The position numbers and the translations under genes were made by a program. Shown piece after piece: positions 1 through 64,000 of a stretch of DNA of 64,000 nt (its first letter is position 1; every line of letters begins with the position of its first letter). The notes under the pieces were generated by a model, which made no database searches, was not told the origin of the DNA, and saw nothing but the letters and a program-made list of their open reading frames with translations. The DNA comes from Marsupella aquatica (taxonomy: Eukaryota > Plantae > Marchantiophyta). Location of the stretch: positions 8,296,184 through 8,360,183 of the forward strand of contig OZ316895.1 in assembly GCA_973895155.1 (NCBI GenBank), written 5' to 3'.

Positions 1-120
1 CAGAATATTCACACGCGCACCCACTTATGGAACGCCAAGGTGCTTACCTCACACTGATGCCGGCATTGCATTGACCATCCTGACATAGACAACAAATCTA
101 GGTCACTCAGCACGATGTAC

Positions 121-331
121 CTTGCGCAACACTACTCCGCGAGGCCGCTTTGCAATATCCGCAGGTGCTGCTGTAGACACCCTGATCTTCCACAACGCTC
201 CTCGTTCGCGGCTGCTGCTCGCGAGTCGACGAACTCCTCCCCGCCCCACCCCCACTGCTACTAGCCTCCGTGGCAGTCGTCGTCGTTGTGGTGCCGCTGC
301 TACTCTTCTCTCCCGAACCTGTCCCCCCCAT
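121..331 (-). CDS. ATE1: First coding exon of arginyl-tRNA-protein transferase (N-degron pathway); the gene continues beyond the left edge of the window
   Basis: MGGTGSGEK...SVVEDQGVYSSTCGYCKAASRSSVAQG resembles the plant ATE N-terminal SVV-D-G--STCGYCK motif. The similarity ends at a G|GTAC splice donor at 121/120. Confidence 0.75.
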
Positions 332-1536
332 GATCTCTACCACCGGACCCTTTCTCTCGAGAGGTAAATGGATCAATCAAACCAAGCAATCAATTCACCG
401 ATCAACCGAACAATCGATCGATCCTCTCGGAAATTCTAACAATCCACACCACTCCGTCCCATGGCAGCGTCGAGGTCGAATAACAGAGCGCCCAAACAGA
501 GGCCCCACGGCCACAACCTCAATCTCCGTTCGCGTGCAATTCAATTAATGCCTCATCATCGCCGTAATGTCCTTCGCAATTTCATAGCCTCAAACTCAGT
601 TCGTAGGCAATTCAATTCAATTCAATGCCTCATAATAAGAGAAACGTCCTTCGCAACTTCATCGCCTCAAGCTCTCACCCCTGGTGATCCATTTGCCTCT
701 CTGTTTCTCGGTTTCTGTCTCTCTGTCTCTCGTCTACGGCAGCGACCTTCATGGATGGCTATCAGAATGAACTACTATGTACAGAGCAATTCGATCGATG
801 GCACCGGTAAGCGCTCAGCCAATCTTTTCGAGCTATTTACAAGGAGAGTGACTTTCGTTGCAAGACAAATTGAGAAAGCGTGATGTCTGCCTGCATCTCT
901 ACTACCGTAGTGCCATCCACGTGTGCACACTAAATAAAAGATTATTTTAAGTTTAGGCTCGACTAACAGCATAATATATGTCACAGTGCCAAGGGCAGAA
1001 AAGGTCGAACCTGGAGAGAGGATCCCAAAGTCAAAGTAACCCAATAAGTTAAAATAGCTATGTCTTAGAACGAACAAGCTATATAACCCAACGAAGAGGA
1101 GGAAAAGAGGGGAAAGGAAAATTTGTGTTCGTGTGAAAGCTGAAGCTTGAAAGAATTTTGGCATGTCATTTTAACAATAATCTGAGCATCCTGATGTAAA
1201 CACTGATTGTTCACAGTATACATTTTTTTTTCGTAAATTGATAACTTAATGGCAGGAAAAAACTATTCTGGCCCTGAGTTGTTTTCCGGAACTGGAAGCC
1301 TGGATGGACACAGGATTTTGTTGCCACTACCCGGATGGACACAACCTCATGACACTGTAAGAACAATCACCAATTACACCCAAAAATGGATTACTGTCTC
1401 TCATTAACGGAAGGCAACCCTGCTTTAGACACTAAGTTGGGTTAGACGGTCACCACTTTCCTTCCATCGCCCAACAAGCGTGCTGCAATAAGGCTTGAGG
1501 CGGGGCTTGAGGTGACAACTTACTGTTGGCTACGAG

Positions 1537-1620
1537 AAGCACGACAAGAGATTTAGAAGCACAAAAAGAGATTAAGAAGCACCAAGAGAGATGGAGTCTG
1601 CTACGAGCTAGAAGCACCAT
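1537..1620. repeat. Degenerate ~20-bp tandem repeat (agaagcac..aagagatt)
   Basis: Successive imperfect units: aagcacgacaagagattt / agaagcacaaaaagagatta / agaagcaccaagagagat. Confidence 0.5.
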
Positions 1621-2726
1621 CAGAGGATTGAGTCGGCTATTGTATATTGAGAGCTCAGGGTAACCATAGCTCTTATACAGGTAGTTGTGGTTTAAGTGTA
1701 ACTATTGATATTCTCTTACCAGAGCATTATGGGCAATAATAGCCTCTCAAAACTAGAGTTGAAACTCTTGTTTTGGGGGGCATTATATCCCACAATGCCC
1801 TGTAAATAGGACCCTCAAGATCTATGAGCACATCACATAACTATCTTAGGCAGTTTGAGTCAAAGTCTCCAACTCTAACCCAACACCCACTTTGGGTATC
1901 AAAAAAGATAGTCGGACCAAAACCAGTCTGAGTAAGAAGATTTGAGTTTCACAAGGTGCCGTGCAAGGAATTTTCCAACTGATAATGCATATTGGCTGTG
2001 TTCATTATAAAAATTAAAACTTTTGCTTATTGGGGATATTATGCTGTGTGAATCCCAGGTGGCCATTGTACATACCTTCCATGCACCCCCTCATAAAAAA
2101 AATCCTACCGTCCAAAAGACCACTTCCCTCCCTTACTTGTCACCCTCCCTTCCTAGTACCTCCCAACCAAAACAAAGAAGAGACAAGTAGTAGACCCATT
2201 GGGGAAAGTTTATGGCTAATACACCTCCAAACTTTCAAATAGACCCAGCCCTCACATACTCTTTAGCTTTCTCAACAGGCCCCTATGTATTGTACAACCT
2301 GTGTTGTTTGGTGGTAGATCAAGTTAGCTTAAAATTTCCAAGTTTTGGAAGCTTTCTTTGAAATAGAGTGTTACTGTATTCGATCAGTTTAGGTAGAATT
2401 TGTGCAACAGTGTTCCTGGCACAGGAGAGGTTTGAACTCAAGACTTGGATAGTTATATCACAGAGCTAGAAGCAAAAGGAGCTCAACTGGGAGACCCGCC
2501 CTCAAAGGCAACAGTCTAAATTAAAGGGAGAAACAAGGAAAAAAAATCCTAGGAAGACTTGCTAGCCACACATAGTTGTTACTAACTTGGTTGCTAACCA
2601 ACAAGTGGGAAACTTCAAACACATCAATTGGGCTTAAAGGGAATATACACATACTTTATATAGAAAAAAGCCAAATAGAGTACAAAAGAATAAACAAGAG
2701 AGGTCCCAAGTGGACAAAACCAAACG

Positions 2727-2826
2727 CAAAAGAAGTGAGCAAAAGGAAACCCTAAAGACCAAGAAAGAGGAACTAAAAGAAGTGAGCAAAAGGAAACCCC
2801 TAAAAACCAAGAAAGAGTAACTAAAA
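2727..2826. repeat. Two-copy ~48-bp tandem repeat in the 3' UTR of the non-LTR element
   Basis: aaaagaagtgagcaaaaggaaaccctaaa.accaagaaagag.aact occurs twice. Confidence 0.8.
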
Positions 2827-2878
2827 CTACCGCAAATGGACCGAGGTCCTCATCATACCTAGCAAATGTGGCTACAAG

Positions 2879-4567
2879 CTAGTGGTCTACATCAAGTGTC
2901 GAAACTAGATCGGCAAGTGGGACAGGAATGTCCTCTAGGGGGGCTAGCCGCTGCGGAGTCACACTAGCACCCACTGTCAGAGATCGACGATAGACGGCCC
3001 GAGCTTGAGCACGCTGTAAGGTGACTGAAATGCGTTGGCGAAAGTGCGTGGTCAAAACAGATAGCGGGGGCCCGGTGGGACCCATCCGGCCGTGAACATC
3101 CCGAGCAGCTTGGCGAAGAAGCCCGTCAAACTGATGATGAAGACGCCCAAATATCTCAAGAGCAAGGGGCAGGAAGCTATCAGATGAAGCTCGTGCAGCA
3201 TATTTGGCCTCCTTCGTTTGTGCTGCTCGTGATGCTGCTGCCCCTGCCGTTGTTGCCGCTGTCCCAATGATGTCTTGGCGCAATGGGTTTGCCACCACTA
3301 CATCTGCCAAAGTACGGTGACCGTCACGGACCATGGTAAGATCCACCCGTAACCGCTGTGATGGAGGACCAGGTAACTCGAGCACCACCTCCCGCCGCGC
3401 GCAGACCAAAGAGCCAGAGAGAACCTGAGCAGTCGCATCTCTCACAGCGTCGTGAACAAAAATGGTTTCGCCGCCCAAACTGCATCGAAGAAGATGGACA
3501 CCTGTGGCATCACAAGGCTTCCCACAAGTGCAAGTAGGAGGTAAACCAGCAAGAAGTGGGTGGGGCAAGCCCATACGAAGACGCATGGCTGTCGCAAACT
3601 CCGCTGAAGACATCCGCAGGTGAGGAATGACTGGATTGGCCTGAAGCCAGCCTCCTGCGCCCTTCCCTCCGGAAGAAAGAATCCGAGCTCGGTCCGTGTC
3701 AGGTGCCTCGGTGAGGATGCTGGAGAGGGTGAAAGCGTGCATACGCCCAGCAAGGTCTGCCTGAAGACGGACGGGGTCCAAGGATAAAAACTCCTGGAAT
3801 GAAGGTAACGCAGCTCGAACAGGATCGGGTAATGATGACCGAGCCGTGCGCAAATGAACCTGAAATGGGAGGGAACCCTCCTCGACCTCCATGAGAGATG
3901 AAAGTAAAAAAGGTCGATCCTCAGTAAGGAAACGATCTGCCAACAATGAGAAGGCGGCCGCCCACGCGCCCAAGAAGGCCAAAGGTGCAAGGCGCTCAGT
4001 GGAAGTAAGCCCAAAACCACCATGAGAAATAGGAAGACTGAGCTGTCGATGAAGCCACGGAGATGAGAGTAAAGTACCTGGCCCTAAAAGAGAGGCCAAA
4101 GTCTCACGAATGGAGACATCAAACGCTCGGAGGTGTAGAGAAAGATCCTCGGTAGGGGGATGTGTCCGAGCCAAATAGGACGCACGAGGGTGGATGCATC
4201 TCAATAACAACCCAAATGCTGCCTGAGAGTCTGCTAACTTAGGGAGCATAGGAGTAGGGGCTAAGGCAGCCTGGAGAGCGTCAGCAATGAAAGATGAGCA
4301 AAAGGAGGCGGTACCGACTGGGGAGCCAAGGACCCGAAGACCGTCGGCAGGACGTAAGAACCCAGGGGGAAGCGCAAGATCAGAGGGTAACCCAGCTGGA
4401 CTCCATGCACGACTCTTCACCGGCTGTACTCGTAAACCGAGGCCCAACAAATGGGTGGAAAGGGTGGCGAGGGCAGAAGTAACAGCAAAAGGTGGACCAA
4501 TGATGTGGGTGGAAAGGGTGGCGAGGGCAGAAGTAACAGCAAAAGGTGGACCAATGATGTGGGTGTC
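2879..4567 (-). CDS. Partial RT + zinc knuckle + restriction-like endonuclease ORF of the non-LTR element
   Basis: The 523-aa ORF is open upstream to about 4585. Motifs: CTCGKPCDATGVHLLRC, VHDAVRD, RVDL..TLADV, KEAKY, FLPLALEIFG, RISVTLQRAQA. Confidence 0.8.
   Translation of the reverse strand, partial: DTHIIGPPFAVTSALATLSTHIIGPPFAVTSALATLSTHLLGLGLRVQPVKSRAWSPAGLPSDLALPPGFLRPADGLRVLGSPVGTASFCSSFIADALQAALAPTPMLPKLADSQAAFGLLLRCIHPRASYLARTHPPTEDLSLHLRAFDVSIRETLASLLGPGTLLSSPWLHRQLSLPISHGGFGLTSTERLAPLAFLGAWAAAFSLLADRFLTEDRPFLLSSLMEVEEGSLPFQVHLRTARSSLPDPVRAALPSFQEFLSLDPVRLQADLAGRMHAFTLSSILTEAPDTDRARILSSGGKGAGGWLQANPVIPHLRMSSAEFATAMRLRMGLPHPLLAGLPPTCTCGKPCDATGVHLLRCSLGGETIFVHDAVRDATAQVLSGSLVCARREVVLELPGPPSQRLRVDLTMVRDGHRTLADVVVANPLRQDIIGTAATTAGAAASRAAQTKEAKYAARASSDSFLPLALEIFGRLHHQFDGLLRQAARDVHGRMGPTGPPLSVLTTHFRQRISVTLQRAQARAVYRRSLTVGASVTPQRLAPLEDIPVPLADLVSTLDVDH
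4452..4565. repeat. Exact 54-bp tandem duplication at the 5' truncation point of the non-LTR element
   Basis: tgggtggaaagggtggcgagggcagaagtaacagcaaaaggtggaccaatgatg at 4452-4505 and 4506-4559. Confidence 0.95.
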
Positions 4568-6089
4568 ATTAAAGGCTTTTGGGCTCTAACTTTGGTCTTT
4601 CTGGATTTTTCCCTTGTTCCGCCCCCCCTCCCTTAAATTGGTTTTTAGCCTTCAGGATCCTGTCCCCCGGGATGAGGCTTCTTGCTCTTTTGACAGTTAC
4701 TCATGGCCTTTGGTGCACTCTACCATCTGTTACATTTTTGTTTGCCACAGCTATATTGTAAAATGAATGCCACATTGTCAGTTTACACTCGTGTTTAAAC
4801 AGACTCAAAATCATATGCTGAACAAGGATTTGATCCAGCCTTTCAAGGGTGGACTCCACCATTCAATAATGCACATATATTACTGTAGCTTCGAAAGTTA
4901 GAGGAGAGGTACATGCAATCTACCCCTGTCTGACATGTAGTTTAATTTGACAGGATGGAATGCATGCTGATTGAAATGGTTGTTTGACTCTCTTTTTTGC
5001 CTTGAAACCAAAGGAGACCCATCAAACATAGGATAAACTATCTATTCCAGAGCATGCACCTCTATAGGGTGGTCACAAGGGGGTCATATTCAAGACCCAT
5101 CAAGCAGGATAAACTATCTATTCCGGAGCATAGGATGGAATGTTTGAGATGTCCTAAAGTTCCTAGCTTTTCTCAGTATGTGGCTTGAACTTCATAGATC
5201 ACACCAAACAATTTTCAGCTTAAAAGGAGTCCATCAAAATATTAAGTTGTATAAAAATTAACATTGTGCCATGAGTCAAGCAGTAGCACCTAATTGAATG
5301 AGAGTGCTATATGGTGAATCCATCTTCCAGTATTTTGTCTTATTCAAATTTCTTTTCTTGTGTATTTTAATTCAATGTGTCTTACCAAGGTGCATCCCTT
5401 GTATACTTTAGATTTTGAATTTAATCTGGCACCCCTCTAAATTTTTCAATCTTTGATATACTTTTGATCATCCACCCTTTAACAAAGCTCATGGAAGTTC
5501 TAGCCCTTAGTGAAGAAGAAATGATCTAATTAAAGTGCACTCCTCATGTCTTTAAGTTCTACTCATGGTTTTGTGTCCTAAATTTATGGTTTTAATTCAT
5601 TTGAGTGTCATTACCTAAGATAAGTACATAAGTATCTTTACTGGTGTATAGTATGTGCAGAACCCAATACCATAGACTTAAATTTTTCCTGTTCATTATT
5701 GCTTTTCTTTACATGTGTACTTTTATTCTTGTACCTTATGTGCACAACTTTTCAATGTCACTCTTCCTAATCCATGTCCTATTTATATTTGCCACAAAAA
5801 AACAGATCACCTGTATTTCACTAAAAAACTTAAACTTTTTGCTAGAGGACAAAATAACTTTTCATGTTCCAGGATGAGTATGCTATATATGGAGAAGGAC
5901 ACAACATTGACTGTGTTCAAAAAGTGTCATGTTACCGCATTACAAGAACCTTCATCGGTTCACCCGTCGGTAGGGCCTGATTCAGTCTAAAATCAATCTT
6001 TGGTGTCCATCAAGTCTAGAAGATGCATGAGAGGAAGGTGAACTATTTCTTTGCTTCTTTGCCTCATCTTAGCATTTATGTGCAATGCA

Positions 6090-6340
6090 TGAACATTGTT
6101 ACACCAATAATCACCTTCGAATTTATGTGCAACGGTGAGCATTGTTACACCAATAACTATCATCCACCTCACGGGCATTGGACTAGTTAGTGAAATGCAC
6201 CAATGACAATCAACAAGCAGTAAACATGAGCATTGCTCCACCAATGACAATTGTGCAACTCATTGGACTAGGTAGTGAAATGCACCAATGACTATTGTGA
6301 AACTCATTCGACTAGGTAGTGAAATGCATCAATGACAATG
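6090..6340. repeat. Degenerate local repeats upstream of the aldehyde oxidase gene
   Basis: attggactag(t/g)tagtgaaatgcaccaatgac occurs three times (about 6177, 6262, 6306); cattgttacaccaataa occurs twice. Confidence 0.7.
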
Positions 6341-7292
6341 GAGCAGCTAATAGTGCAATTCACTGGCATTACACTTTTCAGTGAAATGAACTCTGTTGCT
6401 AGTAGCTGCCTATAATGTAGCTGAGTCTCGCGATTCCAATCTGAGCTGAGGAAAAGCAATTCCAATGCAGTTTCATTGCTCTACAATTCTTTTGTTGTAG
6501 TGGAGGGCAGAGAGGATCCACTGTACACCTGATAGACCGATGAAACTTCCATCATCACAAGCATAACCAGTTGGTTTAGCTATCGTTCAATCTCAGAACC
6601 AGGTGATCGATATCCGCGTGACTATGGTACGTGCCCAGCTCACCTCCACGGATTCAAACTACCTCTAGCTTTGAAACAAGCGTCGTCCGTGTGAAGGTTG
6701 TCAAACAGTTCGAACTAATTTACAGTCTTCAGCAGTCAGTCCGAGCCACAGAAATTTCTTATTTGATGTTCCAATGCTTACAAATGAAAGCAGTCACGAA
6801 GCTATGTGTACTCATGAGTAGGGATTGTGACCAGGGACTTGCTCTCTTGCAGCATGAATGTTTTTGTTGGAGTTCCTAACATTATTTTGTAACGTTTCTG
6901 TGCCATAAGAAGCCCACATCGTGAGCGACAGAATGGTAAGCATAGTAGGCACTGCGTACGCTACTATGGGATGTGAGGGAATCAAATCAGTAACAATTTA
7001 ATCGTAGAAAAAAATTGTTATTGGTTATGTTTTTTGTGCTTTCACAAGTACGCAGATCATGGGGTGACAAATGGATTCTGATAATTATGCAATTTCATTG
7101 CATTGAGCAGACTACCTTACCAGTAAGCTGATAAATCGAGGATCGTCACGCTTCACATGGACTCAACGGACTAAATCGGTGATGCCCAGAGCTGGATTGA
7201 GATGAAGTGAAACGAGTTCTGGAGAATTGAGGATATTTTCAGGGGCAACAATTGATCGAAGGGGACTAGGGGAAGCTATCAATTAACCAATC

Positions 7293-10200
7293 ATGCCAGG
7301 GCATTTGGAGCTGGACGAGCATGACAACGAGATCAGCTTCGTGTTGAATGGCGAATTAGTGACAGTGGAAGATCCGCACCCTAGCTTGAGCCTCGGCGAT
7401 TTCCTGAGGCGCGAAAGGGGCCTCAAAGGTTTGCAGCAGCCATGTCGCCAAGGAGGATGCGGGGCGTGCACCGTTCTCCTCTCATCGCCACCAGAATTTC
7501 ATGCAACAGGGGGTGGAGGAGCCAAGTTGCCGACGCACAGGCCCGTCAATTCCTGCCTGAGGCCTCTCTGTTCTGTGGATGGCATGACTGTGACCACAGT
7601 CGAAGGCGTCGGGACTACGAAGACCGGGCTGCATCCTCTTCAGGAGCAGCTCGTGAGGGCCAATGGCACACAATGCGGATTTTGTAGCACTGGAATGGTT
7701 AGTGCGTCCTTCTTCGCCGAATTGGCTTGTTTTGAGCTGGAATTTATCTCGAATGTTTAGGCGTGTCGCAGCCTCTTCCTGCTGCAAATAGAAGCTTCCA
7801 TGACTACATTTGAACTGCTTCGATTCTGTACAGAAATTCAATAGTTTGACTTAACCTTCCCTGCTTCAAAATGGCAGTTCTAACATGATATCTACGTAAA
7901 ATGCCAGTCCCCCTTGCCTAGTCTTCATTCTGAAGGAGTTTCATAACCTGATTTATCTTACATGATCAGAATCTTTCAGTCCCGGTATTGGAGCTTGACA
8001 TTTCCAGCAAGTCTCTTGGATTCTAACCAATTTCATCTGGTCGCATGTATTAAATCTAGCAGTGGATACTATGATTTGTATCTCTACATACAGTCACCAT
8101 TCTGACTGTTCATCTCATTATGATGCGTAATTCTCCTTGGAATACGTCTGAGAGTTGCAGAAGGATATGCCTGGATTCAAGGTGTTCTTGCTACTGCTTA
8201 CGGCTATGAGCTCCCTTCCATTGCACAGTTCCTGAACTTTGTGGTCAGAGAACCTTGTTTCAGTCATTCCTAAAGGAACACGTCAATTTCGCTCGTTTGC
8301 AGATCATGAGCATGTATGGGTTATTGAAAGAGACTCCTGTGCCCACACAACAGCAAGTAGAGGACCAACTCGATGGTAACCTATGCAGGTATAGTCACTT
8401 CCCTGATTAAGTCTTAGCTTGGTTCATTGTTGAATCGGAGGACTGGAGAATGTGAACCAGAATGGTGTACTAGTAAGAATTACGTCGTTGGTAAGACTAA
8501 TTCGCAAGCGTATTCTCAATGGTTGAAGAGTCTTAACGGCAATCGACTACTTTGCTTCATTTGATGGGTACTCGAACGAGAAGTGAACTTCTGGATGTCT
8601 CAAAACCTTAATCCCTGCTTCTACCCCTCTTAGATCAATTTTGATCCCAATCGTCTGTTTTGGTTGCGAAGATGCACAGGGTACCGACCTATTTTGGATG
8701 GATTCCAGACATTTTCCTGCCAGGAAAAAGGTAGTCTGGGACGTAACGGATGCCAGAAATTGTGCTCCGGGAAAAACTGTGGAGATATTGAAGAATCAAA
8801 TTTTAGCAGTGGATTCTGTAGAGTGCAACCTACGAAGCTTTTGACTTCTAAAGATGGCAAAACCTGGATGAGAGTTAGTTCCTTACCTCAGCTGTACTCA
8901 GCGCTGCGGAAAGGGAGAAGCAATGGAGGGGTAAGAATGCTCAGAGGAAATACTGGGACAGGGATCTACGAGCCTCCCAAAGCCAAGATGTTGGTAGATA
9001 TCTCCGGTATTCCAGAGCTATCAAACATAACCGTAAATGAAAATGGAATCACCATAGGGGGTGCGGTAACAATCACAGATTTTATGCTTGTTTTGGAAGC
9101 GAATGTTAATAAGTCGTCATCGTATGCCCCACTCTTGAAACATTTCCAACGGGTGAGTCTGACAACCTCAATAGTCTAAATTCTTTTGGCTTTAGCATTA
9201 TTGTCCTACGTCAATAAAAACAATTATAATCCACAGTCAGTCATTATATCTCTTCTTTAGACAACGACTGCTAAATATGATGGTTTATCTGATTCACATG
9301 TCCTGAGCATTACTGCAGGTGGCTCATCCTCAAGTCCGTAACGTTGGTTCCGTTGCTGGAAATTTGGCTTTGTGTCATGCACACCCTACCTTCCCTTCTG
9401 ATGCTGCAACAGTACTGATGGCAGCAGAAGTGCGTCTTAAATTGGGACATGCCGATAGGTTTGGACTGGAGCAGATGGTTAGTCTAAAGGAGTTCTTTCA
9501 GATATCTTTGCAGAATGTTGTGATCTTGGAAGTCCATATCCCAGTGGCGATGCCTACTACAACGAGTTTCATCACTTTTAAGGTTGCTTTGAGGAGAGTG
9601 AACGCACACGCTATTATGAATGCTGCCTTCAAGTTTGATGTGGACTCCGCTACTGGTAAGATGAACTATCCCTGCTTTCAGAATACTAACAGCAATTCAG
9701 ACTTAAAGCCACTCTGTCCTTAATGCAACCTGGTGATTGAGTATATCTCATTGTCTGTACTAGGGAAATAACGGTATTGCCCCGTTTAAGACCTTACCTA
9801 CAGGGTTTCGTCTGATGATAGCCCACTTCCAACCAGGACCACACCACTCGTGGACTGGGAGACTACCGCTACTTCAGCACGTTCAAATCCTTCGCCTGAA
9901 CAAATGAGGAATGAGGCTGTTCGCGAGGCTTTTTGTCGCAGTCTTTTTTCTGAATCTATGGGCGAGCTGAGAAGTGAGCAGATTAAATTGGTTGGGAAAG
10001 GCTTCCTTCCAACAGGAACTGCTGCGAAGTGTAGAAAGTCACCGTAAAATCTTGGGACTTGCCAAACAACCGCTAATACAGACAGCTAGCAGCGTACGGC
10101 TACTAGAAGATGATTGGCGCCACTTATTATTTCATGTATATTAGCCACAATGGTATAGACAAAGAGCCGGTCCTTACTAGTTTTGATCAGGCTCCTTAAA

Positions 10201-13200
10201 CTCTGTGATGCTTCGTTTACAAAGAAGGAAAAGCTACAACTTCTTTTACTAAATCCGAGATATTGAACTGGGTGTGATCTTGCTGGAACATGTCTACAGG
10301 AGTTGTGAAAGGTCCTCCTGTCGTCGTGTATGGTGGTGTCAAGGCATATCCACAACGCGCGAGTCAAACTGAGTCCTATCTTCAAGGAAAGAGTTATCTT
10401 GATGCTGGGGTGCTAATCTTACAATTCCCAGTCAATGAGCGCAAGAAGATCTCATGGGTTTTGCAAAATTCTACTTATTGCTCGCTGCTTTGGTAGAAGG
10501 TTCAATGAAAGCATTTGAATTGTTCTGGGCACTGTGGAATCACTGATATTAAAGTGTTCTTCTGTGTTGTAGGTTTTCGACCAAGCAGCCCAGATTCTTG
10601 CTTCTGAACTGGTTGTTGATCCCTCCTTAGGGAAAGCACAGTACCGCACCAGGTTGATTGGAGCTTTCTTTTACAAAGCCATGCTCTCTCTTTGGCCTGT
10701 AAGCTCAATCCCGCCACGTCTCCGATCATCAATTGAAGGGGTAACGATGCCTACACACTTTGCAATGTAGATGTTTAAGATGTGGCCTGAAGGAGCAGAC
10801 CTTAAAGACGTGATCTACAGATACAAATATTGCAGAGTAGATGATTTCCCAGGATATTAGTTGAATAACAGTCCAATCCAAAGAAAAGTTCAAAAACAAA
10901 CCTCTATTTCTGAATTTGGATTTTGGAAGTGCTTATGTGCTCCACTCATGACTCACTCTGGCATCCCAAAATGATAATTTGGTTTCCTTTTTGTAGTACG
11001 TCCGGCCCATCTCTACTGGAGAGATCTCTTTTGATGAGGTTTGTGGCCCCCTATAATTCATTTTCCACGTGTAAGCTTTAGTGCGATGAAAACAATTAGT
11101 GTTTTCCAGGGAAGCGTGCATATTCTGTATGACTACTTTTAATCTACTGCTCAGTCTTTGCTTGACTTTTATTGTTATATTGTCTGTCTCAGGGGGATCC
11201 ATCTCTATACCCTGTTTCCAAGGCTCTGCCAAAGTTGTCAGCCTCCTTACAGGTGAGAAATGTGCATCATTTCGACAACCATTCAAATCTCCTTTGCTTT
11301 CTTCCTGAGTAAGTATTTATGCTCTTTTTATGAAGAAATGGAGACAACAGGGTTTTTCTTTATGATGGACTTCTCGTCTCTTGCACCAGGTTACTGGAGA
11401 GGCCATATACCTAGATGACATAGAAATACCGGGGGAGCTACAGTCTGTATATGTTTTGTCAACAGTTGCAAACGCTACAATAAAAAGGATAGACCCTTCC
11501 AAAGCTCTAGCCAAGAAGGGTGTGAAGGCATTCTTGTCAGCTGACTCCGTTGCTGCCGATGGTTTCTGCAATCTAGCAAGGTGAGACATTTTTAAGTGAG
11601 ATGGTATCATTTTGGCTTAAAGGCAGGATGGTGAGCACTTTGCGATTTGAACCAAGCACCTCTGTAGGGAACAGCCAAAGCTCGGAAACCATGTTAGTAA
11701 GAGTCTAGGGTTAGTACTTTTTCGGAGTGTGTATCTGCCTGGTACATTTATTGCTGGATTGAGTTGGGGGCTGTGTCTCTTAAAAATGTGAAAGCCGTGA
11801 ATACTGGTTCTGCTCGTGACTTTTCTGGTTATTTTTCAGCGAAGATGAAGAGGTTTTTGCTTCAAACCTGGTCAAATTCTATGGTCAACCTGTAGGTCTC
11901 ATTGTGGCAACTTCAAAGGTATTCCTTCCTCTGTGCCTTGTCAACTACGAGTACCCAACTTCTAGCCACCTTTAGAGATGGCTTGCCTGCTTGTAAATGA
12001 TTTTCGCTATCAAATATAAAATTTTGCGCAGCTTCCCATTACAATTTTCATTACAATGCATCAGAGTCACCCGTAAACTGTGAATAGAATCAAACGACGT
12101 ATAATCATTTCAGTCGCATAGATCTGGAAAGGATTTTGATTCGGGGAATGCTAGTAACTTTGCTCATGTGCGTTGATCAGGAAATAGCAGATGCCGCTGC
12201 TAAACTAGTTGATATAGAGTACACAGATATCCGACCAGCCATTCTCACTATAGAGGATGCCATTTCTGCCAACTCCTTTTATGACGTAAGAGGAGCCGAC
12301 TGGCAAGCAGGTATATCTTTATTCGTGTGCTGAAGTGTTAGTTGCTGTTGCTATCAACTAGAGGTATTAACTTTTCTGGTATTGACAAAAAAGCTCCATG
12401 TTTCGTATTCTCAGGATCACCTCAAGATGCTCTCGAGGAGTCAGATGTTATCGTTGAGGGACAGGTCAGAAATCCCAATAGTAAATTTGAAATGTACTAT
12501 GCATAGAATAGGAGTTCGTGCAAAAATTGGTGTGGTTAGGTTACTCTAGGCTTGAAGGTTCCAGCTGCTGAGCAATTTCCTGTGGGACCTCTCCATTTTC
12601 TCTCTCATCCAGCATGGAAAGGAATCGATCCCGAGAGTACAAAAGCATATTCTATTATTCAAATAATTTGTCGGTGCTTGTGGATCAAGAAACATGATGG
12701 AAGCACATTGTTTCCCTTGGTGGGCTTTATAGGTCAGCACGGGTCACCAATACCACTTCCATCTGGAAACACAACGAGCAATTTGTGTTCCTAGCGAAGG
12801 CCAAGTCATGAAAGTTTACTCGTCTACACAGAACCCAAGTTTGGTAAGTCAGATCTCTTTTTATTCATCTGCCATGTCGTTTGAGAAAAAACCATATGTC
12901 GGTTAGATGCGCATGATAGAAAGCTGTATCTCCAGGAACTTTGAATCAGAACATTATTGTCCAAACGAATCTTGATTTGAATACAAGATTGGAACTCAAT
13001 CGAAACAGGAGATATGCTGAAGACCCCGTTAAGGGTTTCGAGTCCTCTGTGATGCACAGAGTCTGCACCACCTGCTGTGACGTTTATTTGCTTGTTCTTT
13101 CAGTTGTTTCCCATTCATGGTTTGGTGCCTTCTCTGTTTTCCAGGTTCAGCACTGTGTGGGAGTAGGCATCAACAAAGCACAACACAAGGTTGAGGTAAG

Positions 13201-16200
13201 CAAATCATCGTCTTCAAAGACCTAATGTTGATTGCTTGGTGATGGTTACTAATAGTTTCTACTACGTACAATCTAGCGTGGTCACTTCTCGTCATGTAGA
13301 ACTGTTCGTACAGATGTGCAGATACAGTCAACTGATAAATCTACTGATCTTGTCTGGTTGGAAAGGTTATTGTCAAAAGGGTAGGAGGTGCATTTGGCTC
13401 CAAGCTGAATAGAAGCCCAGCTATTGCGATGGCCTGTGCATATGCTGCAGAGAAGCTACAGAAGCCTGTCCGGCTTGTTCTTGATCTTGCCACAAACATG
13501 CAGGTGGGGATATTGGCAATTTCTCCTTATCTGTTCCAAGTTTAGGTAGATCTTATATCGGTGCCTTGTCAATTTCCTCTTCAGACTTTTTGGGTCCGTA
13601 GGATTCAAGTTGGAGAGCATCGTGCCTTCCAGTATGTGTAGTAATCAAATTGAAACTTTTGCATAGCGTGGTATGTGGGTAAGACTTTCCAGTGTTGAGA
13701 AGAGAACTAGACACAGGCAGTGGTTATTTCATGAATGTTGGCAAGACAGATTGAATTCCTTCAATACAATATCCACCATGAGCACCATTTTTGACAATTG
13801 GAGCTGTTCATTTTCCCAACAATAGAAACTATTGTCGATTGAGATTGCTTTGGCTGTGGACACACATGGGCGAATCCGAAAGCTTAACTTCGAAGTTGTA
13901 TGTTTATCAGAGTGTTGGAGCTCGGAGTCCTTATCTTTGTAAATATAAGCTAGGCGTGCAGAAAGACGGCCGCATAAATGTTGTCAAAATGGAGATCTTG
14001 AACAACCAGGTACCTTGTGCATTTCCTATTGCTTATAAATCTCAGTCCTGACCTCATATTTTGTTTTCATGAGGTATGCAAGGCTGTTAGGAACATACGT
14101 CATGGAACCAAAATTCAAATTATCCGATATACATTTCAACACACAATTGCACAAACAATGCTTTTCTAAGCTTACCTTCAGCTTGCCTTCAGGATGGCCT
14201 GGAATTATAGTTATGTGCTACCTAAACGTGTCGGGATCCACATGTTCACTCCTCGTTCTCATTCGAGCTAACCTTTTGGAATGACTGGCTCACTACCACA
14301 ATTAATTGCTCATATGTACGGTCGCTGGATGATCAGGGAGCTCACTTGGATTATGAGTACCCAGACTTATCTACGTTGAACATGTGGATCGACAGCACCT
14401 ACAATATTTTGAATTGGGACATTCAAGGGAAGGTTGCTAGAACAAATCTTCCAGCCATGACGTATATGCGAGGACCAAGTACTCCTCAACTTTGGCCATA
14501 CGCATTGCTTCTGGAATCTTGGCTGTTGAGTATCAGTTAATCCAGTCTAGCACTGACTTGTTGCCATGCCTGGTTCTGTTGAGGTCCATGAAGTGCGCAC
14601 TGCTGCCCTAAGGCAGACATTAATGTGGGTTGGTGAATCATCCATTGGAACCCTTCTGAACTATAGAAGCTCTATTCAAAGTTCTAGGGACATGGTTTCT
14701 AGTTCTCACAGCGTACCTGTCGTTTATGTACAGTGTTCGTGGAGACCATGTTTATGATTGAAACAGCCGTAGAACATGTGGCAATAGTGCTCGGACTCCG
14801 GCCTGACATTGTTCGCGAAGTCAATATGTATAAAGAAGGCGATGTCACTCCGTCGGGCCAGAAGCTTGTCTACTGCAATGCCAAGAAAGTGTTTGACACC
14901 GTAAAAGTAAGTCACTCTTGTGCATGTGAAACTTTACAGCTGATAACAGTTGCAGTAGGCAAACGACTTGTGCAATTGTTGAGCAACTCTGTGTGTTATT
15001 TTTGGCCAGGAATCATCCGACTTCGAGCAACGGTATGAAGCAATTGAGGAATTTAATGCAGAAAATAAGTGGGTCAAAAGAGGAATATCAGTTGTTCCTT
15101 GTAAATTCGTGGCTTACTGGGAAGGTCAAGCACAGAATGCTCTTGTCAATGTCTATCCCGACGGAAGTATCAGTCTTCACACATCTGGTTGTGAACTTGG
15201 GCAAGGTCTTGATATCAAGATAGCACAGGTGAGTAGAGCCCACTAGATTACCTTTGAAACGAAAGGATCTATGTCGAACATACATAGTTGAAAAAAATGT
15301 ATGATGGTAGAACTATCAGCAAGCCTCCACAGCTATCCACTTTCAGAGTAGAAAGAAGGTGATTCTCAGACTGGCTTAACGTCTACTATGACTTCAAATG
15401 ATGTTAGGTTGCAGCAAAGACCCTCGGAGCCCTAACAGAAGAAGGCATCGTTCCCCGAGACATTCGAGTACACACGACAAGTAGTGCTGTGATGGCAAAT
15501 AATATTGCTGCTACGGGTGGCTCTGTGACCTCAGAGATTGCTGCGGCGGCAGTTCAGGTATGATTTCTTACCACGATACGTAGGTTAAGACACTATGTAG
15601 GCGATCATGTTCAGTGACTTAGGTTATCCAAAGTTTATGATGTCTAAGGTGTATGATCAACAAACCTTTCTGTTCCAGGATCTTTTGTTTGAGAGCAAAA
15701 TCCACGTGAAGGTGTAAACCGCGAATGCTTTCGGAGACTTTCAAATTTGATTCGTTATACACAAGGTTGATTAGCCGCCAATATATATCCATCATCTATG
15801 TTTCCCCTACTCAAGACGTTAGTGCTCACGATTGACCTGTATGAGCTCATCATTCCAGAAATGATTCAGTCATCATGGTGTTGCTGCATCTCACCAACCA
15901 ACTCCACTGCACTTACGTCTCATCATTTTAAAGAATGTCTCTTGGAATGAAATGCAGAATGCCTGTCAACAAATTGTGGATAGGCTTCAGGAAGTACATA
16001 TGATGTTCCTGACGACAAGAGGAACAAAGCCCACTTGGGAAGAGCTCATTGGGGCTGCATGTGATTCAATGATTGACCTTCAAGCTCGTGGTCGGCTTTC
16101 TCCAGGCGCCGCCACAAACGGACCTTTCCAGTGAGTTGACTACAGTGAGCTACTCTTACTAAGAGTGGCTGAGCCTTCCGTCACAAATCATTTCACTCCT

Positions 16201-18247
16201 GCCGTGGTTCACGTCTCACCTTTGAGGGGTCAACATACTTGCTCACCATCAGTATTACTTCTGATGTTTCACTAAGGTCTTTTGTTATGCCTTCTCAGGT
16301 ATTTGTCATTTGGTGCTGGTGTAACAGAGGCAGAAGTTGACGTGTTGACAGGTAACGTGACTCACTTGGGTGCCTCGTCAGGTCAGCTAATGTGTGCTGC
16401 ATCCCCTTTCGGGCTGTTTCCCTCTTTGTGTTTTGGTCCTTGTCCCGATTGGGGATCTGTGGACTTCTCAACTAATCCATTCAGGCCATCAGACCAATTA
16501 CCAACTGACTCATTGCTTTCCTAACGCTAGGTGACACACGGATTTTAAGGTGCGATGTGCTATTGGACTGTGGAAAGAGCCTTAACCCTGCAATAGACAT
16601 TGGCCAGGTGAGATACTCATCGCTGAGGTACCTGTGATTATGTTGTTGACTGGAAGACTGCTTTTGACAATGGCTTCCCTCGAAGTGAGAATAGATCCTC
16701 TCAGTAATTATTTTCCATCATTGAACTAGCACATTTGTCATTTTCTGATAACTCTGATTTAAGACAATGGTTGCATCCAAGTGGGGAACTGTATTCTATC
16801 AAGCGACAGGGATAGTTGGAGTCGGTGCTGTGTCTATATCAATAGTGCAGGAATCCGGACAGGAAGAAGGTAAGCTCTCAGAATTTGAAATGTACCATAT
16901 CGCTGTGGTGTGCCTGAAGCCGTGCTGATGATCATATGAACAGGTTCAAGGAGCATTCGTGCAAGGACTGGGTTACTTTCTTACAGAGGAATTTTCGTTT
17001 GAAGATGACTCTGGCAAGGTGCGGGCTGGCAACTCAATGACTCGAACAGAAGTTCATACTAAGATTAGAGCTTATGGAAAGGACCTTAAGGGTCTCCGGG
17101 TACCCCCACGGTTGCAGCCATGGCAGTACTCGTCATTACTTTGTAGGAGTTGGGCAAATGTCAGTTCAGATCAGAGAGATGTAGATCTTGCTTTCTCGTG
17201 TAGCTGTGTTATGAACGGAGATAGTATGATTTCAAGCAAAATTTTCGGGTTCCCTTTATTTTCGGATGATTTAATGTGATGGTTCTCGACAAAGCCAGAG
17301 TTGATTTTATGTCAAGCCTGATCCAAAGGGAATGAATAAAGCTCGGTTTTCCAACAGCCAGAGTATGCGAGAACGAATCTGAGAATAAATCTGACGATGT
17401 GCCGTCTGTTTTTCAGCTGCTGTCTGATGGCACGTGGGACTATAAGCCACCTTCATCCAAAGACATTCCACATGATTTCAGAACCGCTTTACTAGCTAAC
17501 AGCAGCAACCCTAGTGGGTTCTTGCGGTCAAAGGTATGAAAAGTTCACTTTCTTTCCATCATGTTGCAGGACCCTCATGATTACAAATAGTTTGTCACTA
17601 AGTTTTGCAGTTATATGATTCTCTGATAAGATTTTAGCCACTAATTCACTGCGGGGATCACGCTGATGGTCAGATCCAGTACTCTCAATTTGTAGGGCTA
17701 AAAGTTTAGCTTAACAAGAATACAGTTCATGGCAATTCTGACATGTCCTCACATCTGTATATGCAGTTTTCAGGAGAACCGCCATATGCACTGGCAGCAG
17801 GGTATGTATTCAGAACATTGCCAGCAGCCATATCTGAATTTTCTTACTGTATTATGTGGACTGTAAGAGCGTCGAATTCATTCATTCTACAAGTCGAGCA
17901 GACTTTCTGGCATTAACATTGATCAAGTTCAAAAATCCATAGCTCAGGAAGATCAATGTTTAACTTGTCTGTAAGGAGCGCCGAATTCATTCATTCTACA
18001 ATAGTCGAGCAGACTCTCTGGCAGGAGCATTGATAAAGTTCAAAAATCCATAGCTCAGAAAGATCGTTGCTTAACTTGTCAGACTTGGCATTGCAGGGCT
18101 GTTCTTGCAGTTCGGCAGGCCATAGCGTCTTTGAGGGCAGAGTCTGGCAATGACTCTTGGTGCTCTCTCAACTCCCCAGCTACAGTGGAGAAGGTTGTGC
18201 TTGCTGCTGGATTAACTGCTCCCATTCTCAGCTTCAAGGACTTGTAA
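7293..18247 (+). CDS. Molybdo-flavoenzyme of the aldehyde oxidase / xanthine dehydrogenase family, about 27 exons
   Basis: 2Fe-2S motifs CRQGGCGAC, NSCL, QCGFC and GNLCRCTGYRPI; FAD domain VAHPQVRNVGSVAGN; Moco domain [67 protein letters not shown]. GT-AG introns; first exons 7293-7697, 8303-8388, 8672-9152, 9319-9655. Stop TAA at 18245-18247. Confidence 0.93.
17861..18080. repeat. ~110-bp imperfect tandem duplication in the last intron of the aldehyde oxidase gene
   Basis: ctgtaag..gaattcattcattctaca..gtcgagcagact..aagttcaaaaatccatagctcag..taacttgtc occurs twice. Confidence 0.85.
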
Positions 18248-19004
18248 CGAGCATTCAAAGCATGAGCTAGGTAGTTAGAAAGACCCCTGCCTTTCAAGCA
18301 TTACCACTTGGTCTGATTTTAATGCTTAGCAGAGGAAGTGGCCCAAATGCTAACAATCGTATAAATAGCCTGGGCTTGTAAATTCAAGAAGACCTTGTTG
18401 TTGATGGATAATTATGTAAAATATAAGTTAATACTTCTATGTAGCACAGAAGGTGTTGAAGTGAGGCAAAGAAGTGTAGGTGAAACGAGAAAGCCTAGTC
18501 AAGGCAAGGAAGGCAAGGAAGTGTTAAACCACAAGGCCCTATAAAGAGGCATGCCATGATAAAATGCACAAATTCAAGAATGGGCCTGAGCTCCACAAAA
18601 GATGGCGAGTGTTTCACCATTTTTTGGCAATTGTTTCGCCATTTATGGTGAGACACTGTTCACCACAAGACAGGAATGAAGAGTAGTGAGCGAGGGAATG
18701 AGGCTTTTATATGGGCAGGTGTGGTTTAAGCATTTGGGGTTTAGGTTGTGGAAGTGTATCAAGTGGGGAAGAGGAGGCCATCTTGTTGAACGTGTGTTAG
18801 GAGGGATTCAAGAGCAGCGGATTCCTTGTCACAAGCATGTTAGGGGCACATGGAAGAGAAGAGGAAGATGAAAGGACTGTGAAGAGGGGCAGTGCAAGGG
18901 AGAGTGGGAGGGAGGTCAAGGTTTTGGGGCCCTCTTGCACAAGAGGTGGAGGTGACAGGGCAGCAAAGGTGAGGGGGCACAAAGGGGAAGAGGTAGAGGC
19001 GAAA

Positions 19005-19225
19005 AGGTGTAGAGTAACCCATCCCGAAGAGGGGGTAGTCGGATGTAAGCCCAGAGGGCGGTGAGCCTGAGGGGTTATAGCCCATTATCCCTAGGTGAGG
19101 ATGAGTTACCAAGCATAAAGCCCAAGTGCATTTCTAAGCCATTCACTTCCTTCTACATTGCATAAATCTTATCTGTCAGTGTCTACCACTTTGCATCTTC
19201 CCATATTTGTCATTCAAATTTGACA
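19005..19225. repeat. Member of a dispersed repeat family (possible old LTR remnant)
   Basis: gtgtagagtaacccatcccgaagag and gtgaggatgagttaccaagcataaa.ccaagtg match sequence at about 36686 and 36932. Confidence 0.55.
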
Positions 19226-20214
19226 ATGGGTTTGAGAAACCCCAGGGCAGACTGGTCCAGGGTTCTGTTGCCTCACCCGGGGGTAATGTCTCATAACCAT
19301 GTATAGACTTACAAAGAAAAATATTCACAAGGGGTTTATGAGAGGGGGCATCACGAACACAGACCCTACAGGCTCAAAATAGGGCTGGGGTGGGGCATGC
19401 CGAGCCAGGACCTGTGAGGGAAGGAAATTGATGGGGCAGGGCAGGTTAGGGAGGATAGTCAGGGAGACGCTTTTGGAGGCTCCAATGGTCCATGGAAAAG
19501 CATCCAATGACCAAGATTTTGTCCTGCCTTTTCTTACTTTTGCATCCAGACAATGAAAGAAAATGCCCTTCCTGATTTTTAACTTTGTACCTTGGGATTT
19601 TGCAAGGCTTTTCCATGACCCTCATCAAACCAATCAGATGAAAGTTGAAAATAAATTGAAGACCACTATCATATGCCATTGTTGTTGCTTTGGCACGAGA
19701 ATGATAAATCTGAAGGGTTGTCTCCTTACAAAGAGTTGGTCAAGGAATCCATCTCACTGACTTCTACTGTAGTACTTAACCACCACTGTTCCCAAACCTG
19801 TGGTAGACTAGATAGTATACTTGCTTTCACTATGTTCATACATTTTTACTAAGTAATTGTTTGGACTGGAATACCAAAATTCAATAGAGTGCTTGTACAA
19901 CCTCAAAATAGTTTTAATTGGTGTTTTAAATGTCAAGTATTAAAATAATGTAAACACTGATTTTCTAGGGTATATGATATTTTTTAATTTTTTTTTTAAA
20001 GATTAATATTTTCTGTGTTATTTCTTGCAATAAAAAATAATTAATATTTTGTCAGAAAAATACTCTACTTTTTGGCAACCATGAGGCAAAGGTCAAACAA
20101 AAGACTTAAAACAATGGGCGATGGTAGCGATGCTTGATCCGAGTGGGGATGGACAGAAGGCAACTTTGATGTAGAATTTATGTTGCTAGACGGGAATCCA
20201 AGAAAAAATTACAG

Positions 20215-20392
20215 GGCAATAGGGTGTGCCAAAGTTCTCCCGTAACCAAAGTGGTACGACTTTATTTTTTTTGGACGTATCACCCTTATGGGGTACGTAT
20301 TTTGGTAGCCCATAGTGATTTTGTCCTGGCTGTAACAGCGTTGTATGTTCTGAGTTGTAACTGAGTTACAGCTATGCTTTGACATGCTCTAA
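20215..20392. repeat. Member of the same dispersed repeat family
   Basis: aatagggtgtgccaaagttctcc...cacccttatggggtacgtattttggta...ctatgctttgaca aligns with 36715-36889. Confidence 0.7.
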
Positions 20393-20810
20393 TAGCACTG
20401 TTGCAAGTAGATTCCAAGGGACATTTCAAACCTCAGTGGGAAATGCCATGGTTATTAGAACACTGTTCCATCAGCCCTCACACCGACCCTCACCCTCCTT
20501 CGGCCCGGCCCTGAAACAGCGTTTGAGGGGCCCTATCACATCTCTTTCCATGGGCCCCCTAATAAGAACTTTTCCCACGCAGTAGCATTGACGGTGTACC
20601 GGCAAATTTGAACGACGGTCACCTTAACCGTCGGTCCATTATTTTCTTATCGATCTCTCCTGTGAGTGTTGAAAGAGGACTCTTGCACTGTCTAAAATGC
20701 CACCTCTGTTGTCTTGCGCCCGTGCTTGTTCCCCTCTTGATTGATTTGATTTCTGTTGCGGAGAGGTTTCAATTTCTTTTGCTGCAGTGAACTCCATTTT
20801 TATTGTTGAG

Positions 20811-22196
20811 ATGGAATTTGAAGATGAGGTTCTGCTGGATTCCCTGGCTGCATTGGTGATGAGCTATGCAGCAACGTCTGTGCCAATTCTTGTTACGCTT
20901 CTTCCTGGGCTTCATATTGGGAGCTCACAAATCCATCTCAGCTGAATGGAGTGTTCAATTTCGAGTCAAGGAAAAGACGTTGTGATGACGATGAGATTTG
21001 GCCGCAAGTGTGGGCCTTCATTCAAGTTCTGAGAAGCTATTTCATGAGAAAAAGAGAGATTGATTGCCCCTGGTACATTAAACCTAGAACCATCCAGTGG
21101 TTTTATCTGTTTATTGACTTTGTTCCTTACGATGATCCTACTAGATTCAAGGAATTTTTCCGTGTTAGCCCCGGGACGTTTTATGCAATATGTGAGATGG
21201 TTCACGGGGACATGGTCACAAATCCACCGGCAGCATTTTGTACACTGCCAAATAGAAAACTCTCTGTCGAGAGGCAGGTGGCCATTGCAATTAGAAGGCT
21301 TTCCACAGGAGATCAATGTCTTGGGATCGAGGAGCTGTTTGGAGTTTCTCATGCAACTGTAGTCAAGGTCACCTGGAAGTTTATTCAAGCAATAATCAAG
21401 CAAGGGAGACATCTGATCCAATGGCCGAGTGCAACAGAGCTTGAAAAAGTGAAATTGGAGTTTATTGCACGATGGGGTTTCCCCAACTGTTGTGGGGCAG
21501 TCGATGGCACACATTTCCCAGTTGAACTACCAGCCTCAGAGCATAGCCAGGATTACTTTGATTTCAAGAAAAAAATGTCGGTTTCTATGCAGGCCATTGT
21601 GGATCTTAACCTCAGGTTCTTGGATGTTGTAGCAGGTTGGCCAGGCTGGTAGCATACAAGATACCAGATTGCTTAGAGTTTCTACCTTCTTTAGAGATGT
21701 TGAATATAGACGTACAAGGTTGCATGGCTTGGAGTATTTCTGTCAAGACGGCACCTCCGTATTGAGGGAGTACATTATTGGGGATGCAGGATATCCCTTG
21801 TATCCATGGTTGATTGTCACTTTCACAAATGGTTTATCTGATGAACATGATAGATGGAACCATCGACATTCTCAAGCACGAATGGCAGTGGAACGAGCAT
21901 TTGGACAACTGAAAGGTACCTGGAGAATCCTTAGCCGAATTCTTTGGAAACCAAGAAAAGATAGGATCGGTTCTATGATTTACTCTTGTTGTATTCTCCG
22001 CAACTTTCTTATTCACCGTGGTGAGCACATTAGCCCTGAGCTGATTCGGGGGATTACAGCTCACCCTGGTGGATACAGTGGAGTACATGTGCCCAGACGA
22101 GAATACATGGAAGGAGGGCCAGAAGCACGGGACAATTTGCTTAATGAGGTTGACATTCTAGACCAGAGAAGGAGCGCAAGGGCAAGGGTACCCTAG
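20811..22196 (+). pseudogene. Harbinger (HARBI1-like) DDE transposase, frameshifted
   Basis: Motifs FRVSPGTF, GAVDGTH, FLDVVAGWPG, IGDAGYP, RMAVERAFGQLKGTWRIL, CCILRNF. A frameshift near 21647 breaks GWPGS-IQD. A second frame change (or an intron) lies between the ATG at 20811 and 20951. Confidence 0.88.
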
Positions 22197-22818
22197 ATTG
22201 AGCTCCAATCCTACACTTCAACTAGCATAATCTAGAAATCCTTTTTGTACGCCAGTTATTTTTTCAAGAAAGGGAGATTGATTCACAAAAGACTACCTGA
22301 AAAATCGCTTTCATGAGGTTTTTTATACATTCATTTCACTAGCAGCTGGCTTATTCTGCAACTTTCTTTTGCAAAGACACCTTTACAATGAGCACATGCC
22401 TCTCACAGTACTCTATAAAGTGGTTATTTGGATTCTAGCATCACACATGGCATTCCATAGGTTCAAGTTGCACATACGCTCTCTGCTCTTGTGATGATAA
22501 GTTTTTGTTTACCAGATTTTTCAGGAATGAGAGTCACCTTTATTACCAAAAGGTCTGCAAAGTGTCACCTGTGCTTTTAGTTCACGTCACTTTCTAGAAG
22601 TATTTTATATGCCATGAGCTTGATGCCTTCCATGTGTTTGCTGGCTATTCGAATTAGCTGTGCATCAATCCCAATGCTCTTCCATGTCTCTTTGACTGCT
22701 TCCGTTGCGTCTTGGCCCCTTTCTCCTCACTTTGGTGGCTCCCCTCAAATAATAATCATATTCATGAATAATACAATCGGAAGGAAAAAGATTGTGGACA
22801 AGTCAGGAACCCGACTGA

Positions 22819-23162
22819 TGTTAGATATTGCTCTAGTCTTGTGACTCATGAGCTAACCACAGTTAGTCTAACTCGGGTTAGAACTTAGCTAATGTTAGCG
22901 GTAGTGTTGTTGTGTATATAGCCAGGGCTGATGCCAGACCCTGGTGGAACTTAGGCTCATTGTTACGGAGCTAGTTGAGAGATAGGGAGAGCTTGTGCTG
23001 TGGATGCTTGGTATGGCCGGTCGGCCTAGAGTGCAGTAAAGCTCTTGTGTGTTTCCGTGGACGTAGCCTCATGTGGAGGTGAACCACGTATCTCTCTGTG
23101 TCGACTATTGTGCGTTGGATGGTTCATGGGCTTGCTGTTACAAATGTCGTCTATGCTCAACA
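22819..23162 (+). repeat. 5' LTR of Copia copy A
   Basis: tgttagatattgc...atgctcaaca, followed by the PBS. Confidence 0.96.
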
Positions 23163-25079
23163 AGTGGTATCAGAGCATGCCTGGGAGGTGACGAGGTTTT
23201 TTCGTGACAGGTTTTCCAGCGTTCATTGTCGGTGGCACATTCAGAGTTTTGTTGCATGAAACTCGAATGTGCGTGGCTGTGCGGATAGGTTAGTGAGAGG
23301 GCTTTCTAACGGTGGTTAGAACTCGCTGATTGGTATCCGTAATGCGGAGGAATTGAAGTTTGCATCGTTCAGGGTTTATTCGTGTTCGACGGTTTTTTGG
23401 GGGAGAGACCAGAGTTTGCGTTTTTCAACGGTGTGAGCAGTGCGGTGCGAGAGGGATCGCACATTATAGCTCAAGTTGATGGTTGAAGCGAGCTGGTCGT
23501 TTTGGTAGTTGTGTTGCTGCCGAGTTGTTACCGAGTGTGACGTGACGAGTGACGGAGCGTTCAGGTTTTTTCACAAGCTATGGAGCTTGTTCACATCTGA
23601 ACCGGGTTTCTCTTCGTGACGTACGACTCGGTGGAAGAAACGCAAAGTGCTGCGGCTCAACGGTTTGATTGCGGCAAGGCGGTCATTTTGAGCCCGGGAT
23701 TGGCACTTGACGCGGACTGAAGGCGACGCGGCGGAAATAGTTTACTCTGCTGGAGCTGCAGACTGTGCCGGTGTAATTTGGCAACATTTTTTTCGGCAGC
23801 GGTCACTTTTCTCGTGTAAAAGAGCGGCGGATAAGGTGTGTACTTGACCTTTTTCTTGGGGAGGGTCAATTTTTGCCTTTAAAGGGGTTTAACATCCCCT
23901 TTTTGTTTGTATACTGTCACATAGTATACCCCCGGCTCCGAGTACAACTCATTTCCCCCCTACCCCGCACCCCGTATTTGCAGGCGCCAAACGCCCTGTG
24001 CAGCGCCGGCCGGCGCATATGCTGCCGCCCGGCAGCTGCTCGCACCCCCTCCCTTGGCACTTATACCCCTTTTCGCGCCCCGGCCCCTTGTATCCCCTTT
24101 TTTCCCCGGTACGTAACTGCGTATGCAGCCGTGATCCGGCTGCTGCCTATGCCCCGCCCCTTTGAGCGTGCCGGCTATACGCCCTTTGGGCCGGCTCCGC
24201 TACGTCTCCACCCGCGCCTCGTGCCCTGCGATTGCGACTCCGCCTGGCGCCGGTGTGCTCCTTGCCATTGTATTTGCCAGCCTCTATTCCTTGTATTTCT
24301 CCTGGCCCGCCTCGCGTCGCCTATACGCGGATGCGCTTTTTGTCTTATACCTGTATTTTTGGTTTTAAGCGGCTTAGCACCCCCTTTAAGGGCCTATTTT
24401 AAGCCGTTTTTTCTTCCTCTTGTTTTCCCTTTGTGCCGGGACCTGCCACCCTCCGTTTTAACCGCTTGGACAGGGGGAACGGCCCCCTGTGAGACCTGTC
24501 GGACTGTGCGGGAATATTCCCAAAAAAAACAGAGAGCTGTTTTTTGGCCGTCCGACAAAGATTCTGTCCGCCGAACGGTAACTTTTTTGGATCTTTTTCG
24601 GCGAGGACGTTGCCACTGGAGTTAGCAACGCGGCGCACCAATCACATCGCAATTCCGATGACGGGTTGTACTGGGTATTTTGGTTATTCTCCAAGGTGGT
24701 CAAAACGAGGGAGTTTCCCAAGGTTTTACCCACCCCGACCAAAATTTGAATAACTTTTCCGTCGAATTTTGATTTTGATTTCGGCTTTCAGTATTGGACT
24801 CCTAGCTTCGTGGGCTACGCGGCGGTGTTGAGTTTTGAGTTTTGTGAGAAGTTTTGAAAAAGACGTTTTTTCGTGATTGTTTCATATGAGTGACTCGGGG
24901 GATACTGGAAGAATTGGCATCAGTGGGCTTCAGGATCGCGACGGTCAGACGGAGAGTCTGAGGAGGAGCTGCTACCGTTTGAGGAAGAACTTGTAACACC
25001 GGTACGATCACCGGTGCAGCGTGCAGTGGAGGAAGCTGTACTACTACCAGAGCTGTCGGTAGTAGGGAAGAAGAGGAAG

Positions 25080-28000
25080 ATGACTAGATTTGGAGAAGTG
25101 AAGTTTGAGGTGGAGAAGTACGATGGTCGTACTGATTACTTGCTCTGGGAGAAGCAAGTGAAGGGTGTTCTACGGGCCATGGGCTTAGCTCATCTGCTTT
25201 CATCGCGAGAGCAGTATGATGGAGAGGAGGAGATTTCAATGAGGCAGTGGAGACGGGAGCAGGTGATTGCTGTCAATGCAGTGATGCTATATCTCAAGCC
25301 ACACATCATCAAGCAGCTGGATGATTATGCGGATTGCGCGTCACTGTTCAAGGCTCTAAGAGAGAAGTACTACCGGGAAGATGCGTCAGACCGGCTATAC
25401 AAGAAGTCTCTTTTGATGAGCCTCAGGCTCAAGGAAGGGAGCAAGATGTAGGATCACTTGGATGAATTTGACAGTCTAGCGGTGGATTTGTCAAACCTGG
25501 GAAATGGAGTTGAAGATGAGGATAAGGCCTTGCTTCTGCTAAGCTCCTTACCGCCATCATATCAGGGCTTGAAATAGGTGCTCTTGTACAGAGATCTGAA
25601 GTCCATTTCGTATAATGAGGTGGTGAGCTCATTACTGTCTAATGATGCTCAGAAGAAGCTGGGTCAATCACAAACAGCATCTTCTTCTGGTACTGCGCTC
25701 AATGTGAATAGGGGAAGAGCAGCGCAGTGCACGAATGGGCAGAACAGGTTTAGATTTACATCACGGGGGAGATCTAAATCCAGAGGAAAATTGCAAGAGA
25801 GGAAGCCTCTTGCATGTTGGAATTGTGGCAAGCCTGGCCACATGAAAAGGGATTGTCAAGTAAAGGTCCCTATTGCCTCTGCTAACGCGGCATCGAGCTC
25901 GCATGAGGTAGATATACTTGATGATGATGACATATTGTGATGTCAAGGTTATACTCTCAACGTAGTGTCAAATCCAGGTAGTGATGACTGGATTCTAGAT
26001 AGTGCATGTACTTTTCACATTTGCTCTAGGAGAGATTTTTTCAGTTCTTACACGGTTTCCAACGGGTCAATGTTGATGGGAAATGGAATCCCATGTCAAG
26101 TTGTTGGACTTGGATCTGTAAGATTTCAGATGTTTGATGGTGCTATAAGAACGTTGAGGAATGTGAGACATATTCCCAACATGATGAAAAATCTCATTTC
26201 ACTTGGAGTTTTAGAGGCAAATGGCCATCAGTGGAGTTCTGCTAATGGTGTCCTTCAGGTTTCAACTGGTACTAAAGTTGTATTGAAGGGAAGGAGACAT
26301 AGCAATCTATACGTTATGGAGGGCAGTGTAGTTTGTGATGAAGCCAATGTAACCTTATCTCATGAGGAGACGGCCCGGCTGTGGCACTTCTGTTTGGGCC
26401 ACATGAGTGAAAAAGGTTTGGTTATTCTTCAGAAAAAGGATTACTTTCTAATTTGCAATCTTGTAAGTTGGAATTTTGTGAGCACTGTGTGCTAGGAAAG
26501 TAGCACAGGAAACCCTTCGGAGTTGGAACTCACACCAGCAAGGAGGTACTTGAGTATGTACATAGTGATGTGTGGGGTCCAGCCCCTACTCCCTCACATT
26601 CTGGAAGGTTATACTATGTCACATTCATAGACGATTACTCAAGGTATGTGTGGATATACTTTCTACACAATAAGTCTGATATTTTTGCCACTTTTAAGGA
26701 GTGGAAAACCCAAGTTGATAATCAGACTGGTAATAAGGTGAGATATCTTCGATCGGATAACGGCGGTGAATACAGTTCCGGGAAATTTGGAATGTATTGT
26801 AAGGAGCAGGAAATTACCCGCCATCTCACAACAAGTTATACTCCTCAGCAGAATGGTGTTTCTGAGAGACTCAACCGAACACTATTGGACCGCTCGAGGA
26901 GTATGTTGAGTCAATCATGCTTACCACATGAGTTTTGGGCTGAAGCTGTCAACACTGCAGCTTATTTGGTAATTTTTTCTCCATCCAGTTCTATTGGATT
27001 CAAGACGCCATTTGAAATGAGGTCCAACAGATTACTCACATCTGAGGATTTTTGGATGTGATGCTTATGTGCTTACACCTTCTCAGCTTCGATCCAAGCT
27101 GGAGTCCAAGTCAAAGAAATGCATTTTCTTTGGTTATCAGAAAGGTGTGAAGGGTTATAGGTTATGGGATCCAGTAACCTGTAAGCTAATTGTCAGTAGA
27201 GATGTGTCCTTTAATGAATCCAGATCATCAAAGGAGGGGGAGAGTTCTCAAGACTCCCATACTGACAAGGGGAAATCTCCCATCCCGGACGGGGTTGAGG
27301 GGGAGATTAGTCATGATGCAGTTCATGACAGGAGAGATGGAGAAGCTCCGGGCTTGGAGCTGGTTCCTGTGATGGAACAAGAGGAGCAGATTGTTGCTGG
27401 GGTACCTCAAATTCAACCAGCAGCAGCAGCAGATCAGCCTGAGTCATCTACTAGAAGAACTTCCAGTCGTTCTACTAGAGCTCCTACCAGGTATGGTCAA
27501 TGGGCTGACTCATCTAAGCTAGATGATATTGACATTGCACCTGATGAAGATAGGCTTTCTCTCCTACGGATGCTGTAGAGAAAGGTCTGATGACTAAGAT
27601 TCCTTATGAGAAGGCAGTAGGCAGTCTGATGTATTTGATGACTTGTATTAGGCCTGACTTGGCCCTAGCGATGGGCAAGATTAGCAGATTCATGTCAAAT
27701 CCAGGGAAGGTACATTGGGAAACTGTGAAGTGGATTCTCAGGTATCTGAAGGGAACAGAGGACTATGGATTACTATTTGATAACAGATCAGATAGAACGT
27801 TAGTTGGCTATGTAGATTCTGACTATGGAGGCTGTCTGGATACAAGGAGATCTACAACTGGGTTTGTATACACTCTTGGAGGAGGATGTATCAGTTGGAA
27901 ATCTACCTTACAGAAGTGCATATCTCAGTTTACTACAAAAGCAGAGTATGTTGCAACAGCAGAAGCTGCAAAGGAAGCAATTTGGTTGGATAAGTTGATC

Positions 28001-28264
28001 GCGGAGATGGGTTTAGAGCATGGAAAAATGACTCTAAACTGTGATAGTTAGAGTGCTCTTCACTTGGCTGCTAACCAGGTGATGGATAGCAAGGTGAAGC
28101 ACATTGATATCAGGTACCATTTTATCAGGCAAGCAGTGTCTGATAAAACTTTTGAGCTAGTCAAGATTGATGGAAAGCTCAATCCCGCTAATGCCTTTAC
28201 CAAAGTGATTCCTTTGGAAAGTTTCTCAAGACACCGTGCTACTTTGCAGGTTTTGCAGTTGTAG
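25080..28264 (+). pseudogene. Disrupted gag-pol of Copia copy A
   Basis: KFEVEKYDG, CWNCGKPGHMKRDC, WILDSACTFH, YYVTFIDDYSR, LRSDNGGEY, PQQNGVSER, GYVDSDYGG, KHIDIRYHFIR. Several stops and frameshifts, plus an ~880-bp RT deletion near 27550. Confidence 0.93.
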
Positions 28265-28471
28265 TGCAAGTAGAGTTATTTAGCAATGTGTGACTATTTG
28301 TATATGGATTACTCATTCCTGTATGGCTACGGCTTAGTTCTAGTTAACCCTTAGTTAACCCGTGTGGTTTTTAGGGGGAGACCTAGTTTGGTGATTGTCT
28401 AGAACTTCCCGCTGAGGATTCCATATGGTTGCATTTAGTCCAGTCTCCAAGACAAGAGTCAAGGGGGAGTT

Positions 28472-28815
28472 TGTTAGATATTGCTCTAGTCTTGTGACTC
28501 ATGAGCTAACCACAGTTAGTCTAACTCGGGTTAGGACTTAGCTAATGTTAGCGGTAGTGCTGTTGTGTATATAGCCAAGGCTGATGCCAGACCCTGGTGG
28601 AACTTAGGCTCATTGTTACGGAGCTAGTTGAGAGATAGGGAGAGCTTGTGCTGTGGATGCTTGGTATGGTCGGTCGGCCTAGAGTGCAGTAAAGCTCTTG
28701 TGTGTTCCCGTGGACGTAGCCTCATGTGGAGGTGAACCACGTATCTCTCTGTGTCGACTATTGTGCGTTGGATGGTTCATGGGCTTGCTGTTACGAATGT
28801 CGTCTATGCTCAACA
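28472..28815 (+). repeat. 3' LTR of Copia copy A
   Basis: Matches the 5' LTR with about six transition differences counted by eye. Confidence 0.96.
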
Positions 28816-29156
28816 ACTGACTCTCGACAATTGAGCCAATTTGGAACTTGTGTAAAGTTCAAAATCCCTCACATTAGAAAATTATAATATTTCTAGGGAT
28901 TCGTCCATGGTGAATTTGGGATGGCCCAAAGTGCTTTTCAGACTTCCAAAAACCAATCTCACTAGAAGCTTATTGAGCGAGATAGTATCATACTGCTCAG
29001 GGCTTCATTGATGTTTTCTTTGTTTCCAAGGAGCCATTTATTGCTAGAAAAAAGTGCAATGCAGCCGCAATGCAAGACAACACAGAAAAGTCAAGGACAA
29101 AAATTACAAATAACTCATCAAAAACTTGAACATCATTCATGGAAAGCCAAACCTAT

Positions 29157-30110
29157 TCAATTACTCTGTCTACGTGCTACCTTCGTTGCAAAGAACCGAA
29201 TGGAGTCAGAAATTCCACCAATTGCATTTGCCATCACATCAGTCATCTTAGATTGCTGGTCTAAAATCTTAGATTGCTGGTCTAAAATGTCTTGATGCTT
29301 TTTTAAATCCAATGCTATAACACTATTGTGCCTGTCCTTCTCCCAGTTTCTATTTGTTTCCTCCAGTCTACTTTTGCGCTCCGAGTCTTTTCCCAAAAAT
29401 TCCAACAAGTTAGCACTTGTCTTTTTGAATTGGTCGTCGAGTCTGTCTCTTCGACTTTTCTTGATGCCTCTGTCCTCAAGTCCTACAGGTGGTGTTCGAC
29501 GTTGTGCTGCATCAGCTCCTGTAGAGGAGGGTTCCATTCGAACAGGTGGAGGAGAATCGACCTCCATGTCGTTCCCCAAAATTTCGCTGGCTGGTCCTTC
29601 AGGGGTCTGCTCGCTCTCAATGTGAGCCTCCTCCTGCACATTTCCAGTATCCACCACCTGATTTGGCGATGGATTAATGGCTCTCTGAGTCCCCATCCAA
29701 GGTTCCATACTCTCGAATAGCTCATGAGCAAAATCCACGGGAAGCTTCCTGGTCTTCCTTTCCTCACTCGCCATCTCGTAGTAGCTTGGCTGTCCGCTAC
29801 CGACATGATTCTGATAATCATAAACCTTTTTAAAATCTGTAACCAATTTCTCCCATCGTTTCTTTATGTGCATAGAAACTCGTAAGACCCCATCTCTAGC
29901 AAGGGCGGATTGGATATCTCTCCATTTCTGATCAACAGTTCTTATCCTTTCCCTGGAGCTGTTGTTCAAAGAAAATTCATGCTCTAATTGCTTGGCAGCA
30001 ATGAGCAGACATAGCTCATGCATTTTCCACTACCTCCCGGAGAATTGCTCTGGAAGACAGACAACATTGACATTTGCAGGTGCATTGTGCGCCTCCTCAA
30101 TTCCAGCCAT
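29157..30110 (-). pseudogene. Harbinger Myb/SANT (trihelix-like) DNA-binding protein with one premature stop
   Basis: WKMHELCLLIAAK...KWRDIQ...KKRWEKLVTDFKKVYDYQ...SYYEMASEERKTRKLP, followed by a coiled-coil tail. An in-frame upstream ATG at 30110 is separated from the 288-aa ORF by TAG at 30030-30032. Confidence 0.82.
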
Positions 30111-30501
30111 TGTGGTGCTGTGGTTTGTCAACTGTGTATCCATAATTCACTAAGTCACAGTAGAACCAGGCAAAAGCAAGGTGAACGCCTCGAGCAGAAT
30201 AGTAGCAAGATTTGGATAAAGGTGCTTGGTTGCAATCGAAGTGCAAGCAATATACTGGAAATTTACGTTGAAAATCCATGGCGGATTGTCTAGATTGGGC
30301 GCAAGTAGAAAAACTAGGCGCTACCGCCATGCCTTGAGTGGGACATCGATGTTTTCCAATGTCCATGCACACCCTCCGAACTATTTGTTGCCACCGGAGA
30401 TAACAAGTCATCACATTGGCTGCAACCTACTATCGCCAGTTCCCGGTCATCTTCAGGGCCCTCAAAGTAGGGCCTTCCACCCTGCATGTCGACTTGAGGA
30501 C

Positions 30502-30845
30502 TGTTAGATATTGCTCTAGTCTTGTGACTCTTGTGCTAACCACAGTTAGGCTAACTCGGGTTAGGACCTAGCTAAGGTTAGCGGTTGTGTTGTTGTGCAT
30601 ATAGCCAGGGCTGATGCCAGACCCTGGTGGAACTTAGGCTCATTGTTACGAAGCTAGTTGAGAGATAGGGAGAGCTTGTGCTGTGGATGCTTGGTATGGC
30701 CGGTCGGCCTAGAGTGCAGTAAAGCTCTTGTGTGTTCCCGTGGACGTAGCCTCATGTGGAGGTGAACCACGTATCTCTCTGTGTTGACTATTGTGCGTTG
30801 GATGGTTCATAGGCTTGCCATTGCAAATGTCGTCTATGCTCAACA
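30502..30845 (+). repeat. 5' LTR of Copia copy B
   Basis: 344 bp, homologous to the copy A LTRs. Confidence 0.95.
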
Positions 30846-32539
30846 AGTGGTATCAGAGCATGCCTGGGAGGTGACGAGGTTTTTTCGTGACAGGTTTTTC
30901 CAGCGTTCATTGTCGATGGTACATTCAGAGTTTCGTCGCATGAAACTCGATTGTGTGTGGCTGAGCGGATAGGTTAGTGAGAGGGCATTCTAATGGTGGT
31001 TAGAGCTCGCTGATCGGTATCCGTGGTGCGGAGGAATTGAAGCTTGCGTCGTTCAGGGTTTATTCGTGTTCGATGGTATTTCGGGGGAGAAACCAGAGAT
31101 TGTTTCTTCAACGGTGTGAGCTGTGCGGTGTGCGGGGCGTCGCATGTGATAGTTCAAGTTGAAGGTTGGAGCGTGCTGGTCATTTTGGTATCTAGTTTGC
31201 TGACATTTGTGGAACGAGTGCGTCGTGACGAGTGAAGGAGGCGTTCTGGTTTTTTGACAAGCTATGGTGCTTGTTTTTCCCTGAACCGGATTACTCATCG
31301 TGACGCTTGACTCGGAGGAAGAAACGCGAAGTGTTGAGGCTCAACGGAGAGATCCTGGCGAGATGGTTGTTTTGAGTCTGGGATTGACACTTGACGAGGA
31401 GTGAAGGCGACGCAATAGAAGTTCTTTCTCTGGTGGAGCTTCAGACGTGCCGGTGCAATTCGGAAACATTTTCATGTCGGCGGTCATCACTTTTCTCATT
31501 GGAAACCAAAGCGGAGGCGGCTGAGGTTTGTAACACGGCCTTTGTGTCATTTTGGGCACATTTTTAAGGTTAGTTTAGGGCATTTTTTGCCCCAATACGG
31601 CCCCAATACCCGACAAACCAGGTTCGCCATATGCCCCGGCGCGCACACCGGCCTCCCACACCCGTTTAAGCATGAAAACGTGCTTTTTTGGGCCCAAATA
31701 CGGCCAAAAACGCCCATATACGGCCCAAAAACGCAAAAATACGCGCGTTTTGACCCCTTTAAACCCGTTTTTTGCTGTTTATACGCGATTCTGCCCGCGA
31801 ATACGCGCGCCTTTGCCAGGGGCTTTAAGACCCCTTTAGAGTGTGTTTTTCTGAATTTTTTTTTCTCTCCTCCTCCTCATTGGTTGTGCCTCATCCCGGG
31901 CCCTGTGACCCTCCGTTTTAACCGCTCCGACAGGGGGAATGGCCCCCTGTGAGCCCTGTTGGACTGTGCAGGAATATTCCCGAAAAACAGAGAGCTGTTT
32001 TTCGGCCGTCACACAAAGATTCCGTTCGCCGCACGGTAACTTTTTTGGTTCTTTTTTGGTGAGGACGTTGCCACTGGAGTTAGCAACGCGACGCACCGAT
32101 CACATCGCGATTCCGATGACAGGTTGTACTTGGTATTTCGGTTATTCTCCAAGGTGGTCAAAACGGGGGAGTTTCCCAAGGTTTTACCCACCTCGACCGA
32201 AATTTGAATAACTTTTCCGTCGAATTTTGATTTTGATTTCGGATTTCAGTATTGGACTCCTAGCTTCGTGGGCTACGCGGCGGTGTTGAGTTTTGAGTTT
32301 TATGAGAAGTTTCGAAAAAAGACATTTTTTCGTGATTGTTTCATATGAGTGACTCGGAGGATACTGGAAGAATTGGCGTCGGTGGAGCTTCAGGATTGTG
32401 ACGGTCAGACGGAGAGTTTGAGGAGGAGCTGCTACCGTTTGAGGAGGAATTTATAACACCGGTACGATCACCGGTGCGGCGTGCAGTGGAGGAAGTTGTG
32501 TTACTACCAGAGCTATCGGTAGTAGGGAAGAAGAGGGAG

Positions 32540-35500
32540 ATGGCTAGATTTGGAGGAGTGAAGTTTGAGGTGGAGAAGTACGATGGTCGTACTGATTACT
32601 TGCTCTGGGAGAAACAAGTGAAGGGTGTCCTACGGGCCATGGGCTTAGCTCATCTGCTTTCATCGCGAGAGCAGTATGATGGAGAGGAGGAGATTTCAGT
32701 GAGGCAATGGAGACAGGAGCAGGTGATTGTTGTCAATGCAGTGATGCTATATCTCAAGTCACACATCATCAAGCAGCTGGATGATTATGCGGATTGCGCG
32801 TCGCTGTTCAAGGCTCTAAGAGAGAAGTACTACCGGGAAGATGCGTCAGACCGGCTGTACAAGAAGTCTCTCTTGATGAGCCTCAGGCTCAAGGAAGGGA
32901 GCAAGATGCAGGATCACCTCGATGAGTTTGACAGTCTAGCGGTTGATCTGTCAAACCTGGGAAAAGGAGTTGAAGATGAGGATAAGGCCTTGCTTCTGTT
33001 AAGCTCCTTACCGCCGTCATATCAGGGCTTGAAGCAGGTGCTCTTGTACAGAGATCTGAAGTCCATTTCGTATAATGAGGTGGTAAGCTCTTTACTGTCT
33101 GATGATGCTAAGAAGAAGCTGGGTCAATCATAGACAACATCTTCTTCTGGCACTGCGCTCAATGTGAATAGGGGAAGAGCAACGCAGCGCACAAATGGGC
33201 AGAACAGGTTTAGATTTACATCACGGGGGAGATCTAAATCCAGAGGAAAATCGCAAGAGAGGAAGCCTCTTGCATGTTGGAATTGTGGCAAGCCAGGCCA
33301 CATGAAAAGGGATTGTCGAGTAAAGGTCCCTACTGCCTCTGCTAACGCAGCATCGAGCTCGCATGAGGTAGATTTACTCGATGATGATGACATATTGTGA
33401 TGTCAAGGTTATGCTCTCAACGTAGTGTCAAATGCAGGTAGTGATGACTGGATTCTAGATAGTGCATGTACTTTTCACATTTGCTCTAGAAGATATTGTT
33501 TCAGTTCTTACACGGTTTCCAACGGGTCAGTGTTGATGGGAAATGGAATCCCATGTCAAGTTGTTGGACTTGGATCTGTAAGATTTCAGATGTTTGATGG
33601 TGCTGTGAGAACATTGAGGAATGTGAGACATATTCCCAGCATGATGAAAAATCTCATTTCACTTGGGGTTTTAGAGGCAAATGGCCATCAGTGGAGTTCT
33701 GGTAATGGTGTCCTTCAGGTTTCAACTGGTATTAAAGTTGTATTGAAGGGAAGGAGACATAGCAATCTATACGTTATGGAGGGCAGTGTAGTCTATGATG
33801 AAGCCAATGTAACCTTATCTCATGAGGAGACGGCCCGGCTGTGGCACTTCCGTTTGGGCCAATGAGTGAAAAAGGTTTGGTTATTCTTCAGAAGAAAGGA
33901 TTACTTTCTAATTTGCAATCTTGTAAGTTGGAATTTTGTGAGCGCTGTGTGCTAGGGAAGCAGCACAAGAAACCCTTCGGAGTTGGAACTCACACCAGCA
34001 AGGAGGTACTTGAGTATATACATAGTGATGTGTGGGGTCCCGCCCCTACTCCCTCACATTCTGGACGGTTATACTATGTAACGTTCATTGACGATTACTC
34101 AAGGTATGTGTGGATATACTTTCTACACAATAAGTCTGATGTTTTTGCCACTTTTAAGGAGTGGAAAGCCCAAGTTAAAAATCAGACTGGTAATAAGGTG
34201 AGATATCTTCGATCGGATAACGGCGGTGAATACAGTTCCGGGAAATTTGGAATGTATTGTAAGGAGCAGGAAATTACCCGCCATCTCACAACAAGTTATA
34301 CTCCTCAGCAGAATGGTGTTTCTGAGAGACTCAACCGAACACTATTGGACCGCTCGAGGAGTATGTTGAGTCAATCATGCTTACCACATGAGTTTTGGGC
34401 TGAAGCTGTCAACACTGCAGCTTATTTGGTAATTTTTTCTCCATCCAGTTCTATTGGATTCAAGACGCCATTTGAAATGAGGTCCAACAGATTACTCACA
34501 TCTGAGGATTTTTGGATGTGATGCTTATGTGCTTACACCTTCCCAGCTTCGATCCAAGCTGGAGTCCAAGTCGAAGAAGTGCATTTTCTTTGGTTATCAG
34601 AAAGGTGTGAAGGGTTATAGGTTATGGGATCCAGTAACCTGTAAGCTAATTGTCAGTAGAGATGTGTCCTTTAATGAATCCAGATCATCAAAGGAGGGGG
34701 AGAGTTCTCAGGACTCCCATACTGACAAGGGGAAATCTCCCATCCCGGACGGGGTTGAGGGGGAGATTAGTCATGATGCAGTTCATGACAGGAGAGATGG
34801 AGAAGCTCCGGGCTTGGAGCTGGTTCCTGTGATGGAACAAGAGGAGCAGATTGTTGCTGGGGTACCTCAAATTCAACCAGCAGCAGCAACAGATCAGCCT
34901 GAGTCATCTACTAGAAGAACTTCCAGTCGTTCTACTAGAGCTCCTACCAGGTATGGTCAATGGGCAGACTCATCTAAGCTAGATGATATTGACATTGCAC
35001 TTGATGAAGATGATATGGCTTTGATCTTGGAAGAAGGAGAACCTTCTTCGTATAGTGAGGCTTGTGCTTCAGAGTAGAAGCATGAGTGGAATGCAGCAAT
35101 GTAGAGGGAGTTGCAATCTTTGAGTGACAACAAGACATGGGAGCTGGTGGAGCTTCCAAGAGGTCAACAAGTGGTGGACAACAAGTGGATTTACAAGTTG
35201 AAAGATAGTCCTTCAGAGGGTGGAGATAAGATCTACAAGGCAAGGCTTGTTGCCAAGGGGTTCACTCAGGAGAAAGGAGTGGATTACAATGAGGTCTTTT
35301 CACCAGTGGCTAAGTATTCCACAATTCAGATCTTGTGTCAGCTTGTTGTGTTTTTTAATCTGGTGATGGATCAGATGGATGTTGTCACTGCTTTTCTCTA
35401 TGGCAACTTGGAAGAGATGATCTTCATGAGACAGCCACTAGGCTTTATGAAGAAGGGCCAAGAGAACTTAGTTTGCAGATTGCTCAAATCCTTGTATGGA

Positions 35501-36122
35501 TTGAAGCAGTCTCCCAGACAGTGGAACAAGCGGTTTGATGATTTCATGCTTGCTCAAGGTTTTACAAGGATGGTGTATGATCCTTGTGTGTATACGAAAT
35601 CAGTCAAGAATGATGTATTTGGTTTCATCATTCTGGTGATCTATGTGGATGACATGCTAATTGTGGCTAAAGATCAATCTAAGGTTGACAGTCTCAAGGC
35701 GAAATTGAGAGCTGAATTCAGGATGAAGGATCTTGGTAAGGCCAAGAGGATCTTAGGGATGGAGATTTTTAGGAACTCTGAGACTGGACAGTTGTGCTTG
35801 AGTCAAGGCCAGTATGCGAGGAAAGTACTTGCACGATTCAACATGGAGAACTGTAAGCCAGTGAGTATTCCTTTAGCTTCACATTTCAAGTTATCATCGG
35901 CTTTCTCTCCTACGGATGTTGTGGAGAAAGGTCTGATGGCTAAGATTCCTTATGAGAAGGCAGTAGGCAGTCTGATGTATTTGATGACTTGTACTAGGCC
36001 TGACTTGGCACTAGCGATGGGCAAGGTTAGCAGATTCATGTCAAATCCAGGGAAGGTACATTGGGAAGCTGTGAAATGGATTCTCAGGTATGTGAAGGGA
36101 ACACAGGACTATGGATTACTAT
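32540..36122 (+). pseudogene. Disrupted gag-pol of Copia copy B
   Basis: gag, CCHC, protease DSAC, integrase, and RT motifs YKARLVAKGF, QMDVVTAF, SLYGLKQSPRQW, YVDDML. Contains stops and frameshifts; no RNase H. Confidence 0.93.
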
Positions 36123-36129
36123 GCGATGG

Positions 36130-36382
36130 TTGTGCATATAGCCAGGGCTGATGCCAGACCCTGGTGGAACTTAGGCTCATTGTTACGGAGCTAGTTGAAA
36201 GATAGGGAGAGCTTGTGCTGTGGATGCTTGGTATGGCCGGTCGGCCTAGAGTGCAGTAAAGCTCTTGTGTGTTCCCGTGGACGTAGCCTCATGTGGAGGT
36301 GAACCACGTATCTCTCTGTGTTGACTATTGTGCGTTGGATGGTTCATGGGCTTGCCGTTGCGAATGTCGTCTATGCTCAACA
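36130..36382 (+). repeat. 5'-truncated 3' LTR of Copia copy B
   Basis: ttgtgcatatagccagggc...atgctcaaca; lacks the first ~90 bp of the LTR. Confidence 0.92.
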
Positions 36383-36685
36383 AGGACCACCCTGAAATAT
36401 TAGAGAGTTCTCATTGGCTCCTGACTACTTGGACGTTTAAGGGTATTGCGATTCAGGGCTGATGGAACACAACTCTAAAGAGTGCCCTTCACAATACTCA
36501 CAACACTGGTTGTAACTCTGGGAACCTCAAGGCTACTTGCCCCTGCAGCGCAACATGAGTGAGGGCAGCCGGGACAAAGTAGCAGCGGCCCAGTTGCCTG
36601 CCAAGCACCCACAAGCATGCTGGAATCCAGGACTCCACAAGTTCAGTAGGTCGGGGAGAGTGAATGGAGACCGTGGGGAGGTAAT

Positions 36686-37069
36686 GTGTAGGGTAACCCA
36701 TCCCCAAGAGGAAGTAATAGGGCGTGTCAAAGTTCTCCAGTAACACTTTGGTTATGGCTTAATTTTTTTGAACGTACCACCCTTATGGGGTACGTATTTT
36801 GGTAACCCATAATGATTCTGTCCTGGCCATAAGTGCCTTTTATGTCCTGAACCGGAACTCAGGTACAACTATGCTTTGACACGCCCTAAGGGGATGAGCT
36901 CCCAAGGGAGCCAAGGGAGCTATATCCCCAAGTGAGGATGAGGTACCAAGCATAAATCCAAGTGAATTTTTGAAACATTCACCGCGCTTTAACTCTGCAA
37001 AGCTCTTTGTTTGTTTGTCACTGGTTGCCACTTGGGCCTTATCTATGTTCTCATTCGTAATTCCTGTCA
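36686..37069. repeat. Longest copy of the dispersed repeat family, also seen near 19.0-19.2 kb and 20.2-20.4 kb
   Basis: Contains, in sequence, the segments matching both other copies. Confidence 0.6.
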
Positions 37070-37608
37070 GGAGAAGAAGTTACCAGTGTGTAACCATTTC
37101 TGCATGGGCCTACTATAGTCATAATCTGCTGTCCTGAAAAGTCGAGCCAATAATCTCTTTCCATACAGGAGTTACTTATGCTAATGCAGGGCAAGGCTGG
37201 GTTATACACTGTAGCCTTGCACCCAGACCTGCATTACCCTATACAAAGTTTAAGATCCCCAGGTTGACACACGGGTTCAGTGGCTCACGTGCAAGGGTAA
37301 TGCCTCGTAACCTTCTCTAGACATACAAATAAACAAATATAAGAGGGGTTCCTTACAAGGTGGCGGGGACACCTTGCCAGTCCACTGCAACGAAGGTTCG
37401 AAGGAGCCTCCTAGTGTGGATTTGTTTCCCTCCAGGGCCCATAAAGTATTCCGTCGGGCGAAAGGTGTGCCTATTTGGCAACGGGGGAGGGAGGGGGTTC
37501 AGAAATGATTGGCGGTTGGCCCACCTGTGGATGGTTTTGCAGTCTGCGGATTGCACCACCCTATCGCTTCACCTTATCTTATCGCCTCCCAGTCCTCTAC
37601 AGTCCTAA

Positions 37609-37673
37609 CTGTCCCTCAGTTGTCCCTCAGTTGTCCTCAGTTGTCCCTCAGTTGTCCTCAACTGTCCCTCAGT
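37609..37673. repeat. 10-11-bp tandem repeat (tgtccctcagt) upstream of ATP synthase delta
   Basis: About six imperfect units. Confidence 0.85.
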
Positions 37674-38195
37674 CGCCCTCGCTCTCCCCGAGCATCAGAG
37701 CCCCAACTCCATGGCTTTTCGCTCGCTTCCTTCTCCTTTCGCTGGTGGAGTGGTTGCCTGATCCTTCCTCTTCTTCGGTATCAGAGGACGAGCGAGCTCC
37801 TCCACGAATCCGTATCCGTAACGAATCCTTTCCCACCTCGGAATCGGAACTCGAAGTGGGTTTGGTCGCCTGTCTCTCGGAAGACAGTTGAAGGGAATCG
37901 AAGGGAAGGAAAGAGAAGAGCAGAGAAGGCAAGAGGAAGAGTAAGAGCTAGAGGTTGGTTTCATTTTGATCTCGCAGGAACGTACGTTAGGCCAGGCAGT
38001 GTCGAATTTGTTGTTGGGAGATAGCTGTTTTGAGTCCGTGACGAATCAATCCTTTCGAAGTTCAAACCTTGGAAGCGGAGCTGGTTTGGTCAGCAGGTCA
38101 GCTCGTTTTTTTCTCGCAGGAGCACGGTAGGATTTGGAGACTCTGGGGTGGATTACGGTGTTGTGAAGAGGAACCGAGAGCAGTGAGAGAGGCTG

Positions 38196-39020
38196 ATGGA
38201 GGCAATTCAAGCTGGAGCCAGGGTTGCCGCGATCGGGTCGACCGTAGCTGTGGTCGACTCCGGCGCCACGTCTTCGTCCTCACGGGCGACTTGCGCTCGA
38301 GCTTTTCTCTCCAGGAAGCCGCTCTGTTGCCCAGGTTTGTCAGCTTCATCTTCTGGAGCCGGAGCTGTCGGTTCGTTTTTCTATAATGCTCTTGCAGCGA
38401 AGGTGCCTGAGGTTGAGAATGGGAGGAGAGGACATCGGGGTGTCGTCACTATGAGGTCGGACACCGCAGCTGGAGGCTACGCCACTGCTCTGGCAGAGCT
38501 TGCTCAGTCGACTGATCAATTGGAGGCGATCTACAAAGATATTGAGAGCTTTGGCGATATTTTGAAGAACCCCGAGATTCACGAGTTTCTAGTTAGCCCG
38601 GTGGTTGTGGACGAGAAGAAGAAGAGCATCCTCAAGACTTTGGCCGACGACGCCAAATTCAACCCTTTCACACTCAACTTCTTCTATGTTCTGATTGATA
38701 AGAAAAGGTTTGGCCTCATCAACGACGTTGTCAAGGAGTTCTCTACAATCTACTTCGAGTTAACCGACACGCAGCTTGCCACAGTGGCCTCGGCTGTAAA
38801 AATAGAGAAGGCGCAGTTGGCTCTCATTGCCAAGAAGATTCAGACCTTGAGCGGTGCGAAGAACGTTCGGATAAAAAACGTCATCGATCCGTCGTTGATT
38901 GCGGGCTTTATTGTGAAGTATGGCAAGGATGGTTCCTGCTTCGTGGACATGAGCGTCAAAGGGCAGTTGGATCGCTTGGCTCAGCAGTTCGAATACGCCG
39001 AGAAAGTCGGAGCATTTTAG
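38196..39020 (+). CDS. ATPD: Chloroplast ATP synthase CF1 delta subunit precursor (intronless CDS)
   Basis: Ser/Ala-rich transit peptide, then AAGGYATALAELA...GAKNVRIKNVIDPSLIAGFIVKYGKDGS..DMSVKGQL; 274 aa. Confidence 0.95.
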   Translation: MEAIQAGARVAAIGSTVAVVDSGATSSSSRATCARAFLSRKPLCCPGLSASSSGAGAVGSFFYNALAAKVPEVENGRRGHRGVVTMRSDTAAGGYATALAELAQSTDQLEAIYKDIESFGDILKNPEIHEFLVSPVVVDEKKKSILKTLADDAKFNPFTLNFFYVLIDKKRFGLINDVVKEFSTIYFELTDTQLATVASAVKIEKAQLALIAKKIQTLSGAKNVRIKNVIDPSLIAGFIVKYGKDGSCFVDMSVKGQLDRLAQQFEYAEKVGAF

Positions 39021-41024
39021 TCCCTGCGCTTGTAAAGTATTCGAAATTATTTATTCTTGAAAGTGCGCTGTGTTCTCGGCTGTGTCCCCCATTATGCCGA
39101 ACCCGTAGAGATTGCTCGACAGTATTGACATGATCAAGCTGAAGTTTTGCATCGACCCTGCGTCTGTCATTTCAATTGCAGACCAGAGATCTGTGATGTA
39201 TATTCTATCTCCAAAGGAGAAACTCATTATTCTTTTCCCTCGGTGTACAGTAGCGAGTCTGATGCTATTATGAACACTGCCTCACGATCCTGGCTTTGAC
39301 CTTGTTCCAGTCGCCGCATTTGCGCATAGTTGTTACGCAGAGAATTGTATAATTTGATATCGAAGTTTCAATGAAGATATTGTCTCTTCGGAGCCTGTCG
39401 AAACGAGACGATTGATTTCGTTTGGACTTTTTTTGTGACTTCCGCGTGATCTTCTCTTCATTGGTTCAGATCTATGTTTCTTCATCTGTCCTGTGTTTTG
39501 GAAAAAAAGATGTACGAGATAGTAAACTATATCGCCCGGAACTTTGAATCAGGAAGTACTGCTTAAATGAAGTTTCCAGCTTGGATTGAAACTCTCCTAG
39601 GTTGACTTCTCGATAAGATGGGAATGCTGCTGTTGGAGTGCAGTTGTGACTAGCTAACAGCAGAATTTCGAGTCGATTTGCGGTCGGTTGCAAAAGTGTT
39701 TTGTTTCAGCAAGCTTGCCACAACTTCCATGCGGGAATCACACTGCTGGGCAGCGTCAGGAATTCTCAAAATGTTTCAGACTAACAAGGAAGACGTGAGG
39801 AATTGTGAGTGATACAATCCACATGATTGTCCTTGCTTGTCTGCTTAGTATATATCGCACAGGCAAGTCATCTTGGAGGAGAGAGTATTGTGACATTGTT
39901 TGTGGCGCACATTTTGGCAATGCCAACATCCCCTCACATGTCTATATGCAGTTTTCAGGAGAACCTCAAATGCTCGACAGTATTCTGATGCTCTCATGTA
40001 ACAAGCACAAACAACGAATCAAAATCCAGCACAGCAAAAGCAATTTCTCAGCTGGAAGTTCTTAAAGAGTTCCAAGTTCACTTGGGAGTCTAAAGCCAAC
40101 CAAGCTTTTAAGGAACGTTACCTCGTAGCTCACCGTAAACTCGGACATCAACAAGTCCAGGCAAAATACTTCCCCGTATGTTGATGTCGAACTTGACGGT
40201 GAGTTACGAAGCCAACCCTCAACTTGTCTACTTGCCGGGATGAAGTAGTCTGAGGGTTTGGTAAGCTGGTCGATATCCTAAGGATTAGAAGAAAGAGACC
40301 ACCTCCCAAAAATTTTAGATCAATGCAGGGATGCTTGATGCCCCTGCACAAAAATGACAATTGCCCTGGTAAGATAGGACGCGTTCGAAAAGTAAGACCA
40401 TCGACACCCGCTCTATGGAGCCTCCCCAGTAGGCAGGCTCCCGTTTCTTGAGGCTGGCAATCACCAACTGTACATCCCAATCTCTCTTGGCTATGAACTA
40501 GTTGTGATCCTAATAGAATTCCATGCATAACAAGCATCTACCTGTCAGAACGGTATCAAATCGAGCAGAGTTATTTTGTCTCTTAGAATGGACAGTGTGA
40601 ATTTCGTCTGACCACTGCGCAAAAATTTCTCATTTTGCCCTTGCCCGTTTGACTGACAGACCGGCGATGACCAACAAGTGACACGATGAACATCATGTTC
40701 AGAGCCTGGATTGACGAAAACGAGATGTACATTGGTGTTTTGCCGTCCACTGCAGGAAAGGGACCAGTCGGGGCTCAATCTAACGTATTTCCTAAGAAGT
40801 GCTAATCACCAGTATACCTTAAACTCATGTTCTAAGGAAGACAATCTAACTCCTCGCTACCTCATCTCTGAACCAACACTTGGTGGAGAGATTCCATGCT
40901 AGCCCTCATTTGTGAATATTGGAAGCCTCGACCATCCTTAGGCAGCACATCAAACTTAGAACAAGTGTGCCCTGCAGCTCCTAGAAAGATCAATTTACAA
41001 AAATTCTACGCAGACATAGCTGCC

Positions 41025-44000
41025 TCAAATTATTCGATTCCTAATGTCTTCCAGTTTCTTCAGGATTTCACCGGGGGTTCGATCAAGTTCGTCTGCAATT
41101 TTGCGCTGCAAGTCTGCTGACAAAGTTGGGTATTGTTCGCAAAGATCACCATCAATAACATCCTGCATATAATGAAAAGACAGTAAAAAACCAAGGTGAG
41201 GGGATGCAGGAAAATAGAAGGAGTTCAGACAACAGATACGAGGAGATTCGTTCGTGTCTCATATGCAGTCACCGAACTTCGACGAAAGTGCGAAACGACA
41301 GAATGCTACATACCTTCACGGGGAAATATGCTGATCTGAATGCCATGTGCTCACGGCCAGCCAGAGGGGGATTCTCTTGCCGCAAATGCATTTCCAAATG
41401 CGAGAAGAAGTCAACGTCTTCTCTTGATGAGAAGGGCAGTAGAGCTCCCACGCTACCCATCACTGTACCATAAAGGACAATTTCACCACCGCCTGGAATG
41501 AGAGAAGCTTTTTGCAAGCTAGTTACAACTTCTCCCACATGGAATTGGACAATTTCTTCAACCTTGTTGGGGGCTCCATTAAGTCTACCCTGTTCCCATT
41601 TGATCTTCCCTCCTGTGGGGTCATCTTCAATCTCCTCTGACACATCCTGTGGAAGGCGCATGAAGTAAACATTCCCAAACTTATCTGCTCCTGCCATTGT
41701 GTCGAAGTCTATGTGCAGTGAAGCAGTTAACCACCTAGGGCAACTGTCATCTGCAAATGTATATAACTGATTCTCATCCCGACGGTACTTCACATAGTGA
41801 AATGACTGCATTTCGAGCAAAAAGCTACGTCAGACGAGAATTGAGATTATAAAACGACAAGGTCAGACAAAAGGTTAAGCCTGCTGCACTTCCTTCTCCA
41901 AGAACGGACCATTCAAAGCAACTACGAAATGCACAACACTGCCTTACAAAACAATTACGGTCCTGGAAGCGGGTAGATATGTACCTCCTGCAAATCCCCC
42001 ACGTAGATTCGGTCTCCATATGTATGGATGGCAATGATGGTATTCGGAAAATTCTTGTTCTCACACTTCCGAAGCAGCTTCCTTTTACCGAGGTCGTATA
42101 TTCTCAAGATTTGCCCAACACCAACCAGTAAACGTCCTTGAAACTGACACAACGCAGTTGGTACACCATCTACCGGTGTCTTGTGTACAAGCTCTAAAGT
42201 TTTACCGTCATTGACCAACCTGTAAATGTGAATAAAACCTCCTGCTGATTCTTTCCTAGGCCAAAATTTCAGATCCTTCGAAGTTCCTACGGCTATGACA
42301 GTTCCCAGTTCTTTATCATGGAAAGTCACGGTACATAAACTTAACGCAGCCTCATTTTCCTGCAACTCCAACAAACAGGTGGTTTCTCCTGACTTGGGAT
42401 CCAGAACTCGCAAGCACGAGACCCACTTGCTTGAGACAGCCTTCGGATAACCATACTGTTCATCAGGAAGAGGATCTTCCTTCTCTTCTCCATCTCCATT
42501 CTCATGATCATCTGTATCCATCTTCCCATTCTCCCGCCCACCTGCAGCCTCGATTGCTTCCTTCTTATTCGTATCTCTCTCTTCCGTTGTGAACGCACCC
42601 ATGTCACTTTCCAGGATGATGAGAGACTTGTTCTTCGGATGAAGTATAAACTTTCTTGGAGTGTATCTAAGCGGCATGACTGTCTGGTTGAACGTTTCTC
42701 CTAACCTTTCAATGGTAAAAACCCGAAGAGCATCACCAGCAACAGCCACCACTCCTTCAGCGCACTGATCTGAGGAAAACGATGCAGCATATTCGAGGGT
42801 TTCATAGGAAAGAGGAGTGAGAAGAAAATGGCCTTGATGAATGTAACCCAACCACGGCCTGCTGGAAAGGCACAGCATGGCACGACGACCCCTAACTAGA
42901 GCAGAGAACAGCTTCGGTGCCCTCAACCCTAAAAAGCGTGTTCGTGTATCCGAAAGCTGTCCAGTGACCATGTCCACTTCGGTCCTCAGAAGCACACCAT
43001 TTTGAAGACCTGCACTAAGAAACACACTGGCAGGATGGTCTGCACCATCTTCACCACCTGTGGACGCTTGCACCTCAAGAAGGAGAAGGGATTCTGGCGG
43101 GGAAGAAACTGCTTGCACACTCAATATTTGCATACAATCATCTGGGTCCAGAGAAAGTATGCGAATGGTGCTATCATATGAACCCACGGCCAAAAACCTA
43201 GATCGTTGTCTACCTTCAGGCACCGGTGCAATGTCCAGGCATGCCACATCGCCCGACATTTCCCGCTTCTCGATTTCCATTAGCTGGCCAGTCAAGTCCA
43301 TCTCAAAATATATGAGCTCACCGCCACTGAGAGCAATCACAACTTGCATCCTGTTGCAACCCACTTTGACTATGGTTTTCTTCCCCGGAGTTTTCCATTC
43401 ATTGATACGACCATCTGCCCTTATGTGCCTTATCCCATTGGGGTGGACCTGCATCAAGGAGTCTTCACCTAGGAGGGAGACCGCAAGGGAAGGTGTGGTA
43501 TCCAAAAACCCACTGTCGCTGACTTCCTCTACAGTTTCACCAATAGACAACACCAGAGTGGCATTGACAAAAGACACGACAATATAGGCATCAAACTCAT
43601 CGTTGACGCTTCTTTTCACTGTCCAGACGGCACTCGGAACTCCAGGAAGCTGCGAAACGGCCATCTCAGTGACGGCAAGGCCGGGTCTCAAAATTCGTAA
43701 GGATGACTGAGGTCCTCTTCCACACAGAGCAAAAATCTGAGGGGTTTCTTCTTCAAATAGATTGGCAACTTTCATGTCCATGATTGGCATCAAGCTCTCG
43801 ATTTCGTCAATCTGAACTAAATTCTTCAGCTTCCGGGGCTGGAAGAAAACAGGCTGAAACCCATCTTCCGTCTCCATTAGTGTTGCAGAGGAAGACTCCA
43901 CATCCGCTTCATCACCTATCCCTTGAAATTGATACAGGGCATGGTTCCCGAATTCCGAACCAGCAAAAAGAAAACCAGACTTGAGAACACACATGGCAGA

Positions 44001-44999
44001 AGTAACTGGAATAGTATCGAAATACCTTATCTTCAGCTCAGTCACCAGATCGTTGGTGTCATAGTCCAGTGTCACTTTGAAAATGTCTCCATACTCGGTT
44101 TGCAGGAGGAAAAAGAACATATTCTTCTGCTTGTGAGTCGCGGCAGAAACAATCAGAACCCCCCTCTCGGCCGGTAAATCCGCCCTCCGAGGAATTACTG
44201 CGCGAACGTCAGGGCGGTTTTGGTTCTTGTAAATAACAAAATTCTCTGCACAGACGAGAACACCGCTCGGTCCGTCACCTCCACCTGGAACGGTCACGAG
44301 CATATTGGCACCGTTATCGATAGGCTCCGTCCACTTCCTGACCACATGGTTCAGCCCCAAATCGAGCTCGTAAAACGTGAGGTGCTTCTGCGCCTCCGCA
44401 GCAGCCTGGCCCGTAGAATCCTGATCAGCCTCCGAATAGTCGAGCTCTATAGCCGCGAAAATCGGATTATCGAAACCACAGTCCACCCCTGTGATCGAAT
44501 ACACTATTGTATGACTCTTGTGAGCCTCCAATGGGGAGGAAATAGTTAGTCTGGCGGCATTGTCCCGGTTCAAAACATACACCAGCTTCTGCTTCTCGCA
44601 AGCTCCGACCATCACAGCCCTGCCCTTGGGGTCCACGGCCAAGTATTGGCCCGGCACTATGCGGCGACATCCGGACTTGCCGAACGTTTCTTGATGAATC
44701 TTCTCGAACGTGTTCTTCTCCCGGTTGTACTCGAGAATCACAATCCTCCCGGAGTCAGAACCCACGACAATATAGTCCTTCTGCGACCCCGTCAGGCGAA
44801 ACTGTACCAGCGACCTAATGGCCCCGAACACCTCTACCGAGAGCAACGTCTGCAGCTTTCCATTGTCATCCGGCCGCAGTAAGTCCAGCACCTTGCCTCT
44901 GGCGACCACAATCTCCTGCGATTTGGCACCTATAAAATTTCCATATGTGGCGCATACAATCCCCGTCGCTCTCTGCAGCGACAGGCTGTACAAATACAT
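41025..44999 (-). CDS. SF3B3: Splicing factor 3B subunit 3 (SAP130/RSE1), 3 exons, 1214 aa
   Basis: MYLYSLSLQ...ETFGKSGCRRIVPGQYLAVDPKGRA...YFPVKDVIDGDLCEQY. Exons 44999-41985, 41805-41314 and 41162-41025 join in frame (3645 nt) through GT-AG introns. Confidence 0.97.
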
Positions 45000-46149
45000 C
45001 GCGCTCGCCGCTCCTTTCCCTCGCTAGCCCTAGTCCCGAACGAAGTGAGGGCTCCCCAAAACAAAACTGTTGTCCGTCCGTCCGCCGGGCCCTTATCCGA
45101 TGCGCGAAATCGCACAGGACAGGGGAAGAAACCGGGCGAGATTCTCAATTCTTTTCAGTTGCTTGTTACACCATGATAACCGGGACTCCCGATTGATGCA
45201 GACACGTTCAAGTGAACCGCAGGAGCCATCCCTGCAGGAATTTTAGTCCATTCAATTCAAACGATCACACAGTGTCCGAAAAGCCCGCGCACAAGACACA
45301 GTATGAGTAGCGATAAGCTTTCTTTAGGGGAGCTCGAGAAAAAGCTTCGACCAAGTTGCGAGCAACTTGAACGAGAGAGTGCTGATTAATAGAGCTAAGA
45401 ACACTGCTGCGCGGAGCTTCACCAAAATACTCCAGCCTACTACTGTCGATGGGAATGAAATGACGAATCAAACGAAGCTCCCAAAGACTGAGGGAGAGGA
45501 GGAGAGAGCATAACGAACGTTGAAGCAACGCCCGCGCACCAACAACAGAGATGTAGCGCTGCTAGGGCGTCTCAAAGCTTCGAACATGCCCTCAACACGA
45601 TGAGAGAGCCTCTCGACAGTCTTCTTACATAGGACTGTGTCCGTCGGGAAACCTAATAGCGGGCCCTCCTTATAATATTGGCACTCGAGATTTATCCCTG
45701 TGTTTGTTTCCCAACTTTATGGAAGAGAATGCCCATGTCCACATTTTGAGCTTTGTTCTCTACTTGTTAAACCACCACTACCCATGACAAAATCTTAGTT
45801 ATTCCAGATTTCACCATACATAATATCCTTTCCTGAATTTGTGGAGCAGTGTGGAATTGAGGAAAAGAATGAGAGTGATTTGTGGAGCTATGTGGAATGG
45901 GAGAGGGAAAGAATGAGAGTGAAAAAGGGAGAAGTCTTGGACACTACCCCTTTTATATGGCTAGTGGGGGTTTAAAGAAATTGAAATCTAAACTTGCTTG
46001 AAATTTGTCTTTGTCTTGAGTGTGAAGAAAGGAGAAAAAGAATCAAAGCAATAGTGAGAGTGAGAAATTTTTGGGGGTTAAAGTGTGTTAACTCCTTGTT
46101 AGGGCATTATGGCATCATGGGCAATAATAAGAGTCCGTCAAAACTTGGC

Positions 46150-46541
46150 TAAAGACATATTTATCTGGGACACTGTGCCCTGGAAATGCAAACATGTAGT
46201 TTACCATATAGCGTATGCCCAAAGACATCTCTATCTGGGACACTATAGTCCACAATGCCCTGGAAATGCAAACATGTAGTTTACCATATAGCGTATGCCC
46301 AAAGACATCTCTATCTGGGACACTATAGTCCACAATGCCCTGGAAATGCAAACATGTAGTTTACCATATAGCGTATGCCCAAAGACATCTCTATCTGGGA
46401 CACTATAGTCCACAATGCCCTGGAAATGCAAACATGTAGTTTACCATATAGCTTATGCCCAAAGACATCTCTATCTGGGACACTATAGCCCACAATACCC
46501 TGGAAAGGCAAACATGTAGTTTACCACGTAGCTTATGCCCA
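46150..46541. repeat. 80-bp tandem repeat array, about 5 units
   Basis: Unit aaagacatctctatctgggacactatagtccacaatgccctggaaatgcaaacatgtagtttaccatatagcgtatgccc. Central units are identical; terminal units are diverged. Confidence 0.95.
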
Positions 46542-48634
46542 TAATGATTTTTCTCTTTGTAATTTTTCTGTGCATTGCAAATGGCCACTCCAGTATGTAG
46601 TAGCTGAATAGGCTGTGGATGAACACCAGCTGGAGTTCTCATTTTTTCGCCTTTAATTATGGTGATTGATTACTAAAGCACTCAATCCAAAAGTATGCAC
46701 TATAGGTTAGGCTCACACTTAGGAAATATAGATCTGACTTTGTTAGAATAAAATGTTAATGCAAATACTTTGCCTCCCCAGTATGTACAGTAGTATGCAA
46801 CGCCTTGCTCCCCCATCCCCAAAATGCATAAGGATCTTGAAGGGTAGCCCCTTTCCTCTCAAAATTTGTTTTGCAACAATATCCTCAATTGAGCCTAGTT
46901 CTCCCCCTTCTCAATGATACATGGAAGTGAGGACCTAGTCCCCAAGCTTTTCTCTTCATTGTCTTCTTTAGATAGTAGATGCATGTTGCACTATAGAGGG
47001 CACATTCAATAATTTGTTGAGCCGAGGCTGTTTATTTTAGGGTCTAGACAAATTCCTCTTGTGACAATCCTATGCAAGTTACTCTAGAGTTTTACCAAGC
47101 TTTTCATTTTGCTGCCCAGTTGAGGTATTAGCTGGCTGTTCAATAAGGTTTTAGTTCCTTTGCCATTTTTAAGGACTCAGGCATATTTGGCTCTTTGGTA
47201 TTCTTGGGGGTTTCTCCCCTTTCTTGAGTCTCCTCCTTATGGGATAGGGCCTCCAGGCTAGACTCCTTTTGTATTTTGTCCAGATACACCCGCAGATACA
47301 TACTTGGGACCTCCACCTCTTCCATATTTAGTGTGTAGCTACCACCCTAAACTAGTCTAGAGTTACATTCATAACAGCTAGAAATGTTTTCTTGTTCCTT
47401 TATTAAGTATTGAGGTATTAGGCTACCTAGGGCTTTGCTCTAGACTTTGCTTGGAACTCTAGGTTTGCATTTCACTTTGTAGTATAGATAGAGATAGATT
47501 AATTCCTTGAATGTTTAAAAAATAGCAAACCAAGCAAATCTCACTTAAATTAAATCAAGAATATTGTAGCTAGGTTTTGTGAGGGGGTTATAGCACCTGC
47601 AGCCCTCTTTTTTTCCTTTTATAATTTATGGGAGGTCCCTAGCACAACCCCCAAGCCAGTGCCTAGCTAGGGGTTCCAAGTGTCATAATCCCAATCAGCT
47701 TTGCCCCATCTTAAAATATCAAAATGTTATGTGGAAAAAGAGTGTAGGGTTTACACTAGCTAACCCATGGCTTGTTCACAATGCACTGTAGATTACACCG
47801 GGATTGCCACCCTTGGGTAACTGCCAGTGACCCCTCCAGGCCATGGATTACACTACACTTCAATGAAAGTACATGGGAAGATTCATAAGTATAGTCTATT
47901 GGGGAGGCTAAGCTCTTAGAGGGGAGTATGACACCTTCAATAAAAATATATGAACGAAACACAAGGGTAGCTCTAGACTGTGTAGGCATCTTTTTGATGT
48001 TAGGGAGCTGAAGAGGTTGTATGCTTGTAGTGGCTGTATTTCTCTCTATGGGCAATATGATAGGACCCAAAGCTGTTGCACCACCAATATAATGCCACTG
48101 ACACTTGCCAGCATCCCTTGCTGTTGTGCCTCCAATGTGGGGTAAGGGGGTTGCCTGCACCATTGTTAGGATTTGTTACAGGATCAATAAAAGTGTGCTC
48201 ATAGGTGGCTGACTCTGACTCACTCCCAACCCAATGATTTTAGTGGGTGATCTTGGGGTTTGCTGGGGTGGCCTCAGTCGATGCCGCATTTTGGTAGTCG
48301 TGCGTTCTGGCCCCTGGTTTGTGTTCTTTTCGTTGCCTTTCTATTTAAAAAAACAAAGACAAAAACACACGGTTGCACTGTTACCTTTATATTTACCAAA
48401 AAAAAACAAAAACGAAAATACATGGGAAGGTGACGAGAACACCTTTAATAAAAATATATCAACAGAAACACACGGGAGGATTCACAAGGAAGGGTCTACA
48501 AGTCTACCGACGCGTTGCCAGTTTGCTATCATTTATAGCGGGCTCAGTATAGAGGGCGGGCGGCGGCAATTTCCACATCAACCTTAAGAGTTTTGCCGGG
48601 CACTGAACTCTTCACTATCAAATACGCCGGGGCT

Positions 48635-48674
48635 GGTTTCCCGTGGCAGGTTTCCCGTGGATGGTTTCCCGTGG
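48635..48674. promoter_or_regulatory. Triple GGTTTCCCGTGG motif (14-bp period) upstream of the capping enzyme gene
   Basis: Three exact copies are seen directly. The regulatory role is inferred from position only. Confidence 0.35.
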
Positions 48675-49260
48675 CTCTTCACCGCCGCCAGCGACGAAGA
48701 ACACTAGTACTGCATAGAGCATAGAGTATTGAAGTGTGGACGAGTTTGAGACTCTCGTGATGCCCTCGTCCTTCTCGTTGTCACGATCATCCTATGTTCG
48801 TTCCTTCGTTCGTTCGATTGTTCGATAGATCGGGAGGGAAGGCGGGGCGGTCAAGTAGGCGGTCAAGGAGGAGAAGCGAAAAGCAGTCAAAAACGAATCG
48901 AAATAGCACGGGAAGGTGGTCTGGCTGAGCACTCGATCGAGCGGATGATGATGATGATCGTGGTCTCTCGATTTCCGGAATCGTTTGCCGGGGGTTACTT
49001 ACTATACTACCGGTGAGGATTTTTCTGAAAGCAAATCGACACTGGGAAGTGTGTTTTACCTGGCAAGGACTGTGGATTAGGACTTGCAAAAGATGGATTG
49101 TCGATCGAGCGGGTGATCTAAGACGCGGAAGGAAGCATTATCGGCTGCAGAGTTCTGGAATAGGTTGCCTGAAGTTACTGTCGGTGAGGTCGCGCACAGG
49201 AAATCGACGTTTGGAAGTGTGGAAAGAAGGGCACGGGCTGTAGTTTAGGACTCGCGAAAG

Positions 49261-52200
49261 ATGGATCTGAATGTGGCGCCAACGAGTGACGAGGATGAGG
49301 AGGAGAGGGTGGAGTCGGCTGTGGACACGATGCGTAGGGAACGAGAGGAGCGGAAATTACGGATGAAAAGGCAAAGAGAAGAAGAGCGGCACGAGGCAAG
49401 GAGCAATGGACACAGTGTTGTACGTCAGGCTCCACAATTGAGAGAGAGCTCCAGGACGGCAGGGTTGAATTTGCCAGAAGGTAATTTTGAATCATAAGGC
49501 GGGGCATGATTTCGCGGACTCGCAGTTATTAGCATTGCGTTGTTCTCCCGAAATGCTTGCTTGTGACATGATAGGTTCCTTACCGGACGAAGAATAATTT
49601 CTGTGCAGGTTGGCTGGATTGCCCTAGCATGGGCGAGCCAGTTGCAGGCTTTCTCATTCCATCGAAAGTGCCTCTTGGGGAACGTTTTAACGAAGTCATC
49701 CCTCCTGGAAAACGTTTCTCTAAGCAACACGTTCTGCGAACACAACGCACCCGTCAACGAGAGGTTGACAACTCGTTTTCCTTCATTGTTATCATCGTGT
49801 TGTAAAGCTTCCTTCAATGGTCTTTATGCCATACTTCGACTCTCTTTTGCCCTTTTCTCGTTATCTTATATCTTTGTTAGGACGTCATTCCTATTCTGCT
49901 GTCATACGTTTGCTTCTGCGGTTCTTGCTACAGAAGCTGCTTCAATTGATTTACTATCTTCCTGTAATCACAATCGAGCATTACTCGTCTGGCAGGTTGC
50001 TTTGGTGATCGATCTCACCAACACTAATCGGTACTATTCACCTCAAGAGTGGTTAAGAGAAGGTGTCAAGCATGTGAAGGTGAGGCTGACAACGTTTTAG
50101 ATTATGAACCGTGCTATGTGTGTTGGTGTAGGTTAACAACGCATGTATGCTCTCTCTTAACGCTTTCCTCTCTGGAGCAGGTTCCGTGCAGAGGACGTGA
50201 CGAGGTCCCCGAGCCTGAAGCGGTCAATCAATTTGTTTATGAGGTGACAGTTTCCCGCCTGCAAAGCTTTCCATGTCAGGATAGTGCATTTCCACCAGTT
50301 TGGAGAACGTAAGACGTGGTGTGGAGGTAATTACTAAAATTGGCGGGCAATTTGATGGAACAGGTGATTAAGTTTCAGCATGGTACGGCAGCAAAAGCTC
50401 CGGGCAAGAGATATGTGGTGGTTCATTGCACACATGGACATAATCGTACAGGTTATATGATTGTACACTACATGATGCGAACTCAACATATCAGTGTTGA
50501 GAAGGTGCACACGAGTCCCATGCTTCTAAAAAACTAATTCATTTGCTAGACTGAAAAAATGAGACACTATCGGGACTATCCGCTCACTATACTTGATTGG
50601 TCTTTGTCAAGACAGCGTCTGATTGTGAAGCTCGGTTTATCTTTGCCGCCTAATTCTGCTATGGTTCATTTTTTGTTTCTTTGCAGTGTATAAAAGTATT
50701 TGCTGAAGCAAGGCCGCCTGGAATTTATAAGCCTGATTATATTGATAGCCTCTATAAATTTTACAATGAAAGGCGACCAGAACCATTGCATTGCCCGCGA
50801 ACTCCTGAATGGAAAAGACGAACCGAGGTTGATTTGAATGGTGAAGCAAAGGGCGACGAGGATGACGATGACGATGGGGGGATTTTGGCTGCGCTTCAGG
50901 TATCTGTAATTCTTAGCTCTTGCACCTGCGTGTGTCGACAAGTTCATCGCTGAATGCATATCTGGCCTGACACAGATAAAACTTCTTGGACTTATCTTCC
51001 TTGCATGGGTTTTCTGCTACAGTAGGTTCAAATGTTGGACTGCTTGGCGCCATTTGTGTTTTGTTAAATCTTCTATAACAAAGTTTGCATCCGGAGCCTT
51101 CAATGAGTGCATCGGACTAGTATCGAATATGTGTGTGACATTCCACATCCGTGTCGGCATTGTTCCACAGGAAGATGCAACCGCGGGACCACTTACGATG
51201 ACTAACGACGATGTGTTGGGAGATGCCATTCCTGATGAGCAGCAACTTGATATGCAGAAGTATATATGCATGGTTCTTGGAGTGGTAAGCTTCATTCATC
51301 CTCGTCTCCTCGTCGTGAGTCCTGTGACCTGTAAAAATCGAATTGAAGAGATCTAACTGATGGGAAATGGCTCCCAGCCGTGGTCGCCAACATGAGGAGC
51401 TCTGTCATCTTTGACCATCATGAGCTTGTAAAGTTTTACGACAATTTGCCATTTGTTTTCTTGGAAAGACTTGCTCAAGTCACATTGTTGGGGAAGATAA
51501 TTGAGATGGAGCCCAAGTCCTAATGCTACACAACATATAAATGACGTGAAACCTAAGATATCCTTCTTATATCTGTACTTGATATTTAACGACTAAAACC
51601 TGTCTTGCTTCTGTAGATGTTTGTGTAAAATAACAGCGAGACACTCTCCTTATTCATGGTCTTTTCTGCTCCTGTATTGTACTGGATGAATTTCTTTGGA
51701 AATGGGCAGGGCAGAGCAGGAGTCACCGTTCCTTATGATGGTGTGCTTGTTCGTCAATCCACCTTTGATGTTCATAGCACACCCATGACATAACTGTGCG
51801 CTGACCTCTACGTATGTGTGGCGTTCGTGACGGCTGGGGCAGCCTTCTGGAAAGCAGCCCAAATTTCCAGGGTCACAACCCGTCTCGTTGGATAGGTGAG
51901 TATTTAAATGCATTTTCCTGGTAGCTGATGAGGCTCTTGTATGTTTTAAGATATATACCCTTAGATCGCTGTCACAGGGAGATGTCTGTCGATCTAGAGA
52001 GACCTTCAATGGAGTGGAACTATCTCTTGCTCAAACAAAATCCTGATATCTGCAGGAAGAATCTTCAGCTTCTGCGGCAGCGGTATTACTATGCAACATG
52101 GAAAGCTGATGGGACGCGTTACATGATGTTCCTTACTCGATATGGCTGTTATTTGATTGATCGTAACTTTCGGTTCAGAAGGGTTCAACTAAGGTTTCCA

Positions 52201-54761
52201 ATAGTGAAGGTAATTAATTGTTCCTGAGTTTTCAGGCTGATAGAGGAGTCATAAAGAAGTATGGTTTGCGATCCGAGGTAGTGATGTTGAAGGTTAAGTT
52301 GTAAATGGTAGCACTGAGAGCAAAACGAAAGAGATCGAAAGTAGGCAAACATTTCTTGTGAATGCAGGCAGCCAACTCCATCTGAACTTGATGTGTGCCT
52401 AGCAGTCTTCTAAAGAGGCGCCTCCCGATATTCATCATCTCACGCTTTTGGATGGAGAGATGGTTATCGACACATTACCTGGCAGTACGCAACAGTCAAG
52501 AAGATACCTTGTTTACGACTTGATGATTTTAAACTCGCACCCTCTTCATGAGGTACCTTCAATTTGAATTTTCATGAAATGTGAACCGTTTGAATTGATG
52601 TAGCGGTTTGATAGGAATATACTGCCGGTGTTTCACGATGTCAGTCTCGTTAGCGGAGTCATTCCTGGAGTCTACTGGATGTTCTTATTCATTTGTTTAG
52701 GATTCTAATAGAGGGAATTTTCGTTTTCAACTCGGGTTTAGGGTATGTTGGTTTCTGATGCACACTGTGTGGCCCTCGATGCTGCTAGGGATTGTGGGAA
52801 TGTATCCGTAGCAAAAAATCAGCTTGGTGAAACTCTCCCTTGAGCTGTTGAACGCACCAGTACAGAAATGTCCTTTAGGACTCTAGCACAGCTAAATGGC
52901 AAGGGTTAGGAGGCAGGACTTAGAAACGACTCCCTCAATTCTTTTGTGGCTATTGTTGGATGTTATACTAGGTTTGTTGGTGTCATTTTCGTCCACTGCG
53001 TTGTAGCTAGTTGACAATGTGTCAAACGATTATTGTGATAATTTTATTCTTGTTGGTGTTTACAGCGTCCGTTCAGTGAAAGATGGAAACTCATAAAGGA
53101 CGAAGTGATTGATCCACGTAGAGAGGAGAAAGCCCGAGGTGTACGCTACCTCTACGATGCTGAGAAATTTTCGGTTAGTACAAATAATTATTGTTCGTAG
53201 TCGCAGAGCAAGATGGCCGTATGCGATCATTCTTGTGTATGGAGGTTTCTTGACAACGTGTTATTCTCATCACTTTGGAGCGATTAATTGCTTTACAAAG
53301 CAACTGTTACCCTTGTGTTCAGGTAAGGAGGAAAGACTTTTGGATGCTATCAACTACAGGAAAACTTCTCAATGATTTTATTCCGAATTTGCCCCATGAA
53401 GCAGACGGTCTTATCCTACAGGTCCGTTTCAAGTCTGACATGCCCTGGTATATATGTAGAGCTCTCCGCATGAATCATGTTATTGCTCAGAGCGGATGTT
53501 CTATATTCTCCATTTGATAGAAAAGCAAACACGAGTGCTGCTGATTATGTCGCGGTGCTCGCCAACACCTCACATTGGACTTTATTGGGACATCTTTCCA
53601 GGGTTGGGATGACTTGTATGTAACAAGGACTCATGAAGGGCTTCTCAAGTGGAAATATGCTCGGATGAATTCAGTTGATTTCCATTTACAGGTATATTTT
53701 GTGTACTAAACCGTCAACTATATTCCACCTTAACTTGAGAGTCGTGGAACTGTATTACTGTTGAGTTGTAATTGTTATTGTTGATGAAATCAGACACGTA
53801 AATCTGTATTGCCGCTGCTTAATGTGCTCTACATCGGACAGTCCTTTCTAAGCACGTCTGACAGATGTCTTTACTGGTTGGACCTATTTTCCGTCGAACG
53901 GTTTATTCTGCTAAGTACTGACATGAAACACTTGTGTAGCTTTCACCTTCGGGACAGTACCAATTATTCTTGATGGAAAGAGGAGGCAAATTGAGACAAC
54001 TGGATGGTGCACAATTAACTTTTCCTGGTATAGTCAAAGCCCTCGCATTTGTTTTTGGATGTGAAAGAGACCTCTGCATACCTGGACCAGTTCCTCTCAA
54101 ATGCATGGTATAGCCGCACCAGTAGTTCTCGCCGTCCTTGTCGAAATGCTGTGGAACTTTATGTTCGACTCCAATCTATTGTCTAAGCCCTATCATCTCG
54201 GTTTCTGGTACTGCAGAAGACCAAGATCCGTCCACTATGGTAGGCAAAATAATTGAATGTTCATGGAATCCGGAAGAAAGTCACTGGGAGTTCATGCGCA
54301 TCCGTAAGGACAAAGAGACTCCAAATGCCTGGCACGTTTATGAAAAGGTAAATAGATTTGGGGATGAGCAGCCGTCCAGGAACAATCTTAGGTTTCCTTG
54401 TCTGCAAGTGAGTAGTTCTGGATAATTATAGTGGGTTCCATATTTATTGACCGAGAGGGTGCCTAAATGCCTAAATGGTTGGTTTTTGGTCACTCAGTGT
54501 GCCTCTTAAATTCATCTTTCGCATAAATCTAGTCAGATAATGGTTAATGTCAGGGCTCTGATGACTAGGACGCAGATAAAAGTTCTTTACGACGTGTGGG
54601 AGCTGATGTATTGATTCAATTGCTTACAGGTTATGGGCAGTCTGCATGACAAGATCACAGAGGACGTATTGTTAGAAGAAATCCAAGAGATTTGTCACCT
54701 ACCAATGTATGCAGAGAGCATAGCCCGAGAACACCAGCAAAGAGCCACCCGAGGCAGATGA
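49261..54761 (+). CDS. Bifunctional mRNA capping enzyme (RNA triphosphatase + guanylyltransferase), about 16 exons
   Basis: MDLN start, GWLDCP, IPSKVPL, VIDLTNTNRYY, VHCTHGHNRTG, FAEARPPGIYK, FPGSQPVSL, ATWKADGTRY, LLDGEMVID, HEADGLILQ, LLKWK. Stop TGA at 54759-54761. Confidence 0.95.
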
Positions 54762-55651
54762 AACTATCCTTTGTACAATATACTATATGTTGCACTAAAG
54801 ATACATAAACGGCACCCAGAGGGTACTTGCAGTGATTGATTGTGGGCATCTTGACCCATATTTTTCCTTTCTAGTCCATCAGCAATATCCCACCAGTTTT
54901 GTAGGTTGTGGTAACAGGTGAGTGGAATTATACTGTCGTCAAATAGTAGCAGTGGAGTAACTCGGGACTACTCTTGTGGCCCATGTATATATAAGTGGCT
55001 TGTGAAGAGTTTCGTCAGTGAGGGGCGCACTGATAGAAAACTTGGGCGATGGGTGTTGTTCGCATTCAGGAGATTATTCTAGGCGTCTTGAAGCGATTTT
55101 CTTTGGAAGGATGAAGGTGGATTGCCCTGGTGCTGTTGCTCTGTGCCAGTCTCCAACGTGATGACTTCTCTTCCCTGTCCTGTCATGGTCAGAAGCATAT
55201 TTTGTTCCAGATATTTTTTGTGCGACAGATATCCATTCTTTATGTCGCTCAACAATTGATTGATTCATGCCTTCCCACAACGCGCACGGTTTTGTGCTAT
55301 CCGAACTTGTTAGCATCGGTCAGAGCAAAGGAAGGAACCCCCAAATGAAATTAACTAGAGTCTGCTGGGGCTAAGTGAGTCGAGCATGACATGAAATATT
55401 GATTGACTACGGCAGAAGTGGAGGCGCAATGTGTGTTGTAAGATTAGCTTCAACATGATGGAGTAGAAGCACGAGTGCAAAAGGAAACAAGAGGGAGAGG
55501 AAAGCCTGTTGAGCCTCCTATGCAGTTCACACCAGAGCTCTACAGGGCTCTTCAGTTTGCCCATAGGTAGTTTTTGAACTTTTTGTTCCTGGCCTTTGTT
55601 GGGCCGGGCTTTGGCTCCCGCTTTGGCTGGGCTCCTTTGGACTTTTTGGCT

Positions 55652-55906
55652 CTTTGGTTCCCTTCCCTTGATTGGTTCTCTGGCCTATGAGGTCAGGTTT
55701 CCTGGTTGGGCTATATATCACATAAACGTGTCTTTACTAGGGATCTCAAAGCCCAGTTTGACGGACCTTGGTTCCCTTCCCTTGATTGGTTCTCTGGCCT
55801 ATGAGGTCAGGTTTCCTGGTTGGGCAGCTGTTGTTTTTGGGCAGCCTATATATCACATAAACATGTCTTTACTAGGGCATCTCAAAGCCCAGTTTGATGG
55901 ACCTTA
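55652..55906. repeat. Two-copy ~115-135-bp tandem duplication
   Basis: ttggttcccttcccttgattggttctctggcctatgaggtcaggtttcctggttggg...atctcaaagcccagtttga.ggacctt occurs twice; the second copy has an internal insertion. Confidence 0.9.
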
Positions 55907-56769
55907 ATTCGATAATTATGGAATATATACACAAAAAGTTATTTGCTACCAAATTCATAGCCCGTAATTTTTTGCCACTAAAGATTGATAAAATGCCAAA
56001 CCTGGAGACAAGATCCCAAAGGCAACCCAATGAAGGGGAGAAACGATTGGTAGTATTCCATTACCATTAGTCAGAAAGAGGGGAAAGATTGGTACACTAG
56101 TATTCCATTACCATTAGTCACTCTAGAGGCTTGTGAATTTTATTTTCATTAAATTATTTACACAACTTTGTTAAAAAGTTATGACCATTTAAAAGCATTC
56201 ATCCATAAAAAGTTACGACCATTCTTTTAGGACCAAAAGGGATCATCCTATGAACATTCCTTTTTGGCCGAAAGCGATCATCCATATTTTATAATTTAGG
56301 AGCTTTGAGATGCCCTACTACGTTCAAAGCACATCCTCCTATAAACATGTCGTTTCTACAGTCAAAGCATACCCTCGTGTAAAGATGACGTTACGATATT
56401 CCAAGAAATACCCTGTTGCAGTGTTGCTTTCAAAATCTGGTTGGACTGCCAATTGTGGTGTCGAGAGGACGTCCCTTAATCCGAGGAGTTTAATAATAAT
56501 AGGAACTCGTTGAGTCCGTGGACTACGGCCAACAACAAGTTTTGGTCTGTTCAATCCAGACTTTGGCAGGATTATGAAATGATGCTATCTACCCCCAAGA
56601 CCATTATTCCACTTAACTACGGATCAGCCAAATTATCCATTTCCTGAGTTCCTGTAATTGATTGTACTTGTGTCACTATCTGTTTCAATCATGATCCTGT
56701 GATACAGCTGTATTACAGTCTGTGCCAAAGTACACAAGCGCCTTTTGAATTCCGTCCATGATTAGTGTC

Positions 56770-57050
56770 GAGGGGATCTCCCTCCTTCACAAATTCCTCA
56801 GATACCCAGTTATCCGGATCCTGAGCTACAGAAGCTTTAATTTCGACGTAAAGTCCGTTCCACATCAAGCTTGCAAAATACTCCCTCCTGCAATTGCTGG
56901 AGGGTCCCAACTCCCCGTTGGTAGGGATCTCCGCTTCCAACCATTCGTTATCCTGGTCCTGAGCTACAGCAAATTTGATTGTAACTCAAAGTCCGTTCCA
57001 CATCTAGCTTACAAAACACTCCCTCCTGCAATTGCTGGAGGGTCCCAACC
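56770..57050. repeat. Imperfect ~140-150-bp tandem duplication containing a palindrome
   Basis: agggatctcc..ttatcc.g.tcctgagctacag..aaagtccgttccacatc.agctt.caaaa.actccctcctgcaattgctggagggtcccaac occurs twice. Confidence 0.85.
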
Positions 57051-57426
57051 CATGCGGAGAGGGCATTCCATGGAGCGCAAGGTGTTCAATTGTCATGCTT
57101 TGTAGAAGAAGAAGATATATGGACAGTACTGAGCAGACCCGTCGCCCCCTGCTTCAATCAGCTTTTGCACCACCAGCCGTGGATCCCGTCCAAGCCTCCG
57201 GTCCTTGCAATATCCAGCAACTCCTCTACTGGTACTCACTGTTGTGGGCATTTCACTTCTGTAAGCAAACAATATTTTACGAAGCTGATTGCGGTACATT
57301 GGTAGTCCCCAAGGTGAATACGGTTTATTGCGTCTTAAGGCTAGGCCAGAAAGTTCTTCGAAACATGTTTTTTTTGGTTGATGGCGTGGTGAAGTTGATA
57401 CTCTAGAGAATTTACTCCACTGGACT

Positions 57427-57596
57427 GTTAGTTGCATCTCATACTATAATTACGAGTTGTTTCCTACACATTCGATAGGATTGGAGCTGGACTCTATGTG
57501 CATGTGATGGGTTAGTTGCATCTCATACTATAATTACGAGTTGTTTCCTACACATTCGATAGGATTGGAGCTGGACTCTATGTGCATGTGATGGGT
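57427..57596. repeat. Exact 84-bp tandem duplication immediately upstream of the LFS-like gene
   Basis: gttagttgcatctcatactataattacgag...atgtgcatgtgatgg at 57427 and 57511. Confidence 0.95.
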
Positions 57597-57674
57597 AAAT
57601 TGCTTGTGCTCATTAGCTCTGTGCGAAGACATTGCTGGGCTTGACACATGATGAAAATATATTCGGTTGCAGCA

Positions 57675-58145
57675 ATGGCGGAACAAAAGGAGAAGGGGAA
57701 ATGGGGATCAACCGTGACCAAGGTCATTCCGGCCACAATAGACAAGGTATGGGCAGTTCTTGCAGACTTCGATGGGATTCGTAGGAACTTCCCAGAGTTT
57801 GTTGAATCATCTGAAACCGTCGAAGGAGAAAAGAACAAACCAGGGTCCCTGCGTGTTGTCACAGCTTCAACTCCTGAGGGGGAAAGAGTCGAGGGTAGAG
57901 AAAGACTTCTTACCTTAGACGATGTGAATCACACGACCAGCTATGCTGTTGAATATATCAGCCTCGGCTGGACCGGCTATGAAGCCCACATCAGCTGTGA
58001 GAGTGTTGAAAATGGGCACACGCTTGTAAGGTGGACGTTTGAATTGAACCCAATGAGTACAATAACAGAGGAGGAGTATATCAAAAATCAATTGGGTTTC
58101 TATCTCCTATTATTGGAACTTACCAAAGGAATTGTGGCGAAATGA
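57675..58145 (+). CDS. START/SRPBCC polyketide-cyclase family protein (lachrymatory-factor-synthase-like)
   Basis: KWGSTVTKVIPATIDKVWAVLADF...VEGEKNKPGSLR...RERLLTLDDVNHTTSY...TLVRWTFELNP; intronless, 156 aa from the ATG at 57675. Confidence 0.85.
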   Translation: MAEQKEKGKWGSTVTKVIPATIDKVWAVLADFDGIRRNFPEFVESSETVEGEKNKPGSLRVVTASTPEGERVEGRERLLTLDDVNHTTSYAVEYISLGWTGYEAHISCESVENGHTLVRWTFELNPMSTITEEEYIKNQLGFYLLLLELTKGIVAK

Positions 58146-58750
58146 CGGAGCTGCGGTCCAGGATTTAAGGCCTGCGATAAGTGTATTGGAAGGGGCAGAC
58201 GAATTTGCAATGCTTCTTATGATCCTGTGTGAAGCAAATGGCTCCGAGATGTGGTGGCATTTAGTCTCACTGGAAGCTGCTTGATATAATCAGCTGTGCT
58301 ATGATGGATGACCACCTTGACCTCTTGACTCGACGTTCAAACTTTGAAACGGTGGGTAAGATCCTCTCCGATCTCGTCTTGGACGTTTGGAAGGTTGGTG
58401 GCCATGAAACTTGTGTTGCCCAGGGATTTCGGAATGCACAGCACGCCTTCAACTCCGTACCTTATTTTGACCACGCCTTTCTTTATCAGGCTTTTCAGTT
58501 TGCTGCTCAGTCATGCTTTTCCTTTTGAGCTTTTTGGCTCGCTGGTTTTTCCCTTGTTGTCTCCCCTTTGTTGGGTCTCCTGCCTTCGAGATCCTGTCTC
58601 AAGGTTTGGAGTTTTCCGTTCCTTGGTATATATCTTTAGTATGAACATGGTTTTGCAGACTTCTTGAAATCTTCAAGTTACGTCACCAGTATGGGTCATC
58701 TATAACGTGAAGACCCATACTGGCTTTAACCTTGCCAGACTGCTAGAATG

Positions 58751-59007
58751 TGTTGGTAACAACCAATATTCTATTGCTACGATAGAACAAGGCGCAGGGC
58801 GCCATATAAGTAGGGAACGATGGATCCCTGGAAGAGGAAGAGATCAATGGACATAACGTAGTGACCTAGAACTAACAGCCTAGATGGCTACCGCATATCA
58901 CGCATACTGGGCAACGTGATGTAAGGCAAGTAACGGTGATCAATAAAGATCACACTAGTGTCGTAGCCAGTCGCTTCTACACTACTTACGAGTAATAACT
59001 TCCAACA
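58751..59007 (-). repeat. 3' LTR of Copia C (257 bp)
   Basis: Terminal inverted TGTTGG/CCAACA, adjacent PPT; the first 8 bp recur at 63993-64000. Confidence 0.88.
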
Positions 59008-59066
59008 CCCCCTCTCGAGTAAGTGAGAGTGTATTAAGAGAATCGGACGTGAGAGGAGAACAAAAG

Positions 59067-59390
59067 ATGCTGTCAGCGGTACCGCGAGTTGTCCATCCAT
59101 CAATTTTGGTAGTGGAAACAATCGAGCCGCAAACAATGTCCCCCTCTGAGTAGGAGAAATGCCCCAAGGATTGTAGCGCAGTGGGGCAGAAGCAAGAGAG
59201 ACGGAGTGTATGCCGACGTCGTTATTATGCGGTCGCAGTAGGTCATAGGCCAGGAATCTATACTTCTTGGGTCAATGCAAACCGAGAAGTTTGTGGGTAT
59301 CCAAGAAACTGTCACCAGGCTTTTCGAACACTAGCAGAGGCGGAGTACTTTATGGCTTGGTCTAGTGCAGGAGTGAAGATATTTAGCTAG
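59067..59390 (+). CDS. Antisense ORF inside Copia C encoding an RNase H1 N-terminal hybrid-binding / caulimovirus viroplasmin (Cauli_VI-like) domain; one in-frame TAG upstream of the domain
   Basis: RRYYAVAVGHRPGIYTSWVNANREVCGYPRNCHQAFRTLAEAEYFM fits the family pattern YYAV--G--PGIY-SW------V-GY-------F-T--EA--F. In-frame ATGs at 59067 and 59136; TAG at 59151-59153. Confidence 0.8.
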
Positions 59391-62300
59391 GATGCAACGT
59401 GAGGTCAGATATGGAAAAAATGCCAATAAATCTCCTATGTTTTTCAAACTTAAGTCGGGACAGCGGCTTGGTAAGGATATCAGCCGGGTTTTCAATTGTA
59501 TTAATATATGACAATGAGATCTCCCCCTCTAGCACCCTTTCCCGAACGAAATGGTGCTTGCCTTCTATGTGTTTGGTACGAGCATGAAATACAGGATTTT
59601 TGGCAAGTTTGATGGTCCCTTGGTTGTCACAATGTAAATGAATGTCAAGGGAGGTAGGGATGGCAGCATGTGCAAGATCGGTGTGAATAGAAGGGTCAGA
59701 GATCGTAAGTGGTACCTTCAAGCTAGGATGGATGTTAAGTTCCATCAGTAGTCTGCGAATGTGTACAGCTTCTTTGGCCCCTTCAGATAATGCCTTATAC
59801 TCAGCTTCAGTGGTACTGTCGGAGACTGTCGATTGAAGCTTACTTGACCATGAAATAGGACCGGCTGCAAGTTGAAATAGGTAGGCGCCACGAGACCGAC
59901 GAGTGTCAGGGCAACCTAGGAAGTCAGCGTCAGTGAAGCCTTGAAGTGAGGCCGAGGACGAGCGCTGGAAGAAAATGCCATAATCGGTAGTACCCTGCAA
60001 ATACCGGAGGATATGCTTGACAGATTCCCAGTGCCGTTGCTGAGGGGAAGACATGTAACGGCTGACTATGCCGACAGCGTAAGCAATATCAGGCCTGGTG
60101 TGGGTGAGAAAAATAAGTTTTCCTACAGCATGGCAGTACTCAGTGACATCGAAAGAAGTAGTATCGGTGTTTGTAGTTAGAACATGGCCTTCAGGGAGAG
60201 GTATATGTTCGGGCTTGCAGTTATTCATGCCCAGTTCCTTCACCAGATCCTGACAGTAGGAAGTCTGATGGAGAAAAAGTCCGGTAGAAGTGCGAAGGAA
60301 TTCAATACCGAGGTATTTTTGGACGAACCCCAGGTCCTTCATCTGATAGCGCTGCTGAAGGTGAGCCTTGGTGGATGCAATTTTTGTGGGATTGCTCCCG
60401 GTGATGAGTAAATCATCTACATAGAGCATTAAAATAACGATGGCACCATCAGAATGACAGAAATAAAGATTGGGGTCAGCAGCACTACGGGTCCAGCCAG
60501 TGTCCCGAAGATGGGTGTCAATTTCACTATACCATGCTCTTGGGGATTGTTTGAGACCATAGAGGGAGCGTCGTAAGCGGCACACCATAGATTCCTTCCC
60601 AGGAATCTCAAATCCTTGCGGTTGGTGCATATATATTTCTTCGGTGAGAGTGCCATTGAGGAATGCTGTAATGACATCCATGTGATGCAATTCCCAGCCA
60701 TTGGCAACGGCAAGTGCAATGATAGTCCGGAGGGTTGACCACTTGACTACAGGAGCAAAGGTCTCATTATAGTCAATCCCAAATTTTTGTTCAAAGCCCC
60801 GGGCGACCAAGCGTGCTTTGAGGCGAAACCGAGTAGAATATGGTTTAGCCCGAAATACCCATTTAGCGGTCAGTGCACGTCGTCCTGCAGGCAAATAAAC
60901 AAGTTCCCAGGTACCCATTTGTAAAAGGGACTCAATTTCTTCCTCCATAGCCTCCTTCCAGCCTGGGTGATTGAGAGCAGCTTCCGTGGAAAGATTTTCA
61001 CATTCAGGTCCTGCAGACTCGACTAAGAAGGTGCTCATGTCATAGTCATTGTGCCAAGGAGGTGGTCGATGAGTCCGCAACGAGTGGCGGAGTGCAGGTG
61101 GTCGTTCTTGTGGTGCAGCCACAGGCAGAGGTTGAATGTCCTCATTGGGGGGCAGTTCTGGCACAGGTTCGACCCCAACATCAGCTTGCTCACAATTAAT
61201 CTCTCCGTGGATGTCATCATGGACAGGTTCCCCCTCTGGAACTAGAAGTTCTGGAATGTGAGGAATAGGCAAAGCATCCCCAAGGGCAACGAGCACGGGT
61301 TGAAAGAGGGCGTGGATAGCAGCATGATCCGATGCCTGAGCTCCCATGGTATTTTCGTCAAATGTAACATCCTTGGAGATGATAATTCATCGGCGAGCAG
61401 CATCATAACAACGGTAAGCTTTAGATTCGTCATCATAGCCAAGAAGCATGGTGCGCAGAGATTTAGTGCTAAGCTTGGACTGAAGAGAGTCTGGAAGAAG
61501 AACATACGCTGTGCAGCCAAGTACGCGGAGGTGGCCAAGATCGGGTTTGGTACCAAAAATGGCCTCAAACGGAGTGCATTTATACAGGGCCCGGGTACCA
61601 GACCGATTTTGAACATAGTTAGCAGCACGAACTGCCTCGTGCCAAAGAGACACAGAGGTGCCGGAGCTAAGTAGAATAGCCCGAGCAGCTTCAATTAATG
61701 TACGGTTCTTACGCTCAGCTACTCCATTTTGATGAGGGGAGTCAGCAACAGTAAGCTGGCGCCTAATCCCATGGGTCCTGCAAAATTGGAGAAATTCTGT
61801 GGACATGTACTCCCCGCCACGATCAGATCGAAGACACGCAATTTTTTGATCAAATTGATTCTCGACCAGCAGCTTGAATGCTTTGAACTGGTCAAAGGTG
61901 TCGCTCTTGCGGGGCAGAAAATAGACCCAAGTGAATCGAGTAAAGTCATCAATAAAAGTGAGGATATACTTAACACGAGAAGGTCCTTGAATAGGACCAC
62001 ATAGATCAAAGTGAAGAAGCTCCAGTGGTCGGGAGGCCCGTGAAATAGATTGCTTAGGAATCTTTTCTCGATGATGCTTGGCTTGGACACAAGTGCCACA
62101 AACTCGCTTGACTCGTGGGAGCATAGGAAGACCAGTTACCAAGGAGCCCTGGGACATATGGTGAACCATTTGATAATTTATGTGGCTGAGCCGTCGGTGC
62201 CAGAGCTCAATCGCATCTTGATGCAAAACTTCAGCAGGGGCCTCAGTAAGGAGGACTGGGGCGGACTCCAATAGCTTTGCGTGGCGGTGAAAACGTGAGT

Positions 62301-63714
62301 GGGGCGCCTGAGTAAGGGCCAAATGTGGAAGAGGGTGACGCAGCTTGTAAAGTCGATTTCTTGGATCACGAGCAGCAGTGAGGAAGACCTGCTGAGGATT
62401 ATCTTTGTCAAAGACATGGCACGATTTAGAACTGAACAAAATAGGATGACCAGCATCAGTGAGAGTACCAATAGAGAGAAGATTTCGTGTCAGACCAGGA
62501 ACATACAAAACTTTGCGAATCTCTTTATTCTGATCAATGGAAACTGTGCCGTGGCCAGCCACTGGGAGCTGGATGCCATTAGCAGTAGTCACAGAAGTTG
62601 AGGAAGTTCCAGCAGTAAGATCACGAAAAACAGCAGGATCACCCGTGACATGGGTGCTAGCGCCAGAGTCGAGAATCCATTCTCGAGAGTTGTGCCTAGT
62701 GTCAAGCTCAGTAAAATTTGCCTCCATGATTTCACTATCATCGTAAGTATCTTCCTCATCACCTTCGTAATAGTTATCAGAGATCTCAGCAGCATTGGCC
62801 TGTGGCTTAAACCGGCGGATGCCAGCAGCTTTCAACTGCATTTCTGCAATTTCTTCATCGAGCTTCTTGAGGTCACATTGTGGCTCCCAATGGCCAGTCT
62901 TCCCGCAATAGTTGCAACTGCCAATGCTGCGTCCTCGGCCGACAGACATTGATCGTGAGTTCCGGAGGTTGCTGAAGTGGCGTGGTGGGAAGCTGTGGCG
63001 TGGTGGGAAGTTCCCCTCAGTACGAGGTTGGAAGCGCCCTCGTCCGCGTCCATAGGAAAAGGAGCGAGTGACTGCCATAGCTTCCTCCGTAGTGTCCGTC
63101 TGCTTTCCTTTCCGCCAATACTCATCAGACTGGAGTCGTTCAAGCAGATTTGTGAATGTCGGCTTGGGGGACCGTGAGAGGTCAGCGCTGAACATAGAGA
63201 CAAATGTGCCCCAACTCAGAGGAAGACCTTGTAAGACTATGTGGATGAGACGGTGCTCGACAACTTCAGCATTCATGCTGGCCAGTTGTCCAGCAAGTGA
63301 GTTGATTTTGTTGATGTAGGATTCGACCGATCCTCCTTCATTCATACGGGTGTTCTGGAGCTTCTTCTCCAGTAGTAGCTGTCGTTGGACTGTATCACCT
63401 CCAAAACGCTGCTGAAAGTGTTCCCAGCACTTGGCTGGATCATCGGAAAACTTATCCACAGTAGATAAGAATTGAGGCTTCACGATGGAGGCCAAGATAG
63501 ATACGGCCCGAACTTTCTTCTTCTCGATCTCACGAGCAGTCAAGTGGGCCCCTCCATCGACAAGGTTGCCATTGGCATCTGGCTTTACACCAAAGTTCAG
63601 CTCAGCAAACAGCTCGTCACGTTTCAGCAGGTTCTTGACCACGATGGTCCACGTCATGTGATTCGTAGTGCCGGCAAGCTTATCGCTCTCAGAGAACAAT
63701 TTAAGAAGATCCAT
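59383..63714 (-). pseudogene. gag-pol polyprotein of Copia C, one reading frame with a single nonsense codon
   Basis: The 775-aa and 654-aa ORFs are in frame across TGA at 61387-61389. Motifs: CNYCGKTGHWEPQC, WILDSGASTH, FIDDFTR, RSDRGGEY, LKARLVARGF, YVDDLL, GFTDADF, FHARTKHI. Confidence 0.94.
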
Positions 63715-64000
63715 AGCTAACAGATATGATTATACGGTGCTACAGTGCTCTAGTCAATGTTGAGGAACTTTCACTCAACCGAAGCTATTACGTAAGGAAT
63801 TCTAGTCCTATGCTAGATTATGATCACATCAGGGATCCTTTCTACCTGAGTGTATACTGTAGGAGTCGAGCTTAAGAAAGCTATTGCTATGTGATTACGT
63901 CAGGGAATCTCTCAACCTGAGTATACACTAAGTCTAGTTTCAAACGTAGAAAATTCTAGCGTGGATCGAGTAGAGCCTTAGCTATGATACCATGTTGGTA

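What the first reader, a model, noticed from the sequence alone, without database searches (positions are those of the whole stretch)
59067..59390. Copia retrotransposon carrying an antisense RNase H1 hybrid-binding (viroplasmin-like) mini-gene
Seen in sequence: the 375 bp between the pol stop and the PPT of Copia C is almost filled by an opposite-strand frame whose stop overlaps the pol stop by 8 bp. Its C-terminal ~50 aa (YYAVAVGHRPGIYTSW...VCGYPRNCHQAFRTLAEAEYF) match the RNase H1 N-terminal domain. Established: that domain binds RNA:DNA hybrids and dsRNA in eukaryotic RNase H1 and occurs in caulimovirus P6/TAV, a silencing suppressor; canonical Copia elements lack it. Inference: a stand-alone hybrid/dsRNA-binding accessory protein, possibly transcribed from the 3' LTR in reverse, that could aid reverse transcription or counter silencing. 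In this copy a TAG at 59151 separates the ATGs from the domain, which may be a post-insertion mutation.
Basis: partly seen in the sequence, partly recalled or inferred. Interest (0 to 1): 0.8.

Follow-up and report, generated by a model that had tools for sequence, protein, structure and literature searches.

The report
Broken antisense hybrid-binding gene in Copia
A dead plant Copia jumping gene carries, read backwards between its polymerase gene and its end repeat, the remains of a small extra gene for the domain that RNase H1 uses to grip RNA:DNA hybrids; this copy is broken, but intact-looking relatives suggest the element family likely uses such a helper protein.

Summary
The domain is real: the + frame at 59220-59351 matches Pfam PF01693 (E=3.6e-15) and models onto the human RNase H1 hybrid-binding domain. 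It lies antisense in the 375 bp between pol and the 3' LTR of a Copia element. The proposed 107-aa mini-gene is not supported. The TAG at 59151 is kept by the closest contigs in all four public runs, so it is likely inherited, not private to this copy. Many of those contigs have another stop at codon 3, and differences in the spacer look neutral (4 of 18 synonymous; 23 of 26 in pol). Intact 137-163-aa relatives exist. The nearest (75% identical over the domain) aligns without gaps across the TAG, but the N-terminal helix it shares with a second relative is absent here. A Copia about 80% identical in RNase H also has the domain next to pol. So this is a 5'-truncated relic of a lineage-wide antisense accessory gene; expression and function are untested. 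I found no report in print. This scan noted it before on another, intact element of the same genome (unchecked).

The parts
58746..58750 (.). 5-bp flank GAATG, likely target-site duplication
   Evidence: Sequence; the same five letters follow the other LTR end in a contig of run X2 (table 5c)
58751..59007 (-). 3' LTR, 257 bp, TGTTGG...CCAACA ends
   Evidence: its end matches the 8 nt of 5' LTR at the window edge
59008..59016 (-). Polypurine tract
59034..59150 (+). Remnant of the linker-coding part of the antisense gene, upstream of the TAG; contains ATGs at 59067 and 59136
   Evidence: Ungapped homology to P0015: 15 of 60 identities over the 60 codons before the domain's basic patch, 1 of 20000 shuffles; further stops in sister contigs
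59151..59153 (+). In-frame TAG that separates all in-frame ATGs from the domain
   Evidence: kept by the four spanning contigs of 97% identity in runs X1-X4
59220..59351 (+). RNase H1 N-terminal (hybrid-binding, Cauli_VI) domain, preceded by a basic RRR patch at 59214-59222
   Evidence: PF01693 E=3.6e-15; fold match 3bsu
59352..59390 (+). Tail and stop of the antisense frame in this copy; overlaps the pol stop by 8 bp
   Evidence: other copies stop at 59376-59378
59383..61386 (-). pol, RT and RNase H part
   Evidence: RVT_2 E=2.8e-73; RNase H assigned from position and motifs, no Pfam row
61387..61389 (-). Single in-frame stop inside gag-pol; this copy cannot make RT from the polyprotein
61390..63714 (-). 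gag, zinc knuckle, protease-region barrel, integrase
   Evidence: Retrotran_gag_2, Pol_BBD, gag_pre-integrs, rve, SH3_retrovirus
63981..63992 (-). Primer binding site, tRNA-Met type
   Evidence: Sequence; tRNA identity recalled, not tested
63993..64000 (-). Last 8 nt of the 5' LTR at the window edge

Best explanation
The spacer is likely the decaying remnant of an antisense accessory gene of about 160 codons carried by this Copia lineage, which in intact relatives is predicted to make a nuclease-free RNA:DNA hybrid-binding protein, while this copy has no usable start for the domain. Shown: the domain and its position; the internal stop; loss of the N-terminal helix; the same arrangement in a diverged Copia. 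Inferred: in this subfamily the gene lost its first ~45 codons and gained a stop, and elements went on being copied afterwards, so the gene is not needed in cis. Inferred for the intact gene: it would be transcribed from a reverse promoter in or near the 3' LTR. Its protein (predicted long N-terminal helix, disordered linker, C-terminal binding domain) would sit on RNA:DNA hybrids of the element (reverse-transcription intermediates or R-loops) and keep host RNase H1 off them. Given an intact expressed gene I put hybrid binding at about 50%, dsRNA or silencing at 20%, a protein-binding role at 20%.
For: Domain. The eight best-scoring of 179 fetched proteins against the domain are small (91-163 aa) single-domain proteins; five of them scanned show PF01693 only; the window domain groups with P0015 (96/82). 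Ancestral continuity through the TAG. N-terminal 45 aa conserved between P0015 and P0001 (score 81, 0 of 3000 shuffles) but at chance level in all six frames of 58701-59100. TAG inherited: every difference of the four spanning contigs is accounted for at other sites; X2 holds both junctions of this same insertion yet its internal contig differs at 12 of 1007 sites, so it reflects other copies. Neutral pattern: 4 of 18 spacer differences synonymous (23% expected at random) against 23 of 26 in pol, p=1.7e-5. Diverged Copia with the domain beside pol: joint 59347>59420 in X1 and X3 on a contig with 42 differences in 215 nt of RNase H; contigs near 90% identity span domain end and pol. HBD residues matching human Y29 and W43 are kept in 9 of 9 close sequences; W43A abolishes hybrid binding (PMC7261153, passage). 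P0015 model: helix 2-60, low-confidence 61-107, HBD fold.
Against: The genomic context of P0015, P0001, P0077 and P0132 could not be seen, so their link to Copia is inferred. The linker homology is significant only when anchored on the domain and only for P0015 (weakly P0098); the unanchored test was not (1170 of 5000). The synonymous-site contrast is not like for like: the pol rows include more diverged elements and 252 rows were hidden; only two listed differences fall inside the domain, so decay of the domain itself is untested. For contigs under about 95% identity the state of the TAG is not shown. Contig depth is about 1 to 2.3 times the flank in X2-X4, so few insertions may be involved. 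Positions matching human K59 and K60 are Q and A or G in all 9 close sequences (K or R at the first in 198 of 235 others); K59A and K60A cut hybrid affinity about tenfold. No expression data.
Confidence: 0.62

Rival explanations
1. The TAG-bearing subfamily still makes a short domain protein, by splicing an upstream LTR exon onto an acceptor at the TAG, by stop read-through from the ATG at 59136, or from a non-AUG start.
For: The domain is undamaged here (36 of 48 identical to P0015; pLDDT 94-97 over the domain). A pyrimidine run precedes the TAG and the ATG at 59136 has an A-rich context (sequence). Contigs 85-89% identical still align around 59092-59176.
Against: No in-frame ATG between TAG and domain; five of six listed differences between TAG and domain change the residue; no TATAWA match inside the LTR; high domain identity is expected from earlier selection in a young relic.
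Confidence: 0.12
2. The segment is a passively captured piece of a host gene (a stand-alone HBD gene or RNase H1 exon) that has hitch-hiked in the 3' region and never served the element.
For: Neutral pattern in the spacer; the domain is widespread, 1368 representative hits; a Helitron-captured PF01693 gene is published (PMC4289320, passages); context of the intact relatives unknown.
Against: It sits at the same place and orientation in Copia contigs about 10% and 20% diverged in RNase H. Loose ends of a diverged relative in three runs each read in frame without a stop for ten codons on either side of the domain's first part (table 7, read by eye). Captured genes are usually in sense (PMC7264820).
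Confidence: 0.16
3. One reading: an intact ~107-aa mini-gene is the family norm, this copy alone was hit after insertion, and the protein counters silencing.
For: One X1 contig is identical to the window over 59034-59104, so some copies keep the first ATG open; the frame was continuous ancestrally; the P6 domain binds dsRNA in vitro (PMC5902531).
Against: TAG shared in four runs, further stops at codons 3 and 14 and a 1-bp deletion in sister contigs; relatives are longer and start with a conserved helix; the domain is dispensable for RNAi suppression by P6.
Confidence: 0.06
4. The intact gene is a real accessory gene but binds proteins, not nucleic acid, as the same domain of CaMV P6 binds TOR and ribosomal proteins eL18 and eL13; this changes the function, not the relic status of this copy.
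For: PMC5902531 passages; loss of the K59-equivalent lysine in 9 of 9 close sequences.
Against: W43 and Y29 equivalents kept; net charge +3 to +6 in 8 of 9 close domains (median +3 in others), with a basic patch before the domain.
Confidence: 0.15

Closest known systems
Antisense additional ORFs between pol and 3' LTR of plant LTR retrotransposons (aORF-3R / eORF-3'R: maize Grande gene23, rice RIRE2, Retand TRP28, PvRetro13)
   Same: Same position and orientation; small non-polyprotein gene; function unknown (PMC7264820, parts 1-2 of 3 of the text; PMC11963269, passages)
   Different: The examples I saw described with domains are Gypsy (Retand, Ogre, Athila) with long 3' regions and Transposase_28, plant mobile or SMC-like domains; the REXdb table of eORF domains lists no Cauli_VI and no Copia row, but covers only ORFs of 250 codons or more (PMC6317226, passages and additional file 4). 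Here: Copia, a 375-bp spacer, an RNase H1 HBD.
N-terminal hybrid-binding domain of RNase H1 (PF01693; human 3bsu, yeast 1qhk)
   Same: Full profile match, same predicted fold, Y29 and W43 equivalents kept
   Different: No nuclease domain in the frame or in the five relatives scanned; domain is C-terminal; F58-K59-K60 equivalents read H-Q-A or H-Q-G
dsR domain of caulimovirus P6/TAV
   Same: Same Pfam family in an accessory protein of a reverse-transcribing element, free of an RNase H catalytic domain (PMC5902531, passages)
   Different: P6 is a large multi-domain sense-strand protein (size recalled); no P6 appears among the named hits, and no direct comparison with P6 was run
Helitron-captured capE gene of Pleurotus ostreatus
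   Same: A transposon carrying PF01693 (PMC4289320, passages)
   Different: Fungal DNA transposon, one long copy; not an antisense gene of an LTR element

Membership tests
Ty1/Copia LTR retrotransposon | Order gag-PR-INT-RT-RH, Copia-type RT | tested here: met
   Retrotran_gag_2, Pol_BBD, rve, then RVT_2
Ty1/Copia LTR retrotransposon | TG...CA LTRs, PBS, PPT, target-site duplication | tested here: met
   only 8 nt of the 5' LTR are in the window; TSD inferred table 5c
Ty1/Copia LTR retrotransposon | REXdb lineage by RT tree | not testable with these tools
   No reference RT set available; no related loci found in viral contigs
RNase H1 N-terminal domain (PF01693) | Profile score above gathering cut-off, full length | tested here: met
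   56.3 bits vs 21, positions 1-44 of 44
RNase H1 N-terminal domain (PF01693) | Three strands and two helices superposing on solved HBD | tested here: met
   (predicted model; rmsd 0.5 A to 3bsu, E=1.1e-3)
RNase H1 N-terminal domain (PF01693) | W43, K59, K60 binding surface | tested here: inconclusive
   W kept; K59 is Q and K60 is A, but K60 varies widely among other members
RNase H1 N-terminal domain (PF01693) | Binds RNA:DNA hybrids or dsRNA | not testable with these tools
   Needs a binding assay
RNase H1 enzyme | Catalytic RNase H domain in the same chain | tested here: not met
   Only PF01693 in the frame and in nine small relatives scanned
Functional antisense aORF-3R | Antisense, between pol and 3' LTR | tested here: met
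Functional antisense aORF-3R | Present in most copies of the family | tested here: inconclusive
   Present in contigs at about 99, 90 and 80% RNase H identity; other joints skip the spacer with unknown content; no assembly held
Functional antisense aORF-3R | Open frame conserved like pol | tested here: not met
   For this subfamily: shared TAG, further stops, 4 of 18 synonymous. Not tested at DNA level for the intact relatives
Functional antisense aORF-3R | Antisense transcript | not testable with these tools
   No RNA run listed; this is no evidence either way

The most novel reading that the evidence does not exclude
A lineage of plant Copia elements has domesticated the hybrid-binding module of RNase H1 as a stand-alone antisense gene whose protein acts in trans as a dominant-negative decoy: it coats the element's RNA:DNA intermediates and blocks host RNase H1, and subfamilies like this one lost the gene and ride on the protein of intact relatives. 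With the scan's unchecked notes on an algal Copia and fungal DNA transposons, this would be a repeated, unrecognised transposon counter-defence against R-loop surveillance.
Probability: 0.25. Interest if true: 0.75.

Novelty: new variant of a known kind. Interest (0 to 1): 0.45.

Why it matters
Antisense extra ORFs of plant LTR retrotransposons have been an open question because their proteins resemble nothing with a known activity. Here the extra gene carries a small domain with solved structures, known ligands and known loss-of-binding mutants, so its role can be tested directly. It would also extend such genes to Copia at a size (about 160 codons) below the 250-codon floor of the main survey. 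This particular copy matters less: it is a broken relic, useful mainly as evidence that the gene can be lost while the element still spreads.

Tried and rejected
No genome is held, so copies could not be collected. No RNA holder listed; not evidence on expression. Related-locus scans gave nothing in a Copia context: 1 viral and 40 metagenome loci for the domain, none of the 41 matching gag-pol or the element DNA; P0015 and RT-RH scans of viral contigs were empty. A search among longer proteins returned 26 hits, mostly RNase H1 or PIF1-type fusions and none with a retroelement Pfam domain; only part of the candidates were scored, so this is weak. ESM Atlas for P0015 gave fungal Cauli_VI clusters (0.92), a lead only. 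Unanchored linker comparisons were not significant for any of five relatives. The - strand 127-codon frame over the spacer and the 64-codon frame before the TAG have no Pfam hit. The two other Copia elements in the window have no second copy of the domain. The bacterial promoter scan is not suited to this DNA. The domain tree has only 53 columns and did not converge; it places the nearest kin but cannot name a donor. An exact look-up of three window host proteins found nothing, so the host group stays open. Sequence look-ups in earlier findings were empty. No complex prediction was run.

Full report
Anatomy. A Copia element lies on the - strand from the window edge to 58751. In order: 8 nt of 5' LTR (63993-64000), a tRNA-Met-type PBS (63981-63992; tRNA identity recalled), one gag-pol frame from 63714 to 59383 with a single internal stop at 61387-61389, a spacer, a PPT (59008-59016) and a 257-bp 3' LTR. 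Pfam gives gag, integrase and Copia RT domains in Copia order. The five letters left of the LTR recur after the other LTR end in a contig of run X2, a likely target-site duplication (table 5c). The host looks like a plant; the group was not established.

The domain. Residues at 59220-59351 match PF01693 over the whole profile, E=3.6e-15. The best solved relatives by sequence are yeast 1qhk (E=0.00096) and human 3bsu (E=0.042). The AlphaFold model (mean pLDDT 83) superposes on 3bsu at 0.5 A, E=1.1e-3, with no row at E<=0.001. The open length is not itself unusual (1972 of 5000 shuffles). The domain hit carries the observation.

Relatives. A full HMMER scan gave 1368 hits at E<=0.001, of which 150 were listed. 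Scored against the domain, the top eight of the 179 proteins then held are small proteins with one C-terminal domain: P0015 and two cluster mates (163 aa), P0001 and one mate (156 aa), P0077, P0132 and P0098. They come from unnamed short contigs, whose context I could not read. P0015 is 36 of 48 identical over the domain and groups with the window in a short, unconverged tree. Anchored on the domain and without gaps, the 60 codons upstream share 15 identities with P0015 (1 of 20000 shuffles), straight across the TAG; P0001, P0077 and P0132 show no such signal and P0098 a weak one. The unanchored test for P0015 was not significant (1170 of 5000). P0015 and P0001 share a conserved N-terminal 45 residues (0 of 3000 shuffles), predicted as a long helix; it is not found in any frame of 58701-59100. 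So the ancestral gene was probably about 160 codons, and this element keeps only its last three quarters.

Other copies. Four public runs (two studies, two organism codes, contigs only) hold about 60% of the words of the region. Laid on 59030-59230, the table of differences has 12 rows, no note of hidden rows, and none at 59151-59153. One contig per run spans the TAG at about 97% identity; their 5, 6, 6 and 7 differences are all accounted for by rows at other sites, so all four keep the TAG. X2 holds both junctions of this insertion with an identical flank (0 differences in 179 nt), while its internal contig differs at 12 of 1007 sites, so that contig reflects other copies. X1 shows at least four distinct haplotypes at 59034-59132. 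The tool does not list every difference of contigs under about 95% identity, so their state at the TAG is unknown, and depth is not a copy number. Sister contigs add a stop at codon 3 of the proposed ORF (all four runs), a stop at codon 14 (two runs) and 1-bp deletions at 59102 and 59183. All cover at 59376 in X1-X3 ends the frame there, which only shortens the tail and removes the overlap with pol. Of all 18 listed spacer differences 4 are synonymous, 11 change a residue and 3 make stops, against 23% synonymous expected at random; of all 26 listed pol differences 23 are synonymous (p=1.7e-5). Three rows in flank and LTR were left out, 252 rows were hidden, and the pol rows include more distant elements, so the contrast is indicative. 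Only two rows fall inside the domain.

Is it a lineage feature? A contig in X1 and X3 joins the second half of the domain to a pol end with 42 differences in 215 nt; others near 90% identity span domain end and pol (tables 5 and 8). Loose ends at 59215 and 59260, each in three runs, read by eye as stop-free, domain-like continuations of a more distant relative. Other joints go from the PPT region to pol with unknown sequence between. So the domain sits beside pol in at least three subfamilies.

Mechanism. For this copy: likely no protein, since no in-frame ATG lies between TAG and domain, and pol is broken too. For the intact gene, by inference: a nuclease-free HBD on a flexible linker behind a helix would occupy RNA:DNA hybrids and compete with host RNase H1. 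W43 and Y29 equivalents are kept in 9 of 9 close sequences, but the K59 equivalent is Q in all of them (K or R in 198 of 235 others; the close set was picked by similarity to the window). W43A abolishes and K59A/K60A weaken hybrid binding (PMC7261153, one passage), so affinity may be lower or ligand preference altered. The silencing reading is weaker: the P6 domain binds hybrids and dsRNA in vitro but proved dispensable for RNAi suppression, and it also binds TOR, eL18 and eL13 (PMC5902531, passages).

Comparison and novelty. [quoted passage not shown] The REXdb survey counted only ORFs of 250 codons or more, and its domain table has no Cauli_VI (PMC6317226, passages and additional file 4; additional files 1 and 3 were too large to read and could bear on this). 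PF01693 in a transposon is in print for one fungal Helitron (PMC4289320, passages). Seven searches listed no paper on an HBD gene in a Copia element; most hits were seen as listings only, and subscription journals are largely missing. Passages of 10.1101/572842 and PMC13547354 held nothing on it.

Verdict. Real domain, real lineage feature, broken in this subfamily. New variant of a known kind. Interest 0.45: the family-level gene is testable and seemingly undescribed, but this locus is its relic, and context of the intact relatives, expression and function remain unshown.

Noticed in passing
window 22819-36338: Two related Copia elements about 7.5 kb apart and about 95% alike, with four copies of an LTR-like 300-nt repeat; both have broken gag-pol frames and no copy of the hybrid-binding domain.
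   Followed up: partly
window 20828-22193 (+) and 29160-30029 (-): DDE_Tnp_4 transposase pieces and a Myb/SANT-like frame, the two usual parts of a PIF/Harbinger element (recalled), separated by the first Copia element.
   Followed up: no
window 38196-39020 (+): Uninterrupted 274-aa ORF of the ATP synthase delta/OSCP family with a long N-terminal extension, probably the plastid subunit.
   Followed up: partly
window 41269-44999 (-): Splicing factor SF3B3/RSE1-like gene whose first 1014 codons lie in one uninterrupted frame.
   Followed up: no
window 46091-46570: Tandem array with an 80-bp period, inner copies 98-99% alike.
   Followed up: no
window 57427-57594, 4452-4559, 55654-55825: Perfect duplications of 84, 54 and 58 bp; recent slippage or assembly artefact.
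   Followed up: no
window 57645-58145 (+): Intronless polyketide cyclase/START-like ORF (PF10604, E=2.3e-15) ending about 600 bp from the element's 3' LTR.
   Followed up: partly
window about 51900-54760 (+): Exon-like pieces that read like an mRNA capping enzyme (recognised by eye, not scanned).
   Followed up: no
proteins P0180, P0183, P0185: Further small unnamed proteins with a single C-terminal PF01693 domain, two with a hydrophobic N-terminal stretch; they do not group with the window's domain in the tree, so the architecture may have arisen more than once.
   Followed up: partly
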